In this document: positions 1-64,000 of the stretch, one piece after another
Layout: each line of letters begins with the position of its first letter
Position numbering within the stretch: position 1 is the first letter of the stretch
Source of the DNA: a virus
Reading direction: 5' to 3' (one strand)
Virus record (IMG/VR): IMGVR_UViG_3300025418_000011
DNA length: 64,000 bases
The notes under the pieces: generated by a model
What the model was told of the DNA's origin: nothing
Databases searched by the model: none
The model's input: only the letters and a program-made list of their open reading frames with translations
Position numbers and translations under genes: made by a program

Positions 1-1
1 T

Positions 2-427
2 AGTCAGACAGTAACCGCAGGCCAAGTAGTTCGCGTGGATCCCTCCACAGGCACCGCTCTTTTAGGTGTTTCTGGAACCCCCGCTAATGATCTCGTTGGC
101 TTTTCATTAAACACGCTTAACAACAACGTAACTCCCAACACTGGTGATGGCGACGCCATCAATACCGGATCGATCGGAATTTATCTCCTCGATGGCGGCA
201 CAGTGGTTGAGGTAGACAGCTCTGTAGCTGCCCTCACAATCAACAACTCAAACTATGCTGTTGGTGTACCCGTTTATGCTAACGCATCAGGATTAATCAC
301 GACTTCTTCTTCCAGCGCCAAGCAGGTCGGAGTTGTTGAGGGTATCCGCAACCTCCCTAACACTGCTGCTGGTTCCGCTATCGGAACAACCACAGCGTTC
401 CTCGGAATCAAATTAATCGCAGCCTAA
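2..427 (+). CDS. Probable capsid decoration/stabilising protein (5'-truncated)
   Basis: Frame is open from base 2 (SQTVTAGQVVRVDP...), so it begins before the window. Small G/A/T/S-rich protein directly upstream of MCP with the same C-ending codon bias. Confidence 0.6.
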   Translation, partial: SQTVTAGQVVRVDPSTGTALLGVSGTPANDLVGFSLNTLNNNVTPNTGDGDAINTGSIGIYLLDGGTVVEVDSSVAALTINNSNYAVGVPVYANASGLITTSSSSAKQVGVVEGIRNLPNTAAGSAIGTTTAFLGIKLIAA

Positions 428-446
428 TCAAGGAGTATATAATATT

Positions 447-1403
447 ATGGAAAAAATCGCTGATGTAAAAGTGTTCAACGACACATTCGTTGAGATGGTG
501 AAGTCCGGACAGGAGAAGCAGGCTGCTGTTTCTGCTCAACAGTTCACCCGCAACAAGCTTCGTGAAGAAAGCTTCGCTGAAAAGATCCTCACCCCTATCG
601 ATCTCAGCAATGATGAGCTCGATAAGGCCCAGGATCCCGAGCTCCTTGTTAAGTGGAACGATCGCGAGCCTGATACAGCCCCTGCTGTTTCCGTCCCGCT
701 TGGTGTTGTTCCTGATGCCTTCCAGTTCAAGGGTACCCGTTATCCTTCGTACTTCAGCCGCATCCTCTCGCCTAAGTTCAGCAAGGACATCGATAAGCTT
801 CGTACATACGACTACGACATCCGTGCTATCATGCTTGAGCTCAGCACCAAGGATATCGCTACGCAGATTGACACGAGCTTCATCAACACTATCAACAGCT
901 CTGTTGGTACCCTCAACACAGCTAACTCACTGAACGGTCTCGGCCTTCCTCAGAACGTTAGCATCTCCGGCGGTATCACTCGTGAGTCTGTGGCTGAAGC
1001 CTTCAAGGTTATCAAGCGCCTCCAGGTTCCCTTTGGTGCCTCGCAGCCTGATGGTGGAGAGAGCAAGGGCGTTATGCTCATGAACACCGTTACTGCGGAC
1101 GACTTCGTTAAGATGGGTCGTTCTGAAGTTGGTGGTGACCTCGCCCAGGAAACGTTTATCAATGGTCTTCCCTCCAAGACTCTTCTTGGCGTGAAGCCCA
1201 TCTACACGATCAAGCGTGACTTGGTTCCTGATGGTACTATCTATCTCTTCTCTTCTGAGGAGTTCCTCGGTAAGTACTACAGACTCCAGCCGCTCACCGT
1301 GTTCATGAGAAACGAAGCCTACTTCCTCGAGTACTTCCAGTACATGAACATCTCGCTCGCCATTGGCAACGTCAAGGGCGCTGTTAAGATTCAGTTCTCC
1401 TGA
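447..1403 (+). CDS. Major capsid protein
   Basis: 318 aa, AAGGAG SD, strong C/G-ending codon bias, followed by a UUCG terminator. Motifs LREESFAEKILTP, PKFSKDIDKLRTYDYDIR, GKYYRLQ resemble jumbo-phage MCPs as I recall them. Lies between decoration and neck genes. Confidence 0.8.
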   Translation: MEKIADVKVFNDTFVEMVKSGQEKQAAVSAQQFTRNKLREESFAEKILTPIDLSNDELDKAQDPELLVKWNDREPDTAPAVSVPLGVVPDAFQFKGTRYPSYFSRILSPKFSKDIDKLRTYDYDIRAIMLELSTKDIATQIDTSFINTINSSVGTLNTANSLNGLGLPQNVSISGGITRESVAEAFKVIKRLQVPFGASQPDGGESKGVMLMNTVTADDFVKMGRSEVGGDLAQETFINGLPSKTLLGVKPIYTIKRDLVPDGTIYLFSSEEFLGKYYRLQPLTVFMRNEAYFLEYFQYMNISLAIGNVKGAVKIQFS

Positions 1404-1428
1404 GCTTAATCTTAGAGTTGTAAATATG

Positions 1429-1460
1429 TTAGGGGGAGCTTCGGCTCCCCCTAATTTTTT
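1429..1460 (+). terminator. Rho-independent terminator after MCP
   Basis: TTAGGGGGAGC-TTCG-GCTCCCCCTAA 11-bp stem with cUUCGg loop, followed by TTTTTT. Confidence 0.9.
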
Positions 1461-1463
1461 GTA

Positions 1464-1492
1464 TTCACAACCTCAAACTATAAAGATATAAT
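1464..1492 (+). promoter_or_regulatory. Sigma70-type promoter, probably leaderless mRNA
   Basis: TTCACA-17 nt-TATAAT; ATG of the next gene is 6 nt after the -10. Confidence 0.7.
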
Positions 1493-1498
1493 GTAACC

Positions 1499-1732
1499 AT
1501 GAGGGCAATAGATATTCTAGACAGTTTTTTAAAGTATGCTGAAACAGCTACTCCGGCAGGAACTCAAATGAGCGCCCCACAAAACAATTTAGTCACCCCA
1601 AATATAAATAATGGTCAGCCGTTTAAAAGAGCTCCTATCACTTCAGCTCCTGTTAATCCAGGCGGTAATACCACAATGTCTGGATCTGTGCCCAAACCAG
1701 CCACAAACTTGAATAACCCTAAAATTAAATAA
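1499..1732 (+). CDS. Small low-complexity hypothetical virion-region protein
   Basis: 77 aa ORF, P/N/T-rich tail, own promoter. Confidence 0.6.
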   Translation: MRAIDILDSFLKYAETATPAGTQMSAPQNNLVTPNINNGQPFKRAPITSAPVNPGGNTTMSGSVPKPATNLNNPKIK

Positions 1733-1737
1733 ATCAA

Positions 1738-2184
1738 ATGGCTAACCCGCTAATCACACCAGAAGAAATACGTTTGTTCATGATGGACAGAGCGGAACTA
1801 AATCCATTGCTTTTAGGTATTCGTTGGACTCAGGAAATGATCAATCAAGCAATGATTAATACAGTTGATTATTTCAATTTAATGCTTCCACCTATAGGAG
1901 TTTATTACACAATAGAAAAGTTTCCATTCAGAGGTTTATTGCTGTTAGGTACATCAGGTTATTTATTGAGGAGTGCAGCTATAAACGAGGCAGGTAATCA
2001 ATTCAGTTATGCTGCTGACGGTGTGCAAATTAACGACAAAGACAAGGCGCAAATATTTTTAGAGCTTGGAAATCAATTATGGACGGAGTTTAAGGAGTTA
2101 GCGCAAAACATAAGGATAAGCCAAAATATCGCTCAAGTTTACGGCACAAAGAACTCTGAATATATTTACAGGGATATAGGGTAA
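1738..2184 (+). CDS. Putative head-tail adaptor/connector
   Basis: 148 aa helical protein after MCP; NQFSYAADGVQINDKDKAQ resembles adaptor-type proteins; positional. Confidence 0.55.
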   Translation: MANPLITPEEIRLFMMDRAELNPLLLGIRWTQEMINQAMINTVDYFNLMLPPIGVYYTIEKFPFRGLLLLGTSGYLLRSAAINEAGNQFSYAADGVQINDKDKAQIFLELGNQLWTEFKELAQNIRISQNIAQVYGTKNSEYIYRDIG

Positions 2185-2186
2185 AT

Positions 2187-2426
2187 ATGAACGGCGACAA
2201 TAAATTTGCAGATGGCTTAAATAAGCTTGGAGAAGCTTTGGATGGTATAAATAACGGCAGACAGCCAGGAGCTTTAACAAGAGCAATATACGCAGCTGCA
2301 GCTAAAAAAAACCCAGCTATGGTTATTTTAAATGACTCTAGCTATTTAAATAATTTGACTTCGCCGGTAGGGATAATTGCTAGAGCTATTATGAGTAATG
2401 TATTTCCCATCAATAAAAACAAATGA
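2187..2426 (+). CDS. Hypothetical protein
   Basis: 79 aa, tightly packed in the operon. Confidence 0.55.
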   Translation: MNGDNKFADGLNKLGEALDGINNGRQPGALTRAIYAAAAKKNPAMVILNDSSYLNNLTSPVGIIARAIMSNVFPINKNK

Positions 2427-3232
2427 ACGGCACTGAAGTTTTTTCTAAGATTTTCATGATTCCTGATTTTGTCAGAGGTCATTTTATTCAATGGGAACTT
2501 GATCCTTTTTTTAATGCTCCTCTGCCTTATAATTTTACACTGCAAGTAAGTCAGGCTTTAGATTTTAGTGAAATAGAATATCAAATTTCTGTAGGAGATA
2601 ATTTTTTTGCTGTTGATAATTCTAATCAAAAGCAGTCTTGGTCTTTAAATTATAATTATAGAATCTTATTAGTCACAGGAGACAATAAACAGTATTATTC
2701 AAATTCTATTATTTTTGGTCATACGAGTACAGAGCAGCGCAGATATGCGATGGCTAGTGAGATATTAAGGAAAGAATTTTTATTATCTCGTTTTGCCGGT
2801 CACGAGGCCTGGCTACTAAAGAAAAAGACTTACGGAGCAGTTTCTACTCCAACCGTAGACCCTGTTTCTGGTGTACCCATCGCGGACGAAAGAAATCAAG
2901 ATCTGGGTATAGGTATAGCTGGAGGATATTTTTCACCAGTTCCATGCACATACGTTATAGATACCGCCCAGCTAGATAAACAAATGGATCCTAGTGGTCT
3001 TGGCGTTAAGGAAACAGCAGATACCATAGCAAGATTTCCTGGATATCCTTCACTAGATGTAAGAGATGTGATATGTACGAACATAGACGGATTTAGATAC
3101 GATGTACTTTCAAAAGGTATTACTTATTTTCCAGGCACGGGTATTCCAGTTAGTCAGAAAGTAACATTGCGCCTTATCCCACCCACTGATACTATATATC
3201 AAATTCAAGTGCCTGTTGACCTATATGAGTAA
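2423..3232 (+). CDS. Putative neck/head-closure protein
   Basis: 269 aa with a beta-sandwich-like N-terminus and a beta-barrel-like C-terminus (ARFPGYP...DVICT...RYDV); lies between adaptor and sheath. Confidence 0.5.
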   Translation: MNGTEVFSKIFMIPDFVRGHFIQWELDPFFNAPLPYNFTLQVSQALDFSEIEYQISVGDNFFAVDNSNQKQSWSLNYNYRILLVTGDNKQYYSNSIIFGHTSTEQRRYAMASEILRKEFLLSRFAGHEAWLLKKKTYGAVSTPTVDPVSGVPIADERNQDLGIGIAGGYFSPVPCTYVIDTAQLDKQMDPSGLGVKETADTIARFPGYPSLDVRDVICTNIDGFRYDVLSKGITYFPGTGIPVSQKVTLRLIPPTDTIYQIQVPVDLYE

Positions 3233-3920
3233 CGAAGATAATTTAGTTTGCCCCCCATTGGTAGGCTACACCTCTCCTTTTTTGAGAGAAATGCCTCAAC
3301 CGTACACTAATAAAAATTTAGTTTTAAATCCGTGGACGGTGCAGAATATTTGTTATGAAATGGCAGCTAATTACATGCTCTCTAATACCCCACAAAGTCA
3401 GGGGTTTGTATTTTCTCAAAAATTTGATAGAGACCCTAAAAAATCAGAAATATTTTTAGATATTGCATACAATTATAGAGATGACGTGGTACAAAAAAGA
3501 CCAGCTGTTTTTATAAGTAGAGGGGACGCAAGATACGATCATCCCACATTTAATCAGCAAATAGGCGGAAATTCAAAAGAGTCACAAAAAGAAAAATTAG
3601 CTATATTGCAAATGCCTGTACAAGTAACAGTGGTGGCCACTAATATAGGTTTTGCAGAGCAGTTCGCCCAGTATTTATCTAGGGTTTATTTAGATCATGC
3701 AGAAGAAATAAGGAGAGATTTCTTTTTAAGAAAATTTAGAATCGACTCTATGTCTAGCCCTTCTTTGTACTTAGAATCTAAAGAACACTATGCCGTAACA
3801 TTAAATTTATTCACGGCGTTCGATATGGGCTTTACAATTACGGGAGATCATTTAAAATTGAAAACAGTGAGCTTTACCGTGTTTACAAATTGTGCAGAAT
3901 CTCCACTTCTAAATCAATAA
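3225..3920 (+). CDS. Putative tail terminator/completion protein
   Basis: Last gene before the sheath; KRPAVFISRG motif as in tail-completion proteins. ATG at 3225 preferred over TTG at 3216. Confidence 0.5.
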   Translation: MSNEDNLVCPPLVGYTSPFLREMPQPYTNKNLVLNPWTVQNICYEMAANYMLSNTPQSQGFVFSQKFDRDPKKSEIFLDIAYNYRDDVVQKRPAVFISRGDARYDHPTFNQQIGGNSKESQKEKLAILQMPVQVTVVATNIGFAEQFAQYLSRVYLDHAEEIRRDFFLRKFRIDSMSSPSLYLESKEHYAVTLNLFTAFDMGFTITGDHLKLKTVSFTVFTNCAESPLLNQ

Positions 3921-3934
3921 GTGGGAAAATAATA

Positions 3935-3963
3935 TTGCAAGCAGTAGAAGATTAATCTAAAAT
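3935..3963 (+). promoter_or_regulatory. Sigma70-type promoter for the sheath gene
   Basis: TTGCAA-17 nt-TAAAAT, then a GGAG SD before ATG 3990. Confidence 0.65.
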
Positions 3964-3989
3964 TATAAATAACAATCCAGGAGAAAAAT

Positions 3990-6900
3990 ATGGCATACAT
4001 CGTACCAAAAGTATTAATTCAGCAGGAGTTCACCCAGATCCCTGTTTATACAACAAATCCGTTAGCGGCCTTCATTATCGGTCCTCAGTTCAATTTGGCT
4101 AGATATAACGTAGCCTCTGAGAAGCCGAATACCGAAGTTGTTCACCCCACAACACCTAGCTTAGGTAATGCATATCAGCCTGCTTCTACGGTGCTCTACG
4201 CCGTTCCTGGTGTGGTTGCTGGCACTTTTGTTGACTCTTCATATACCAAGGTATTTTTCGAAAACGTTGTAGCTACATATTTCCCGCTCGCAGCATTTAA
4301 TGTAGCGCCTCAGAGCAATCAAACAAAGGTGGGCCTTGTCACTGCCCCCTCCAGCAATAAATACCCAAACAGACTTAAGTGGAACCCACAGAATTCATAC
4401 TACAGCTCTTCCGCTCTTCAGTCCCAGTATGGATATACCCGCTCAACATATTTTTCAAACCGTGACGTACAGGTTGGGGACGTTGTCAGCATTATCGATG
4501 ACTCTGGAAATTCTTTAACTTCCCAAATCACTGGACTTATTCGCGACACATATAGAGAGAACTCCTCTCTTTCTGCCTCTGTAGGTTCTCCTGTTTTTTC
4601 GAGCACTTCAGGGTCTGTCGCTAATCCGGCTACAAACATATTCACAGACTCTACCGTTGTTTTCACTCAAGCGAATGTTGGCCAGTTTTTAACTGTGACC
4701 GCAGCTACCGCTCCTAGCGGTGAAACAGCGGCTATTGCTGGTACTACCTACCGAATAGTGGGCATCCAGAGTGTACACTCTGTTGTTCTTGACCGCGTCT
4801 TTGGAGAGCCTATCCCAGGAATCACCACAGGTTCTGGCATAACGTACCATATCAACGGTAATTTCGAAGATCCGTCTAATATCGGTATCAATAATATCCT
4901 CAACCCATCTAGCGCAACCTATGCCTGGGCAGGGGCAACCACAGCTCCATCGGCTCCCAACTTTACTGTTGCTGCTACATATTCAGCCACCTGGGTCGGC
5001 CATAAGGCACTCAGAATAATGGGTGACACCATTAAGGTGACTGTTGCCAGCGGTACTAATGTTTCCAACGCTACATTTAACGTTGTATCTTCCAATGGAG
5101 CTTTTGTGCCTGTTTCTGGTGTTGCCGCCACTGGCGTCGGCTCCGGAGGTACAGAGACCTGGACATTAGTGATCGATACTGATGATGCGGGCAATACAAT
5201 CACATTAACTTTCCCAAACAGCGCTTCGATTTCAAACGCTTTCTCGGTAGGCATGAGCTGGTCATTAACTTTCCAGGCTCCTACTGTGAATGCTGCCTAT
5301 ACAACCGCAGGAACATACACGGGTGTAAATAACACCGTGTATAAAATCACCGTTATTCGCGGCGGTAACTTCTACGATCCTTCACTCAATGGGGGAGCCG
5401 GTAACGCAAATACTTGCGCCCAGGTGGCTATCACAGCAGACAACGGTGACTCTAGCCCCGCCGTACTTGTTCCGCTTAACTCAGCCATCACAGTGGGTAA
5501 CTATGGTGTAGCTGCAACGTTTACCGCTGGTACCACTTCCGGTGCTGCCGGTTTAGTTGCTGGTGATATATACTACATCACCGCACAAGCCGCGTCGCTC
5601 GGAGCTGTTAACGTTATCCAAATTGCTGACAACTTACCTAGTGCAATTCTTAATGCCAGCAATCCAAATATCTACTTAACGCTCTCGTTAAATCAAGCGT
5701 CCACTCAGATTCCTCCAATTAAAAACTTAACTACCGGTACTCACAACTGGCAGTCTTTGGGAGGTAATGAGATTCAGATCAACAGTGGAGTGGTTACAAC
5801 TGATCCTGGTATCATTTTTGGCGGAGTTCCTCTCCCGCTTACAATCACTTCGGCCAATATTTATGTAGAACACAGAGACCTCACCACAGTGAACTCTGTT
5901 TCTATCGGTTCTGTAAATAACGAGGCGGACGTTACTAAGTATTTAGGTACAGTGCACCCCGACAATCCTCTCGCGCAGGGTGTTTATAACGCAGTGTTAA
6001 ACTCGAATGATGCTTCTGTTTACTATATCGGGCTTATATCTAATGACTTAGCCGGGTATAATTACGCTATCGGAGTGGCCCAGAAGAGTGATAAGGTTTA
6101 TGGATTCGTACCACTTACCTTTGATGAGGCTGTACAAGAAGCTGTAGTTTCCCACGTAAACGCCTATAGTACCCCTCAGGTGGGTCTCTGGCGCGTAGCC
6201 TGGTTGTCCATTCAAGACAAACACACCGCTGTACTGTACGGTCCCGGATCCATTCTGGATCAAGCCACAAACATGGCCAATCCTTCGTCGCCTACTGCTT
6301 GGGTAGGTACCATTACCGCGGACCCATTAGCTGCAAATACTCAAAATACGTTATTAACGGTATCTGGAGCTACATTCATCACCGACGGAATTCGCCCCGG
6401 CGATTCTATCCGCATGAATTTCTCCACGGATTCACAAGGAAATCAAACATATCAAGAATACGCCGTGGCCCAAGTCAGGAGCCAGACTACTCTCGTGATT
6501 GCTACACAATTACCGGCTCCTCTTGTTGCTCCTGTGTTGATAGAGATTATCCGCAATTACACTCTCGACGAGAGAGCTCAAAACCTCGCGGATATCGGAG
6601 GCAGCTACATGAATCGAAGAGTTCGTGTTGTTTTCCCTGACACTTATGGATTTAATGGTCAGCAGTATGATGGGTATTTCCTCGCGGCAGCCTTAGCCGG
6701 ATTACGCTCGGGTGTTGTACCTCACCAAGGGTTAACGAATACGCAGATCCTCGGTGCAGACGATCTCAGCAAGGTGGTCAACGTATATACTCAAGATCAG
6801 CTTAATGTGATGGCTGAAAGAGGCATCTGGTTGGTTACCCAGGAAATTGTTGGAGCTGTTCCTTATGTTCGTCATCAGCTCACCACAGATAGCACAAACT

Positions 6901-7223
6901 TAAACACCTCTGAAGATTCTATCACAACTAACGTGGATAGCATCAGCTATGGTCTTAAGTCCAGGCTCTCTCCATATATCGGTACGTACAATATCAATCC
7001 CGCAAACATCCAGGTCATCAGAGATGCAATCATCAATCAGATGAACTTCTACGCCACTCAGACCTACACGGTCAGGGCAGGAAATCAGCTCGTGAGCTTT
7101 ACACCCGCCACAGATATTCTTGAGATCCAGCAAGATCCTACATATCTCGACCGCATCGATGTGAAGCTTCAGCTCCATGTACCTTACCCACTCAATTACA
7201 TCAACTTAACACTCGTAGTATAA
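3990..7223 (+). CDS. Contractile tail sheath protein with large inserted domains
   Basis: N-terminal YIVPKVLIQQEF...AFIIGP and C-terminal sheath core (FLAAALAGLRSG, QLNVMAERGIWLV, VRHQLTT, DRIDVKLQLHVPYPLNYINLTL). Confidence 0.88.
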   Translation: MAYIVPKVLIQQEFTQIPVYTTNPLAAFIIGPQFNLARYNVASEKPNTEVVHPTTPSLGNAYQPASTVLYAVPGVVAGTFVDSSYTKVFFENVVATYFPLAAFNVAPQSNQTKVGLVTAPSSNKYPNRLKWNPQNSYYSSSALQSQYGYTRSTYFSNRDVQVGDVVSIIDDSGNSLTSQITGLIRDTYRENSSLSASVGSPVFSSTSGSVANPATNIFTDSTVVFTQANVGQFLTVTAATAPSGETAAIAGTTYRIVGIQSVHSVVLDRVFGEPIPGITTGSGITYHINGNFEDPSNIGINNILNPSSATYAWAGATTAPSAPNFTVAATYSATWVGHKALRIMGDTIKVTVASGTNVSNATFNVVSSNGAFVPVSGVAATGVGSGGTETWTLVIDTDDAGNTITLTFPNSASISNAFSVGMSWSLTFQAPTVNAAYTTAGTYTGVNNTVYKITVIRGGNFYDPSLNGGAGNANTCAQVAITADNGDSSPAVLVPLNSAITVGNYGVAATFTAGTTSGAAGLVAGDIYYITAQAASLGAVNVIQIADNLPSAILNASNPNIYLTLSLNQASTQIPPIKNLTTGTHNWQSLGGNEIQINSGVVTTDPGIIFGGVPLPLTITSANIYVEHRDLTTVNSVSIGSVNNEADVTKYLGTVHPDNPLAQGVYNAVLNSNDASVYYIGLISNDLAGYNYAIGVAQKSDKVYGFVPLTFDEAVQEAVVSHVNAYSTPQVGLWRVAWLSIQDKHTAVLYGPGSILDQATNMANPSSPTAWVGTITADPLAANTQNTLLTVSGATFITDGIRPGDSIRMNFSTDSQGNQTYQEYAVAQVRSQTTLVIATQLPAPLVAPVLIEIIRNYTLDERAQNLADIGGSYMNRRVRVVFPDTYGFNGQQYDGYFLAAALAGLRSGVVPHQGLTNTQILGADDLSKVVNVYTQDQLNVMAERGIWLVTQEIVGAVPYVRHQLTTDSTNLNTSEDSITTNVDSISYGLKSRLSPYIGTYNINPANIQVIRDAIINQMNFYATQTYTVRAGNQLVSFTPATDILEIQQDPTYLDRIDVKLQLHVPYPLNYINLTLVV

Positions 7224-7462
7224 TGGAGTTGGTTAAACAGGGATTTTTTGATCAAGCTCTAGAGATAGGTCTGTCTCAAGAAGAGGCAGACCATCTTTGG
7301 AAAAGAGCAAATACTTATCCTGGAACCTCCGAAGTATTTAAGAAATTAGACATATCTGGAAACGAAGAATCTCCAGCACATATAGCAGAAATTGCTAAAT
7401 TGATGGAGCAGGAGAAAATTCAACACCAAATACAAAAAACCAAATCACTACTAGGAATATAA
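7223..7462 (+). CDS. Hypothetical protein
   Basis: 79 aa, translationally coupled to the sheath (TAATG). Confidence 0.6.
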   Translation: MELVKQGFFDQALEIGLSQEEADHLWKRANTYPGTSEVFKKLDISGNEESPAHIAEIAKLMEQEKIQHQIQKTKSLLGI

Positions 7463-7671
7463 TGAGAGTTGTAGTTACTGGCGATTTTAGAGAACCTCTA
7501 TTATTAGATACAGATAAAGCTACAGGGCTATTAATATATTCTGATGATGGAACTCCTAACGTTATATATAGAATTATAGGAGACGGCAAAGCTTGGATCA
7601 GATACACTAAGGGAGAAGATAAAAATTTTAACGATGTAGCTAGACAATTAGGATTAATTAATTTAAAATAA
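7462..7671 (+). CDS. Hypothetical protein
   Basis: 69 aa, coupled (TAATG). Confidence 0.6.
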   Translation: MRVVVTGDFREPLLLDTDKATGLLIYSDDGTPNVIYRIIGDGKAWIRYTKGEDKNFNDVARQLGLINLK

Positions 7672-7698
7672 TATAAACAATAAAGGGAGAAAACTACT

Positions 7699-8139
7699 AT
7701 GGCCGATTTATTTCAACGTCAAGATACAACAATCAAAACCCCAGTAACAGCAGATAATTGTATAATTACATGGGGTGGTGTAGTTGCCGCTGCTACTCAA
7801 GTACAAATCACGTATCAGCAGCAGATTCAGCGCCGCAGAACAATTGGAAATCAAAGCGCTATCATTTACGCCACTTACCCAGTGGGGCAAGTAACCATCG
7901 CCAGACTTATTGCAGACGGAGCCTCAGATATATTCAGTAGCGAGGGTTGGTCGGCCTGTACTCCGGGTACTTTAACTTTCGCGATGTCTGGAGGAAAGGG
8001 AAGTAATTGCGCCGCTGGTGGCTATAGCCTCACAGCTAAGGGAGCAATTGTTTCTAGCTACAATCTCACGGCTGAGGCAGAGGGACTTACAGTATTAGAT
8101 AATATCACGATTGAGTTCTTAGAGCTTTCTCAAGGTTAA
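7699..8139 (+). CDS. Tail tube protein
   Basis: 146 aa beta-rich protein, GGGAG SD, follows the sheath, followed by a terminator; QITYQQQIQRRRTIG and GAIVSSYNLT...LDNITIEF fit the tube fold pattern. Confidence 0.75.
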   Translation: MADLFQRQDTTIKTPVTADNCIITWGGVVAAATQVQITYQQQIQRRRTIGNQSAIIYATYPVGQVTIARLIADGASDIFSSEGWSACTPGTLTFAMSGGKGSNCAAGGYSLTAKGAIVSSYNLTAEAEGLTVLDNITIEFLELSQG

Positions 8140-8160
8140 TAAAAATAATAAATCATAATA

Positions 8161-8197
8161 AAAAGGCCTCACTGGTTAATTCTGGTGAGGCCTTTTT
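8161..8197 (+). terminator. Intrinsic terminator, possibly bidirectional
   Basis: AAAAGGCCTCAC/GTGAGGCCTTTT perfect 12-bp inverted repeat with flanking A and T tracts. Confidence 0.88.
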
Positions 8198-8202
8198 ATT
8201 TC

Positions 8203-8230
8203 TTGCAATATAGAACAAGCAATCTATATT
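8203..8230 (+). promoter_or_regulatory. Sigma70-type promoter
   Basis: TTGCAA-16 nt-TATATT, 13 nt before ATG 8244. Confidence 0.5.
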
Positions 8231-8243
8231 AAATTAATCACAT

Positions 8244-10661
8244 ATGGATCTTAATACTCTTTTTTCAGATTTTAAACGCCAGCTACATACTGTACACAAC
8301 ACTAAAGGAAGCGAGATGTCGCTATTTACTGCCGTTGTAGTTACATCCACTGCAGCAACTTACACGGTGTCTGTTGTGCGCGAAAATAACATAACCCCAT
8401 TTTCTGATGGAGGAAACACAATTCAAGGTATAGCCATATCTTCTCACCTAGCTTCTTTCTTTGGTTTTAAAGATTGCGGTATACCACAACCAGGCAGTCG
8501 TGTGTTGTGTGCAGGCAGCGGATCTAATACTTGCTATATTATTGGAGTTATTCCACAAAATAATTTAAGCTCTGGATTTATACCTGGTAGGGTATCCGCA
8601 GGAGTTGGTTGCGCTAGTAATGATGATGCCAACAGAATAGGACACAAAGATAAACACCCCGTTATTCCTAATAATAGAAGACCTGCCGATGTTGTGGATG
8701 GTGAGTATGTTATTTCTAACGAATTTGGGGTTTTGTTGGGTTTATTTCAAACTCTAGCCACATTAAAAGCATCAGAGTTAGCTCAGGTACAATGTCACTT
8801 ATTAGATGACTTGGTAAGAATAGTTAGCCACAATTTCCAGCATTATACCGCCCTAGGAGAATATAATATTTGGCATGATGGAAAATCATTAATGGCAGAA
8901 TTCGGAGCAACCCATATACCAGCAGAATCATTGGGCAGGCCTTCTGTTTTATCCGACGCAGCAGGAGCTCCGGTTTTTTCAGAAACTTCTTCGAATACTC
9001 CAGACGATAAAGAAGATTTTTACAAGATTACAGAAAATGAAAGAATCAAGGCCATCGAGCGATTTAAGGTCTTTTTAGGAAGACTTGGTGACTTTTTACA
9101 TATATTTTTAGTAAAACCCGACGATGACGAAGTTAGATGTTTAGACCCAGAAAAAACACCACAAAAACCAGATACTGGATTATTTGATTTACATCTAGGT
9201 ACAGACGGAGGAGTACATATAAGAAGCTTAAAAGAGGTATTCATAGAAAAAACAAATTGGATACGTGTACCCCTGAGATATAGCGCCCCCGAAGACCAAA
9301 AAGGGGATGATGCCACAGGCATAGATTACGATAAAAAAGAAACTTTTGACTGGGATACTTCTCATATATACAAAGAAAATCCTTTGTCTTATTTTTTACA
9401 GATAAGAGACTACTTAGCTTATGTTAACGAAAAAACCTCTTATCAAAATTTCAAAAAGCACAAAAAAGACTTTTATGTTAATGACGATATTGCTAAAGAG
9501 AAAAGTTTATCAGAGATAACTAATGTAGACGAATCTACTGAATTAGACTTAAACGAATATAAATTACGGACTGCAGGCATATATTTAATGCCTAATGGGG
9601 GAATAACCATAAGAGATGCCTGGAATAGCGCCATTGTTTTAGAGGGAGGAAATGTTTATATTCAACCAGCCAAAGATTTAGTTTTACAGCCCTTGCGTAA
9701 TTTCATAGCAAAAGTAGGAGGATGGACAAGTATAGCAGGAAAAGAGGATATAGATATTTCCTCTACGGATAAAGGCTTTAGATTAAAAACAGAAAAATCA
9801 CAGTATTTTTATAGCGATAAGAGCGGAATAGTGGTTGAATCTAATTCTTCAACTCCTACCACTGGATCGCCAGACCCGGCAACAAAGGCAATCACTGATA
9901 TTGGAGGAATTGTACTTAAATCTAAGTTAGGTATTTATAATTATGCCGAAACAGAAATTTTAAATTACTCCAAAGATAGGATTCTTTTTCAGGCCGTAAA
10001 AGATTTCTTGATCCAGGGAGACGAATTGATTTCTATAAAATCTAAAAATAGTCAGATTATGCTGCAAGGGAAAACCATTGTGGCTGACGGTAAGGACTCC
10101 GCCTTATTTCTATCTTCAGCAGGCCTCGCGGCGTTTGCTGGAGATAGTGGTTCTGTTTTTGGTAAAAAGGACGAATATATTGGTGTTACTTATGATAAGA
10201 AGAGTTTCGTTGTGGATATTTTAAAGGGAGCATTAGATTTAAAAACAGTTAGTACACAAACTAATAAAGACTTTGATCAAATAAAGGAACCGATAAAATA
10301 TTCCATCTTTCAAGAAAATAAAAAGTTTACTGATCTTAAATTTAGATTTTTAGACTCAAAAGATTATTATGGTCTTCAAAAAGAGATAGATGCTATTCCT
10401 ACCACGATGGCGCAACAAGATGCAAAGTTGACGGAACTATATAATTTGACACCCTGGAAAGAAAAAGATGTAAATGATACAAAACCGTTTCCTGGAAAAG
10501 ATGATTATGATACTTTTTATCTTTCCGCCGAAGTATTTAAAAATCTAAAGAAGTCCCAATCCGGAGAAAAAGATAGTTATAGCTCAGCAACAGCGAAAAA
10601 AACCCCAGCTACGTTAAAATTATCTTCACTCGACGAATATAAAATACAATCCTATCAATAA
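8244..10661 (+). CDS. Baseplate central spike (gpV/gp5/VgrG-like)
   Basis: OB-fold-like N-terminus (YTVSV...IPQPGSRVLC...YIIGVI) and beta-helix-like repeats (GGITIRDAWNSAIVLEGGNVYIQPAKDL...). Confidence 0.65.
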   Translation: MDLNTLFSDFKRQLHTVHNTKGSEMSLFTAVVVTSTAATYTVSVVRENNITPFSDGGNTIQGIAISSHLASFFGFKDCGIPQPGSRVLCAGSGSNTCYIIGVIPQNNLSSGFIPGRVSAGVGCASNDDANRIGHKDKHPVIPNNRRPADVVDGEYVISNEFGVLLGLFQTLATLKASELAQVQCHLLDDLVRIVSHNFQHYTALGEYNIWHDGKSLMAEFGATHIPAESLGRPSVLSDAAGAPVFSETSSNTPDDKEDFYKITENERIKAIERFKVFLGRLGDFLHIFLVKPDDDEVRCLDPEKTPQKPDTGLFDLHLGTDGGVHIRSLKEVFIEKTNWIRVPLRYSAPEDQKGDDATGIDYDKKETFDWDTSHIYKENPLSYFLQIRDYLAYVNEKTSYQNFKKHKKDFYVNDDIAKEKSLSEITNVDESTELDLNEYKLRTAGIYLMPNGGITIRDAWNSAIVLEGGNVYIQPAKDLVLQPLRNFIAKVGGWTSIAGKEDIDISSTDKGFRLKTEKSQYFYSDKSGIVVESNSSTPTTGSPDPATKAITDIGGIVLKSKLGIYNYAETEILNYSKDRILFQAVKDFLIQGDELISIKSKNSQIMLQGKTIVADGKDSALFLSSAGLAAFAGDSGSVFGKKDEYIGVTYDKKSFVVDILKGALDLKTVSTQTNKDFDQIKEPIKYSIFQENKKFTDLKFRFLDSKDYYGLQKEIDAIPTTMAQQDAKLTELYNLTPWKEKDVNDTKPFPGKDDYDTFYLSAEVFKNLKKSQSGEKDSYSSATAKKTPATLKLSSLDEYKIQSYQ

Positions 10662-10664
10662 ACT

Positions 10665-11207
10665 ATGAACTCACAAGAAAACGAACAACCACAACAAGTC
10701 GAAACTTCCTCAATATTGGAAAACCCTACTAGCCCACAGAAAAATAAAGTCATGATTATATCAGACGAAGACAAAGAGGCTTTTTTTAAATCAGTACTAT
10801 CGGATCAACCATTTCAAGAAAAAATCAGTCTTTTTGACGACAGAATGACAATTACTTTAAGGACTATGACCGTTGAAGAAAACAATGATGTTATAGCCCA
10901 AATAAATAAAGATAAGGAGAATGAAATAGCCGAAAATAATGACGCTTATTTTATCACAATCTCTACGTATAGATTAGGTTTATGTTTAGTAGCTATAGAT
11001 GGTGAACCGTATAAAGCTATAGATAAAAATACATTTAAAGAAACCGAGAAGGGTGTTACATATATCAGAGCAAGAGCCAATGATATGCAAAAATGGCCTA
11101 CTTTCAAACTTTCTGCCTTTTTATCGGCCTTTAATGATTTTGAAGAAAAAGTGGTGAAGCTCACAAACGAGGTAAAGACTGAAAATTTTTGGACGGCCAG
11201 CGCGTAA
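10665..11207 (+). CDS. Tail assembly chaperone (G-like)
   Basis: 180 aa acidic protein two ORFs upstream of the tape measure, ending on a slippery site. Confidence 0.75.
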   Translation: MNSQENEQPQQVETSSILENPTSPQKNKVMIISDEDKEAFFKSVLSDQPFQEKISLFDDRMTITLRTMTVEENNDVIAQINKDKENEIAENNDAYFITISTYRLGLCLVAIDGEPYKAIDKNTFKETEKGVTYIRARANDMQKWPTFKLSAFLSAFNDFEEKVVKLTNEVKTENFWTASA

Positions 11208-11240
11208 AGTTTTTAACTACTGGTTATTTACGTGGCTGGC
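11183..11240 (+). other. Programmed -1 ribosomal frameshift signal
   Basis: A AAT TTT heptamer (11183-11189) in the chaperone frame; 6-nt spacer; hairpin GCCAGCGCGTAAA/TTTACGTGGCTGGC; the -1 frame opens right after TGA at 11180-11182. Confidence 0.85.
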
Positions 11241-11581
11241 TTGATTTTAAATACCCGCAACGCCTATCAAGACTTAGGGAGGAAATAATTCTTCGCAACT
11301 TAGAGGAAGAGGTATATTTGGACCTTTTTAAAGAGAGATTGCAAAAGGATTACACTATCTTTGCGGGATTGTCCAGCAAGCCAGAAAAGTTGTTTAAGAG
11401 CCTAGACGAAGCCCACACAAAGTATATTGGATTGAAATTGCCAGAACTGGCTAAGGAGTTTAAAATTGAGGAGAAAAAAACCCTGCCGCCGCAAACACTT
11501 GTAGAAATGCGTAGTATTTTAGAGGCGGCTAAAAAGCAAATTTCAACTCAACCCCCGCCTGGCTCTTCTCCAGATAAATAA
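11189..11581 (+). CDS. Frameshift extension of the chaperone (T-like; fused GT about 305 aa)
   Basis: Only a TTG start without SD; overlaps the G ORF in the -1 frame; ends 2 nt before the TMP. Confidence 0.75.
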   Translation: MDGQRVKFLTTGYLRGWLDFKYPQRLSRLREEIILRNLEEEVYLDLFKERLQKDYTIFAGLSSKPEKLFKSLDEAHTKYIGLKLPELAKEFKIEEKKTLPPQTLVEMRSILEAAKKQISTQPPPGSSPDK

Positions 11582-11583
11582 AA

Positions 11584-14500
11584 ATGCCTGTAGATGTAAC
11601 ACCTTTTGAAGGATATCCAAATTATAGTAGTTATAGGCCGTTAGGCAATAACTACGGAAATCCTGTATTAAATCTATTAGCTTACAGTGCTTTTGGAGGT
11701 AATTATGCCCCCAGACCCGAAGGTGATCAGGATATTTATGATGTATACCAGCAGAGAGAGCGAACTAGGGGATTTATGGGACTGCAGGCTCAGCAGTTTT
11801 CACAAAATATGCTTTTTAAAGCAGCAGGTTTAGATCCTAATAATGAAGTATTGAATACTCTTGGACATACTCTTGCAGGTCCAGATAGTCCCATGGCTCG
11901 CCTTTTATCTCCTCTTATCGGGGGAAACCCTATGGCTGCGTCTCAAGAAGCCTTCGCCGGCTTCCAGGGAGCTAATATAATGGGTGCCTTTGGTCGTCAG
12001 ACTGGTGTTAGTTCTGGGGAGGTAGCTAAATTGATGAGCACTCTAGAGAAAAGCTTTTATAAAAAAGAAGATTTGACTACCACAGGAAACAAGCTAAATA
12101 AAGAGTTTACAGACCGGCTCATAACGGATCCTGAGTTAGCTAGACAGGCAGGTATAGGAGTTCAAGACGAAGCCTCCGCCGAGAAAACTAAAAAAATAGG
12201 AAAGAGCAGAAGAGAAACTGCAGAAGCCCTTGATAGCGACGTAGACACATTAGTTGCTAATGAGCTAAAAAAAGACACCACAGACTATAAAAAAGAATTA
12301 TCTAAAAATATAAGCGACCACCTCAAGAAGACTCTTTTAAATTCTAAAAAGCTCACAGAAGAAGAATTGAAGAAAGCTACGGATCCTAACGGTATAATAA
12401 ATCCTGAGGTTGTAAGAAATTTAACAAGAGCTCAAAAGCAAAGAGCAGCTATTGAGGAAGCCGGCCTAGACTACAACAAAATAAAGGGCACAAAATTAAC
12501 AGATGTTGCGGAAAATATTACAAAAAATAGAGAAGCTAAAGATATTAGGTTAAATACTATAAATAGCCTCAGAGCAGAGTATGATAGTGCAACAAGTCCT
12601 GCAGATAAAAAAGAAATAGAGAAAAAAATAAAACAGGAGCTTATATCTAGTGGTATAAAAGAATCCGACATCAAAACAACCGGCGGAGGCATACTTGGCT
12701 TTAATTCAGCGAATAAACATATAGATATCGACTATCTAAATGAAGTTGAAAATAAGATGAAGGCCAAAACATACTCTGAGTATATGGCTCAGCAATACCA
12801 GCAGTATAAGAAAGCTGGAGGTAGATATGCTGGTATAAATTTTGAAAACACAAGAGGATTTAATATAGAAGACTTTACCTCTGCGTATAAAACGTCAGCT
12901 GAGTTAGGTATGCTTGGTAGTAAGGGCACTTTTACAGGCAAGTTTGATCAATTCATGCAAAATGCAGGGGGAACGCTAAGTGCGGCCAGATCCGTGTTTG
13001 GCAATAAGTCCGGAGCAGAACTCACCAGCAAAATAAGCAATTTGATGGGATCCGACGCGGTAGATATGTCCTCTAAATCAGGCTCTCAAGATATAGAGAA
13101 ATATTTGAGAGATATGAAAGCTACCGCAAGGGTTGCTGGGGTTAGCATAAATGCAATGCTAGATACTATAGACGCGGCAAAACAATTAGCTAACAATAAC
13201 CCGAGGTTAAAATATTTAAGCTCCGCCGCTACCACAGACATGACCGTAAAAGCATTCCAAACAGCATCTGCATTATCTAGTGCTATGAGTAGTAGCGAAA
13301 TTAGAAAAGCGGGAGGAACACAAGGAATAGTTGCGCAGCAAATATCAGAAAGACAAAGAATAGGTAGCTCAGACCAAAACCTGAGACTTGTTGCGCTGCA
13401 GCAGGCCTATGCAGGAGATCCTCAAAAGCTAGCCGCAGTGCAAGCGGCTATGCAAAAGTTCAAGGAGGGAGGAATTTCACAGCAGCAATTACCTGAATTT
13501 ATTTCAGAGATAAAGAAACAGAAGGGTATGGAGAATGTGAGTACTGCCGAGCTCATGCGTAATATGACTGACAAATATTACATGGAGCAGGGCAAGAAAA
13601 ATAGCAAGTTTTTCAATACAGCCACAGATCTATCAACACAAGCCGTAAAGAAGGAATTTCTACTTAACGCTTACTACAGTGGTGTTTCTGAGGTGGATAG
13701 AGCGGGAGGTGAAAAAGCTTTTGAAGAGGCGAAGAAGAAAAACCCCAGTTTAAACAAATCTGACTTTTTAGCAGACTATACTAAAAAGCAATTAGTTAGT
13801 GGTTATGACGAATATCTTAAACAGAATCCCCAGGGTAGTCTCTCTGACTTTGTGGGTAGTAAGCTCAAAGGTGCGCCTGGAGCAACTGCCCTAATGCGAG
13901 ATGACTTGGTAGGCGGGACAATCATGTCTAGCTTATACGAAGCCACAAATCCACAGGTTTTTGAAAACGTAAAAAAAATTAGAGAAAATCAAGTAGCTGT
14001 GGACACAGCTTTGGATAAAAAATACGCCAGCAGGTATGCCCCAGTAATAACACAAGCAATTTCAAAATTAGCAGAGGGCGGTAAATTTGACGAGGGTACC
14101 GCAGCTCAAATAATGGGAATATTCGGGGACACAGCTAAGGGTGAAAAATTAAAACCAGGACTTCAGCAGGCCGTGGTAAGCGCCGGAGCAGATGATATCT
14201 CCCACAACTACAGGGACACGATTAAAGGACTCAACGCAGCTACAGGAGCAGGACTAACCGAGGAGGCATTAAAGAATATTCAAGATGCCGGGTTCATGGA
14301 CAAAGATGTAGGAGACGCGAAGGGGAGACTAGAGACACTGAGGAAAAACAAAAATAAACTCGGGGAGGCAGAAAGAAAACAATTATCTGCTTTAGAATCC
14401 CTGGATAAGCTAGGTATATTATCTAGTCAAAAGGCATATTCTACGGCCAAGAAAGGTGCAGAAGGGGGGCATCTTGCGGGCGGCATAACCGCAGCCACAA

Positions 14501-14967
14501 TCACAGGGCAAGAGGCAGCGATAGCTAGAGCAGACTTTGAAAAACAAGAAGGAAAAACTATTTTAGGTGGGGTAGATACACTATTGGCCAGTGCTGCAAA
14601 AGGAAACAAAGACCAAGAAATTCAAAAAGATATAAGCGCAATAAAAGATTATTATCGTGGAGATAATAAGAAGCTCCTCACAGACATGGAAAAAAGTGAG
14701 GGGCTATTTAATAAAGCTTCGAAAGAAGCTAAAAAATACGGGGTAGACCTCGAATCCGAAAAATTTAAAGGTGTAGTTAGCGGGTTAAAAGAAGTTAAAA
14801 ATAACTTTGAAGAAGCTTCTGAAAAAGCCATGGGTGGAAAAGATATGGATGACTCAGGCGCAAGCTCACCACAAGACGAAGCATCCAAACATTTAGCAGA
14901 TCTTACAAAAGCATTAAATGACAGTAAATTAGCAAATGCTGTTGTAGCTTTGGCAGGTAAAGTATAA
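11584..14967 (+). CDS. Tape measure protein
   Basis: 1127 aa, helical, A/K/G/S-rich, directly after the G/GT pair. Confidence 0.82.
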   Translation: MPVDVTPFEGYPNYSSYRPLGNNYGNPVLNLLAYSAFGGNYAPRPEGDQDIYDVYQQRERTRGFMGLQAQQFSQNMLFKAAGLDPNNEVLNTLGHTLAGPDSPMARLLSPLIGGNPMAASQEAFAGFQGANIMGAFGRQTGVSSGEVAKLMSTLEKSFYKKEDLTTTGNKLNKEFTDRLITDPELARQAGIGVQDEASAEKTKKIGKSRRETAEALDSDVDTLVANELKKDTTDYKKELSKNISDHLKKTLLNSKKLTEEELKKATDPNGIINPEVVRNLTRAQKQRAAIEEAGLDYNKIKGTKLTDVAENITKNREAKDIRLNTINSLRAEYDSATSPADKKEIEKKIKQELISSGIKESDIKTTGGGILGFNSANKHIDIDYLNEVENKMKAKTYSEYMAQQYQQYKKAGGRYAGINFENTRGFNIEDFTSAYKTSAELGMLGSKGTFTGKFDQFMQNAGGTLSAARSVFGNKSGAELTSKISNLMGSDAVDMSSKSGSQDIEKYLRDMKATARVAGVSINAMLDTIDAAKQLANNNPRLKYLSSAATTDMTVKAFQTASALSSAMSSSEIRKAGGTQGIVAQQISERQRIGSSDQNLRLVALQQAYAGDPQKLAAVQAAMQKFKEGGISQQQLPEFISEIKKQKGMENVSTAELMRNMTDKYYMEQGKKNSKFFNTATDLSTQAVKKEFLLNAYYSGVSEVDRAGGEKAFEEAKKKNPSLNKSDFLADYTKKQLVSGYDEYLKQNPQGSLSDFVGSKLKGAPGATALMRDDLVGGTIMSSLYEATNPQVFENVKKIRENQVAVDTALDKKYASRYAPVITQAISKLAEGGKFDEGTAAQIMGIFGDTAKGEKLKPGLQQAVVSAGADDISHNYRDTIKGLNAATGAGLTEEALKNIQDAGFMDKDVGDAKGRLETLRKNKNKLGEAERKQLSALESLDKLGILSSQKAYSTAKKGAEGGHLAGGITAATITGQEAAIARADFEKQEGKTILGGVDTLLASAAKGNKDQEIQKDISAIKDYYRGDNKKLLTDMEKSEGLFNKASKEAKKYGVDLESEKFKGVVSGLKEVKNNFEEASEKAMGGKDMDDSGASSPQDEASKHLADLTKALNDSKLANAVVALAGKV

Positions 14968-14978
14968 TATAAAAATAT

Positions 14979-15422
14979 ATGGCTGCTACTTTTTACCAAG
15001 GATCCGGAGATGTTTTTAAACGCGGAACAGGCGGGGCATCTTCTATTTTAACGATTCCCTCACTAGACGCTATAATAGGACAATCAGGTTTAGCAGTATA
15101 TTCCGACGTAACTCTTCAACTCGGAGAAACAATACAATATTTTTTAACGTTTGACGACGTTATCAAGTATATTCATTTTGGTAAGGGTGTTGGAAATATC
15201 ACGGCAAATGGAACTTTATTTTCTGATTGTTCCCAAAATTTACCAGGAGCCTCCCAATATCTCTCAGCTTTTTCTTCATTGAGAGGCACAACACAGCAAA
15301 TAACCATGGGCGGGCAAACCTTTACTGTTGTGGTCACTAATGCAAATTTAACAATGCTTTCAGAACCCGACTTTATGGGCAATTTTCAAATGTCTTTTTC
15401 CGTAGTAGACCATCATCTTTAA
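14979..15422 (+). CDS. Putative tube-initiator/baseplate hub protein
   Basis: 147 aa tube-like beta pattern (IHFGKGVGNITANGTLF) immediately after the TMP. Confidence 0.5.
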   Translation: MAATFYQGSGDVFKRGTGGASSILTIPSLDAIIGQSGLAVYSDVTLQLGETIQYFLTFDDVIKYIHFGKGVGNITANGTLFSDCSQNLPGASQYLSAFSSLRGTTQQITMGGQTFTVVVTNANLTMLSEPDFMGNFQMSFSVVDHHL

Positions 15423-15427
15423 TTCAT

Positions 15428-16261
15428 ATGGTTAATCATTACGCCACTTTATTAATGAATCTTCCCGGGGTCAAAAATGGGGGAACTCCTTCTTATTTTA
15501 TAGATAGAAACTATTCTCCCGTGACACTACCAAAGGCCCTGCAGGATTTTTACAATATAATTTTTCCGCCTGCAACAACAGCATATCAAAAGCAATTTTT
15601 ATGTTATTCTTACCTAAGGTTGATACATTCAACAGGGCTAGTTGACCTATTAACATCGTTTGATAATAGAATTACATATGATTTAGATAAATTAACTGAA
15701 TATTTTAGAACTTATCAAATCTCTCCGCCTGTAAGTAATAATCCAAATTACTCATTGTTAGTTACAGGTAAATACAAAAACAATAAAAATAATTATTATT
15801 ATAATTCATATACTGTTTCTCAGCTGGGCTCTACAAATACCATTTCAGTCTTTTCAAATATAGATAAGCTTTTTTTAAATGGTAACCAATTTGGGCAAAC
15901 CTTAACAGGAGATCTAACCATACCATTAACAATATCCCAAAACTCTCCTACCTCTTCTACATCGATGCAAATAGGGGGCTCAAACCTTTCTTTCATTATT
16001 ACTGGTCCACTTAATAACTTTAACCTATCTTCAAACAAACAGTGGACTTTTATTGCAGAGGCTCCTTTACGTTTTTCTTTTCAAGATACATTAAAGGCTT
16101 TAGAGTTAGCCAACAGCAAGGTGGATAATATGATTAACTATGGTTTAGACACAGATGAAAAAACAAACGAAAATATATGGAATTTACACTTTAATTCTGT
16201 ATATAGATTTGCTGGGCTTTTAAATTGCTATATCACTAGGGTAAACAAACTCATTAAATAA
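15428..16261 (+). CDS. Putative baseplate protein
   Basis: 277 aa, operonic, N/Y/T-rich. Confidence 0.4.
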   Translation: MVNHYATLLMNLPGVKNGGTPSYFIDRNYSPVTLPKALQDFYNIIFPPATTAYQKQFLCYSYLRLIHSTGLVDLLTSFDNRITYDLDKLTEYFRTYQISPPVSNNPNYSLLVTGKYKNNKNNYYYNSYTVSQLGSTNTISVFSNIDKLFLNGNQFGQTLTGDLTIPLTISQNSPTSSTSMQIGGSNLSFIITGPLNNFNLSSNKQWTFIAEAPLRFSFQDTLKALELANSKVDNMINYGLDTDEKTNENIWNLHFNSVYRFAGLLNCYITRVNKLIK

Positions 16262-16270
16262 TTTAAATAA

Positions 16271-17974
16271 ATGCCATCAGACGTACAGCTCTCCGTATCT
16301 CCCTTACCTGGTGTGACAGTTACCGGAGTTACTTTAAATTTTACTGCTGGAGCTATCCCGGTGTGTACGGTAGATTTTGCGCCAGCGGAACCGGGACCTC
16401 CGGCAAGAATATCAGGAAATACCAGCGGAATCCTTGCATCTCCCGACACGTTTAAAAGACAAACTCTTATAAATGTTAACATAAGTACAAAAGAATCCTC
16501 AGGAGTTGGCGGTAGTAGGTCACACAATTTATCCTGGAAAGGATTTTTAGACGGTGTTAGTTCAAGCAACAATGTAGGAGATATCAGATACCAAGCAGTG
16601 CTTAAGGGTAAAGCTCAAACATTATTGGAATTAACCACAATGACTCCTGGTTTAACTCCGGATTCTGTGGACATATATAAAAATCCATATTATTCAATTT
16701 TATCAAATTCTGATAATCCCGATGATCAAAGCGATGAAGCGATGATTAATAAGGCTTTTTCGTCTGGGTTAGACCCAACTGAAAATCCATTAAAGTTTTA
16801 TATTAAATTAATAAAAACAATATTAAATATTCAAAAATCAGATTTTAGTACATTTATAGGTAAAGAACAAGACACTCAAAATCAGCAAGCATTAGTACAG
16901 ATATATAGCGAAGAACGATATCAGAAAGCCATAACTAAGGCATTAGATATAATCGAAGCTATTGACATTTCTTCAGTTGATGGAGGAGTGCTTACAGATA
17001 TTAAATCTTCTCTACCTAATGCGATGAGCGTAATAAAGCATTTTTTCTTTAAAGGGTCTAATGTAATTTTAGAGAATTTTTTGAACTTTTTAAGCTTTTT
17101 AGGTTTAACTATAGTATTTGGCTCAGAAAGAGGATTTGTTATACCTGAAAGATCTTTTATTACACAAACGCACTCAAGACCAGGACCCAAACAACAGTCT
17201 TCAGAAATAAATAAAGCATATCCTGCGGACTATGGAGGTTATTCCTACAATGACAATGGATACAAAGATGTTTTTGCCGTGCTATTGGCTAACCGAGTTA
17301 TAGTTACCGGACAGAATCTAAACGATTTGCCCCTTAATTGTAACATGATAGGGTATTATAAAGATGAAAATGAATTAACTAATGCTTCGGGTGTTTTAAT
17401 TATAGAAGAACATCCATTTTCATTTTTAACGCAGGATAGTGAAAATTACGCTGGCGATGCAAAATCTTTAAAAACCAAAGCAGACGCCGGACCGTCTCAA
17501 TCTTATTATGGTGATAAGCAAGAGTACGGCTCAAACGATAGCCAGGAAAATCAAAAAGATAGGGCGCAAAGCAAGCAGGACATTTACAAAGGACAACTAG
17601 CCAACCCTGATAAATTAAAAAATTACGCTCAAATTAAATTTTATCAGGCTAGATATGGAGAAAGAAAAGGAAGTATAACTATGTCATTTAACGCCAAATG
17701 GGCTCCAGGAGCAGGAGGAACCATATTTGTTAAGTCTGGAGAAAATAACTCTGGGGCATTTTTAGACTTTTGGGTAGAAAGCGTAACTCATCGAGTAGAT
17801 ATGACCCCTCCAGCAGGTGGGGCAGCTATAACAATTGTAAATTTTTGTTGTGGTAGATGGGGCGGAGTTCCCCCGGAACCCGTGGGAGTAAAAGAGGATG
17901 CCTTTACTGGATACAACCAAGGTAAAGAAGATTCATTTAAAAGCAATTTTACAGGAGACATAGGAGCCTCTTAA
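16271..17974 (+). CDS. Putative baseplate hub (gp27/gpD-like)
   Basis: 567 aa; C-terminal GSITMSFNAKWAPG...FWVESVTHRVD...TIVNF is typical of hub C-termini. Confidence 0.6.
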   Translation: MPSDVQLSVSPLPGVTVTGVTLNFTAGAIPVCTVDFAPAEPGPPARISGNTSGILASPDTFKRQTLINVNISTKESSGVGGSRSHNLSWKGFLDGVSSSNNVGDIRYQAVLKGKAQTLLELTTMTPGLTPDSVDIYKNPYYSILSNSDNPDDQSDEAMINKAFSSGLDPTENPLKFYIKLIKTILNIQKSDFSTFIGKEQDTQNQQALVQIYSEERYQKAITKALDIIEAIDISSVDGGVLTDIKSSLPNAMSVIKHFFFKGSNVILENFLNFLSFLGLTIVFGSERGFVIPERSFITQTHSRPGPKQQSSEINKAYPADYGGYSYNDNGYKDVFAVLLANRVIVTGQNLNDLPLNCNMIGYYKDENELTNASGVLIIEEHPFSFLTQDSENYAGDAKSLKTKADAGPSQSYYGDKQEYGSNDSQENQKDRAQSKQDIYKGQLANPDKLKNYAQIKFYQARYGERKGSITMSFNAKWAPGAGGTIFVKSGENNSGAFLDFWVESVTHRVDMTPPAGGAAITIVNFCCGRWGGVPPEPVGVKEDAFTGYNQGKEDSFKSNFTGDIGAS

Positions 17975-17975
17975 T

Positions 17976-18614
17976 ATGCAAAATATCACTGAAATAAATA
18001 AACTGCTGACTGAGCATAAAAAACTCATAGATTCAGAAGCAAAAAAATATTCAACAAATATTCCTTTTATTACTGCACAGATAGAGGCACATAGATTGGC
18101 CAGAGGTGCGGCAGAAAGTTATTCTCCAAGCATGGGTAAATTTAGCACACATCTTGTTAATAGCTTAAAAAAATTATCTAGACTTTCTACGCAATACGGC
18201 AGCTCTGTGAGACTTCCAGAAAATACACAATTTGCAATAAACAAACTCAATAATATAGAAAAGCAACTAGATAGTGAGCTAGGGCGCAATCCCACCGTAG
18301 AAGAGCTATCCGACTATTCAGGAATGAATATAAAAACAATTAATAATTTGCTTAAAAACAAAAAATCCATAATTTCTTTTAATAACATGTTAAATACTCC
18401 CACAATCATGGATAGCTCTAATGATGAATGGGTTGCATTTGTTTATCACGATTTAACCCCTAAAGATAAATTAATATTTGAACACATGACAGGTTTCGGA
18501 GGGAGACCTACTTTACCTATAAAAAACATAGCAAAGAAATTAAATATTTCAGAAGCGCAAGCAAATCAAAGGATAAAATTGATAAGCGATAAAATTAACG
18601 AAGGATGGAAATAA
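17976..18614 (+). CDS. RNA polymerase sigma factor (sigma70 family, FliA/SigB/SigF-like size)
   Basis: Region 2 (AAESYSPSMGKFSTH), SVRLP linker, region 3 (LDSELGRNPTVEELSDYSGM), region 4 HTH (LPIKNIAKKLNISEAQANQRIK). Confidence 0.82.
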   Translation: MQNITEINKLLTEHKKLIDSEAKKYSTNIPFITAQIEAHRLARGAAESYSPSMGKFSTHLVNSLKKLSRLSTQYGSSVRLPENTQFAINKLNNIEKQLDSELGRNPTVEELSDYSGMNIKTINNLLKNKKSIISFNNMLNTPTIMDSSNDEWVAFVYHDLTPKDKLIFEHMTGFGGRPTLPIKNIAKKLNISEAQANQRIKLISDKINEGWK

Positions 18615-18615
18615 T

Positions 18616-19029
18616 ATGATAGCAAATCTTTTACCAAAATTAACTCAGTTAATGAATGTGTTCTTTTCTAAAGAACTCCCGTTATCAATGACCACGCCAG
18701 GAATGGCTAGAAAATGGTTTCTAGACTCTGTTAACTGGGAAGGCACCCTCAAAATGGAAGATCTCCAAAAGGCCACAGATAGGACTAACTTAAACTCAGA
18801 TTATACAGAGCGTTTTAAAGTAGAGGATGCTAAGTCCAGAAAAGGAATTTCTGCTATTAAGTTAGAGATAAGTCAACTATACTCATTTAATAAATCATTC
18901 GTTCTAAGACATCAGTCAAGACTGCAATATTATAGAGGAGACTTGTCCCAAAAGGGAGGAAGAACTATGTATAATGTTTGGCAGTCTATAGCTATATTTA
19001 ATACATTTAAAACAAAACTAGACGTATAA
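18616..19029 (+). CDS. Hypothetical protein
   Basis: 137 aa, operonic. Confidence 0.55.
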   Translation: MIANLLPKLTQLMNVFFSKELPLSMTTPGMARKWFLDSVNWEGTLKMEDLQKATDRTNLNSDYTERFKVEDAKSRKGISAIKLEISQLYSFNKSFVLRHQSRLQYYRGDLSQKGGRTMYNVWQSIAIFNTFKTKLDV

Positions 19030-19030
19030 A

Positions 19031-19510
19031 ATGCCTATTTCAGGAACATCTACAAATTATACTGGTAGAAAGGTAGACGTAAGTATTTTACGCACACCGT
19101 CACCTAACGTTGCTACGCCTGTAGCAGTTTCTCCGTCTTTTGGCAATCCTTCTCAGTTGTGCTCAGGTGTTCAAAAATTGGTACAAAGATATGCGATTAT
19201 TTTATTAACTAATGCAGGATCTCAAGAAAATTATAGTTCTTTTGGTACATCTTTTTTACAAACTTTACAGCAAGGTTTGTCGCCGGTAGATAATATAAGA
19301 GCTGGCCAGATATTTTCTCTTGCAGATTATCTTGCTGTTAATATTATTAAAAATTATCAAATCAACAATTCAGATATGCCTGCAGACGAACAATTAAGTA
19401 GTACTAAGCTATTAGGGATTATATTGACTCCTGGTTCTGTAAGTTTTTCTGTACAAATAACAACATTAGCTGGTGATGTTGTTAGCTTTCTGGTACCTTT
19501 ACCTATATAA
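19031..19510 (+). CDS. Baseplate wedge gp25/gpW-like protein
   Basis: SGVQKLVQRYAIILLT...FGTSF motif; precedes the baseplate J-like gene. Confidence 0.65.
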   Translation: MPISGTSTNYTGRKVDVSILRTPSPNVATPVAVSPSFGNPSQLCSGVQKLVQRYAIILLTNAGSQENYSSFGTSFLQTLQQGLSPVDNIRAGQIFSLADYLAVNIIKNYQINNSDMPADEQLSSTKLLGIILTPGSVSFSVQITTLAGDVVSFLVPLPI

Positions 19511-19513
19511 TTT

Positions 19514-21130
19514 ATGAGTGAATCAGTGCAAGATACAGCCACCAGGCTAACAACATTTATAAGCCAAAATTTCGCTAATGCGGATACTGCTCCAGGATCT
19601 GTAATAAGCGAACTTGTGATAAAATTGGCTGCGTCTCTTCAAAATGTTCAATATAACAATATTTCCTCTCTATCTCAGGGGCAGGCCATAAGCCAGGCAC
19701 TAGCCAGCACCACCGGCACATATACTTCAACTATAGATTTAATTGCCTCTAACTATAATACCATTAGAAATCAAGGAGCCTATTCTACCGGAAATATACA
19801 AGTTTATGTTAGTTCTCCTGGCAATTATACAGTCTCTAACACACTTCAATTCATTCAACCTACTCTTCAGTTAGTTTATCAGGTAAACAGCGCTTACAGA
19901 ATATCTTTAACTCCAAATATATCCGCCGGAGAGTTACAACTATACACAGAGGGAAATAAATATTATTTTATTCTTCCTGTAACTGCAACTGCGGTGGGCT
20001 ATGCATCTCAAGTGTCTTCAGGTACAGTATTTTCTACGGTTATTACTGGAGTAATATCCAACTTTGTTTCCGCCAATGCTTATGGTAATTTTACCTCGGG
20101 TCTTCCAGAACAAACCGACCAGCAACTAATTTCTACATTTAAAAATAAGCTGGGTAGTTCGAGATTTGAATCTCCGGCAGGTATAGCGAATAGACTTTCG
20201 AATATATATCCAACTTTTCAAACCTTGTCTGTTTGTGGAGCTAATGATGTTGAAATGACCAGGTCTAAACAAAACTCTTTTGGCATTTCTACATTTGGTA
20301 TGGCGGATGTTTATTTACGCAATTGTGTGGGAGTGGAGACATACACAGCTATAGTTACAGGTAAAAAAATAGCTGCAAGTACCTGGCAGTTTAATTTAGA
20401 TAATTCTTATTGCGCGGGGTTTTATACAGTTTTTTCAATAATACCTAATTCCACGCAGCTCCTAGGGGGTACTTTACCTATAACCAACATTACTTATGGG
20501 TATCGAACATTTGAATCAACCATTAATAATGTTTTAAATAACTATAAGGATGCTAGATTTACAAAGTATCAAACAGCTACGATAACGTTTACATATGATG
20601 AAAATCCATTACTGGCTGTGGGGAGCACCGCAGATTTTGTGGTTTCTTCATACTATCAACCGCATATAGGGGATATTCAGGATTTAGTCACGTCTAGTGA
20701 TGAACGTCTCGCTTGTGCGGATTATTTGGTTAAAGCCGCCCTACCCTGCTTTGTTTCTTTAAACCTTTCATTGGTATTGAACAACCCCAATGACACATAT
20801 GACTCCTTGAAGTTAAACCAATTGAAGCAGGATATTTTTACATATATAAATACGATACCGTTCGGTGGATCTGTACATGCGTCGAATATAGTAAAAATTT
20901 GCCATAATTATAATATATCTAGAGTTGAACTTCCTATAAGCATGACAGGAAAGATTCTATGTAACGATGGCACAACAATAACTATAACCGGAAGCGATAG
21001 TCTAGAAATACCAACTAATATTCCTCTGGGGGTTTCTCCAAAAACCGTACAATTTTTTATAAATTATTTTGACACCTCTATTGGTGGTGCAGGTGTAATT
21101 GACAATATTGGAATTACTCTGGTGTCATGA
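19514..21130 (+). CDS. Baseplate J/gp6-like protein
   Basis: DTAPGSVISELVIK, R...GAYSTG, PVTATAVG, TSGLPEQTDQQL, GMADVY, DIFTYINTIPFG motifs. Confidence 0.8.
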   Translation: MSESVQDTATRLTTFISQNFANADTAPGSVISELVIKLAASLQNVQYNNISSLSQGQAISQALASTTGTYTSTIDLIASNYNTIRNQGAYSTGNIQVYVSSPGNYTVSNTLQFIQPTLQLVYQVNSAYRISLTPNISAGELQLYTEGNKYYFILPVTATAVGYASQVSSGTVFSTVITGVISNFVSANAYGNFTSGLPEQTDQQLISTFKNKLGSSRFESPAGIANRLSNIYPTFQTLSVCGANDVEMTRSKQNSFGISTFGMADVYLRNCVGVETYTAIVTGKKIAASTWQFNLDNSYCAGFYTVFSIIPNSTQLLGGTLPITNITYGYRTFESTINNVLNNYKDARFTKYQTATITFTYDENPLLAVGSTADFVVSSYYQPHIGDIQDLVTSSDERLACADYLVKAALPCFVSLNLSLVLNNPNDTYDSLKLNQLKQDIFTYINTIPFGGSVHASNIVKICHNYNISRVELPISMTGKILCNDGTTITITGSDSLEIPTNIPLGVSPKTVQFFINYFDTSIGGAGVIDNIGITLVS

Positions 21131-22926
21131 ATTTAGGATTTTTATCTTCAAAATATCCATCAAGCGATTATACAAACAGTAATAATCTCTATATGTCTTT
21201 GGGTTCTTTTTGGACCCAAGTATTCCAGGAAACAGACACGCTAAAAGGCTATACTTTAGCCATGGCTGAAGAATTAATACAGAGTTATTATTCTCTCATA
21301 GATATATTGAATTCATATTCAGTAAAACAAATTCCTATCTTTAATAAGGTAAAATGGCAGCCAATAGTAATTCAAAAATCGAAATTTAATTATACTCCTA
21401 TTGAATTTGCTCCTAAGACTGTTGTTTTTGGCGCGCAGCCCGCCAATGATACGTATTACGCAGGTCAAACATTCTTGTTTGGTAAGTCAAAGAGCGCATC
21501 AAATGGAGTTTTTAATTTTTCTCCAACTTTTGATCTTAGAAAGTTTTCAGTAATTGCTGACAGAGTAATAGCTCCTTCTAATTTGTATGTTAACGGTGTG
21601 GATGTAGTCGTAGATGCGTCCAATGTACTTTATTTTAACGTAGATATTTTCAAAGACCCTGGTTTACCTAAAACAAATTTAATAAACACCAACGGCACTC
21701 CCGCCACCTTCGTAGATCAAGACGGTGTGACTCAAAATGACCAGTTGATTATTCTTTGGGGATATAATGCTCAGGTTGACAACAAAGAATTATATAATAA
21801 TTTTGGTTCTTTGTTTGACCTAAGGTTAAATTCTTCTGAAGCATATAAGGCCATACTGGAGGGGGTGTTTAATCTTTTTGTTTCTGGCCCTACAATTAAC
21901 GCTATTAAGTCCATAATGGCGGCATTTAACGGGGTAACTCCTGTGATTGAGGCAGAAGAAACTATTCAAGATATATACTCTGATAATTTGTTTAATTATG
22001 TGATTACAGATAAGAGAGTTTACAAATTTGAAATATATCAAACAATTTTAGAAAAGTTTAAAGCGGGCAGCGTTGTGTATGCCGGAGATATCTTGGTAGA
22101 TACTGTACAGTTTTATGATCAATTACTGGATAACCATTGGTGGAAAACGGTGGTTAATACACCAAAAATAGGTCTATCTCCACATATTTTTATAGGTAAT
22201 TATAAACATCAGCTGTTTTTTTCAACATCCCCAGAATTAGTAACCAGAGATATAAACGGAGATATAAATTTTCCCGTACTTGGAAATGCTTCAGATGTGG
22301 CACAATTTAATGCTTTTTTAAACGCACAAGAAAACGTACAAAGTAATTTAAAGGCACTAGGGCTTAATAATCCTGGAAATACTGCAGTTATAGTTCCGGC
22401 TGATTTTATATTTAACAATTTCATTAAAAGCAATACCGCATTACTTAAATTTAATTTTTATACACCTGACGATGTAGCTACATTTTTTAATTATTATCCA
22501 TTACTTCAAAAGTACCTTCCTTCTCATTTATATATTTTGTTGGATGTAAATTTAAATTTATCCGCAGATGTTTATTCTGGCATGAATTCTCGTTACAGTA
22601 TCCCAGGATTTCCTGGACTTCAATTTAGTATAGACGGCTCTAACGCAGACGGAACAAGACCAAGAACAGGTGTGAGTGACCCCGCGTACTATAAAGATTA
22701 TAAAAATAGACTTTTTTGTTTAAGTAAAACCCCACATGCCTATGATGGAAACCCTTTGTTTTACTCCGAAAATTTAGATAATCTAACACTAGCCAATTCT
22801 TCGGCAGCTAGAGGTGGTACGGGCCCTAGAGCTCTTGACGGTAAAGTATTCACTAATATACCAATAACAAACCCACCAAAAACAAATGGAGACATTCCTA
22901 CTGTGTTATTGATAGACTTTTCTTAA
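21127..22926 (+). CDS. Baseplate wedge (gpI/gp7-like) protein
   Basis: 599 aa overlapping the J gene; LGSFWT, NFGSLF, GPTINAIKSIMAAFNG, KYLPSH motifs. Confidence 0.6.
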   Translation: MNLGFLSSKYPSSDYTNSNNLYMSLGSFWTQVFQETDTLKGYTLAMAEELIQSYYSLIDILNSYSVKQIPIFNKVKWQPIVIQKSKFNYTPIEFAPKTVVFGAQPANDTYYAGQTFLFGKSKSASNGVFNFSPTFDLRKFSVIADRVIAPSNLYVNGVDVVVDASNVLYFNVDIFKDPGLPKTNLINTNGTPATFVDQDGVTQNDQLIILWGYNAQVDNKELYNNFGSLFDLRLNSSEAYKAILEGVFNLFVSGPTINAIKSIMAAFNGVTPVIEAEETIQDIYSDNLFNYVITDKRVYKFEIYQTILEKFKAGSVVYAGDILVDTVQFYDQLLDNHWWKTVVNTPKIGLSPHIFIGNYKHQLFFSTSPELVTRDINGDINFPVLGNASDVAQFNAFLNAQENVQSNLKALGLNNPGNTAVIVPADFIFNNFIKSNTALLKFNFYTPDDVATFFNYYPLLQKYLPSHLYILLDVNLNLSADVYSGMNSRYSIPGFPGLQFSIDGSNADGTRPRTGVSDPAYYKDYKNRLFCLSKTPHAYDGNPLFYSENLDNLTLANSSAARGGTGPRALDGKVFTNIPITNPPKTNGDIPTVLLIDFS

Positions 22927-22951
22927 CCTTAAAGTATAATAAGAAAAATAT

Positions 22952-23521
22952 ATGGGCGCTTTAGAAAAAAACAATTTGAATAAATCTATTTCTGGGTTTG
23001 TTAAGATCTGGAAATCCTCACCTATCACGGGAGAATCACAACTTGTGGTGGACCAACCTAACTTGGTACTTTATGGAGGAGCTACGGTAATGAGCCAAGC
23101 CTTAGCCGGGGTACCTAATGGAGGTATTTGGGGAATGTATATAGGTTATAATAATAATTCCTCTTTTAGTCCTCCTACCATAGATGTGAGTTATTCACAA
23201 CCTTTCAGCAATTTTAATGCTTCTGCGGGTTTTGGTTATCTTAGAGAACCGCTAACGTTCACACCTAGTTATTTATCTGACCCCAACTATACAAACAATA
23301 CAGTTTTATTCAGCACTCTGATAACATATTCCACAGCGTTCGGGGGAGCCGCCTTTCAAGGAGGGAGCAGCAATATCTATGAAGTGGCACTTGTTTCTGC
23401 TCCTAATCCAAATAACAGCGCGCAAGATATCGTATTTTCAAGAACTTCGTTTAACCCAGTTAACTACGACTCTACTTTTAACTTTACAATAACCTGGGGA
23501 ATTAAATTCCTCGTAACCTAA
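22952..23521 (+). CDS. Baseplate/tail-fibre attachment protein
   Basis: 189 aa; NLVLYGG...EVALVS...DIVFSRTSF...FTITWGIKF pattern; positional. Confidence 0.5.
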   Translation: MGALEKNNLNKSISGFVKIWKSSPITGESQLVVDQPNLVLYGGATVMSQALAGVPNGGIWGMYIGYNNNSSFSPPTIDVSYSQPFSNFNASAGFGYLREPLTFTPSYLSDPNYTNNTVLFSTLITYSTAFGGAAFQGGSSNIYEVALVSAPNPNNSAQDIVFSRTSFNPVNYDSTFNFTITWGIKFLVT

Positions 23522-23527
23522 AAAAAT

Positions 23528-26113
23528 ATGTCAGTAACTCCCTGGGTACCCACGGTAAAACTAATTCAAGACGGTCAAGATGTTTCTCAGCAGGTAGTTA
23601 ATGTACCTCTAGAGCAGTTGATTCAACGCGACCAGCATTTATACGATGAGTTTAATGAACTTCAAAATAAGTCTGCGTTAACTAGTTTTAATCAACCTAT
23701 ATACCCTGGAGATTTAACAGGAGCAAATCCAATTACCGTAGGACAGCTTGCGGTTGTATATTTTAGAAGTGATGAAGGTGGAGAAGGAATATCAAAGGCA
23801 TCTACGGGTTTCTCTACAGACCATACCACAAGCATGTTCCAGCCCAATGCTTCTAATTATGTTTTTGGAATTATTAGAGATGTAAATCCTGGAAATGTCG
23901 CAGACTGCTATATTCAGGGCATGTGCGAATTTTCTGTGCCTATAGATGATCCATACAACGGATTAATAGAGTACTCTCTAGATAACTATGGAAACCGCGT
24001 TGTTCAACCATTCAGTGTTGGGCCATACTATCTATCTAGAAAATTACCAGGAAAGATCACACAAAACCCGGACGGTATTCCTGTTTATGTTGGGTATGCC
24101 TTGTCTCCTACAGAGTTCATACTTCAGCCTTCTGTGGATGAATTTACACAGTTTTTTATTAACTATCGTTATAATATATTAGATCGTCCTGTATATCCTC
24201 CGGTTTTAGACTCCGGTAGCCATACTTGGACAATTCCAACGCCTTACGGCTCTCCTAATAACCCAGATAGACTTGGGTGGATCGCTGCCACAGCACAAAA
24301 TCTTCCTGGTTATGTCATCCCAACAAACCCTGCAGGGCAAGTTGCAAAATTTTTCTACTATATACCCTCTGATTTATCATCAGGACCAGACTCTACGGTG
24401 TTAAATAGTTATGAGATAGCTGAGGCAAATCAATTAGGGGCAAACCTGCCTCCAGTACCATCTAACTTTGTTCAAATTTTACAAAATGGCGTAACTCAAA
24501 GATATAGTGATGTATATGCTCCAGATGGGATATATTCTATAGATGATTATGGGATTTGGTGGTATTCTAATGTTGACGGTACACAGCCTTGGGCTTCAGA
24601 TATTTTAACTACCTACGCCCCCGTAACATTAACATTATCGGCTGCAGCTAGTGCCACAGGAGCCACAGCATTGCATGTTTCTTCTGTTTCCGGTATTTCT
24701 CAGGAGTCATTACTCACAGCGTCTTTTTTAAATACTGGTACATATATATCTAATGTATTTTCCACAACAGGAGCATCCGGTCCAACAGGGCCATATACAT
24801 TAATATTAAATAAGCCAACAATACACCCCGCCGCAACAGGAGCTACATTTACAGCTAACGCCGGATGGGACCCAACACAATGGGAAACATTTAAAGGAAC
24901 CAATAGAAACAGAGCAAGACTGTTTATAAACTTCGCTAAATTCAACCCAGCACTGAGAACACAGCTTGTAAGCTCCCTGAAGCCTTATAACATAACCACT
25001 AATCCTCCCACAGGGGTAGCACCTAATAACAGTAGTAATTTTATCTCGTTTGACTTGAAGAGTGACCCAGGAGAACTTTCAGCCACAGGGGATTTGTTAG
25101 TGAATATTACTCCTCAGTTTAATACCGTAGGATATTCTGATTTACCAAAAATAGTGTCGGCCACATGGGTATCAGGTACATTGGGGGCTATAACTTTCTC
25201 AAGCCCGCACGGACTAACAACAGGTCAACAAGTCGTGACGACCGGTTTTTATGATTCAAATAATTCCTGGAACGGTACATTTACGGTTACTGTTATAGAT
25301 ACCTCTAATATATCTATATCTGGCCCCACAGCCGCACCTATAACTGTAGGAACCATATCAATAGCAGGAGACAGCACGAATGTACCATCAACAACAGGCA
25401 CAGGAGGTACGTATACTGCTGGAAGCGCTGTGGCAGATCTATCATGGGACGCCATTTCAGGCAAGTTTAAAAAAACTGTTACGCCTGTGGTCGCTAGTCT
25501 GCAGGGATCCGGAGGAATAAATGTTACTCCAGTTAGCGGCAGTCCAGGCACATACAATATCGCATATATGTCTCAGGGTATATATGGACTGGTAGACTCT
25601 ATAGAGCCAGTTAACTCTAGATTAGAATTTAGGGGATTAAATTCATATATAAAATTACCATATTATAATCCAGTAACTGTACCGTACGGATTAATAGGTA
25701 AAATTGTTCTCACAAAAGATTCTTTTAATAACGTCCCATTGAATTTAATACTTCAAGTTTTTGGAAATAGTACTTATGGAAGCAACACGAATAACACCGC
25801 GGTTGCTTTGAATTTCGAATATTCGGCAACATCAGCACAAAACGGAGCAGCTAGCTCAGTCACACTTAATTTAAATAATTCAGTAAGCCTGACTAGTGCA
25901 GCGTCATCTTTAGTGACTCTAAGCTTACCTAGCGCAGGATACACTGCGTATACCCCAATTAATATTTCAGGGGGATTAGTTATTCCAGAAAATTACGTAG
26001 GCGAAGATACGGTGATAAACTTTAAAATCACAAGAAACCTCACCGGGTCTAATAATGACTACGTAGGGGATATTGGAATTCTTGGAATTTATTGGGGAAC
26101 AACTAGTAACTAA
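23528..26113 (+). CDS. Tail fibre/baseplate-associated structural protein
   Basis: 861 aa; fibre-like N-terminus (VNVPLEQLIQRDQHL); GATG/GPTG low-complexity inserts. Confidence 0.55.
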   Translation: MSVTPWVPTVKLIQDGQDVSQQVVNVPLEQLIQRDQHLYDEFNELQNKSALTSFNQPIYPGDLTGANPITVGQLAVVYFRSDEGGEGISKASTGFSTDHTTSMFQPNASNYVFGIIRDVNPGNVADCYIQGMCEFSVPIDDPYNGLIEYSLDNYGNRVVQPFSVGPYYLSRKLPGKITQNPDGIPVYVGYALSPTEFILQPSVDEFTQFFINYRYNILDRPVYPPVLDSGSHTWTIPTPYGSPNNPDRLGWIAATAQNLPGYVIPTNPAGQVAKFFYYIPSDLSSGPDSTVLNSYEIAEANQLGANLPPVPSNFVQILQNGVTQRYSDVYAPDGIYSIDDYGIWWYSNVDGTQPWASDILTTYAPVTLTLSAAASATGATALHVSSVSGISQESLLTASFLNTGTYISNVFSTTGASGPTGPYTLILNKPTIHPAATGATFTANAGWDPTQWETFKGTNRNRARLFINFAKFNPALRTQLVSSLKPYNITTNPPTGVAPNNSSNFISFDLKSDPGELSATGDLLVNITPQFNTVGYSDLPKIVSATWVSGTLGAITFSSPHGLTTGQQVVTTGFYDSNNSWNGTFTVTVIDTSNISISGPTAAPITVGTISIAGDSTNVPSTTGTGGTYTAGSAVADLSWDAISGKFKKTVTPVVASLQGSGGINVTPVSGSPGTYNIAYMSQGIYGLVDSIEPVNSRLEFRGLNSYIKLPYYNPVTVPYGLIGKIVLTKDSFNNVPLNLILQVFGNSTYGSNTNNTAVALNFEYSATSAQNGAASSVTLNLNNSVSLTSAASSLVTLSLPSAGYTAYTPINISGGLVIPENYVGEDTVINFKITRNLTGSNNDYVGDIGILGIYWGTTSN

Positions 26114-26115
26114 AA

Positions 26116-27012
26116 ATGCCCTGGATTGACTCATTAGACTATCTAGATTTAAACTCATTACGCAGATATCCTATAAGAGAAGGAACTAGCGCAACGAGTA
26201 CAGATGGGCTTTTTCAAATTCCAAACACGTTAATAGTTGATATTTCATTATCCGCAAGTGGAGACCCATCAGCGAGATTTTATATCTCTTCTTTTTTTAA
26301 TAACCTTTTTTCCTGCACTATTCAGCTGGCTGAATATTACACAGGTACAGTAGTGGGTAGCTTTTTTATAGATTTCAATAGTCATAAGCTCAACGATACT
26401 TATTATTTAACCCCTATCGGCAGTTATGCAGGAGCCTCCGGCAAAATCACCATAGGGCTGCCTGATGATTTACAACTACAACCCGCAGGACAATTTTCTT
26501 TTACAAACACAGATACAGAATTAGAGCCAAGAACTATAATTCCAGGTCTTGCAGGAGTTACATCAATTACATATGTAGACGCAGACGCAAGCACAGCCAC
26601 GTTTACCGGCGATATCACAATGAACGCCAGAAACAATGTTATTTTCACATACAATAGTATTTCTAATAGCGTAACTATGGATGTTGGGGACGGGTTAGGT
26701 TTAAACAAAACCTGTAATTATACGAACTGTGTAAAAACAATAAATGGTGTTACACCAGACCCGTCGAATGGAAATATAACAATGGTAGGTATAGACTGTA
26801 TGCAAATTTCTAGTACTTCTCCATACACGTTACAATTTAACGACACCTGCTGTACTCCTTGCTCCGGGTGCTCGGATTTATCTACGTTAACTACAAGATT
26901 GACTAGCCTTGAAAATAATTTTATAACTATTAAAAATTATTATAATACCCTCAATGGGCAGCTCACAAATTATTTATCCACCGTTAATTCTAGCTGTTCG
27001 TGTGGAAGTTAA
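26116..27012 (+). CDS. Fibre-region paralog 1 (NxLRxYP family), Cys-rich C-terminus
   Basis: N-terminal LDYLDLNSLRRYPI; CCTPCSGC followed by a coiled coil and CSC. Confidence 0.6.
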   Translation: MPWIDSLDYLDLNSLRRYPIREGTSATSTDGLFQIPNTLIVDISLSASGDPSARFYISSFFNNLFSCTIQLAEYYTGTVVGSFFIDFNSHKLNDTYYLTPIGSYAGASGKITIGLPDDLQLQPAGQFSFTNTDTELEPRTIIPGLAGVTSITYVDADASTATFTGDITMNARNNVIFTYNSISNSVTMDVGDGLGLNKTCNYTNCVKTINGVTPDPSNGNITMVGIDCMQISSTSPYTLQFNDTCCTPCSGCSDLSTLTTRLTSLENNFITIKNYYNTLNGQLTNYLSTVNSSCSCGS

Positions 27013-27024
27013 AATTACCGGTAT

Positions 27025-30000
27025 ATGCCCGCGTTAGAATATTTAAGTTCAAATAGCCTGATCAGCTATCCTTTTAAAGATAGTGTTGCCCCCAATCAGT
27101 CTTTAGATATTCCTAAAGGGGCTTTTTTAGACGCGCTGTTTGTAACTAACGATAAAAATATAAAAAGAGTATATATCTCTAGTATCTCTAACATTGATGG
27201 AGATATAAATATAGCCTTATCAGAAGTTAATAATGGTGATATAGGCTCTTTAAGTTTTCCTTTAAGTTCTGCGATTAGTCATTTAGCAAATACGCAAACA
27301 AGCTTTTTTAGCTATTCTGGTGATGGCTGGGTGATCAAATTAATATTTGGCGATGAGATAAATTTTTTATCTAGCTTTTCCGGTACAGTAGAATATACAG
27401 CAGATCAAACAGAATTTTTATCTTCCTTGATAGTGTGGTATCCCAGAAAAGTAACTTCGCTTAGCTTTGATACATATGCCCATGACGGATACACCGCCAG
27501 CCATATATTACAAAACATAAAAACTTACGGGGCTGGAGAAGCTGTCATTTTAGACAATGGAACAAATAATGAATTTACCACTGATAGCACACATCAATTA
27601 TATATAGATGTAGCTAAAGGATTAGGTACGGGATTATGGAACCCCTGCCCTGACGGAGACATAGTAGACATATATACAGTTAATAACAGCTCCCCTAATT
27701 CTTCCGGGGCTTTGTTTATAGCTCCATCCGACTGCTATTCGTTAGACCTTTTGAGTGCCAACACCCTTAATGAGATCACATCAGGAGAGCTAAAAACAAA
27801 GACTGATTATTCAAATTTCTCCACACCTATCCCTGCTAGAAATGGTGTAGCAGCACACACCAATACCTTCAATGCCATATCCTCTGATATGGGAGGGCAC
27901 GGACTTGTATTTAACAATCACTGCAGTCCCAAATGCTCTCCTGAAAATATAAGTGGTTTTGCAAATTATCTCAATAGATCCACAGATGCCTTAGCAGAAC
28001 TTTACAAGGTAGTTAATAATCCCCAACAGACTTATGGAATAGGAAAAATAAATGGATCTGCCTTCGCGGAAAATAATTCTACTGGATTAATAAATAGCGC
28101 ACATTTTGTAGTAACCAGTTTTTGCGCGTATAGAAATGGCAAACCTACACCAGTTGGACCTACGTGTTCAGGAGGGTTTAAAAAGTATTTCCATGAGGGA
28201 AGAGAATTAACAATAACCTCTGGGGCCATTAATTATGTTTTTCAAATAAAAGAAGTTATTTCCACCCATGAAGTTATACTTGGGGTTACCACGCAATCAA
28301 ATATAGCTTTTAATGATATATGCGCAGCCCTATCTGGAAACTTAAATAACTTTATCGTTAACGACTACGGTATAAAAAACGCACTGAATGACGCAATTAC
28401 TAGAAGTAACGCCGCCGCCGCTAATAAAAATCAGCCATACGCAACTTTAAACTACGGCACACTAGAAGCCTATAATGCTGACAAGCAGTATGGTACATTC
28501 ATAACTTCGGTAATTGTTATATACAATCCGTCACCAGCAGCTATTTCATATTCTGTATCCGCATTCACCTCAGACCAAGCCACACTCGTTCCTTCTTCTG
28601 TAAAGATAAAAAATAGTATAGGCGATATTAGCTATGGGGCAAGTGTAGGAACAATCGCCTGCAAGGATTACAATATATTTGAATCCATATATTTCATTCC
28701 TTGCTCACAGGATATAGATCATTTGAATACAGGGAAAGTTACATTTGAAATAACAAACACATCTACTCCAAGTAACACACCTATAAATTACTATTCAAAT
28801 GGCGTTCTTATTGATGCGGTTCAAACGCCAATGACTATACCAGAGCCAGGAGCAACCATAACGGCAGCATATTGTGTTTCTGTCAATAATACTCAAGATG
28901 TAATTTCTGTGAACTACGGTGTACCGTTTAGCTACCCTATAAACATGCCGGAGGCTACAGAATTTACAGTTACAGGTACTCCACCAAGCTGGATAACAAT
29001 AGATACATCCTCAAATTCTCCTAGAATTTATTCTTCAAATCCGAACGGAAATACTTCAGAAGTATATTCTTTTACAGTTTTTGGAAAATCCGGATCACTT
29101 TATTACTTCCTTCAGTTAACCATAGACTATTTTGCTCCTCCGGTAATTAATTATCCAACACAAAACGAGGTTATAAATATTTATCCTCCTGACGGAGGCC
29201 CTCAGGTTTTAACCACTAGAACTTTTACAAAGAGTGCCCCCCTCATTCCCATAGCTGCATCGAATTATCCTACCAGTTATAGTATAACTTTAGACAATAA
29301 TTTAAGTGGTGTAAGTATAGGGCCTACAGGTACAAACAATCTTCCTCCAGGATTATCCGTGGGGGGCAACGGGCTGATAGGTAAGCTCAAGATGCCTAGC
29401 AATACCGTATACCCTGCTTTTTATCCTTTGACTTTGGTAGCCCACAATTCCGCCGGCAGCTCTTCTCCTGTACATGTATTATTAGAGATAAACGAGACTG
29501 GCATAGCTACATCGTATGCAAAACAGGGAGAACAGTTTAATTACAGTATAATCGTTGGCCCTGAAGTAATATCGCAAACAGTAGAACAAATTTTACCAGA
29601 CTGGTTACTTTTTGATCCTACCCTCAATCACTCTTCTGCGGGAGCTGTACCTAATTTTTATGGTACGAATTATGACACCACCTCAACGGAAATAAATATT
29701 GTTGTTAAGCAACAGCTTTATGGTGGAAGTTACAGGCTTGTGTCATATACGATACCTTATATCGTTACACCTATAATAAATTACCCCACTAATTCCACTG
29801 TTATTAATCTATATCCGCCGGACTTTAAAAACCCGATAGGTAGCAATACACAATTTACTTCAGTAAATCCACTATTTACAGTTTCTGCGTTAGGGGCAAC
29901 TTCATTTAATGACAATAACGGAACACTTCCCCTAGGGTTAAGCATAGATAACAATGGAAATATTACTGGGCAGATTTCAGATGATGCAAGTCTAGGTCTC

Positions 30001-33000
30001 CATGTAGTTACAATAAACGCAGTTAATGCTGTAGGTACTACGTCAGTTACTTTTAATATCAACCTATCTCAAGAAATATCTGAAATCATTGCGGATTATG
30101 GAACAGGATTTTGCTACACTTTTAGTGATTTAAGCTCCTTAGGTGCTAGTTTAAATGTGTCTTTCTCCATATTAAATTTACCTTCATTTTTAAATATTTC
30201 TAGTCAGGCAAATAGCTCTTGCCACATCTATTCTTCAGGAATTCTTAATCAGACTAATGAAATTCAACAATATATCACATTATCCATAAATAATGCCGGT
30301 TTAATAACCAATAGATTTTTTAATTTTATATATTCTCCGTCACTACAAATAACTTATCCAGCTCAAGATCAATTATTTTATATAGTCTATTCTGGTGGCT
30401 ATAGCACGATAACTTTTAATGCTGACGCACCACTATTACAAATACTCACAGCTAGACCTATAAGCTTTTATTTAGCCTCTGGATTACCTAGGGGCTTGAG
30501 TATAACACAAGACGGAAAAGTTATAGGTGCAGCTAACGATGTTGAGGGTACGTATAATGTGCAGGTTATCGCAGGTACTTCCTCAGGAGCTAGATATATA
30601 TCTTCGTTTAAAATATATATTTCTTCTTCTCCGTTGAATGGTGGTGTGTTTTTAAATACCCCCTACTGTTATAAGATATCAGGATTAGGACAAGCCGACA
30701 GTTATGGTTATACTGGCCCATTACCTCCTGGACTTCATTTTACTGGGGCTACAGGAGCAACCTGCAATATTTATGGTACCGTTAGTGGATTAACCCATGC
30801 GGCAAATTACCCATTAACTTTGTTTGCAAATAAAGGAAGCACACAAATGCCCCTTTCTTTAAACTTAAATTATTTACCTAATTCACCCACACCCCAAATA
30901 ACTACACCATTAAGCCAAAATATTTACTATATTAATCCTCCAGACTACAACAATAGAGAATACACCACAGACTCCCCATTGTTTAGTGTTTATGCTACTC
31001 AAAATCCGATACTATTTTCTGCTGTAGGGTTACCTCCTTCTTTAAGTATAGTTCCAGAGTCGGGACAAATTGTGGGAGGACCGGTTAGCCAAACAGGAAC
31101 ATACAATGTGACCATTTCGGTAGAATCTGAATATGGCTACTATGGTACAGGTACTTGCTCAATAGTGGTTTCTGATACTGCAGATCAATCTATTGTGATG
31201 CTTGAGAATCATACAGTCTGTAAAAAAATAACCTCCGCAGATAACGCCATATTCTACAATATTAGCGGTACATGGCCCGACGGTGTTTCTTACAATGGTT
31301 TTCCTGGATTTAACTGCAATTTCACAGGCACTCCCGCAAGCACTAATTCTTCAGGTGTATTTTCTGTTGTGATTGAAAATCAATATTTAGGAGGCGCTTC
31401 TAATAATCAATACGATATTCAATATTGGGGACTGCCCAGCATAACAGGAATTTCAACAAATCAAACATACGAATCTTATACAGGAGCCACAGGGAATACG
31501 GGACCATCTTATAATTTCCTACCTTCTGTTTATCTGGGGCCGGGAGAGTATACTGATGATAATCCTTTGTTAAGTTTATCTGTAACAAACGATCCAACAA
31601 GTATTGAGATAACGAGCATTACACCCAGACACTTTACTAGTCTGCACTTTAATCCCAACGGAAATTTAGTGGGCTATCCTTCGTACGATGATATAAATTT
31701 ACATTACACCATATCCGCGAGAGTTTCGAACCCTGCAGGTAGCTCTAATATATTTACTTTCGTATTATCTTTTAGTGCCGTACATGCGACGATAGATTGG
31801 CCCACACCAGACACAATGGTTTATGGTCAGCGACTTAATGAGTTTCAGTTAAATGCGACCACCCAAGCTTCTGGGAATATAACATATTCTCCCCCGGCGG
31901 GATACCTACCTCCAATAGGTGTTGACACACTAACCGCCTATTACAATCCTACAAGTTTAGATTATCTACCCACACAAAAAACAAATCAAGTTACTGTATT
32001 ATCAAATTTGATATATGGGTTATTTCCAGACGTAACTGTTGATTTTTACCCCGCGTCAAATATAAATCCACCCATATACAATTTTTATCCTAGCTTCGTT
32101 TTATATAAGCAATTTTCAGACCTTAGCCCGTTAGCTTTAGTATCCTCCGCTAATCCAACCACAAAATTTGCTATCGCTGGCTTTACAGCAGGCACAGGCC
32201 CAACAGGAGCCTCTCAATCCAACTTAGGGTATTTCGGAGTTACTTCAAACACAACAATACAAGTAGGCACAGGGACAAGAACATTTACTGTTAATACTAT
32301 AGGATCTTTTGCGGCTGGGGATAGTGTCATGGTTACAAACACAGGAGGAATAAACCTCAGCTATATGATAGGAACAATATCTGCTATTTATAGCGGAAAC
32401 CGTATGACGATATCAGTTAGCAGTGTTGGGGGTAATGGTGGAACATTTTCTAGCTGGGAAATATCTTTATATTCCACAACATTTCCAGGTCCTACAGGCT
32501 CATCAGGCTCATCAGGCCCTGCATGGCCGGATTTACCAATCACACTAACTCCTCCATATTACCCTGGGCTTCCCCCACTACTAACAATAGATAACAGTGG
32601 AGCCTTAATTGGAACAGTTTTACCTAATATGCTAAACAAGAGCTATGGGTTGTCTATAACTGCTGTGGATTCTTTAGGAAACCAATCTCCCCCATACAAT
32701 TGCATACTGGCATTTGAACCAAGAAAGTCACATGTATTTTGGGACACCCCAGATCCTATAATTTATGGTACCCCGTTAACAGACCAGCAATTAAATGCAT
32801 CGTTTGATATATACACCGAGGGTGGAGTATTACTTTATAATTATCAATTAGGAGATGTATTGAACGTAGGAACAAACATTCTAACCGCGGAATACGTATC
32901 GTCAGATATAAATGTAGCAGGCTCCACAAAATCTGTATCTCTTGTTATTACGCCTAACCTCATAACAGGGTTATCTTCAGACCAAACTTTTGAGTCTAGT

Positions 33001-35361
33001 ACAGGAGCTACTGGAGGTTCAGGTCCTTCATATAACATATTACCTTCTGTTTATTTAAACTCGTCATATACAGAAGATAACCCCTTATTTACTGTAAATA
33101 CTTTAATTTCGCTTGCGGATTATCACAACTTTGGTGGTTATATTTTTACTGCCACAGGACTACCAAATTCTTTAACAATAACTAATACTGGAAAGATTGT
33201 TGGTAGCTATCCGCAGATTTCAGAAATAAACCAAACATACAACGTTACTATAAATTTAGTTAATACTGTTGTTTATTATCCACAATCCGGTGCTCATTAT
33301 AACGATCCCCCTCCATTCAATTTTACGCTATCTATACAACCAATACCCACCAATATTACATGGCCTGCACTAGATCCTGTGGTTTATGGTACACCTATAA
33401 CCGAAGTGCAATTAAACGCAACAGCTGACGTGGCGGGATCTTTCACATATACCCCGGATTACGGCACAGTATTCAACGTAGGCAATAACACCATAACAGC
33501 AGTATTTACCCCAGACAGTGAAGACTATGGTTCAGCTACAGTTACAAACAATTTAACTGTATTGATTAATAAAATCACTTCATTTACCCCAGCAAGCTTT
33601 TTAAATTCATATTATTCTGCAGCCACAGGACCCTCCGGGCCTGTATATAGTCCTAATCCTTCTGAATACTTAAACAATGGACCTTACACAGGAGGCAACC
33701 CGTTGTTTTCTTTTGGTGCTGCTTCTACTGTATATACATACAGCGCAACAGGACTACCTTCTTCTTTAACTGTGGGAGGACTAGGAAATATCATAGGTAC
33801 ACCAAGTACGCAAGATTTGAATAAGGTATATTATATATCTCTATACGCTCAAGGTAATGATAATTACCAAAATAATCGCCCAAGGTCATTTTATTTGAAG
33901 TCTCCTCCTTATAATTTTGTTTTAGATTTAACCCCGAAAAATCACCCAGTATTAACTTGGTCTTCTCCGAATCCAATAACTTATGGTACTCCCTTGAGTA
34001 CAGACCAATTAAATGCCTCTTCAAACGTAGACGGAACTTTTACATATTCTCCAGCCTCAGGGACAGTATTAAATCATATCCATAACACATTGAATACTGT
34101 ATTTACCCCTACGTCTGTAGACTATTACACAGCCGAGGCATCAGTAAATATAAATGTAAACCCAGCAGGGGGCCCGATAGCAATAACAGGAATTTCTACA
34201 ACTCAAGCTATATATCAATCACATACCGGTTCAACAGGCTCAACAGGTACATATTATAATTTCTTGCCTTCTGTTTATCTGGCTGCGGGGCCATACACAG
34301 ACAATAATCCGCTACTTACAGTAAACACGGATGTCTTGGCTTCCGGTTTCATCGCTCAAGGTTTACCAAATACCCTATCTATAAACACCAACGGAAATAT
34401 TATAGGTACCCCTGTAGCTAGTCAGTTAAACGCGATTTATAATGTCACTGTATATGCTAATAATAATGGGACATTATCAAGCGCATTCCATTTTGTACTG
34501 AGTATTCAGAAAGGCATACCACAACTTAATTGGGATAATCCTGCAGATATAGTTTATAAAACACAGTTAATTCCTGGAGCCCAGTTGAATGCCACAACTG
34601 ACGTTTTGGGTAAATACGTATATGATCCCGTCCCAGGAACAATTTTAATGGTTGGTACAAATATTCCGCTACACGTCACTTTCACGCCAAACTCAAGTGA
34701 TTTTATACCCGTCACGAAAACCGTGCATATAAATGTAGTGCCAGCAACAACAAACTTAGTAACCATAACAGGGGTAGCAGTAAATATTCCAGTCCTTAGC
34801 CAAACAAGTCAGGTTAGTTATGTAAAACCTCCGGGCCTAAATTATTCTTTCCCTGTATATGTGAATGTATACACTATTATGCCTTCTGTTTATTTAAATT
34901 CAGGACCATACACAGACGATAATCCATTAATTTCAATAACCACAGATAATCCTCCATTTGGATTTCAGGCAATAGGGTTGCCTGAAGGATTATCGATAAG
35001 TGCAAATGGAAACATAGTTGGCAACCCAAGCAGTAATGATATAGATAGACTTTTCTCGATATCTATATCTCCCGATAATTTGGTATACAGCGCACAGGTA
35101 ATATATATTACGCTAGGTATACCCAAACAAGATCCGGTAATTACTTGGCCACAAATAACTCACGTAGGTGTTCCCTGGTTTACGGGGGCTTATGGAGCCA
35201 CTGCTTCTGTTCCTGGTACATTCATTTATGCCCCAGATTATGCGGAGTATGATTACGGAGGTAGCTATACTTGGTCAGCTACTTTCTATCCTAGCAACAG
35301 CACTGACTATAATATTATCCCAGCTACCACCACACTTCAGTTAATTGGTCGCAATTATTAA
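27025..35361 (+). CDS. Giant 2778-aa tail fibre/adhesin with tandem Ig-like (He_PIG-like and YG..QLNA) domains; paralog 2
   Basis: N-terminal LEYLSSNSLISYPF; many LPxGLSI..NG.I.G...G.Y.VT..A.N repeats; six TWP.P....YG.P....QLNA domains. Confidence 0.78.
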   Translation: MPALEYLSSNSLISYPFKDSVAPNQSLDIPKGAFLDALFVTNDKNIKRVYISSISNIDGDINIALSEVNNGDIGSLSFPLSSAISHLANTQTSFFSYSGDGWVIKLIFGDEINFLSSFSGTVEYTADQTEFLSSLIVWYPRKVTSLSFDTYAHDGYTASHILQNIKTYGAGEAVILDNGTNNEFTTDSTHQLYIDVAKGLGTGLWNPCPDGDIVDIYTVNNSSPNSSGALFIAPSDCYSLDLLSANTLNEITSGELKTKTDYSNFSTPIPARNGVAAHTNTFNAISSDMGGHGLVFNNHCSPKCSPENISGFANYLNRSTDALAELYKVVNNPQQTYGIGKINGSAFAENNSTGLINSAHFVVTSFCAYRNGKPTPVGPTCSGGFKKYFHEGRELTITSGAINYVFQIKEVISTHEVILGVTTQSNIAFNDICAALSGNLNNFIVNDYGIKNALNDAITRSNAAAANKNQPYATLNYGTLEAYNADKQYGTFITSVIVIYNPSPAAISYSVSAFTSDQATLVPSSVKIKNSIGDISYGASVGTIACKDYNIFESIYFIPCSQDIDHLNTGKVTFEITNTSTPSNTPINYYSNGVLIDAVQTPMTIPEPGATITAAYCVSVNNTQDVISVNYGVPFSYPINMPEATEFTVTGTPPSWITIDTSSNSPRIYSSNPNGNTSEVYSFTVFGKSGSLYYFLQLTIDYFAPPVINYPTQNEVINIYPPDGGPQVLTTRTFTKSAPLIPIAASNYPTSYSITLDNNLSGVSIGPTGTNNLPPGLSVGGNGLIGKLKMPSNTVYPAFYPLTLVAHNSAGSSSPVHVLLEINETGIATSYAKQGEQFNYSIIVGPEVISQTVEQILPDWLLFDPTLNHSSAGAVPNFYGTNYDTTSTEINIVVKQQLYGGSYRLVSYTIPYIVTPIINYPTNSTVINLYPPDFKNPIGSNTQFTSVNPLFTVSALGATSFNDNNGTLPLGLSIDNNGNITGQISDDASLGLHVVTINAVNAVGTTSVTFNINLSQEISEIIADYGTGFCYTFSDLSSLGASLNVSFSILNLPSFLNISSQANSSCHIYSSGILNQTNEIQQYITLSINNAGLITNRFFNFIYSPSLQITYPAQDQLFYIVYSGGYSTITFNADAPLLQILTARPISFYLASGLPRGLSITQDGKVIGAANDVEGTYNVQVIAGTSSGARYISSFKIYISSSPLNGGVFLNTPYCYKISGLGQADSYGYTGPLPPGLHFTGATGATCNIYGTVSGLTHAANYPLTLFANKGSTQMPLSLNLNYLPNSPTPQITTPLSQNIYYINPPDYNNREYTTDSPLFSVYATQNPILFSAVGLPPSLSIVPESGQIVGGPVSQTGTYNVTISVESEYGYYGTGTCSIVVSDTADQSIVMLENHTVCKKITSADNAIFYNISGTWPDGVSYNGFPGFNCNFTGTPASTNSSGVFSVVIENQYLGGASNNQYDIQYWGLPSITGISTNQTYESYTGATGNTGPSYNFLPSVYLGPGEYTDDNPLLSLSVTNDPTSIEITSITPRHFTSLHFNPNGNLVGYPSYDDINLHYTISARVSNPAGSSNIFTFVLSFSAVHATIDWPTPDTMVYGQRLNEFQLNATTQASGNITYSPPAGYLPPIGVDTLTAYYNPTSLDYLPTQKTNQVTVLSNLIYGLFPDVTVDFYPASNINPPIYNFYPSFVLYKQFSDLSPLALVSSANPTTKFAIAGFTAGTGPTGASQSNLGYFGVTSNTTIQVGTGTRTFTVNTIGSFAAGDSVMVTNTGGINLSYMIGTISAIYSGNRMTISVSSVGGNGGTFSSWEISLYSTTFPGPTGSSGSSGPAWPDLPITLTPPYYPGLPPLLTIDNSGALIGTVLPNMLNKSYGLSITAVDSLGNQSPPYNCILAFEPRKSHVFWDTPDPIIYGTPLTDQQLNASFDIYTEGGVLLYNYQLGDVLNVGTNILTAEYVSSDINVAGSTKSVSLVITPNLITGLSSDQTFESSTGATGGSGPSYNILPSVYLNSSYTEDNPLFTVNTLISLADYHNFGGYIFTATGLPNSLTITNTGKIVGSYPQISEINQTYNVTINLVNTVVYYPQSGAHYNDPPPFNFTLSIQPIPTNITWPALDPVVYGTPITEVQLNATADVAGSFTYTPDYGTVFNVGNNTITAVFTPDSEDYGSATVTNNLTVLINKITSFTPASFLNSYYSAATGPSGPVYSPNPSEYLNNGPYTGGNPLFSFGAASTVYTYSATGLPSSLTVGGLGNIIGTPSTQDLNKVYYISLYAQGNDNYQNNRPRSFYLKSPPYNFVLDLTPKNHPVLTWSSPNPITYGTPLSTDQLNASSNVDGTFTYSPASGTVLNHIHNTLNTVFTPTSVDYYTAEASVNINVNPAGGPIAITGISTTQAIYQSHTGSTGSTGTYYNFLPSVYLAAGPYTDNNPLLTVNTDVLASGFIAQGLPNTLSINTNGNIIGTPVASQLNAIYNVTVYANNNGTLSSAFHFVLSIQKGIPQLNWDNPADIVYKTQLIPGAQLNATTDVLGKYVYDPVPGTILMVGTNIPLHVTFTPNSSDFIPVTKTVHINVVPATTNLVTITGVAVNIPVLSQTSQVSYVKPPGLNYSFPVYVNVYTIMPSVYLNSGPYTDDNPLISITTDNPPFGFQAIGLPEGLSISANGNIVGNPSSNDIDRLFSISISPDNLVYSAQVIYITLGIPKQDPVITWPQITHVGVPWFTGAYGATASVPGTFIYAPDYAEYDYGGSYTWSATFYPSNSTDYNIIPATTTLQLIGRNY
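31441..35340 (+). repeat. Six tandem two-domain protein repeats inside the giant fibre
   Basis: Recurrent ITG.S..Q...S.TG.TG..GP.YN.LPSVYL..GPYTDDNPL followed by W..P..I.YG..L...QLNA. Confidence 0.8.
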
Positions 35362-35404
35362 TCTCTTGTAAAACTGCTTTAAATTAAGATATAAATAAAT
35401 ACAG

Positions 35405-36805
35405 ATGGCTATCAATACTCTTAATTTTTTAAACAAAAACCAATTTAGGAGATACCCTCTTAAATCAGGATCTTCATTGACTTCTATAGACGGTAAAAAA
35501 ATAACAAATGAATTATTTGTAGGGGCGAGTATAACAACCACAATCGATCGTAAAAATATATTTATAAAGCAAGTATATGTGAATGGCTCGAATATAAGGG
35601 TTACTTTAGCTTGCCAGCTATCTAATTCTTTTTTTGAGACATTAGGTGTGTTTTACGGAACAATAACTAGTGACTTCACAAGCATTCCTTTAACAGAAAC
35701 AATGAGATTCACTAGCGGCAGCTTAATAATAGGCACAGCTGACGCAGTTGCAAGCATGGCCGGTACTTATACTTTTGATACAGAAGCCCTGCAATTAGAA
35801 GAATCTACTATTTTTTATTACACTCCGCCAGGTGTTACTAGTGTACAAAACAATGGAGCACAATTAAGGGGAAATGTTAATTTTGGAGTGCTTACCAATA
35901 TAATTAAATCCAGACCAAATAATAATCAAATTAATTTTGGTGTGATAGACACCGTGAGTGTAACAAGCCTGGCCGACAAATCTTCTATTTTTAATAATTG
36001 TAATACTCCTGTAATAAGACATATAGATGGGGCCACACCATTCTACCAAGCTTCAAATTCCGTAGACTCCTCAGGTAACAGTAATTATGTTCCGGAGTTG
36101 CAGGGAAATCTATTTATGGTAGGTATTTCACCAATCACATTTAAAAACGAACAAAATTTAGGAGCTTCAGGAACTTTAGAATATTTAGGAGGCTTAAAAA
36201 CTGAAACATTCTCTGCCTCTACAGGTGCACCAATTACTTTGAATACTCTATGTAACGCTAGAAATTCAGTGTTGCCTCCAACCGCGCCAATTTATATAAA
36301 CTCAGGGCACCTACAGGATCCTACTACCCCAACAGGAACCACAGGTGCCCTTGGCTTGGCTAGTTATTATACAAAATCAAATTACAAACCTGCAAATTTT
36401 TATTCTGCAGTAGATCCAGAATTTGTATGGTGGCCGCAATTTTTTACATACAGTAGCATAACTCCAAATAGCCCGATTGTTGCAAACCAAGGAACAACAG
36501 GAAGTGTTGGATATGCGGCTATCTCCGGTGTTCCATCACCCAAGTATACTCTGACTGTTGTATATGTAAACAAAGGTACAGCAGATTTAACTATATCGTT
36601 ATTTAAAAATGGAGTTAGCCTAAATGGCTTTTACGGAGTAGTTGTAAAAGCCAATAGCTCTGTAACTGTTAGAAGCACCAGCGATAGTAACTATACGTAT
36701 CATGATACATTTATAGGCATTGCTAACGGAGATCATTTTACAGTATCATTTGATTCTGTTTCTGGTGGAGTGTCTACACTGCAGCCATATATATACTATA
36801 GATAA
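35405..36805 (+). CDS. Fibre-region paralog 3
   Basis: N-terminal LNFLNKNQFRRYPL; C-terminal jelly-roll-like beta domain. Confidence 0.6.
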   Translation: MAINTLNFLNKNQFRRYPLKSGSSLTSIDGKKITNELFVGASITTTIDRKNIFIKQVYVNGSNIRVTLACQLSNSFFETLGVFYGTITSDFTSIPLTETMRFTSGSLIIGTADAVASMAGTYTFDTEALQLEESTIFYYTPPGVTSVQNNGAQLRGNVNFGVLTNIIKSRPNNNQINFGVIDTVSVTSLADKSSIFNNCNTPVIRHIDGATPFYQASNSVDSSGNSNYVPELQGNLFMVGISPITFKNEQNLGASGTLEYLGGLKTETFSASTGAPITLNTLCNARNSVLPPTAPIYINSGHLQDPTTPTGTTGALGLASYYTKSNYKPANFYSAVDPEFVWWPQFFTYSSITPNSPIVANQGTTGSVGYAAISGVPSPKYTLTVVYVNKGTADLTISLFKNGVSLNGFYGVVVKANSSVTVRSTSDSNYTYHDTFIGIANGDHFTVSFDSVSGGVSTLQPYIYYR

Positions 36806-36808
36806 AAT

Positions 36809-37597
36809 ATGTCTGAATATATTGCATTAGGTTGGCAAAATGAGAATGGATTAACAAATTATCCATTAACTTTGCCGTTTGAAATAAACGATTTGATTGT
36901 AGATGCTTCGTTTATACAATTTGATAATTATGTACCCTCTTTTGTAAACGTACTTATTGGTGCGGACTACATGACATTTAATATCTTATTTGACTTAGGT
37001 GAAGTTACCGCCACATACAACCATTCAGATTATTCAACCGGCGTTAAAAATTTAAGATTTTATGACCATGGTGGCGATAGATATATAGGTTGTTTAACTA
37101 TAGGCGTTGGTGCATTGAAAGCATGGAACAGTTATGTAGGTGAAAACTTAATAGCTGGAGCTTTAACAGGAGGACCTATACCATTCGTACCATCCACAGT
37201 AAAAAGCATCCCTCTCAATGACGCGGTGTATACTTTAGATAGCTCTTACGGGTTTATTTCATTAGGAGCAAATCAAGACATAGCGGACACTTTTACAGAT
37301 ATTGGTGGAATAATTTATCAAACCTCCGCAGGGGGTAACACAATATTTTATAATGCCGTTAATTCCCCTCCATCTATCACGTTTAATGCTGTGGGAAATA
37401 GTGTTCCTCCGGCTACTAACAATATATATCCATTAAAACAAATAAACTTAACAAAACCTAAAAATAATAATATTACCATAGGCGGAAATGATATTATTAA
37501 GTTTAATTCTATAAATAATCAAAATCTTGAAATATATGTCGCCGGTCAAGGCGGAGCTAGTTCTTCTAACTTAGTATTGACCACATTATCTATGTAA
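36809..37597 (+). CDS. Fibre-region paralog 4
   Basis: N-terminal LGWQNENGLTNYPL...LIVDASF. Confidence 0.6.
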   Translation: MSEYIALGWQNENGLTNYPLTLPFEINDLIVDASFIQFDNYVPSFVNVLIGADYMTFNILFDLGEVTATYNHSDYSTGVKNLRFYDHGGDRYIGCLTIGVGALKAWNSYVGENLIAGALTGGPIPFVPSTVKSIPLNDAVYTLDSSYGFISLGANQDIADTFTDIGGIIYQTSAGGNTIFYNAVNSPPSITFNAVGNSVPPATNNIYPLKQINLTKPKNNNITIGGNDIIKFNSINNQNLEIYVAGQGGASSSNLVLTTLSM

Positions 37598-37598
37598 T

Positions 37599-38501
37599 AT
37601 GGAAGCACTAGAATGGTTAAATGAAAACTCCCTAAGGAATTATCCATTACTTGACGACGTTCCGGCTAATGGTTTACCAGAGAGCGCTATATTAGATTTG
37701 CAGCTGATTTTAAATTCTCCTTCAAACGTATCTGGAGCTAAATTAATAGATATCACAATAAGCAGTGTGTCTAAAGATATTTCAATTAATTTTACAGAAA
37801 ATTCATTTTACTATAGTTTAATCGATAACAACTTAAACACGTTTTCAGACATACAGTTTCCTTTGTATATCAGAAATTCCTCAGGCAGTCTTTTAGTTTT
37901 AGGAGATGGGCTTTTAAAAATACCTGTAAATACTCCTACTACATACAACCTACCTGTTGAGCCCGCCACAGTATTTGAATTTGGAGGTGCTTGGTTGGGT
38001 GTTAGAAGTATTAACCAAACTCCCAACTATGCCACAAACTCGGGAGATATTTCTCCGGCGTTACCCCTGACTTCAATAAGTGGAATAGCTACTGCAGGTG
38101 ACGTGGAGTTTATTCCTGGCTATAACTATCAAATAAATTTTGATAATAGTTTGATAAACATGACTGCGGCATATGCGTTAGGCTTACAAATGGACTGCAC
38201 AACAAGATTTTTACCTCCCCAATATCATGATTGCCCAGATATTGTTTCTTATATTAATGGAATTCCGCCAGACAGCGACGGTATTTTCAAGTTTGTGCAA
38301 GGCAATAACATTTATTTAGTAGACGGGAATTCTGTACAACAGCCTATACAAGATACAAATATATCTCCTCCGCTAGGTAGCTATACAGATATTTCTGGAA
38401 ATCAGCAAACAGGACTTAACAACAACACAGTATTTGTAGGGTTGACATTCTTAGAATCTGATTTATGCTCTCCTGTACAGCTATTGCCTACAAATAATTA
38501 A
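37599..38501 (+). CDS. Fibre-region paralog 5
   Basis: N-terminal LEWLNENSLRNYPL...AILDLQL; VSYINGIPPDSDG. Confidence 0.6.
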   Translation: MEALEWLNENSLRNYPLLDDVPANGLPESAILDLQLILNSPSNVSGAKLIDITISSVSKDISINFTENSFYYSLIDNNLNTFSDIQFPLYIRNSSGSLLVLGDGLLKIPVNTPTTYNLPVEPATVFEFGGAWLGVRSINQTPNYATNSGDISPALPLTSISGIATAGDVEFIPGYNYQINFDNSLINMTAAYALGLQMDCTTRFLPPQYHDCPDIVSYINGIPPDSDGIFKFVQGNNIYLVDGNSVQQPIQDTNISPPLGSYTDISGNQQTGLNNNTVFVGLTFLESDLCSPVQLLPTNN

Positions 38502-38511
38502 AAATACATAT

Positions 38512-38829
38512 ATGAATACACCTAAGAAAAAAATGGTATTTACAAGTGTTAATCAAATATTAAATTTGATCAAATCCACTCCAGCTCTTCAGCAACTACC
38601 GAGGTTTGCCACATTCAAGAACGCTGAGTTGAGTACTGCCCCTGTTAAAAGCTGCAATTGCTCTAAAAATATCATAACCCCGGATATCAATAAACAGATG
38701 CTTGAGAATACATTATCTTCTCTCACAGATGCCGATTTCTTGACGATCAAAGGAGTGCTTGGACTAGATGAGCTTTGCTATTACAAGCGGATTGCAGGAA
38801 ACGGTAGATTAGAGATGATTTGCGTTTAA
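38512..38829 (+). CDS. Hypothetical Cys-containing protein
   Basis: 105 aa, CNC motif. Confidence 0.55.
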   Translation: MNTPKKKMVFTSVNQILNLIKSTPALQQLPRFATFKNAELSTAPVKSCNCSKNIITPDINKQMLENTLSSLTDADFLTIKGVLGLDELCYYKRIAGNGRLEMICV

Positions 38830-38832
38830 TTA

Positions 38833-39543
38833 GTGGGTATAATAAGCAGTATGAACCCAGAAAATCAGCATATTGCATATTATATAAATTCATCGGCAGG
38901 TAAAAGCATACCATTACCCCTGGAGAGCATAGATGGATCTATAGATTGCAAAAAGTCTATAATCAGGTGCAGGAAAAATTCACCGCTGCAGGAGTATGTT
39001 TCACCCCTAGGTTATAGGGGTTTTCCTGGTGTACCTTATGAGCAAGGAGTTCCAAACCCTGATACATATTATCAGGGAGAGGATATCGTATTAGATAGTA
39101 TGCTTGTTTATCTTGGGGAAATGGTAGACCACAATAAATACACAATTTCTGTAGTAGTTAAGCCTGATCCTCACTCTTTAACTCCCACATGGGTAGGTAG
39201 TATTGATAATGGAATTTATTCTACAGATAGAGTGGGGTTCTACCAGATCTGGATACCGTCAGCAACCACACAGAATCTTTTTGCTGGTTCGTACTATTTA
39301 GACGTTATTCTTAAAGAACACGTCGGTAAAGGTGCTGGCGTTAAAGACCGCACCATGTTCTTGTTAACATATATTTTTAACGTAGAGTATAGCGCAGGTA
39401 GCAAACATCCAGAAAACTCGTCTAACTCTGGCGGTTTGCCTAATAGAGGAGAGCTAGAGAACACCTGGCCACCTGCGGCTGATATAATCGGGACATCAAC
39501 AAACCACAACACATACACAGCTCCTAGTCAGTACCCCCTTTAA
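38833..39543 (+). CDS. Hypothetical protein with an Ig/BppU-like beta-sandwich
   Basis: YYQGEDIVL...GFYQIWIPSATTQNLFAGSYYLDV pattern; GTG start. Confidence 0.4.
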   Translation: MGIISSMNPENQHIAYYINSSAGKSIPLPLESIDGSIDCKKSIIRCRKNSPLQEYVSPLGYRGFPGVPYEQGVPNPDTYYQGEDIVLDSMLVYLGEMVDHNKYTISVVVKPDPHSLTPTWVGSIDNGIYSTDRVGFYQIWIPSATTQNLFAGSYYLDVILKEHVGKGAGVKDRTMFLLTYIFNVEYSAGSKHPENSSNSGGLPNRGELENTWPPAADIIGTSTNHNTYTAPSQYPL

Positions 39544-39602
39544 TTACTCCGCTTATTTTTTGGTATAACTTAATAAGTGGCAATGTTTCGCCATTTATTT
39601 AA

Positions 39603-39857
39603 ATGCTTGTTGCAAAATTCTTAGAAAAATTAGATTGGGTTTCAGACTCTAGGTTGTATAGTTTGTCGTCCCCCTTAAAAGGACACAATTACATAATTGT
39701 GTCCTCCTCAGAAGGACAGATTCCAGACACAGCAATCTATGGCGCAGATAAGTACGGCAATCCTCTAGACTTTGAGGACCTGCCAGGAAGTTACACAGGA
39801 ACAAGTCATATGGAGGCGTTAAGAAGAGCGGGATATATACTTTTTATAAATGAATAA
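39603..39857 (+). CDS. Small conserved-looking phage protein
   Basis: 84 aa; IYGADKYG...EDLPGS...HMEALRRAGY. Confidence 0.6.
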   Translation: MLVAKFLEKLDWVSDSRLYSLSSPLKGHNYIIVSSSEGQIPDTAIYGADKYGNPLDFEDLPGSYTGTSHMEALRRAGYILFINE

Positions 39858-40041
39858 AAAAGTAATAACAAACCCCGAAGCAAGTGCATTGGGGTTCAAA
39901 GAAAAACCATACAGAAAGTGGCCAGAAGACAAAAATCTAGTAGTCTTAACCATAAACGGTTGGGATGACTTATTTTTTGATCGTGAAGGCACCCTTGTGT
40001 ATCTAACCACACTAAATAAACATGAGTCACGAAATAGTTGA
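39850..40041 (+). CDS. Hypothetical protein
   Basis: 63 aa, overlapping operon arrangement. Confidence 0.5.
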   Translation: MNKKVITNPEASALGFKEKPYRKWPEDKNLVVLTINGWDDLFFDREGTLVYLTTLNKHESRNS

Positions 40042-40306
40042 TAAACTTATAGAGGAAAATAAAAATCTTAAAACTAGGCTTGATATACACGAGAATATTG
40101 CGGTACAACTAACGAATACGATAGGCGAACTCACCCAGGCTCTCGAACAAGCAAAGGCTAAAATAGAGGTACTAGAGAGTGATACGAAGATCGTTAAAAT
40201 TCAAAATAGTGACGACACTTACGTTTCGGTGGACGACATTTTTTGTTTAAGAAAAAAAGACAAAAAAGAAATAGCAAGATTAAACCAATTACTTAACGGA
40301 GTATGA
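40022..40306 (+). CDS. Coiled-coil hypothetical protein
   Basis: 94 aa with heptad pattern. Confidence 0.6.
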   Translation: MSHEIVDKLIEENKNLKTRLDIHENIAVQLTNTIGELTQALEQAKAKIEVLESDTKIVKIQNSDDTYVSVDDIFCLRKKDKKEIARLNQLLNGV

Positions 40307-40404
40307 CCAGAAAAAAAGAAGACCTTCTCTGCCTAGTGGCTACATCATTTGTTCTCCTGATTATTTCAGGATTAGCAATTAATTCACTGACAGGAAATAA
40401 ATAA
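40303..40404 (+). CDS. 33-aa single-pass membrane peptide (not in ORF track)
   Basis: ATGA overlap with the previous stop; MTRKKEDLLCLVATSFVLLIISGLAINSLTGNK. Confidence 0.5.
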   Translation: MTRKKEDLLCLVATSFVLLIISGLAINSLTGNK

Positions 40405-40480
40405 CCCCCCCATAATATAGCTTAACTTTTCAGGTATAATAAATTGATAACAAGATTTGTTAGGCTATATTTTTTAGTTT

Positions 40481-41013
40481 ATAGATTCGGATCTGTGTGT
40501 CCGCTAATTAGCTAAAGGTCCACGGCTGATATTGTGTGTACAATGGCGCTCTGCTCGGCCGAGCACCGCATAGAGACACATAGCAAACGGGCACACAGAT
40601 CCATCTATTTTTGTAATGCTACTTGCGATTAGTCTGGACTATAACCAGAGTCGTAAACCGTCTCAAGTCGGGAAGAGGTGGAATCATGGCCGCCTGAAAA
40701 GCAGAGAGCAAAAAATGGCGCAGCAAGGAATAAACTGACGAGTTTATTGAAAGGGTTTCCAACTTATTGGTGGAAACTGGTGTGGCACAACCCCCACACT
40801 AAATGACAATCTCACGGATACTGCAACCACCGTGAACAAATCATTCGCCTCACCACGAGGTTTGCAGACATCGTGGTAGGAACGCGCCTAAACCTTTTAA
40901 AATAATTCTGTGAGTAGAGTATGGGTAATTCCCATAACACGCTCTGTAAAGATAAACAACCTAATGCTGGGTGTTATTTTTACAGATCACGGTGATGATC
41001 ACACAGAGTTATT
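40481..41013 (+). ncRNA. Candidate large structured ncRNA A (about 530 nt, family unknown)
   Basis: No ORF of 60 aa or more; about 10 stems, three long ones containing G-U pairs that only work on the + strand. Confidence 0.6.
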
Positions 41014-41053
41014 TTTTAACCCCTGAAACCAAACAACCAACCAAAACCAAAAA

Positions 41054-41827
41054 GTGAAAAACGTACGCAGGATAGATTGGTCAGCACGTAAAGAAAAACG
41101 AGACAACGACATCTACCTAAACAAAGAGCTAAAGAAGCTGTTGCGTTATAGAGAAGATATCAACATACTCTCTCTGCCTGGTGAAAAATGGCTATGGGAG
41201 CGGCAGTTAATTCAAAATTTCCCTGAAAATAAGTTCAATATTGTTGGTGTTGAATCTGATCCTTATGTGAATGAATCTTCAAGAAATTTTCTAAAGCTCA
41301 ATCACAAGAATAAAAGAAACCAGATTGATCTACTAGACCAAAAAACATCATGGGAAGATGTAGTCACCAGGAAATTTAATTCCAGCTTGTTTGATAGCTC
41401 AACAGCTGAATTTGATATAATCTACGGTGATTTCATGGGTACCTTTAACAGAAATATAATAGAGTATATCTCACACATGCTAGAGGATAAAAAAATGATA
41501 AAGCCCTTGGGTAATATTATTTTTACATTCCTGCTTGGACGTGGATTGAGGGATATCAGAGAAGAAACCCTAGAGATAGGCAGAGCATCAAAATATTCAG
41601 ATTTACTTTATTTTGATGATGACATGCTGTGGAACAGATACAGCAGTAATACCAAATCTGATGAAGTTCATCCTTATGCTATCGGCATTATGGAAACTAT
41701 CTTACAGCTTGGTAAGAAATTCGGAAAAGTTCTACTCCCCTCAAAACCACATATATATTACAGTCCGGGAAGAGATGAAAACCATCTTGTTCCAGAGGGC
41801 AGCTTTTGCTTTACACTGATAAAGTAA
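41054..41827 (+). CDS. Class I SAM-dependent methyltransferase-like protein
   Basis: INILSLPG (motif I-like), IVGVESD (motif II), FDIIYGDFMG (motif IV); GTG start. Confidence 0.6.
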   Translation: MKNVRRIDWSARKEKRDNDIYLNKELKKLLRYREDINILSLPGEKWLWERQLIQNFPENKFNIVGVESDPYVNESSRNFLKLNHKNKRNQIDLLDQKTSWEDVVTRKFNSSLFDSSTAEFDIIYGDFMGTFNRNIIEYISHMLEDKKMIKPLGNIIFTFLLGRGLRDIREETLEIGRASKYSDLLYFDDDMLWNRYSSNTKSDEVHPYAIGIMETILQLGKKFGKVLLPSKPHIYYSPGRDENHLVPEGSFCFTLIK

Positions 41828-41850
41828 TTGAATAAGCTTTTGTAACATTT

Positions 41851-42285
41851 GGGGGCGTAATTGGAAATCGACTCCAGGAGTTGATATCAGCCTACATGCA
41901 GAGGATCTCAGTTGGCCTCTATAATCATCTGGGAAAAAAATAAAAGCAAACTCTAACGAGATGCTTGCTCCTAGCCTCGCTGAGGCGGATGCCATTCTTG
42001 CAAAGTATGGCTACGCTGACAGCGAGCTTCTCGCTGCCTAACCGCAGCGGCTTGAAGCCGCTAGTAGTAAAACGCTCTCTGGACGCCCGATGCCGGAGAG
42101 ATACAAAAGGGTACCTCAATTATCTTGTGAGGGTATAATTTAGATACGACTCAATTCGCGTTAAGTTGAAGATCCATCTGTATCCGCTCAGCGTACTGGT
42201 ACAGATGAAATAGGCTGAGCTAAGCATGTAAACGGTTGTTAGATATTTCTGGAACACACGGGTTCGAATCCCGTCGCCTCCACCA
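41851..42285 (+). ncRNA. ssrA: tmRNA (one-piece, 435 nt)
   Basis: GGGGGCG/CGCCTCC-ACCA acceptor with G3-U; T-arm CGGG TTCGAAT CCCG; helix 2 (TCCAGGA/TTCTGGA, CATGC/GCATG); pk1 (GAGG/CCTC plus TCTCAG/CTGGGA); tag ending LLAA-stop. Confidence 0.96.
41946..42041 (+). other. tmRNA tag reading frame ANSNEMLAPSLAEADAILAKYGYADSELLAA*
   Basis: GCA resume codon after pk1 and ATAAAA; 31 sense codons then TAA. Confidence 0.88.
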
Positions 42286-42288
42286 ATC

Positions 42289-42867
42289 TACTGATGAAAA
42301 TCAGTACTCCTCCTGGGGATAATCGTATCCCTTGCTCATAGTCTAACGGTTACAAAGTGACTATCTGTGACTACTCAGACAAACGAGACCGCGGTTCCCA
42401 GTACGTGTAATCCCTCTATCATTAACAGGCATGTTGGATAGAAACGCAATTAGTCATTGCGGGGGAAAGAAGCTAACCGCGGGTTGAGGAAAAATTTCCC
42501 CCCAACAATAGATATAAAAACCACTGTGAGAAGCAGGGCATTGCGCTTTGTGTATATGTGGAAATCCCGAAGATAACATATTAATCCTCTCAGGGGCTAC
42601 AGGTGATGCTCTCTGAGGAAAAAGGAAGTTAACCATCTGGGAGCTCTATTGTCTGGGGACTTTTGTTTTGGTAATGATCTTTTATCGGTTAGATCATGTG
42701 TGTTGGAACCGTCTGTGGCCGCGAGATGTATATCTTTCCCGCCCAAAAAAATAACAGATTGAGCATACAACAGAGTCCAAATCTCAAAACATGCTCGGTA
42801 ATAATAAACCAACAACCAATATTTTCCTGGTTTGCCACACATACACAGGAGCACTGGTCCGGCAGTG
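42289..42867 (+). ncRNA. Candidate large structured ncRNA B (about 580 nt, family unknown)
   Basis: Starts 3 nt after the tmRNA CCA; more than 10 hairpins, including GAAA and GGCA GNRA loops on +; no + strand ORF. Confidence 0.55.
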
Positions 42868-42929
42868 ACTAACACAATCCGGAAATTTTTTATTTGATTA
42901 TTGCCCTCTATGCGGATAATTATTTATTT

Positions 42930-43012
42930 GAGCCCAGGACAACCAAAAACCCTCTGGTATTAGGCGGGAAATCTGATGGAAAGCAGAAATCTATAAGCCC
43001 TGTCCTGGGCTC
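42930..43012. repeat. Perfect 12-bp inverted repeat enclosing 59 nt
   Basis: GAGCCCAGGACA (42930) / TGTCCTGGGCTC (43001), followed by a T-rich tract. Confidence 0.75.
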
Positions 43013-43040
43013 TTATTTTTTAACTATTCAAAAAACCCAT

Positions 43041-43069
43041 TTGACACACCAAAAAACTAGGTGTAGGGT
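43041..43069 (+). promoter_or_regulatory. Sigma70-type promoter, near-leaderless
   Basis: TTGACA-17 nt-TAGGGT; ATG 8 nt downstream. Confidence 0.7.
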
Positions 43070-43077
43070 TATCCACC

Positions 43078-43377
43078 ATGACAAACACACAACACACAAA
43101 AGAAAGCATTCTAGAAGAAGCCGTGCGGGTTACTTCGGGTGATCGTAGAAGAGATTATGATCATCCAGAGCCCAACCATAAACGTATAGCTACTATGTGG
43201 AACGCTTATCTCAGTATCAGAAAAGATCCATTGGCAGAGATATCACCATATGATGCAGCTATGCTAATGGTTCTATTGAAAATCGCCAGAGATGTGTATA
43301 CATCAAAGCGTGACAATTTTGTAGATGCTGCGGGATATATCCGCTGCGCTGCAATAATTGCCGGTTACGAAGAATAA
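43078..43377 (+). CDS. DUF6378-like phage protein
   Basis: ILEEA...GDRRRDY...IATMWNAYL...LLKIAR...DNFVDAAGY pattern. Confidence 0.8.
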   Translation: MTNTQHTKESILEEAVRVTSGDRRRDYDHPEPNHKRIATMWNAYLSIRKDPLAEISPYDAAMLMVLLKIARDVYTSKRDNFVDAAGYIRCAAIIAGYEE

Positions 43378-43392
43378 AAATAAAACAAACAT

Positions 43393-43536
43393 ATGGAAAT
43401 AACACAAGCAGGAATCGGTTTCGGAACAGCGCTGGCTATCACCATTTCATGGAGCCTTCATCAAAGTATTCTATGGGCGATTGTTCATGGTATCTTGGGA
43501 TGGTTCTATGTAATCTATTTCGCAATCACCCGATAA
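43393..43536 (+). CDS. 47-aa membrane protein (not in ORF track)
   Basis: MEITQAGIGFGTALAITISWSLHQSILWAIVHGILGWFYVIYFAITR; resembles a widespread bacterial small hypothetical family. Confidence 0.75.
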   Translation: MEITQAGIGFGTALAITISWSLHQSILWAIVHGILGWFYVIYFAITR

Positions 43537-43550
43537 AATCCCCCCAAAAT

Positions 43551-43691
43551 TGACCTGACTGTATGGAAGAGAACATACATTTGTTACGCAGTAAGTTGTC
43601 TGCAGCCACCCTGTCCCTCTGGAAATTCCGGGGGAGAGCTTCGAAGCCCAGGGACACCAAAACAGTGAAGGGTTAGCGTCCTTCCAGGTCA
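43551..43691 (+). ncRNA. Candidate multibranch structured RNA C (about 140 nt)
   Basis: Closing stem TGACCTG/CAGGTCA with four internal arms; intergenic and GC-richer than its flanks. Confidence 0.5.
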
Positions 43692-43706
43692 TTAAATTTA
43701 AAAAAT

Positions 43707-43907
43707 ATGATATTCTCAAATAAACTACTTAAAACATGCAAATCGTACGACAAGTCCAAGTTCTTGTCGCGTAGACCCAAGGGTATGAAAGAAGCCGACT
43801 GGAAGGAGTATGTTGCGGACTTCAAGCTAAACAAGCTTATTGTTCTAGGCAATGCTCCAAAAGCCCCCGCAAGAAAAGAATCCAGACCTCAGGAGGATAA
43901 GGAATAA
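43707..43907 (+). CDS. Small basic hypothetical protein
   Basis: 66 aa, K-rich, G/C-ending codons. Confidence 0.55.
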   Translation: MIFSNKLLKTCKSYDKSKFLSRRPKGMKEADWKEYVADFKLNKLIVLGNAPKAPARKESRPQEDKE

Positions 43908-43908
43908 T

Positions 43909-44532
43909 ATGGGCATGTTCGATACTGTATTTGTAGAGAAAGCTCTGCCCCTCTCTCCTGAGGTTAAAAAAGCGTTCAAGGGTAAAGACTGGAAAAAGAT
44001 CGACTTTCAAACGAAAGATTTAGATCTAGCCATGGCTTATTATTATCTTAAAGCTAACGGTAACTTGTACTTAGAGAAAATAGAGGGCAGTTACGAACCC
44101 CTCGCTGAAGAAGAAATAAAGAAAAATAAGAAAAATAAATTCTATCTTAATTATAAGTTCATTGAAACAGGTCGTGAATTAGTTAAAACAAATATTTGCG
44201 GAACTGTACAAATATACGCTAGTGAGTACGATAACGCCGGTAACGAGTGGTGGGTTGAATTTGAGCTGGTTCTACACAATGGAAAGCTTAAAAAGGCCAA
44301 ACAAATCAAGGCTGAGCTTGTGCATACCGCTGAAGAAATAGAACAACAGCGGGTAGATTTCGAGCAGCGCCATGAAAAGGTATACAATCATCCCTGGAAT
44401 AAGACCAAGAGAGTACTAAATAAGATTACATTTAATTATTGGAACTCATCTTGGAGAGGGGTTGCCAGAGGAGTAAGATTCCTTGGTTCCAGACTGGACA
44501 ATCTTGGAATGTGGATATATAGATATATGTAA
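43909..44532 (+). CDS. Conserved phage hypothetical protein (MGMFD... family)
   Basis: MGMFDTV...DFQTKDLD...WWVEFEL; ATG at 43909 preferred over 43852. Confidence 0.65.
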   Translation: MGMFDTVFVEKALPLSPEVKKAFKGKDWKKIDFQTKDLDLAMAYYYLKANGNLYLEKIEGSYEPLAEEEIKKNKKNKFYLNYKFIETGRELVKTNICGTVQIYASEYDNAGNEWWVEFELVLHNGKLKKAKQIKAELVHTAEEIEQQRVDFEQRHEKVYNHPWNKTKRVLNKITFNYWNSSWRGVARGVRFLGSRLDNLGMWIYRYM

Positions 44533-44538
44533 TGAATT

Positions 44539-44719
44539 TTGACGGCAGCATCATAAATACGACCGGACCATCCCTTCCTCAATCTTCACGGTTGATAGGT
44601 ATACCGGTGTGGTCGGGTAGAAGAGCTCTAAACGGTATGGCACCCTATAAAGCGCTGAGTAACTTCTTTAACCATGGTAACCCGGATGTTGAAAAGATTC
44701 TGCAGGATCGTTCCGTCAA
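44539..44719 (+). ncRNA. Candidate structured RNA D (181 nt) directly before tRNA-Pro
   Basis: TTGACGG/CCGTCAA and CAGCATC/GATGTTG closing helices with internal hairpins; ends 7 nt before tRNA-Pro. Confidence 0.5.
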
Positions 44720-44726
44720 TGTTTTA

Positions 44727-44801
44727 CGGGGTGTAGCTCAGCTTGGCTAGAGCGCTTGCTTTGGGAGCAAGATGTCGTCGGTTCGAATCCGGCCACCCCG
44801 A
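44727..44801 (+). tRNA. tRNA-Pro(TGG)
   Basis: CGGGGTG/CACCCCG acceptor, CTTGC TTTGGGA GCAAG anticodon arm, TTCGAAT T-loop; no encoded CCA. Confidence 0.95.
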
Positions 44802-44810
44802 TAGATTTAT

Positions 44811-44881
44811 TACCCTTTGGTGTAACGGTAGCACAAGAGATTTTGGCTCTCTTTGTCATGGTTCGAATCCATGAGGGGTAG
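44811..44881 (+). tRNA. tRNA-Gln(TTG)
   Basis: TACCCTT/AGGGGTA acceptor, AGAGA TTTTGGC TCTCT, CATGG TTCGAAT CCATG; no CCA. Confidence 0.93.
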
Positions 44882-44968
44882 TTTTGTTATGTCGCTCATA
44901 ACTGAAGGGCATAAGCAGGAGTATGGCCAACGAGTATAAAAATAAACCCTGCACAACTTATCACACAA

Positions 44969-45409
44969 ATGAAAACATACACAGAAACTAAAGATAAAAA
45001 AAAGTTTGATTGGTTCAGCTTTCTAGCAGAACGTATCAAAGAGCAGCCCAAAGGCGTTACATCCGTTGATAATATGCCAGACAAAGATATTATCAACACG
45101 AGAAAGAAATTTAAAAAAGAAATAAAGATGGCAGGTGATTGGGTTACCTGCGCCTGCGGAAACCAATGCAGCATTCTTGATAGAGATTTTGATGGTGAGC
45201 CCGTGGATGACAAACTTGCTGAGTTAGGTTCAGATTTTTATTATTATGTGAACGACCTGGATTGGAAAGAGGCAAAAACGACCCTCAAAGAAATCGAAAA
45301 GCTTTCAGCCAAACTAATCCAGGAAAAAATCCAAACCAGTAAGAAAATTCTTACGTCTTTAGGATATAAAGTAATTGAACCTGAGTTAAAAAAGGTTAAC
45401 AATAAGTAA
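44969..45409 (+). CDS. Hypothetical phage protein
   Basis: 146 aa; AGDWVTCACG...DGEPVDDKLAELG. Confidence 0.65.
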   Translation: MKTYTETKDKKKFDWFSFLAERIKEQPKGVTSVDNMPDKDIINTRKKFKKEIKMAGDWVTCACGNQCSILDRDFDGEPVDDKLAELGSDFYYYVNDLDWKEAKTTLKEIEKLSAKLIQEKIQTSKKILTSLGYKVIEPELKKVNNK

Positions 45410-45415
45410 ATTCAA

Positions 45416-45490
45416 GCACGATTAGCTTAGCGGTAGAGCAGGCCCTTTACACGGGCAAGGTCGGGGGTTCGATCCCCTCATCGTGCACCA
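45416..45490 (+). tRNA. tRNA-Val(TAC)
   Basis: GCACGAT/ATCGTGC-ACCA, TTTACAC loop, encoded CCA. Confidence 0.95.
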
Positions 45491-45499
45491 CTTTAAAAT

Positions 45500-45582
45500 G
45501 GGTAGATACCGAAGCGGCCAAACGGGGAGGACTGTAAATCCTCTGTCATTAGACTTCGAAGGTTCGAATCCTTCTCTGCCCA
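45500..45582 (+). tRNA. tRNA-Tyr(GTA)
   Basis: GGGTAGA/TCTGCCC, GAGGA CTGTAAA TCCTC, long variable arm, GAAGG TTCGAAT CCTTC. Confidence 0.95.
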
Positions 45583-45597
45583 TATATTCAACACACA

Positions 45598-45816
45598 ATG
45601 GCAAAGCAAAAAGAAACAAAAGTAGATCATTATAAGGCTACGGAGAGTATGTCAGAGGCCGAATGCCTGAAGTACTGTAAGAAGAAAGCAGAAGAAGATA
45701 TAGCGGAGTTCAAAAACCTTAGTTTTGATAAGGATATGTTGATCAGTGGTTATATGAAAATGTATTATCGTCCCACTAAAAAGAAAGATGAGAGTACTGT
45801 ACTTACCAAAATTTGA
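45598..45816 (+). CDS. Hypothetical protein
   Basis: 72 aa, ACACACA leader. Confidence 0.55.
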   Translation: MAKQKETKVDHYKATESMSEAECLKYCKKKAEEDIAEFKNLSFDKDMLISGYMKMYYRPTKKKDESTVLTKI

Positions 45817-45974
45817 CCGGTTGGTTGTGGGTAGAGCTATATTATCCAAAGAGCATTCAGAAAGCCTAATAAAAGAAGCAGGAGCCGCAGTGCGATTCGG
45901 GGCAAAAGCCACAGAGGAAACACTCCTAGGTAAAGTATTCCTAGCAACTAAAAAAACAACAAACTAACACACAT

Positions 45975-46349
45975 ATGGGATTAGACATGTACGCATACGC
46001 CGTGGAAGATCATCCAATGGCAACAGCTCTCAGTATACCGAAGGGAGCAGAGGCGGTAGAAATTCAATATTGGAGAAAGCATCACGATCTGCACGGTTGG
46101 ATGCAGAAGCTCTATATCAGTAAAGGTGGTACAGGTCAATTCAACTGCACCCCAGTTCAATTAACAGAGGAAGATTTAAATAACCTTCATTGCGCTATAG
46201 AAAGTTCACATTTGCCGCAAACTAGAGGTTTTTTCTTTGGAAATAATCCTCCAGACGAAGACTCTAATTCAGAAGACCTTGCGTTTATAGAAAAAGCCAG
46301 GACCGCTATACGAAACGGTAAGAAGGTTTATTACGATTCTTGGTGGTAG
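45975..46349 (+). CDS. Conserved phage protein (MGLDMY...YWRKH...SWW family)
   Basis: Characteristic MGLDMYAY, YWRKHHDLHGWM, GFFFG and YYDSWW motifs. Confidence 0.75.
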   Translation: MGLDMYAYAVEDHPMATALSIPKGAEAVEIQYWRKHHDLHGWMQKLYISKGGTGQFNCTPVQLTEEDLNNLHCAIESSHLPQTRGFFFGNNPPDEDSNSEDLAFIEKARTAIRNGKKVYYDSWW

Positions 46350-46364
46350 TTTCAGTTCGGTGCG

Positions 46365-46402
46365 GGCTGCTCTCTCTGTCTCTCTATCCAGGGAGGGCAG
46401 CC
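46365..46402. terminator. 14-bp hairpin between convergent genes
   Basis: GGCTGCTCTCTCTG/CAGGGAGGGCAGCC (2 G-U pairs on +); no U-tract. Confidence 0.6.
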
Positions 46403-47685
46403 TATTCCGATATTATAGGTACTTTATACGCAGTTAATTGAATCATGTTCAATACCTGCCTCACATACCTTTCATTTATAAACGGAATACCTAAACCAAG
46501 ACTCATAAATTGCTTTCTTATTCCTTTGGAGAATAGGTGAGAGCTGTTAAAAAACTTATCATTCATCTCAAAAGGAACAACACTGTTTCCGTGATGAATG
46601 AATCCATGCCAGTAAAAAGAGTCTTCATTGTTCTCCGTTTTTTTACGTATCTCTTTTACCTCTAATGCAAAGTTTGTAAGCTGTTCCTCCTCACGCTCTT
46701 TAACCAAGAAATAAGAAGTACCCCTACGCACGAATGTTTTACCCTGCACGGTGAATTGCTGCTCTCTGGATTCTCTCCAAGAGCGCATCAAGTCTTCTCC
46801 AGATCTTTCACCTAATTCTTTGACTTGCTCATATGATAAGCTAGCCACATGGTGATGCAGGTTAGGAGTGCCCTCTTTACCAATCAAAAGATCCATAGGA
46901 TCTATGTTAAATTCAGACCTCCTGGCTTCGCTCCAAATCCTTATCAAACTAGAAGTATCTATTTCAGGAGGCAAATCTATGTTTTGATTTGTCCACCAGT
47001 CTGCTTTGTAATTCCATGTAAAGCCCTTCTTAATTTTTAGATCATTGAAATCAGCTAGTACGGTATCACAGAGCTTACCATACCATCCCATTTCACCGTT
47101 CATGTATATTTTTTCTCTTTCTTGGGGTGTCTGAAACTTAGCAATTTCTATAGAGCATATGTGTTTAGGTGAAACAAAAGTAGGAATCATTAATACCTTC
47201 TTATACTTCTGTTTTGGTCCGAGATTTAATTTAGGAAATGCTTTTACAACGTTTTCGGTAAGATAACCAATCTCGTTTTCCAGAAATCCAGGCATACCTG
47301 CCACTGTGAGGATATCCTTGAAATACATAACTTTATCTCCGTGCCTGGCTCTGTGAGATACAGCCTCCTCTTTTGACAACAACCAGGCACCTTGATACTG
47401 AGCATGTAGGTAATAGTTACTCCATAACTTTTTCTCTGCATACTCAGATCTAGGAAGCTTGAAATCCAAGCAGTCATCAAAATTATCTAATACAGTGGTG
47501 TATAATTTTGGCCAGTCATTAGCTTCAAAAAAATCAAACACAGTACCCACAAACGAAGAGGTTTTAGACCTTGCAAACCAACCAAACACTGGTATTCTTA
47601 CAAAATCAAAATCTTCTTCTCTTAGTCCCAATTTAGAGACTAGTCTGGGTAGATTAATTTTGCTATTAAAATCATTGATATTCAT
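46402..47685 (-). CDS. Hypothetical protein (C-terminus weakly resembles DUF927/primase-associated domains)
   Basis: 427 aa - strand ORF; QLTNFALEVKEI...WHGFI...F.MNDKFFNS is only weakly suggestive. Confidence 0.5.
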   Translation of the reverse strand: MNINDFNSKINLPRLVSKLGLREEDFDFVRIPVFGWFARSKTSSFVGTVFDFFEANDWPKLYTTVLDNFDDCLDFKLPRSEYAEKKLWSNYYLHAQYQGAWLLSKEEAVSHRARHGDKVMYFKDILTVAGMPGFLENEIGYLTENVVKAFPKLNLGPKQKYKKVLMIPTFVSPKHICSIEIAKFQTPQEREKIYMNGEMGWYGKLCDTVLADFNDLKIKKGFTWNYKADWWTNQNIDLPPEIDTSSLIRIWSEARRSEFNIDPMDLLIGKEGTPNLHHHVASLSYEQVKELGERSGEDLMRSWRESREQQFTVQGKTFVRRGTSYFLVKEREEEQLTNFALEVKEIRKKTENNEDSFYWHGFIHHGNSVVPFEMNDKFFNSSHLFSKGIRKQFMSLGLGIPFINERYVRQVLNMIQLTAYKVPIISE

Positions 47686-47709
47686 GTTAAAATAAGGTAA
47701 ATATAAATT

Positions 47710-48762
47710 ATGAGTTCATTCAACTTCGACCAGTCTACAGATTATTCAAATAAAGATCTTTATAAGCTCTTACGTGTTTCTGATTTGCCTGCATATGTGA
47801 AAACCGCATCTGTGGACGACTATGACACACTTCAAGGTCTTCCAAAAGAGGCGTTTGCAGATGAAACGAGAAGGATTTATCCCCTGAACACTCCTGCGCG
47901 TACTTTTGTAAGCAATGCATATTTTATTAGTAAGAAGGCCGATATACAGAAAATATACGGCGAAGGTTATACTAGTCAACTAGAAAACAAAATTAAAGAA
48001 GCCGCCGAAATCTTTGAGATTTCTGAGGATATCTCTAATTACTCTCAAGAGTTTGTTAAGCAGGCCAACTCTGATTACCCCGAACAATACCTCGGCCAAT
48101 TTGAATTGGCTGACGGCAATGTTCTAAATCTTTATCCTGTTAAAACTGCCGCAGACCTGAGGGAAAATGTTGAGCATATTGTGGGACACATGCATCAATA
48201 TCCATTCGCATGGAGAACCAAGATGGCCGAACAGGCTATTAAGATCGCCAAGGATTTATCCGTGGACGACATTCCTGACCTTCTCTTGAAATATGCTGGT
48301 TATTTTTATCCTGACTTCGGCGGCTTAAAGACCGAGGTGTGGAGAAGAAGCACAAAGCTTAAGCAGGCAGAACATAAAGAAATGTATGAAAAGCTCGCAG
48401 AAGACGTAGAGAATATCTCTTCTGTGGAAGAGGTTATGAAGCTGGCTGAAACTCTTTTCCATGTGGAAAACATGGAAGGGTTATATGATAACGTCAAGAT
48501 TGCCCAGATTTTAAAAGATCCTGTGGACATGATATTCACCAAGAGCATAGATAAGGTCGCAGAAGATCTTAACTTTATAGAAGCTCACGGAGATAAGTAT
48601 TTAGTAGATGACTTGCAGAAAGTTGGTAAGGATAAGTATGAGGAAGCTTTTGGTTTTGATCTGGATCCTACGGACTCAGTGAAACTGGCTGAGGTTTTCC
48701 CCACCATGCCTAGGTCAGACATTAAGTTATTCGAAGAAATTTCGGGAGTTAGACCCGTATAA
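47710..48762 (+). CDS. Acidic hypothetical protein, possibly internal head protein
   Basis: 350 aa; AFADETRRIYPLNT motif; repeated KTAS/KQAN/KTAA/KQAE. Confidence 0.55.
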   Translation: MSSFNFDQSTDYSNKDLYKLLRVSDLPAYVKTASVDDYDTLQGLPKEAFADETRRIYPLNTPARTFVSNAYFISKKADIQKIYGEGYTSQLENKIKEAAEIFEISEDISNYSQEFVKQANSDYPEQYLGQFELADGNVLNLYPVKTAADLRENVEHIVGHMHQYPFAWRTKMAEQAIKIAKDLSVDDIPDLLLKYAGYFYPDFGGLKTEVWRRSTKLKQAEHKEMYEKLAEDVENISSVEEVMKLAETLFHVENMEGLYDNVKIAQILKDPVDMIFTKSIDKVAEDLNFIEAHGDKYLVDDLQKVGKDKYEEAFGFDLDPTDSVKLAEVFPTMPRSDIKLFEEISGVRPV

Positions 48763-48785
48763 TAAATAAAAATAAAATAAACAAT

Positions 48786-48828
48786 ACCTCCCACGCCTCT
48801 CAACGATGCGCACCAAGGGAGGTTTTTT
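48786..48828 (+). terminator. Intrinsic terminator with long loop
   Basis: ACCTCCC/GGGAGGT followed by a T-tract. Confidence 0.6.
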
Positions 48829-48848
48829 ATTTTACACACCCACACAAA

Positions 48849-49070
48849 ATGAAAGTAAACCACAGAACAAAATTATTATTTAGAAGCTATACAGGTAGAG
48901 TTAATGTAACATTTATGATATTGTTTTCTATTTGTGTTATTTGGGCATATGTAAGTTATTTGGATAAAGTTAAAAAAGATGCAACTATTCCTTGGTACGC
49001 CCTGTTTTTCAGGGTTAGCCCACAGCCTTCATGGAACTACGCCTCACCCTTCGATGGGCAAAGCAAATGA
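48849..49070 (+). CDS. Small membrane protein
   Basis: 73 aa with one hydrophobic segment. Confidence 0.5.
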   Translation: MKVNHRTKLLFRSYTGRVNVTFMILFSICVIWAYVSYLDKVKKDATIPWYALFFRVSPQPSWNYASPFDGQSK

Positions 49071-49258
49071 AATATGAAGTAAAAATAAAGAAGATATATA
49101 GCTTGATAATACCTGTGGAAGCAGATGCCCCATGGGAAGCTAAAGACAAAGCTGCCGAAATTTTAAAATCAGGAAAGTATCCTGACGGCTCAAAATTACA
49201 ACCATTCAAATATGAACAAACCCTACCTCCAGTAGAGTGGGGGTTCTGGGAGATATAA
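49067..49258 (+). CDS. Small hypothetical protein
   Basis: MKYEVKIKKIY...VEA..AWEA pattern; ATGA overlap. Confidence 0.55.
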   Translation: MKYEVKIKKIYSLIIPVEADAPWEAKDKAAEILKSGKYPDGSKLQPFKYEQTLPPVEWGFWEI

Positions 49259-49260
49259 AT

Positions 49261-49728
49261 ATGCAACCTGTAGTTAAAGTATTTTGGGAGAAAGGTAGAC
49301 ATGCAAGGCGGATAGAACCTCCTGTGGATTTATTGGATTGGAGGAACACAGACTTAAAAGATATACTCATCAACTGCAGAGCCGAAGGCTATAACACCAT
49401 AATTATAGCCAGGCCTCAGTTATGGCTTAAAACCTATTACAAGGTATTTTGCGTAATTTGGTCTCTGTTGGAAAACCCGTTCCATAATCCCGGAGCATAT
49501 AATGACGAAAATCCTTGGCATTTATGGTCCAGCTCTTCTTGTAAGTTATATTACAAAAATACAACCATACACAGGAGCCAGTGGACTTGTGATAGGATTA
49601 ATTTTGACAGCTGGACAAATATACCTATAGAGACCACAGAAAGAGTGCATGCCGCGGTACAAATGATTTATAATCAGGGTAAAGAGTATTTCACTATGGA
49701 GGAACCACCTCCGCAGCAAAATAATTAA
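49261..49728 (+). CDS. Hypothetical protein
   Basis: About 155 aa from ATG 49261. Confidence 0.5.
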   Translation: MQPVVKVFWEKGRHARRIEPPVDLLDWRNTDLKDILINCRAEGYNTIIIARPQLWLKTYYKVFCVIWSLLENPFHNPGAYNDENPWHLWSSSSCKLYYKNTTIHRSQWTCDRINFDSWTNIPIETTERVHAAVQMIYNQGKEYFTMEEPPPQQNN

Positions 49729-49782
49729 TCCATCTCTTGCAAAAGAGTATAATCATTGATATCTTATCTGAACTTGAATTAA

Positions 49783-49855
49783 CGCAGGGTGGACAAGCGG
49801 TTAAGTCGCGTGGCTCATAATCACGAGATCCCGGGTTCGATCCCCGGCCCTGCCA
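49783..49855 (+). tRNA. tRNA-CAT, initiator-like but non-canonical
   Basis: C1xC72 mismatch, A11-U24, CTCATAA loop, CCGGG TTCGATC CCCGG; anticodon stem CGTGG/TCACG. Confidence 0.9.
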
Positions 49856-49870
49856 AATTCTAATCTTCTC

Positions 49871-50425
49871 ATGAAATCCTCTAAAGAAATATTAAAAGAC
49901 GAAACTGCCCCATTAATGGCCCTATTATATGTTATTCAGAAAGCGTTTGGGGTAGACTCTTTTAGTTGGGAGCCACAGATTCTTAGAAATGAATTAGAGC
50001 ATGAGTTTGATGTCACTCTAACAGATTTACAATCTGATAAACTGCAGGCCGCGCTTACCATATTAACAACTAATATGTACGAGACTGACCTGAGAACTTT
50101 TGAGGTTTGTACTAGCTTAATAAATCATAATCATCAAGATTTTGAAGACTTTGAGCCTTTAGAGGCCGAGGAGCTTATTGTGGGCATGACAGAGGTTATG
50201 TTACTCAAGATGGAAGAACTAGAATACAGCCAGGCGGTTAGAGCCTATGCTGGGTGGGTATTCCATGAATACGGCTTCTGCAAGGCTCCTGATTTATTTC
50301 CTGATGCTATTATGCCAGAAGGATATCCTACTGACGGAGATGATACAGAGAAGAACAAAGCGTTAGAAGAAATATTTAACATGAAAGTAGACAAGGTTAC
50401 AGAATATATGACAAAACACAGCTAA
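49871..50425 (+). CDS. Acidic hypothetical protein
   Basis: 184 aa ORF. Confidence 0.6.
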   Translation: MKSSKEILKDETAPLMALLYVIQKAFGVDSFSWEPQILRNELEHEFDVTLTDLQSDKLQAALTILTTNMYETDLRTFEVCTSLINHNHQDFEDFEPLEAEELIVGMTEVMLLKMEELEYSQAVRAYAGWVFHEYGFCKAPDLFPDAIMPEGYPTDGDDTEKNKALEEIFNMKVDKVTEYMTKHS

Positions 50426-50426
50426 T

Positions 50427-51563
50427 ATGATCAGAGACAACACACACCTGTTCGAGGCACCAGCTGCCTTAGGACAAATCCGAATAGAGTATTTGTATAA
50501 CCTAAAGTATGGAACAATTCCATCTAAGTTGAACATTAATGAATCTCTATATGCAGACAAAACAATCAAATATGTATCCAAGCATTTTGATAGCTTCTCG
50601 ATAGAATATACTTCTAGAGGCGACTCATTATCTCGTGGTACTTATTGGATAGGTAAAGTCGGCACAACTTTCGAGGGAGTAGTATTAGAAACTAGCGACT
50701 CAGAGCATGGTGAGTATCCGTCTATATCAGGAGAAGAGTTTGCTATCAGAAGAAGAGGCGGTAAAAAGAAATCTGAAGAACCAGAGCTTTGCACAATATC
50801 GGCTGTAGGTCCTGATGAAAAAGTATTAAAGAAACTTTGGGAAACCTTAAAAGAGTTTAAGTATGTATCCAAGTCAAAGATATATCTATTAGCTACACAG
50901 TATGGTGAGGTAACTTTAAAGCCCTTGGATGTGCCTGAATCTACTTCTGATTTAGCTCTAAACTACGGCTCTAAATTTCCACCTCTGCACGACGAGATAA
51001 TAAATTCTCTAAACAATAAGAGCTCTGGCTTGTACTTGTTCTACGGAGAACCAGGCACAGGAAAGTCCTCATATATTAAGCATTTGTTATCTGTGATCTC
51101 AGAGAGAAAGATTGTTTATATCCCTATCAATCTTATAGACCATTTGATTTCACCAGACTTTATTCCGTTGCTCATGAACAATAGGAATATGATCTTGGTG
51201 ATAGAAGACGCAGAAAAGGCTCTGGTATCTCGTGAAGAGAATACCGGTAACGCATCCATTGTGTCTGCTATTCTGAATCTTACAGACAGCTTTATCAGCA
51301 GCACATTGAATGTAACTATCATAGCCACATTCAATACAAAGAAAGAAAATCTTGATAAGGCCCTCCTTAGAAAAGGTAGGTTAAAGTTCAGTCATGAGTT
51401 CGATAAGTTAAGTGTGGAAGATGCTCAGAAGTTAATAGACTCTCTAAAGATAGACCATAAAGTAGAATCGCCTATGACTATCGCAGAAATTTATTATCTC
51501 ACGGAGGATAACCACCTTAAAGAAGAAGAGCCCAAAAAAGTTATTGGGTTTGGAGGAGTTTAA
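50427..51563 (+). CDS. AAA+ ATPase (BCS1-like)
   Basis: Walker A YGEPGTGKS, Walker B LVIEDAE, IATFN, LDKALLRKGRL arginine finger. Confidence 0.9.
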   Translation: MIRDNTHLFEAPAALGQIRIEYLYNLKYGTIPSKLNINESLYADKTIKYVSKHFDSFSIEYTSRGDSLSRGTYWIGKVGTTFEGVVLETSDSEHGEYPSISGEEFAIRRRGGKKKSEEPELCTISAVGPDEKVLKKLWETLKEFKYVSKSKIYLLATQYGEVTLKPLDVPESTSDLALNYGSKFPPLHDEIINSLNNKSSGLYLFYGEPGTGKSSYIKHLLSVISERKIVYIPINLIDHLISPDFIPLLMNNRNMILVIEDAEKALVSREENTGNASIVSAILNLTDSFISSTLNVTIIATFNTKKENLDKALLRKGRLKFSHEFDKLSVEDAQKLIDSLKIDHKVESPMTIAEIYYLTEDNHLKEEEPKKVIGFGGV

Positions 51564-53263
51564 ATCTCCCTAGCACTGCTACTTGCGCCCTGGAGAACAA
51601 TATCTCCAGCGGCCATGTAGGCGGCGCAAGCGGCGAATACAAGGCTGTGCATGGCGTCGTCGGGCTGGTTGGGATTATGGTTATAGAACATCTCCTGGCC
51701 ATACAGGCCGTCTTTTACTTCAACATATACGTTTAAAAGATCCTGCATATAGTCAGACACATCTTCCCAGTTAGGAAACAGGATCTTGCCTTCTTTTATT
51801 TGACGGATCACCAGAGATATAACATCAGACCTGTGCAGTATCCATCTGTTTTGTCGCCAGTCATAGTCACCCATGTCAAAGTACTGAATCACTTTACTGC
51901 GTCTATATGCAGCTAACTGTGATCTTGTTGGGCTGGTCATTTCGCAGAGTTTTATTCCTCTGATAGGATCAGGTCCAGAGTCAGACACACAATAGGCATT
52001 ATAGCCATTTGCTATCTCGGATATGCTCTTTATGTGTGCTTCATGATCAAAACCAGAAAAAATCTTAACAAAAAATACTTCAAATATCCCATCGTTTCTC
52101 AATGCTCCAACAGTGCATACTGTTCTGCTCTGCACCATAGAAACACCCCAATCCACACCCACAGTAAATATTTTATACCTTCCCCTATTCTTCAAGAATA
52201 CGGCATGCTTATCGCTGCCAGGCTCAATCATATTACCAAGTACACAATTCTTTCTAAGTTCTTCTTCAGTAATTGGCTTTGTACCTATATCAAAGCTCAA
52301 GCCCAGTACCTCATTCATTATCTTTTTCTGATCATATTTTCCGCTAGTGCATTTTTCATAAATTTCTTTCCACTCTTTTTCGCTCTCGTTGAAGAATGGT
52401 AAGATTGGCTGCGCAAGATGATATCCCGTCATTAAAAAATTCTTGGGATTACCCGCAGCCCATTCTCCTTGCCTAGCATCTAATTTTTTAGAGCATTTTG
52501 AACAACTCAATCCATGAGGTAAAATCATTTTCATAGGGTCATTGCCTTCTGTAAGGCTATTCCAATGCCCACACCCACAACGCATCATCCACTCCAGTTG
52601 GTTTGTTGTTTTCCACAAACTATGAATAGTATTCGAGGAGTCTAACGGCGTACCTGCGAATATCTCTCGTTTGTAAGGACTCAATGCCATTGTTTCCTGG
52701 ATAATAGGTATCTGGTCATAATGTATGTCCTGCACCTCATCATAAACAATACAATCCACGGCGGGACCACGAACTCGCGTTGCATCATCTTTAACATAAC
52801 GAAACAAGATACTACTTCTAGTGTCCCCTAAAATCTTTTCAAACACATCATTCTTATCCCAGCCTTTCACCAACATATTCTTAACCTTAGGGCTATCAAA
52901 TCTAGGTGGAAGGTAATTACTAGAAAAATATTTAACAGTTAACTCCTGCGGACCAATATATAGTAGCTTGTAGTAATTCCATCTCAACATGTTTAAACAA
53001 ACGAAATTACTCAAAAGTGTACTCTTCAAAGTTTTACGACTGCACTTAAGGAGCAATTTCTGCGGCATATTGTCATAAATATGCTTAAGCATCGGGAAAT
53101 CATTTAAATCTTGAAGCCTGCCCTCATTATCAAACAAGTAGTTCTCGACAAAATGAGAGGGAGGAAGTACCGAAAACATTAGCTGTCGAGCACGAAAAAC
53201 TGACTCCTTGGTTCCTGCCTTGAGCAGTTTTTCTATAGTTTCTTTAACATCGTAATGGGACAT
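51560..53263 (-). CDS. terL: Terminase large subunit (gpA-like)
   Basis: SRKTLKST (Walker A variant), RVRG...YDEVQD (Walker B), AGTP coupling motif, CGCGHWN/CSKC Zn motif, GVDWG and PDDAMHS nuclease motifs. Confidence 0.88.
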   Translation of the reverse strand: MSHYDVKETIEKLLKAGTKESVFRARQLMFSVLPPSHFVENYLFDNEGRLQDLNDFPMLKHIYDNMPQKLLLKCSRKTLKSTLLSNFVCLNMLRWNYYKLLYIGPQELTVKYFSSNYLPPRFDSPKVKNMLVKGWDKNDVFEKILGDTRSSILFRYVKDDATRVRGPAVDCIVYDEVQDIHYDQIPIIQETMALSPYKREIFAGTPLDSSNTIHSLWKTTNQLEWMMRCGCGHWNSLTEGNDPMKMILPHGLSCSKCSKKLDARQGEWAAGNPKNFLMTGYHLAQPILPFFNESEKEWKEIYEKCTSGKYDQKKIMNEVLGLSFDIGTKPITEEELRKNCVLGNMIEPGSDKHAVFLKNRGRYKIFTVGVDWGVSMVQSRTVCTVGALRNDGIFEVFFVKIFSGFDHEAHIKSISEIANGYNAYCVSDSGPDPIRGIKLCEMTSPTRSQLAAYRRSKVIQYFDMGDYDWRQNRWILHRSDVISLVIRQIKEGKILFPNWEDVSDYMQDLLNVYVEVKDGLYGQEMFYNHNPNQPDDAMHSLVFAACAAYMAAGDIVLQGASSSAREI

Positions 53264-53432
53264 AGTACAAGAAAGAAGTTAGGTAAAAATCAAAAACAAA
53301 TCAACAACTTTGTTACAATATATAATTTTACATATGAAGCGCTCGAATCGCTTATTTCAGTTGTTACCCCAAAGGCAGAGGTAAATAAAAAATATTACCC
53401 AGTATATAGGAAAAGGTAGTATAATCGTAGTT

Positions 53433-53630
53433 ATGAGTAAAACAGCAATTTATTATAAGGTCAGAGACAGGCTTAAACAATATGTATCTCCGGTAATAAA
53501 GCCGCTATTAGATAAATATTATACAGGCAGTAGCAAGTCTGCTCAGCGCAAGGATTTGGCGGATAGTTATGCCCAACAGGTGCAACCCCCTCCTCAGCCG
53601 CAGGCACCACCTAGGCCAAAGAAAGTATAA
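53433..53630 (+). CDS. Small basic protein, probably leaderless
   Basis: 65 aa; TATAAT 7 nt upstream of the ATG. Confidence 0.55.
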   Translation: MSKTAIYYKVRDRLKQYVSPVIKPLLDKYYTGSSKSAQRKDLADSYAQQVQPPPQPQAPPRPKKV

Positions 53631-53651
53631 ACCAGCAAGCTAACACACACA

Positions 53652-54116
53652 TTGAAAAAAAAGGCTAAAAAGGTTAATAAAAAGACAGAAGTAGTAGAGG
53701 TAAAAAAGAGAGGCAGAGGACGCCCAAGAAAAGTAATTCAGCCAGAGCCTCCTGTTGCGGTTAAAAGGAAAAGAGGTAGACCTCCAAAGGTTGTATTAGC
53801 ACCACAAGTTGTGGTTACAAAAGCCAAGCCTAAAAACAAACCGCGAGAGTCAAAGCCTGCTGTTGTTAAGACAATAAAAAAGCAAGTAACCCCGTCGAAT
53901 TCGACGGAGTTTAAAATAAGCTCTCATGAGCTGTATGGTGCAGCTGTTTGGTTGCTATCGAAGTTACCTCATCACGAGGATGAATATATCAAGAAGATGG
54001 CCAGAAAGAGAGGTACAACACCATTGAATACCATCATGGAGCATATGCTAGACTTTTTTGGCGTTAAAGGCACAGAAATCGGACAGTTACTAAAAGAAAC
54101 ACACAAACCACAATAA
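53652..54116 (+). CDS. AT-hook DNA-binding protein
   Basis: KKRGRGRPRK and KRKRGRPPK AT-hooks, very basic N-half, helical C-domain; TTG start. Confidence 0.7.
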   Translation: MKKKAKKVNKKTEVVEVKKRGRGRPRKVIQPEPPVAVKRKRGRPPKVVLAPQVVVTKAKPKNKPRESKPAVVKTIKKQVTPSNSTEFKISSHELYGAAVWLLSKLPHHEDEYIKKMARKRGTTPLNTIMEHMLDFFGVKGTEIGQLLKETHKPQ

Positions 54117-54120
54117 ACAC

Positions 54121-55689
54121 ATGGAATTCACACAAAAATTCAAAAATTATTACAAAGCACATTATCCTAGCCTGTTCATTCTCACCCACGAGGAAGAACG
54201 GGTGGTTAAGGACTTATTAGAGTTATTCTCTAATGACCAGGTTACAAAATTACATGCCTGGGATGCTCAGCGAGGGTTGGTTAATTTGAAAGATAATAAT
54301 CAAAACCATCCCGAAGGGCTTAACAACAGCACAGAGCTTCTCAAGTATCTGCAAGGATACAGAGAAGAGGATAATATCTTTATCCTAAAAGATTTTCACC
54401 TGCATTTCGACAAGGTGATTAACATTCGTTTACTCAGGAATCTTTGGAACATTCTAAAGAGTAAGGGCAATATGATTGTATTGGTTGGTCATAAGTTTGC
54501 AATCCCTGCGGAGATGGAGAAAGAAATCCAGCTTATAGATTATGATCTTCCGGGTGTTAAAAGCATAGGAGAACGCCTGGACTACATCATCGACTCTGTT
54601 AATAAAGCCAGAGAAGATAAAAAGATGGAGATCATAGAGGTTCCCCAGGACATCAAAGAGGCAGCTATAGAGGCAGCCAAGGGTATGACCTTTGGAGAAA
54701 TTGAGAATGCGTTTGCAATGGCATATACCTCTGCAAAAACATTCAACAAAGAATTCACCTCCACGGTGTTTGATGAGAAGATCCAGCAACTCAAGAAGAA
54801 TGGATTGCTCACATATATCCCTAGCGATATCTCATTTGATAACGTAGGTGGTTTGAGCGGGCTTAAGAGCTGGATTCATTCCAGGAAGAAGGCGTACACC
54901 CAAGAAGCCAGGGAATACAAACTCCCTCTCCCAAAGGGTATTCTCATTGCGTCTGTGCCGGGTACAGGTAAAACGCTGATCAGTAAGTCTATTGCCAAAG
55001 AATTCGATTGCCCATTGTTTCAGTTTGATATGGGCTCCGTGTTCGACTCGCATGTAGGTAACAGTGAGCGTAATATGCGAGAAGCTATCAAGGTAATCGA
55101 GAGTATCGGCAAATGCGTTATTCTTATTGATGAGATAGAAAAGAGCCTCAGTAAGGATGCCGTATCAGGTAAGGGAGACACAGGTGTTAGCTCTCGTATT
55201 TTCGGTACATTCCTTGGCTGGTTGAATGATCGTACTAACCCTGCGTTCATTGTGGCCACATCGAACGATCACACTATTCTTCCTTCCCCTCTTATTCGCA
55301 AAGGTAGGTTTGACCAGCTTTTCTGGGTAGATCTTCCTTCAGAGCAGGAGCGTAAAGAGATCTTTAGCGTGGTGCTTAAGAAGTATGGTAGAACCCCCGA
55401 TAACTATAACCTGAAGAAGTTCGTGGATGAATCCGACGAGTTCACAGGCGCAGAGATCGAGGATGTTATAAAGTCAGCATTGTTCAGGGCGTTTTACGCC
55501 GGTAAAGAAATATCAGATAAAGAAGTATTGGCAGAACTTGACGAGTTCATCCCGTTCGCTCATTCGCACGAGGAGGACTTGCAAATCATGCGTAAACAGG
55601 CTCGCGGTAAGCTGGTTATGCTTAACGACGAGGGAGAAACACAAACAGTAGAAACCGCTATGCGCAAGCTTAGCATATCAATGGACTAA
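54121..55689 (+). CDS. Ycf46/SpoVK-like AAA+ ATPase
   Basis: YYKAHYPSLFILTHEEERV N-terminus, LKDFH, DNVGGLSGLKSWI, PKGILIASVPGTGKT, LIDEIEK, IRKGRFD. Confidence 0.9.
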   Translation: MEFTQKFKNYYKAHYPSLFILTHEEERVVKDLLELFSNDQVTKLHAWDAQRGLVNLKDNNQNHPEGLNNSTELLKYLQGYREEDNIFILKDFHLHFDKVINIRLLRNLWNILKSKGNMIVLVGHKFAIPAEMEKEIQLIDYDLPGVKSIGERLDYIIDSVNKAREDKKMEIIEVPQDIKEAAIEAAKGMTFGEIENAFAMAYTSAKTFNKEFTSTVFDEKIQQLKKNGLLTYIPSDISFDNVGGLSGLKSWIHSRKKAYTQEAREYKLPLPKGILIASVPGTGKTLISKSIAKEFDCPLFQFDMGSVFDSHVGNSERNMREAIKVIESIGKCVILIDEIEKSLSKDAVSGKGDTGVSSRIFGTFLGWLNDRTNPAFIVATSNDHTILPSPLIRKGRFDQLFWVDLPSEQERKEIFSVVLKKYGRTPDNYNLKKFVDESDEFTGAEIEDVIKSALFRAFYAGKEISDKEVLAELDEFIPFAHSHEEDLQIMRKQARGKLVMLNDEGETQTVETAMRKLSISMD

Positions 55690-55690
55690 C

Positions 55691-56695
55691 ATGGACAGTA
55701 ACAACAAAATATCAGAAACGCTTCAGAAGTATTACGACAAGGTTTTCGAGGATGGTAAGCTCGTTAACGTACACATTGCGATGTGGGGCATGAGCTACAG
55801 CCTCACAGAAGAGGACATCAAGCTGGATCAAAAGCTGCCAGAAATGATTCAGCTGGGTAAAAAGATGCTCATCAAGCCCGCGGTGCATAACTTGTTCCGC
55901 AGCTTGCAGCAACGTGCCCGTAACTACCTGTATTCAAACTCGTTCCAGTTTCCCCTGGTTCCCCAAGCACACTTCGTTCCCAAGGCGAGGTATGTTGAGG
56001 TGTATCAGAAGCTCAACGAGTACAAGGAGGCATTCATTAATATGCGGGATGAGTTTATCGAAAAGTATCCCACGTATAAGCAGGAGGCCATCGACTACTA
56101 CAAGCAGTTTGAGGATCAAGTCAAGGTAGAGGACATGGAAAACCTATATCCAGACGTTGAGAAGGTTAAGTCGAAGTTCTCTTTCGATATTGTGTCGTTT
56201 GAGGTTAAGCTGCCCACGGAGTTTTCTAATGTGGACATACATACGGAAATTGGCCGTGAGCAGGCAAACAACGAAGCAAAGGTTGCAGCAGCCAGAAAAT
56301 ACAGGGAGGAATATTCAAATCAACTCAGCACTCATATGAGCAAAATCAATGAGTTTGTTGGCGATGTGATTGATACCCTGCGTTCAAAGGTTGTAGAGCA
56401 TTGCTCTGTTGTGTTGGAAAAAATCTCCAAAAAGGAGGTTGTTTCAGAAACCAATATCAAGACGCTGATGAAGCACATCAATGAGTTTCGTGATCTTAAC
56501 TTCATAGAAGATAAGAACATCGAGGCAGAGCTTAGCAAGGTTGAAAACCTGCTTAAGGGAAATAAGGACCTGGCTAAAGACAAAGATGCCGTTAAAGAAC
56601 TGCAGTCTATGCTTACTGGGGTAATCACAGAGGCTAAAAATGTTAGCGATGTGGCTAACATCTCCGGGGAGTATTTCCGCAAGCTGGAAGTATAA
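55691..56695 (+). CDS. DUF3150-like protein
   Basis: LVNVHIAMWG, LGKKMLI, ARNYL...S.QF, HFVP, YP....VKSKFSF pattern; follows the AAA gene. Confidence 0.65.
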   Translation: MDSNNKISETLQKYYDKVFEDGKLVNVHIAMWGMSYSLTEEDIKLDQKLPEMIQLGKKMLIKPAVHNLFRSLQQRARNYLYSNSFQFPLVPQAHFVPKARYVEVYQKLNEYKEAFINMRDEFIEKYPTYKQEAIDYYKQFEDQVKVEDMENLYPDVEKVKSKFSFDIVSFEVKLPTEFSNVDIHTEIGREQANNEAKVAAARKYREEYSNQLSTHMSKINEFVGDVIDTLRSKVVEHCSVVLEKISKKEVVSETNIKTLMKHINEFRDLNFIEDKNIEAELSKVENLLKGNKDLAKDKDAVKELQSMLTGVITEAKNVSDVANISGEYFRKLEV

Positions 56696-56696
56696 T

Positions 56697-57026
56697 ATGT
56701 TTAATAAAGAGGAGAATGTGTTAGACCTACCCTCATTTGATATGCTCTGGATCTCCTTTAGGGGGGATCCAGAGAACATATTTAGCTTAATAATTCCATA
56801 TTGTGAGGTGAGCAACGGAGAGGTAAGAGCTATATCTCACGATAACATATCAATACTCGCGAAAGAGGAGATGTTTGACATCCCTCCTGACGAGTTTAAA
56901 GAGATTATTGAAAATTCTCTAAACACCTGCTGGGAAGAACAGGGGTTTAAGAGAAAAAAGATAATCAGATTAAGTGTGCAACCTGCAAAAACAAATAAAG
57001 TAATACAAATACCGATAAACACATGA
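56697..57026 (+). CDS. Hypothetical protein
   Basis: About 109 aa from ATG 56697. Confidence 0.55.
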   Translation: MFNKEENVLDLPSFDMLWISFRGDPENIFSLIIPYCEVSNGEVRAISHDNISILAKEEMFDIPPDEFKEIIENSLNTCWEEQGFKRKKIIRLSVQPAKTNKVIQIPINT

Positions 57027-57412
57027 GTCATTCAGTAAAAATTAAAACAAAGTTTAAAAACAAGCGATTGTTGCTTAATACATTCGAAAACATGGGTTGG
57101 AAGGTTGTAGAAAACCAGGTATGCACCACTTATCCCACAGACCCAAGCAGGAATGTGGTGCACCAATATGTAGCCCTGAACCCATCCCCTATGGGATATG
57201 ATGTAGGCATAGATATCAATAGTGACGGTGAAGCACAGTTTACCTGCGACTTTTACGATTCATCTATCGCAAAACAGCTAGGTCATAACTTGCAATATAT
57301 TAAACAGAATTATTCATTAGCTGAAGTAAAGCAGTTCATGAATGAGGAGGATTTGAACTACAAAGTGGAAACATTATCCACAGGAGAATTAAAAATAATC
57401 GCAACCAAATAA
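57023..57412 (+). CDS. DUF1257 (Ycf35-like) protein
   Basis: MSHSVKIKTKF...LLNTFENMGW, YDVG, CDFYD, LQYIKQNYS...V pattern. Confidence 0.75.
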   Translation: MSHSVKIKTKFKNKRLLLNTFENMGWKVVENQVCTTYPTDPSRNVVHQYVALNPSPMGYDVGIDINSDGEAQFTCDFYDSSIAKQLGHNLQYIKQNYSLAEVKQFMNEEDLNYKVETLSTGELKIIATK

Positions 57413-57430
57413 ACCCAACCAAAAACAAAT

Positions 57431-57694
57431 ATGAACAGCAACGAATTCGAATCCATCTCAACGCAGCTCGAAAAGTCCATCGTGGAAACACTCTACAACG
57501 AGTGCCAACCATATCCACCCGCCAAGGTGTATGTTCACCGGCATACCCTGGTGCCTGAGAAGTCACCAGGTTGGGCCAGAGCTAAGGTTACGTATGTGGT
57601 GTATTGCCCAGGGGAGAAAACACACTCCGTAAATATTCGTTTCCAACACGACAAAACCGGCAGGTTTATTCGTAACTCTATGCAATATGTCTAA
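57431..57694 (+). CDS. Hypothetical protein
   Basis: 87 aa ORF. Confidence 0.55.
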   Translation: MNSNEFESISTQLEKSIVETLYNECQPYPPAKVYVHRHTLVPEKSPGWARAKVTYVVYCPGEKTHSVNIRFQHDKTGRFIRNSMQYV

Positions 57695-57884
57695 GAGTAT
57701 TGTTTTCATTATAGATAAAACCGGCAACGTAAAAGTCGACAAGGTAGAGGGTTACGGATCCGGTTGCTTAGAGGCAACAAAACTCATTGAGGATAGGCTC
57801 GGTGGTGCTGAGGAAGGCACCAGAGAGATGACAGAGGAATACAATGAGCCTATTCAAAACAAAGATAACCAAATAGAGTTATAA
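57687..57884 (+). CDS. DUF2997 protein
   Basis: IVFIIDKTGNVKVDKVEGYGSGCLEATKLIEDRLG...TEEY. Confidence 0.8.
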   Translation: MSKSIVFIIDKTGNVKVDKVEGYGSGCLEATKLIEDRLGGAEEGTREMTEEYNEPIQNKDNQIEL

Positions 57885-57885
57885 T

Positions 57886-58158
57886 ATGCGCAGCGTTATC
57901 TATATAGACAGCGAGGGAAACCTCTCTGGACTATCAGATAACCTTTTCGACAAGCTTGCTACCCTCGGTCAGAGGGTAGTCAAGCGAGTCTCTAACATAG
58001 AATTCAATCCAAGAATCCAAATGTGGGAGGCAAAAGATCTAAAAGGGAATGTGATAGGAACACATCAATTCAGGGAAAAACTCATTGAGATAGAGAGAGA
58101 CTACCTAAACACACAAATAGAAAATAATTATGGAGCGAATAATGACAAGCTTCCTTAA
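57886..58158 (+). CDS. Small protein of the same module
   Basis: IYIDSEGNL...LG...KRVSNIEF...WEA...G.H..RE..IE.E..YL; resembles small proteins I recall beside DUF2997 genes. Confidence 0.55.
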   Translation: MRSVIYIDSEGNLSGLSDNLFDKLATLGQRVVKRVSNIEFNPRIQMWEAKDLKGNVIGTHQFREKLIEIERDYLNTQIENNYGANNDKLP

Positions 58159-58522
58159 AAAGGAAGAAATAATCAGAGGTAATGTTACCGAGGTATTAGC
58201 TGTGGAGTTAGTCAAGAACCGTAATGAAATCTATTATGTTTTTGAAAACTCTCTATGTGGACGCACGGGAAATTACAGCAAGACCGAAATATTAAAAGTT
58301 TGGATGGATGAGGAGCTAGCCAGGGACATGTATAATCTTTCCCTGGAGAATAAGACATCCAAGGGGTATACATTTGTAGAAGATGGGGATAATCTATACG
58401 GCCTAGCCCATATGCTTGACTATACCCAAGAATATGTGGATAGTGATAATGCTGTCGCACCCGGCAGACCTAATACACAAAAGATAGTTTTCACGGAACA
58501 ACACAGAAAATTAGAAGCATGA
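58130..58522 (+). CDS. WGR-like domain protein
   Basis: NRNEIYYV...CGRTG...K.SKGY pattern, with W replaced by C. Confidence 0.45.
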   Translation: MERIMTSFLKKEEIIRGNVTEVLAVELVKNRNEIYYVFENSLCGRTGNYSKTEILKVWMDEELARDMYNLSLENKTSKGYTFVEDGDNLYGLAHMLDYTQEYVDSDNAVAPGRPNTQKIVFTEQHRKLEA

Positions 58523-59613
58523 GATTTTTAGCAATATCCGACGAGCATTTGGGGAGTAAGCTGTATAACTTTCAAGAGCTAGAAAATGACTGCAGAGCTC
58601 TATTCTCTAAGACCATAGACTTGGCCATAGAGTTAAAGGTAGATTATCTGGTTAGCGTGGGTGATCTTTTCGACAACAACAAGCCATCGTCAGAGACCAT
58701 AGACTTTGTGGCCTCAGAGCTACGCAGGCTGCGCTCGGCTAGTATACGCCCATTAGGTATTGCTGGAGACCACAGCAAGCCTGTGGATGGAGTTACATGG
58801 GAAAAGATCGCAGGATTCGATCCTATAAATTCAGAGCCTGAGTTTGTGGGAATAGACTATAATGATAATCCGCAACATGTGATAGATTTATTGAATCAGG
58901 AATTAAACAGCAGACCCACAAACTCTGTTAAGTTTATATTCCTGCACCAACAAGTACCAGAGCTATTCTTCTTTATCTCCGAAAAGAAAAAGGTTTCTAT
59001 CAAAGATATAGATTTCTCCAACCAATGCGGGTCTATACAAGCCATATTCTTGGGAGATATACATAAGAGACTGGAAATGTGGTATCATGACCCTGTTTGC
59101 GATAGAAAGATATTCGTTGGCTATTGTGGAAGTCTGGGTGTGACTGCCGCAGACGAAACAAGCAAAGACGGAATCTATTACTGGAATGAGGATAAACTGG
59201 ATCTGGTAGAATATGAGCTGCCTAGGAAGTTCATAACACTGAATATAGATAAAGATAACATAGATAGCTTTGCTCCTTCTGAATATGCAAACTATATGTA
59301 TGAGCAAAATCGTCCTGTGTTTCTTTGCAAATATACTTCAGAGGTATCCGGACAGCTAGACAAGCTCCAGTTTTTGTACAAACTTGGAATAGTTAAATTC
59401 ACCAGAATCAAGTTAGATAAAAACAATCAAGAAGAGTGCGTTAATATCAGATCTGAGCTTAAAACCACAGACAGGATATCTCAAGTATTGCATGAGCTTA
59501 CTAACGGTAAAGAAGAAGCTGATGCCTTATATAACACAGCGGTAAAGCTTTTAACAGAGGATGATCCAGCTAAAATACTGGACGAACTAAAAGCACAATT
59601 ATTAATTAGCTAA
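58519..59613 (+). CDS. SbcD/Mre11/gp47-like nuclease
   Basis: SDEHLG, VGDLFD, AGDHS, LHQ, LGDIHK, YCGSL metallophosphoesterase motifs; paired with the SbcC-like gene. Confidence 0.88.
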   Translation: MRFLAISDEHLGSKLYNFQELENDCRALFSKTIDLAIELKVDYLVSVGDLFDNNKPSSETIDFVASELRRLRSASIRPLGIAGDHSKPVDGVTWEKIAGFDPINSEPEFVGIDYNDNPQHVIDLLNQELNSRPTNSVKFIFLHQQVPELFFFISEKKKVSIKDIDFSNQCGSIQAIFLGDIHKRLEMWYHDPVCDRKIFVGYCGSLGVTAADETSKDGIYYWNEDKLDLVEYELPRKFITLNIDKDNIDSFAPSEYANYMYEQNRPVFLCKYTSEVSGQLDKLQFLYKLGIVKFTRIKLDKNNQEECVNIRSELKTTDRISQVLHELTNGKEEADALYNTAVKLLTEDDPAKILDELKAQLLIS

Positions 59614-59614
59614 A

Positions 59615-59956
59615 ATGAAAAACACCACAGTTAAAAATTTGTTACCATCGAAAGATGTATACCTGCAGTTTGATGAAGAGGAATTGCTTACTTACGGCTG
59701 GGAGAAAGGGCAAAAATTCACTCTAGAGACCAGAGAAGACGGTTCTGTTGTTTTGAGGCCATACGTTAAACTAGAATTGGATTTATCGGAATTCCCTCGT
59801 GAAGTCCTGGAGTACTTTGTACGCATTTCTTGCGAGGAAGATAAGAGCGTTAATGACGTTATAGCTGACGTAATTAGCAGGGGGCTAGAAAAACTAGAGA
59901 TCCCCAATAAACAAAACAGCAGCGAATCAAAACCTACCAAAAAGAGTAAAAAATGA
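59615..59956 (+). CDS. AbrB/MazE-like DNA-binding protein with a possible C-terminal RHH
   Basis: VYLQFDEEEL...GWEKGQKF......DGSVVLRP, then LEYFVRISCEEDKSVNDVI. Confidence 0.55.
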   Translation: MKNTTVKNLLPSKDVYLQFDEEELLTYGWEKGQKFTLETREDGSVVLRPYVKLELDLSEFPREVLEYFVRISCEEDKSVNDVIADVISRGLEKLEIPNKQNSSESKPTKKSKK

Positions 59957-60489
59957 GCCCAGATCTGGAGCAAAAATTAGTTGAAAACTACCCTGATTTC
60001 TTCAGCGGTAGAAACGAACCACTCACACAAAATCTAATGTCATTTGGTTGTGAATGTGGTGATGGTTGGTATGAGATTATAGATACCTTCTGTAAACTCA
60101 CGCAGAATACACTCAAGTCCAATCGTAGATATGCTAAGTTAAAACCAGAATACTGTAAGGGTGATCAGGAATTCGATAAATATCCATCTCCTGTATTTAA
60201 GTTTTTACAGATAAAAGAAAAGTTCGGAACACTCAGGTTGTACTTTGATATTACATATCCAACGCCTCCAGAGAATCACGACACTTTCGAAGAATCTTCA
60301 ATAGATAAAATCTTCGACGAGGTATGGACAACAATCCACGCATATGAAAACTATGCAAGCTACTTGTCTGGTAGAACTTGTGAGGATTGCGGTAAGCCTG
60401 GAAAAGTATATCAAGGAGGTTGGTTTAGAACACTATGCCCATGGCATGCGGAGCAATCAGGTAGATTAGAGAATGAAGAATTACCATAA
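59953..60489 (+). CDS. Conserved phage Zn-binding hypothetical protein
   Basis: ECGDGWYEII, QIKEKFGTLRLY, TCEDCGKPG, RTLCPWH. Confidence 0.75.
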   Translation: MSPDLEQKLVENYPDFFSGRNEPLTQNLMSFGCECGDGWYEIIDTFCKLTQNTLKSNRRYAKLKPEYCKGDQEFDKYPSPVFKFLQIKEKFGTLRLYFDITYPTPPENHDTFEESSIDKIFDEVWTTIHAYENYASYLSGRTCEDCGKPGKVYQGGWFRTLCPWHAEQSGRLENEELP

Positions 60490-62546
60490 TGGAACTTAAA
60501 AAACTAACACTTAAAAATTTCAGAACACACCGTAAGTTAGAGATAGACTTTAAGAGTGGAATAACTGGGATTGTTGGAAATAACGGCACAGGCAAATCCA
60601 GTATTGTGGAAGCCATAATCTTTCTGTTCACGGGGGAAGGTTATGGTTTTAAAGGTGATATGCTTTCTGTAGGTGAAGAATCTGGCTATGTTATGGGTAA
60701 CATAATGATTGATGGAAAAGAGGCAGTGTTAGAGAGACACCTCGACACATCAAAGGTTAACTTTAAATATGACGGAATCACCTATAAAAAGTCAGGAGAA
60801 GTTGCCGAGATATGGGATAAGCTGTTCCAAATAGATAAAAATATATTTAAAAATATCGTTGTGGCCAGACAGGGCGATATTGCATTGCTTTTCTCTGGTG
60901 ATAACTCTGTGAAAGAAAAGATATTCCAGAAGATATTTCTAGTACCTAATACCACAAAGGTAAGAGACACAATATGGAATAAATATATCAAAACCGCTCC
61001 TCCTGAATATCCGCTATTGGACGAACCCGCCATACTGCAGGAAATAAAAGATATTTCAGAAAGTTCCGCAGATATTAAAAAGACGTTAGATACGCTTGAT
61101 CCCGACCTTTCTGGCACACATGCAGACTTGATATCTAGATTAAAATATTTAGACTCCTGTAATCAGGCAGAAGCAGAAAGGAATGTAATTTCTGAAAAAA
61201 TCGCAGAGTTAGAAAATAATAAACTAGATATTTGCGAAGAAATTAACAAGATAGACACAAAGCTTAACTCTGTGGACATCTCTGATATAACTGAAAAGCT
61301 GCAGGAGTTGAAAGCCTCTAGACCGCTCTATGAGAATAAAAAGCAGTTAACGGATTCTTTGGTTGCTTCTAATAACAAAAAACCCGAAGAAGTACCGCAA
61401 GAAGAAATAGCTAGGTTAGCTACCCTCAGGGAGAATCTGAATAAACTAAAAACAGAATATGATGTTCTGGCTAAAGACTACAATGACGCTATCCAAACGG
61501 TAGACAATTATAAGTCCAAGGGGTTGTTAGACGTGGATAATTGCCCACATTGTGGGTCGGAATTAAAAGACATAGGCGTGTATATCGCTCATATGGCTGA
61601 AAAGGCAGAGGAGATTCATAGCAAGATTCAAGTTATCCAGAAAGAATACAACGATATTTCGGTAACTATTAAGGACATAGAGTACAACAAGAATTTATTT
61701 GATAGTTGGAAAGCTGATAACGATAAGATATTGGCGGGTCTGGCTCCTTTAGAAGGTATATCTTTTGATCAAAATGACTATGAGATATACTCGGCAGTAG
61801 TTTCTCAATACAACTCCATGAGTTTAGAGAAACAGAAGCTGAGTCAGTCTCTGCCTTCTATAGAGTCCGGCATCTCTAGCCTAAATATCAAGAAGGCTAC
61901 TTTGCCTGCATATGATCAGGTAAAAATCTCGATAGAGGTTGAGCAGGACGATATACAGCAAAAAATAAATAATATTGTCGGAGCATTAGAAACCAGCAAA
62001 GATCTTCAAATAAAACTCGCCAATAATGAAAATATGATCTCCCTGAAAAGGGGAGAACTGGAAAGAAACGAGAACACCAAGAAACATAACTCCGCAAGGA
62101 ATAAATATGTTGGTATTCTTAATGACTTGTATGAGATGCTTGCCACATCTCAATTTCCAAGAAAGCTTATACAGACATATAGCTCAAATGTTTCAGAGTA
62201 TCTTTCAGAAAATCTAAGAAACTTCAATTTCCCGTATAGGGCAGAAGTTAATGATAATTTCGGAATAGATGTTTTTGATGATCAGGGTAGAAAGTTACCT
62301 TCTGTGTCAGGCGGCCAGGAAATTATGATAGGTGTGGCATTGCGACTGGCATTGCATTCTATGTTCGGAGAGGCTTTCCCTATGATGATATTTGACGAGG
62401 GATCGGTTCATCTTTCTCAAGAGTCAAAAAAGAATTATTTTGAAGTCATAAAGAACATGAATGAGATGAGTAAGCTAAAACAAATAATAATAATCGACCA
62501 CGATGAAGATTTGATAGATGTGGTGGATAACACTGTAAAATTATGA
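60489..62546 (+). CDS. SbcC/Rad50/gp46-like ATPase
   Basis: GNNGTGKSS Walker A, Q-loop VARQG, CPHCG zinc hook within coiled coil, VSGGQ signature, IFDEG Walker B, IIDH. Confidence 0.92.
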   Translation: MELKKLTLKNFRTHRKLEIDFKSGITGIVGNNGTGKSSIVEAIIFLFTGEGYGFKGDMLSVGEESGYVMGNIMIDGKEAVLERHLDTSKVNFKYDGITYKKSGEVAEIWDKLFQIDKNIFKNIVVARQGDIALLFSGDNSVKEKIFQKIFLVPNTTKVRDTIWNKYIKTAPPEYPLLDEPAILQEIKDISESSADIKKTLDTLDPDLSGTHADLISRLKYLDSCNQAEAERNVISEKIAELENNKLDICEEINKIDTKLNSVDISDITEKLQELKASRPLYENKKQLTDSLVASNNKKPEEVPQEEIARLATLRENLNKLKTEYDVLAKDYNDAIQTVDNYKSKGLLDVDNCPHCGSELKDIGVYIAHMAEKAEEIHSKIQVIQKEYNDISVTIKDIEYNKNLFDSWKADNDKILAGLAPLEGISFDQNDYEIYSAVVSQYNSMSLEKQKLSQSLPSIESGISSLNIKKATLPAYDQVKISIEVEQDDIQQKINNIVGALETSKDLQIKLANNENMISLKRGELERNENTKKHNSARNKYVGILNDLYEMLATSQFPRKLIQTYSSNVSEYLSENLRNFNFPYRAEVNDNFGIDVFDDQGRKLPSVSGGQEIMIGVALRLALHSMFGEAFPMMIFDEGSVHLSQESKKNYFEVIKNMNEMSKLKQIIIIDHDEDLIDVVDNTVKL

Positions 62547-62770
62547 GTGAACAAGAAAATAATATAAAACAAAACATCGCCTCTTTGATAATCACGACTG
62601 CGTCATTGTTTCATGCTTGGAACAGCAGAGACAAAAGTACAAAGTTAACAGATATAGCGCAATCTACCGCTAACAGGGTATTGTCTGGCTCAAAACCGAA
62701 CAATAATCCCAGCAAGCCAAAAAACAAAAACCGTGGAACACAAAAACCTACAAAAGCTAAGAACGTATAA
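62543..62770 (+). CDS. Hypothetical protein
   Basis: 75 aa, ATGA overlap. Confidence 0.5.
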   Translation: MSEQENNIKQNIASLIITTASLFHAWNSRDKSTKLTDIAQSTANRVLSGSKPNNNPSKPKNKNRGTQKPTKAKNV

Positions 62771-62924
62771 CTTAAGCCCTACGGTTAGGGTTATTATGTT
62801 CGTAGCAATTTATGTGGGATTGCTTTTAGATAAGCCCTATATAAATTTTATACTGGGTGGACTAGGAGGAATATTGATATACCCCATCATTGAAAGTTTC
62901 TTGAGAGAAATCATAGAGGATTAA
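62733..62924 (+). CDS. Small two-TM membrane protein
   Basis: Two hydrophobic segments; start position uncertain. Confidence 0.45.
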   Translation: MEHKNLQKLRTYNLSPTVRVIMFVAIYVGLLLDKPYINFILGGLGGILIYPIIESFLREIIED

Positions 62925-62925
62925 T

Positions 62926-63999
62926 ATGCAGATAGAAATAACCAGGTTTGATGGTGGGTTGAGACTAAAGCCGTTTACTCCGTATATGGCCAAGTATCTC
63001 AAGTATCATCATAGAGAAATGCAGACTATACAATACAAACGCGACTGTGTGTTTGTAGAAAAGCTGCTGTACTCTTTGGATAGTGATGGTTATGCATTCA
63101 CGTTGCCTGGGTTTTTCCATCAATTAACAGGGTTGATTCATAGGAATCATGACACATATAACGTGATTGACCTACGGTCAGCCCTGCCCCCTGTGGATTG
63201 GGAAAGAATAAAACAGTTCAAACTTAGAGACTATCAGATACCGCTGGTGGCTGATTTGATAATAAAGGGAGAACAAGACAGTGGAGTAATCAATGCGGCG
63301 GGTGGAGTTGGTAAAACCCATATTGCCGCAGTTACTTACGCCGCGTGGAATGGCTTAAACACAATATTGGCTATTCCGTTAAAAGAAGTAGTTAGACAAA
63401 CCTACCAGAAGTTTAAAACATTTTTCCCTGAAAAGCATGTAGGTCTTGTTGGTGATGGTGTGCATGATGTTAGTAATGACATAACAATCACCACATTCAA
63501 AAGCCTCAAGAGTTGCTCACTGGAAAAATGTGAATTATTACTTGTTGATGAAATGCAATCCGCGGGTAGCCCTACATTTAAGAACTGCATGGAGGTTTTG
63601 CGACCTAAACGTGTGTTCGGATTTAGTGCCACCACAGAGGGTTTATTCAATAACAGTGATAAGCTATTGGTTGGTTTGTTTGGTGAAGACTTGATTTACT
63701 TTCCATACACAGATGCAGAAGAATCAGGAGCTGTTGTGCCTGGGGTTGTGTATATGTTAAATATGCCCAAAGACTATGTGTTTGGGGCATACTCATCTAT
63801 AGAAACCAAGATAAAGCACGGCATCAAGGGCTGTGCTGTTAGGAACGAGCTGATTGGGCAGGTATGTACTAAGATACCAGAAGGGTGGCAAACTATAATA
63901 TTTGTGGATCATGTGAAAGATCACTTGATTCCCCTATATAAATATTTACCACCAGGTACAAAGTATTTACACAGAGAGTCTAGCAAAAAATCAGTAGGC
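62926..63999 (+). CDS. SF2 helicase (UvsW/DEAD-like), 3'-truncated, not in ORF track
   Basis: Own translation: LRDYQ (Q-motif), NAAGGVGKT (motif I), LLVDEMQ (II), FGFSAT (III), IIFVDH; runs off the window end. Confidence 0.88.
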   Translation, partial: MQIEITRFDGGLRLKPFTPYMAKYLKYHHREMQTIQYKRDCVFVEKLLYSLDSDGYAFTLPGFFHQLTGLIHRNHDTYNVIDLRSALPPVDWERIKQFKLRDYQIPLVADLIIKGEQDSGVINAAGGVGKTHIAAVTYAAWNGLNTILAIPLKEVVRQTYQKFKTFFPEKHVGLVGDGVHDVSNDITITTFKSLKSCSLEKCELLLVDEMQSAGSPTFKNCMEVLRPKRVFGFSATTEGLFNNSDKLLVGLFGEDLIYFPYTDAEESGAVVPGVVYMLNMPKDYVFGAYSSIETKIKHGIKGCAVRNELIGQVCTKIPEGWQTIIFVDHVKDHLIPLYKYLPPGTKYLHRESSKKSVG

Positions 64000-64000
64000 T

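Follow-up and report, generated by a model that had tools for sequence, protein, structure and literature searches.

Positions 40481-41013 of the window (the whole stretch of viral DNA analysed, 64,000 nucleotides) hold three small structured RNAs, called modules A, C and D, and a twister ribozyme between them, all placed behind a conserved putative promoter. Twister and pistol ribozymes are established classes, and ribozymes between phage genes are also known; what is new here is the three folds and a clean exchange of one ribozyme class for another in a single slot of a modular non-coding cassette. The best explanation, and a reasonably likely one, is that the cassette forms the head of a non-coding RNA operon that is cut by its ribozyme to give separate trans-acting RNAs.

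The virus record containing 40481-41013 is linear, 131,625 bases long, and ~67% complete. The stretch opens an accessory island between tail-region genes and a conserved 427-aa gene, with the island also containing a tmRNA, tRNAs, and small genes. The features of the cassette and its downstream neighbours are as follows.

40405-40440, + strand: putative promoter, consisting of a C-run, 23 nt, and GGTATAAT (repeated motif, kept in relatives)
40481-40608, + strand: module A, a three-way junction RNA (z -5.35, compensatory changes)
40609-40713, + strand: twister ribozyme, type P1 with optional P3 and P5, predicted cut U40614/A40615
40717-40888, + strand: module C, a multi-way junction closed by GGCGC/GCGCC (z -5.16)
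40901-41013, + strand: module D, a three-way junction RNA (z -5.36, compensatory changes)
41054-41827, + strand: 257-aa ORF with a class I SAM-dependent methyltransferase fold (AlphaFold, Foldseek)
41851-42285, + strand: tmRNA (Rfam 98.9 bits, ARAGORN)

The original prediction described a structured RNA free of ORFs and read from the + strand, and this much was upheld. The stretch has no ORF of at least 70 aa, and the long stems that had been drawn are present, with arms at 40489-40503/40588-40602 and 40901-40912/41002-41013. The + strand folds at -186.8 kcal/mol with a z of -8.10 (0/100 shuffles as low), compared with -164 kcal/mol and a z of -3.83 for the opposite strand, so that the + strand is favoured, as had been claimed. 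Each of the three long stems does contain a G-U pair on the + strand, and L004, a close variant, has two further one-sided changes to G-U in stems. A structured non-coding + strand RNA under selection for structure is supported. The TATAAT proposed upstream was confirmed at 40435-40440. The motif CCCCC-N23-GGTATAAT occurs 3 times in the genome, with the same spacing and on one strand, and every sister locus has it ahead of the cassette; GGTATAAT is kept at the same spot in the distant relatives L276 and L281, which lack the modules. From sequence, we infer that 40405-40440 acts as a promoter, with transcription starting near 40447.

The idea of a single ornate RNA of ~530 nt is not supported; the stretch instead consists of four independently folding modules that are lost, gained, or swapped singly in sister phages. 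Folded one at a time (40481-40608 for A, 40609-40714, 40717-40888 for C, and 40901-41013 for D), they sum to -184.9 kcal/mol against -186.8 kcal/mol for the whole stretch, and ~4 of ~170 expected pairs cross a border within the four-module stretch; because the energies sum near the whole and few pairs cross, the modules fold independently. A single large RNA would accord with the whole-region z of -8.1 and with a position adjoining tmRNA and tRNAs, like that of ROOL and GOLLD, but it is hardly credible given that its ends are not joined by a long-range helix, modules come and go singly, a self-cleaving ribozyme is predicted inside it, and GOLLD, ROOL, OLE, MISL, and HEARO are all unmatched (gathering or E up to 10). 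ROOL (RF03087) and GOLLD (RF02032) resemble the cassette in being phage-encoded, adjoining tRNA genes, and having kissing loops (PMC12286853), yet each of those is one RNA that spans several hundred nt and has long-range helices, whereas the cassette consists of four modules (105-172 nt) with no pairing among them rather than one continuous long-range fold. The kissing loops of ROOL and GOLLD build homo-oligomeric cages; palindromic loop cores are seen in the cassette. A fallback division into two adjacent RNAs was half right: a separate RNA at 40481-40608 was borne out, but a second RNA of ~400 nt was not.

The expectation of novelty also stands only in part. A comparison of 40481-41013 with Rfam, as the original prediction had proposed, gave no match at gathering score, and at gathering and at E up to 10 only the tmRNA, tRNAs, abiF, and a weak twister match were returned; that match marks one module as a member of a known ribozyme class. 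The short arms listed earlier are present, but several of them (TCTGG/CCAGA and the GGTGG/CCGCC region) are parts of this unrecognised twister. By its sequence features, 40609-40713 is a twister-class ribozyme. The class is defined by essential stems P1, P2, and P4, optional stems P3 and P5, pseudoknots T1 and T2, a U-A site, and a catalytic G (PMC5408937). In the window, P1 (40609-13/40709-13), P2 (40617-20/40700-03), and P4 (40658-60/40669-71) consist of standard pairs throughout, T1 joins CUC 40662-64 with GAG 40706-08 (3 bp), and T2 joins AC 40621-22 with GU 40667-68 (2 bp). Where the Rfam consensus has CCC/GGG for T1 and GC/GC for T2, both strands of each pseudoknot differ in the window, and both pseudoknots still pair. 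The conserved bases U40614, A40615, A40616, U40661, A40665, A40666, G40704, and A40705 are present.

Likeness to twister-P1 (RF03160) therefore covers P1, P2, P4, T1, T2, the U-A site and the next A, the L4 AA, and the catalytic G, but the window copy has both an extended P3 and P5, and its score of 29.6 bits (E 2.4e-4 in a 561-nt search) is below the gathering cut-off of 67.2. The low score is attributed to the P3 and P5 insertions in the alignment, both of which are optional in the class; the twister at 40609-40713 was not listed in a genome-wide search of Rfam families. A twister descriptor, with length ranges set after viewing the sequence and therefore a check rather than a blind test, has a single match in the 131-kb genome and 0 in 3000 shuffles of the region. 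Twister carriers belong to one lineage only, and the ribozyme thus has no covariation of its own. Cleavage at U40614/A40615 is very probable from these features, and the predicted cut lies 6 nt past the closing stem of A. The twister ends 3 nt before C.

Homologous loci in sister phages were recovered via neighbour proteins and DNA patterns, and their layouts are as follows.

Window and L004: A, twister, C, D, ORF, tmRNA
L001, L120, and L290: leader, A, X, pistol, C, D, ORF, tmRNA
L250: leader, X, pistol, C, D, ORF, tmRNA, with only a 3' arm remnant of A
L023: leader, A, pistol, C, Y, D, tmRNA
L249: leader, pistol, C, Y, D, tmRNA

Besides pistol, these loci contain elements that are absent from the window.

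L001:8079-8182 and L250:2776-2882: X, upstream of pistol in the L001/L250 clade
L023:2370-2430 and L249:7113-7176: Y, a long hairpin of 60 nt with a conserved bulged A, between C and D
L001:7830-7950: longer two-hairpin leader

Model searches of five whole records, which are fragments 33-85% complete with the slot sequenced through in each, found C and D as single copies in every record and A in three. C and D are kept in the same order in all five lineages, with extra modules gained or lost, and the two lineages that lack A (L249 and L250) keep pistol, C, and D. Between lineages, A, C, and D are 62-77% identical. Relatives at ~40% protein identity have none of the modules, only a short gap with tmRNA or little else, and the cassette is accordingly accessory.

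Pistol (RF02679, full model) scores 59.7-61.5 bits in L001, L023, L120, L249, and L250, above the gathering score of 34.5, and in four sister lineages it occupies the twister slot, abutting C. Pistol and C share one base, the last of the ribozyme and the first of the module, and the pistol cleavage junction is 4 nt before the closing helix of C. The pistol fold is unrelated to that of twister, and pistol cuts at its 3' end (G-A here) whereas twister cuts at its 5' end, yet from the same slot both are predicted to sever the same transcript just upstream of C. In a tree built from six flanking proteins (1601 columns) with four distant relatives as the root, the window falls within the pistol carriers with 100% support, and by parsimony twister would have replaced pistol and A would have been lost twice. 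The order of these events is not secure because the phages recombine, as seen in a nearby gene that is 98% identical between the window and L023. This gene (378 aa, AAA, 50427-51563) has neighbours of 54-86% identity in the same comparison, a sign of recent recombination. Since lineages without A still have a ribozyme, what stays constant is a predicted cut upstream of C, and selection seems to act on this cut rather than on the class of ribozyme that makes it.

Each of the three new folds has its own signature of conservation. Module A, found in the window, L001/L120/L290, and L023, combines a 14-bp closing stem, a 7-bp hairpin with a near-invariant 10-nt loop, AAAGGUCCAC, and a third arm with a variable tip; 99.4% of the cells in its alignment are paired, and 8 of 29 pairs show two-sided change. 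Besides two or three hairpins that vary, module C has two arms, one of which contains a conserved 7x7 internal loop; two-sided change is seen in 7 of 30 pairs, and RNAalifold recovers the fold (10/33 pairs). Module D, present in 5/5 records, has a 12-bp closing stem, a short arm, and a long arm with a conserved GCUGG at its tip; the junction strands AGUAGAG and AUGAUCA are invariant, and 15 of 34 pairs show two-sided change, with the long arm poorly aligned. The rows of these alignments represent ~4 independent lineages, and the counts of two-sided changes support the folds rather than serving as a significance test. The D model also detects X (E 1.4e-7 to 2e-3), making X a divergent second copy of the D fold. 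The junction of D can possibly be read as k-turn-like. Resemblances to T-box, cobalamin, lysine, THF, and ykkC elements, hatchet, the hairpin ribozyme, and 5S loop-E were judged by eye and discarded as short words only, in the wrong order.

The loops of the two C arms, CUGCAA (40821-26) and UUGCAG (40862-67), are invariant and complementary, a degree of complementarity that arises by chance in 1.5% of shuffled loops, and they likely form a kissing pair within C; because both loops are invariant, covariation is uninformative on this point. A pseudoknot proposed earlier between AGGTTT and AAACCT did not fare as well, being possible in the window sequence only with neither side kept in homologs, and the loop-loop pairing that is conserved is the one in C. 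C could also pair over 11 bp with the tmRNA tag region, but complementarity of this kind is expected by chance and was set aside.

These loops also bear on a different reading, in which C and D (~300 nt, 40717-41013) would be two domains of one ribozyme-released RNA that oligomerises via its loops, like ROOL/GOLLD or phi29 pRNA on a smaller scale. OLE, ROOL, and GOLLD use palindromic kissing loops to bridge chains (PMC12286853), the palindrome UGCA is in both C loops and UGAUCA is in the D junction, and C and D co-occur in order in all five lineages. This arrangement is nonetheless unlikely: no C-D pairs are predicted, the C loops pair perfectly inside one chain, the 60-nt hairpin Y is inserted between C and D in L023 and L249, and the D paralog X is free-standing elsewhere in the cassette.

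Compact RNAs with invariant junction and loop bases could instead be catalysts, and one or more of A, C, and D/X might belong to a new ribozyme class, and the island would then consist of self-processing elements in series. It was in just such contexts that twister sister, hatchet, and pistol were discovered (PMC6765202), and two cuts could also give ligatable ends. This is decidedly unlikely, as none of the Rfam ribozyme models (among them hammerhead, HDV-like, hatchet, twister sister, hairpin, and glmS) matches A, C, or D at E up to 10, many ribozyme-neighbouring motifs failed to cleave in tests (PMC6765202, PMC5737381), and a predicted ribozyme already adjoins A and C. A further reading, in which C or the duplicated D/X fold either represents a new class of ribozyme or inhibits a defence or translation factor of the host, is rather unlikely.

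Downstream of D, the 257-aa ORF has, in its AlphaFold model (pLDDT 94.6), a class I SAM-methyltransferase fold, and Foldseek returned methyltransferase matches at E ~5e-8 and TM ~0.4-0.5. The gene is movable: it is not between D and tmRNA in L023 or L249, where tmRNA is directly 3' of D; its homolog in L249 sits 3' of tmRNA, and the 38 kb examined around L023 yielded none. The neighbour downstream of D is the ORF in three lineages and tmRNA in two, so that D is not tied to one gene. As the ORF is not fixed after D, a role for D as its riboswitch is argued against. The wider proposal that C and D are cis elements, either riboswitch-like sensors or stabilising leaders for the methyltransferase or tmRNA, draws on the 40 nt from the end of D to the ORF, on a multi-way junction with kissing loops that recalls aptamer folds, and on the SAM-binding fold of the ORF. 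It is very unlikely, since C and D stay constant while the neighbour switches, D has no terminator-like site, and no riboswitch family matches; riboswitches typically keep a fixed place in the 5' leader of a related gene and have an expression platform, an arrangement that was not found.

The tmRNA is probably co-transcribed with the cassette. Its tag peptide (41946-42041) is unusually long at 31 aa and is kept in relatives, and the start of the tag resembles Verrucomicrobia tags, which we take to be a lead to the host only. In some sisters (L023:3010-3680; L001:about 9830-10500) the T-loop of the tmRNA is interrupted by an intron-like insert, whose opposite strand carries an ORF that is LAGLIDADG-like (L023 3161-3571); the tmRNAs of the window, L249, and L250 are uninterrupted. 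A conserved non-coding block lies 3' of the tmRNA at 42312-43029, whole in L001, L120, and L250 and partial in L023 and L249, with a folding z of only -2.3 and no Rfam match. Other well-folding stretches near the island are at 39650-39720 and 44950-45400 (z ~-4), one of them within a short ORF, and an abiF RNA (48787-48823, Rfam 50 bits, gathering 37) lies 3' of a conserved 350-aa gene in the window and also in L001 and L250. In an unrelated phage (L272:5010-6000), the same methyltransferase family is found inside a tRNA/tmRNA island. Ahead of the gene are several short, repeated hairpins along with further structured DNA that has no annotation, and genes of this family may favour RNA islands.

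Modules A, C, and D have so far turned up only in a single small clade of uncultured phages and do not constitute a new giant RNA class. They had no match among 4227 Rfam 15 families, nor in Rfam at E up to 10 when sequences from three lineages were used, and no members outside the clade were found in the scans made. With the region or a homolog as the query, blastn searches of isolate phages and plasmids returned only short chance or pistol-like pieces, and a locus search with two neighbour proteins returned no relatives. Module models run on loose-pattern loci gave nothing new among the matches listed, which were mostly chance, and a model match in L034 is a Gly-Pro coding repeat rather than a module. 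Exact patterns for A and D had no real match in bacterial genomes, a search that diverged members would escape. No match to the A, C, or D motifs was found in the literature, with a list of 10,000 viral candidate RNAs (PMC10690425) lying outside the comparison.

If the cassette is a ribozyme-cut operon head, as favoured here, the promoter near 40435 would drive one + strand transcript comprising a short leader, A, twister, C, D, the methyltransferase ORF, and tmRNA. Twister would cut itself during synthesis at U40614/A40615, freeing A with a cyclic-phosphate 3' end, so that C, D, and the downstream RNA, including tmRNA, would start with a 5'-hydroxyl. In sister phages pistol would make the same separation, 4 nt before the first helix of C. 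RNAs with 5'-hydroxyl ends resist 5'-monophosphate-dependent decay by RNase E, and the cut may have a stabilising effect of this kind. The analysis itself shows the structure, the modularity, the ribozyme identities by sequence, and the exchange in the slot, while transcription, cleavage, and the chemistry of the ends with its stabilising effect are inferred. The A/U-rich spacers between modules would probably be trimmed by host nucleases. Self-cleaving ribozymes leave 5'-hydroxyl and 2',3'-cyclic-phosphate ends, and ribozyme processing of polycistronic phage transcripts has been suggested before (PMC6765202). The released A, C, and D, as accessory cargo of the tRNA/tmRNA island, would work in trans, each as a compact folded RNA that binds host proteins, such as translation or anti-phage factors, or serves as a decoy for them. 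Action in trans is proposed because the modules are accessory, travel with tmRNA and tRNAs, and are independent of the downstream gene; the decoy role is the weakest step and is offered tentatively, at somewhat less than even chances.

Several known systems share parts of this organization. Orphan motifs described by Weinberg in 2017 (PMC5737381; reviewed in PMC6765202), which lie close to tRNA islands and ribozyme-associated genes of phages, are likewise compact covarying RNAs beside phage self-cleaving ribozymes, but the modules described here make up a cassette of swappable parts in which the ribozyme has a defined slot. Theta (HDV-like) ribozymes of gut phages (PMC10879173) also abut a non-coding RNA and are proposed to make its end; their class differs, however, and the partners here are new motifs rather than tRNAs, with the predicted end being the 5' end of C or the 3' end of A. 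Non-coding RNA arrays of UG27 reverse transcriptases (bioRxiv 10.64898/2026.09.22.753630) consist of ~150-nt structured phage units gained or lost singly, but those units share one fold and template cDNA, whereas the folds here differ, and no reverse transcriptase was seen beside the modules at the locus.

For most self-cleaving ribozymes of phages, the biological role is still an open question (PMC6765202). Two unrelated ribozyme classes that swap beside one conserved RNA offer a direct and cheap test of the processing hypothesis, and the slot exchange names the likely processing product, module C onward. The three new compact covarying folds, at 113-172 nt, are amenable to transcription, probing, and structure solution, and the window also illustrates that a twister with both optional stems escapes standard Rfam annotation. 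In the most far-reaching reading, the rather unlikely one in which C or D/X is a new ribozyme class or a host-factor inhibitor, the cassette would be an exchangeable tool kit of ribozyme-matured RNAs, an RNA counterpart of anti-defence gene islands.

Follow-up and report, generated by a model that had tools for sequence, protein, structure and literature searches.

The tmRNA locus of a giant freshwater phage

The window analysed here, 64,000 nt of IMG/VR record IMGVR_UViG_3300025418_000011, comes from a 131.6-kb viral contig that CheckV rates as 67% complete, which puts the phage genome at about 200 kb; the phage is an uncultured giant phage from freshwater. Nearly all long ORFs of the window lie on the + strand, and so do all the RNA genes around the locus: a complete, standard one-piece tmRNA gene that specifies a 31-residue tag and encodes its own CCA end, and five tRNA genes downstream of it at 44.7-49.9 kb. 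The tmRNA gene starts 23 nt after the stop codon of a 257-aa ORF that had no Pfam or PHROG match; the AlphaFold model of this ORF adopts a class I SAM-methyltransferase fold, with the tRNA methyltransferase Trm1 as its top Foldseek match (E 1e-7).

The tract that follows the tmRNA, 42286-43021 (+), is non-coding, as judged by sequence comparison, and encodes conserved structured RNA. The earlier note on this DNA had described a structured non-coding block of about 580 nt right behind the tmRNA, ending at 42867. An ORF-poor, strongly pairing block does lie there, extending about 150 nt further; its real end is the first intrinsic terminator, with a T-run at 43013-43021. The features of the locus are as follows.

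41054-41827 (+): upstream ORF, 257 aa, class I SAM-methyltransferase fold (AlphaFold model, pLDDT 79)
41851-42285 (+): tmRNA gene (ARAGORN; Rfam RF00023, 98.9 bits, full length)
42289-42306 (+): hp0, a 7-bp hairpin with a GAAA loop, beginning 3 nt after the CCA; window's lineage only
42307-42492 (+): Y1, a self-closing domain of about 185 nt (RNAalifold, window with L059/L061)
42499-42817 (+): Y2, 319 nt and 15 helices, composed of sub-domains Y2a and Y2b
42499-42658 (+): Y2a, a domain of about 160 nt in which a 13-bp long-range helix closes off a multi-stem junction
42499-42512 with 42645-42658 (+): the 13-bp closing helix of Y2a, with compensatory changes
42670-42817 (+): Y2b, a domain about 150 nt long, with seven sequences aligned in A6 and A9
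42766-42772 with 42791-42797 (+): 7-bp hairpin of Y2b, with strong covariation
42818-42851 (+): variable linker, not conserved, which cannot be aligned in A6
42852-42883 (+): PK, an H-type pseudoknot with a covarying stem 2
42930-43021 (+): T, a branched intrinsic terminator (terminator scan, RNAalifold)
from 43078: DUF6378 gene, the next gene after the tract

Within Y1, three arms are enclosed by a CCUC/GAGG closing helix, and the domain includes a long-range CCGCGGU/ACCGCGG helix. The core of Y2b, about 55 nt at 42709-42765, is nearly invariant and consists of an irregular hairpin and an A-rich strand; a loop-to-downstream pairing of 42674-42679 with 42692-42697 is possible in the same sub-domain. 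Stem 1 of PK is an invariant CACUG/CAGUG helix, whose loop pairs with a segment 10-12 nt downstream over an A-rich linker. A U-rich stretch and a small hairpin separate PK from T, in which a 12-bp basal stem (42930-42941 with 43001-43012) carries two hairpins and is followed by the T-run; the inner 30 nt are invariant among the compared relatives. The terminator scan matched T at 42996-43011, followed by the T-rich tail, and found no terminator-like site between the tmRNA and 42996-43021. Promoter-like matches in the tract were no commoner than in shuffled sequences. Because no terminator-like site precedes 42996-43021 and promoter-like matches stay at shuffle frequency, co-transcription of the tract with the tmRNA, as the earlier note had proposed, is plausible from the sequence.

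Relatives carry the modules in a mosaic order

Relatives of the locus were collected in several ways. The 226-aa gene at 43852-44532, used as a query, led to L025 and L027, both with a tmRNA; a degenerate DNA pattern of the unusual tmRNA tag led to L059 and L060; a pattern of the most conserved core led to L061 and L062; and protein look-ups added L086, L087, L088, L089/L090 and L091. Applied to metagenome contigs, the Y2-core pattern gave three true homologues, all near-identical to L061, the other nine matches being due to chance, as were all three of its matches among 185,579 prokaryote genomes. A second core pattern brought nothing additional from IMG/VR, and an exact 27-mer spanning the tmRNA/hp0 junction found no homologue. 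Searches of cultured-phage DNA, and of IMG/VR with the 257-aa neighbour, likewise found none, and the DUF6378 neighbour retrieved only unrelated loci, all without a tmRNA. L086 is a 96% strain variant that begins at window position 42307. Window 42299-43057 is 72% identical to L059, L060, L061 and L087, and its second half 76% identical to L062/L080 and L089. A covariance model of Y2b (R1) scored 166-183 bits on all seven copies and found nothing else in 211 kb; neither the X blocks of L025, L088 and L091 nor any other sequence scanned held a distant copy. Each genome holds one Y copy. On these sequence searches the family is narrow: Y2 occurs in about five lineages and Y1 in two, to which the 96% strain variant is added.

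The order of modules after the tmRNA differs among these contigs.

Window, L086: hp0-Y1-Y2-PK-T
L059, L060, L061: M2-M3-Y1-Y2-PK-T
L087: as L059, plus a GT11-family gene (2952-3818) between Y2 and PK
L080 (= L062): M1-M2-M3-Y2-PK, without Y1; simple terminator
L089: M3-Y2-methyltransferase gene-PK (methyltransferase-fold gene at 448-1239), without Y1
L025, L088, L091: M1-M2-X-M3-PK, without Y
L027: about 260 nt from tmRNA to the next gene

PK is the sole part of the block common to the distant relatives L025, L088 and L091. The hairpin hp0, present in the 95% relatives L081/L082, is replaced elsewhere by 160-370 nt of other modules (M1, M2, M3). A scan for further covarying helices returned consensus helices only, none of which joins one module to another. 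Y2a and Y2b always occur together, whereas Y1, Y2 and PK do not; since these three are separable among relatives, they would be autonomous units rather than one obligate 700-nt molecule, although Y1, Y2, PK and T might act together in the window's own phage. The single chain of about 580 nt envisaged in the earlier note therefore gives way to a mosaic of self-closing modules with long-range helices, gained and lost independently, while its reading of the block as structured RNA stands.

Two independent assemblies (ENA, Logan) of a 95-96% relative, L081 and L082, end at window position 42325 and so contribute nothing on the block; a further contig from that ENA sample begins at 42307. This common break at the tmRNA/Y1 junction points to structural variants that co-exist in the population. 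The 257-aa methyltransferase-fold ORF is itself mobile within the RNA island, lying after PK in L025 and L091 and between Y2 and PK in L089. The tmRNA tag (window 41946-42041, compared with L025 and L061) has 31 residues with few changes and is of the ANSNE...LLAA type with an insert of about 20 residues; that so few changes have occurred across relatives shows that the long tag is under selection.

Compensatory changes define the structure and its strand

Folded as a single sequence, the tract does better than its shuffled versions whichever strand is taken, with z -2.7 for + and -2.3 for - (20 shuffled sequences per strand). Alone, this is weak, suggestive evidence; the comparative evidence is decisive. 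For Y2, RNAalifold on seven sequences gave 87 pairs, 26 of them compensatory (57 cells), with 97.7% of cells paired, values reached by none of 500 shuffles, while sliding the partners by 1-3 columns left 0-7 such pairs. The closing helix of Y2a shows compensatory changes in nine of its 13 pairs and exists in four different complementary versions, and the 7-bp hairpin of Y2b covaries at six of seven. In Y1, compared between the window and L059/L061, 13 of 55 pairs have changed on both sides and 95% of cells are paired (slid controls, 0-2); with Y2 sampled from about five distinct lineages and Y1 from two, the covariation counts stand below R-scape-grade statistics. RNAalifold found seven of 48 pairs in T to be compensatory, one of them in the basal stem (C-G to U-A in relatives), and stem 2 of PK occurs in three covarying versions across nine contigs (UCCGG:CCGGA, UCCAG:CUGGA and CCCAG:CUGGG). 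In a non-circular test, in which the window was folded alone and its pairs were scored in L061, 30 double changes kept pairing, against 8-13 for slid partners.

About half of the individual hairpins listed in the earlier note hold in this comparison. GGGATA/TATCCC, TCTATC/GATAGA, the AACA/TGTT hairpin and CGCAAT/ATTGCG are kept with compensatory changes, as is GAGCAT/ATGCTC, where six of seven pairs covary; of ATGATCT/AGATCAT a 3-bp core is kept, with one clear compensatory pair. CACTG/CAGTG, which is invariant, forms stem 1 of the pseudoknot, and TACTGAT-GAAA-ATCAGTA (42289-42306) exists in the window's own lineage only. Covarying alternatives take the place of the remainder, which are not conserved: ATAGTC/GACTAT, TCTG/CAGA, CTGGG/CCCAG, GGGGGAAA/TTTCCCCC, ATATGT/ACATAT and TCCTG/CAGGA.

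The proposal that the non-coding RNA lies on the + strand is borne out by the covariation together with the asymmetry of G-U pairs. The Y2 consensus has an energy of -80.0 kcal/mol on + against -67.7 on the complement, and contains 29 G-U cells against two A-C cells. Y2 of L086 differs from that of the window at eight positions; four of these lie in helices, and all four exchange G-U for Watson-Crick pairs, or the reverse, on +. Because both the G-U pairs and the changes between G-U and Watson-Crick fit +, the RNA is most simply read from that strand. Energy gives no strand discrimination for Y1 and T. The context agrees with +, where the neighbouring RNA genes all lie and where the stem at 42996-43011 is the sole terminator-like site. 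Y1 and Y2 diverge from L086 by 3.5% and 2.4%, less than the adjacent DUF6378 gene (6.3%), and this lower divergence indicates that the RNA is under purifying selection.

No protein-coding frame is conserved

Small protein genes on either strand are almost certainly not what the tract encodes. No ORF between 42286 and 43078 exceeds 92 codons. The candidates are two minus-strand ORFs, at 42454-42636 and 42597-42875, whose conservation as proteins the earlier note had named as evidence against its own proposal. In L061 the former does have a partner ORF in the same frame, its ATG conserved, yet protein identity between the two is only 40% where the DNA is 72% identical, and the ATG is ATT in L062; the latter has no counterpart ORF in L061. 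There was no Pfam or PHROG match, and neither minus-strand ORF is conserved as a protein. Substitutions relative to L061, L059 and L062 are spread evenly over the three codon positions, without codon periodicity, and indels are mostly of 1, 2 or 4 nt. Across all six frames, stop-free stretches of at least 25 codons reach a fragmentary translated identity of 40-59%, against 82% protein identity over the full length of the DUF6378 gene, the control, at 74% DNA identity. No single stop-codon reassignment opens the tract. With no conserved frame, no codon-position bias and no protein conservation above that of the DNA, we rejected a protein-coding gene.

The tract among known RNA families

We scanned four homologues (the window, L059, L061 and L062) with cmscan against all 4227 Rfam 15 models. 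Tract 42286-43021 had no match, whether the gathering score or a relaxed cut-off of E 10 was applied, and the homologous blocks in L059, L061 and L062 had none at E up to 5; the same scans found the tmRNA, the tRNAs, Pistol ribozymes in relatives, the group I intron of L026 and the abiF motif. The RNA thus appears to lie outside every Rfam 15 family. A literature search found no account of it, and the suggestion that it may be new stands. The proposed likeness to the MISL motif is unsupported: no Rfam 15 family of any name matched, MISL itself not having been confirmed among the models.

The closest known kinds are GOLLD and ROOL, which resemble the tract in size, complexity and genomic setting. 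Both are several hundred nt long, with many multi-stem junctions, occur in phage DNA beside tRNA-type genes and have no established function; ROOL is about 580 nt long, with six multi-stem junctions and three pseudoknots (PMC5737381, PMC12286853). Neither model matched in the tract (E up to 10) or in the three homologues (E up to 5), and beyond two small candidates no pseudoknot helices were supported. Unlike GOLLD and ROOL, the tract is a mosaic of separable modules and is confined to a handful of freshwater phage contigs.

Introns invite a second comparison, as the T-loop of tmRNA is a known position of group I introns (PMC11915505). In L059 (9356-10006, -), L060, L080, L087 and L088, an insert of about 650 nt splits the T-loop; it carries an opposite-strand ORF of 136 aa with a weak LAGLIDADG match (E 6e-4), and tmRNAs bearing it were not found by ARAGORN and scored 35 bits with the Rfam tmRNA model, below its gathering score. 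The tract is like such introns in being a structured RNA insertion at the 3' end of a tmRNA gene, but it lies after the CCA, interrupts no recognisable host RNA in the window and has no endonuclease ORF. Neither the group I model (RF00028) nor group II intron models matched it at E up to 10. RF00028 finds the L026 intron (85.5 bits) but fails on the L059 T-loop insert, and its lack of a match to Y is therefore not conclusive. A likeness of short Y1 words to Tetrahymena intron sequence was set aside and not used as evidence.

Smaller candidates were also set aside. In its 5-bp stem 1, 5-bp loop-derived stem 2 and A-rich linker, PK resembles compact H-type pseudoknots whose third loop is A-rich, such as the preQ1-I riboswitch and luteovirus frameshift knots. 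No preQ1-I model matched (E up to 10), stem 2 abuts stem 1, and PK differs from preQ1-I in having no second loop for the ligand-recognising base (C) and no consistent gene downstream. Like Pistol ribozymes, PK has a hairpin loop paired downstream as a pseudoknot; unlike them, it has a 10-nt linker and none of their further stems, and RF02679 matched PK in none of the homologues, whereas true Pistols score 60-61 bits. The hammerhead-like words of hp0, CUGAUGA and GAAA, overlap, with no stem II between them. A permuted two-piece tmRNA was excluded as well, the RF04321 match being a partial one of 20 bits to the T-arm and CCA (E 0.14; gathering score 47).

Probable origin and possible roles of the proposed trailer RNA

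We consider it probable that 42286-43021 is the 3' trailer of the tmRNA transcription unit and encodes, in tandem, the autonomous, stably folded non-coding RNA domains Y1, Y2, PK and T; most likely, these stable domains are released from the trailer of the tmRNA precursor. By the alignments, each domain is non-coding and self-closing, its helices held by compensatory evolution on the + strand, and in related freshwater phages with genomes of about 200 kb the domains have been rearranged, gained and lost as separate modules. The maturation of tRNA and tmRNA by RNase P and 3' endo- and exonucleases is standard; from this and from the genomic context, we infer that transcription would read through from the methyltransferase-fold gene and the tmRNA across the tract, and that the trailer would be cut off as host tRNA-type nucleases mature the 3' CCA end of the tmRNA. 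The trailer would then remain as one or several stable RNAs. More speculatively, its near-invariant unpaired nucleotides, chiefly those of the 55-nt Y2b core, may bind a protein or RNA partner during infection, which would make the trailer RNA a decoy or a scaffold, as is suspected for GOLLD and ROOL. A bolder version, in which Y2 founds a new class of large phage RNAs that function through a biochemical activity of their own (for example a ribozyme acting on tmRNA or tRNA precursors, or an RNA-only assembly of the GOLLD/ROOL type) and spreads as a cassette among giant freshwater phages, strikes us as quite unlikely.

Other readings were weighed against these separable trailer domains. That Y1, Y2, PK and T form one ornate RNA of about 700 nt, a ribozyme or a GOLLD/ROOL-like RNA-only assembly, is unlikely, even though the parts run contiguously on one strand from the tmRNA end to one terminator in the window, L059, L060 and L061, Y2a is never apart from Y2b, and the size, junctions, invariant core and tRNA-type neighbours recall GOLLD and ROOL (PMC5737381, PMC12286853): Y2 is kept without Y1 in L080 and L089, in L087 and L089 a protein gene comes between Y2 and PK, L025, L088 and L091 have PK but no Y, and no covarying helix links the modules. 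We regard as very unlikely a trailer that acts in cis on the phage tmRNA, regulating its maturation, its stability or its timing. The tract does begin 1-3 nt past the CCA with no terminator between, and RNA modules follow the tmRNA in every examined relative; against this, the CCA-adjacent sequence is wholly different among relatives (hp0, M1 or M2), the distance from Y to the CCA varies from 20 to 370 nt, in L027 the next gene comes after only about 260 nt, and a role tied to tmRNA maturation is argued against because L025, L088 and L091 lack Y despite closely related tmRNAs with the same tag type.

Very little credence goes to selfish or relic ribozyme modules, intron-like or homing, that settle at the ends of tRNA and tmRNA genes and keep their structure for their own propagation. 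Their appeal lies in a neighbourhood rich in such elements (the T-loop insert, the group I intron by tRNA-Met and the Pistol ribozymes of relatives), in the break of two independent assemblies at 42307-42325, in the blindness of the Rfam group I model to the T-loop insert, which keeps its silence on Y from being strong evidence, and in the comparison with L025, relative to which Y looks inserted between M3 and PK, with imprecise boundaries and with the window lacking M3 altogether. On the other side stand the lack of any Rfam intron or ribozyme match in four homologues, of a nuclease or reverse-transcriptase ORF in or beside Y, and of a host RNA in the window that needs splicing for its continuity, together with the single copy per genome. 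An element acting as DNA (a replication origin or R-loop primer region, for example, or a site for recombination or packaging) is highly improbable: cumulative GC skew does have a shallow minimum at about 36-40 kb, just 5' of the RNA island, but this lies upstream of the tract and after a 2778-aa ORF with strong negative skew (27025-35361), which the minimum at 36000-40000 may only reflect, and the tract has no iterons or repeats, ends in a terminator and shows a G-U asymmetry that favours RNA on the + strand.

Large, intricate RNAs of bacteria and phages are, to our knowledge, rare, and those that are understood are ribozymes, ribonucleoprotein scaffolds or RNA cages. The separable trailer domains proposed here would add an uncatalogued RNA family with unusually clear compensatory evolution and a long invariant core. 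Sister phages in which the modules are present, absent or separated by genes provide a natural experiment that shows which pieces to test alone. The 3' flank of the phage tmRNA gene is a hot spot that accumulates structured RNAs, introns and ribozymes, and this is relevant to the control that giant phages exert over translation and RNA processing.

Other RNA elements of the island

In L025 (2476-2543), L061 (2882-2950) and L060 (4882-4950), a Pistol ribozyme scoring 60-61 bits precedes the tmRNA by a few hundred nt; Rfam gave no Pistol match at the corresponding place in the window, about 40600-40790. In the more distant relative L026, a group I intron (4074-4306, Rfam 85.5 bits) lies immediately 5' of tRNA-Met. 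At 43551-43691 (+) the window has a multi-stem element of about 140 nt that had no Rfam match and is the best conserved non-coding piece of the RNA island: identity is 84-88% even in L025, L088 and L091, the distant relatives, and RNAalifold gives 44 pairs, seven of them compensatory. An abiF RNA motif (50 bits) is found at 48787-48823 (+), directly 3' of a 350-aa ORF (47710-48762), and the pairing of this motif with the same ORF partner recurs in L059 and L061.
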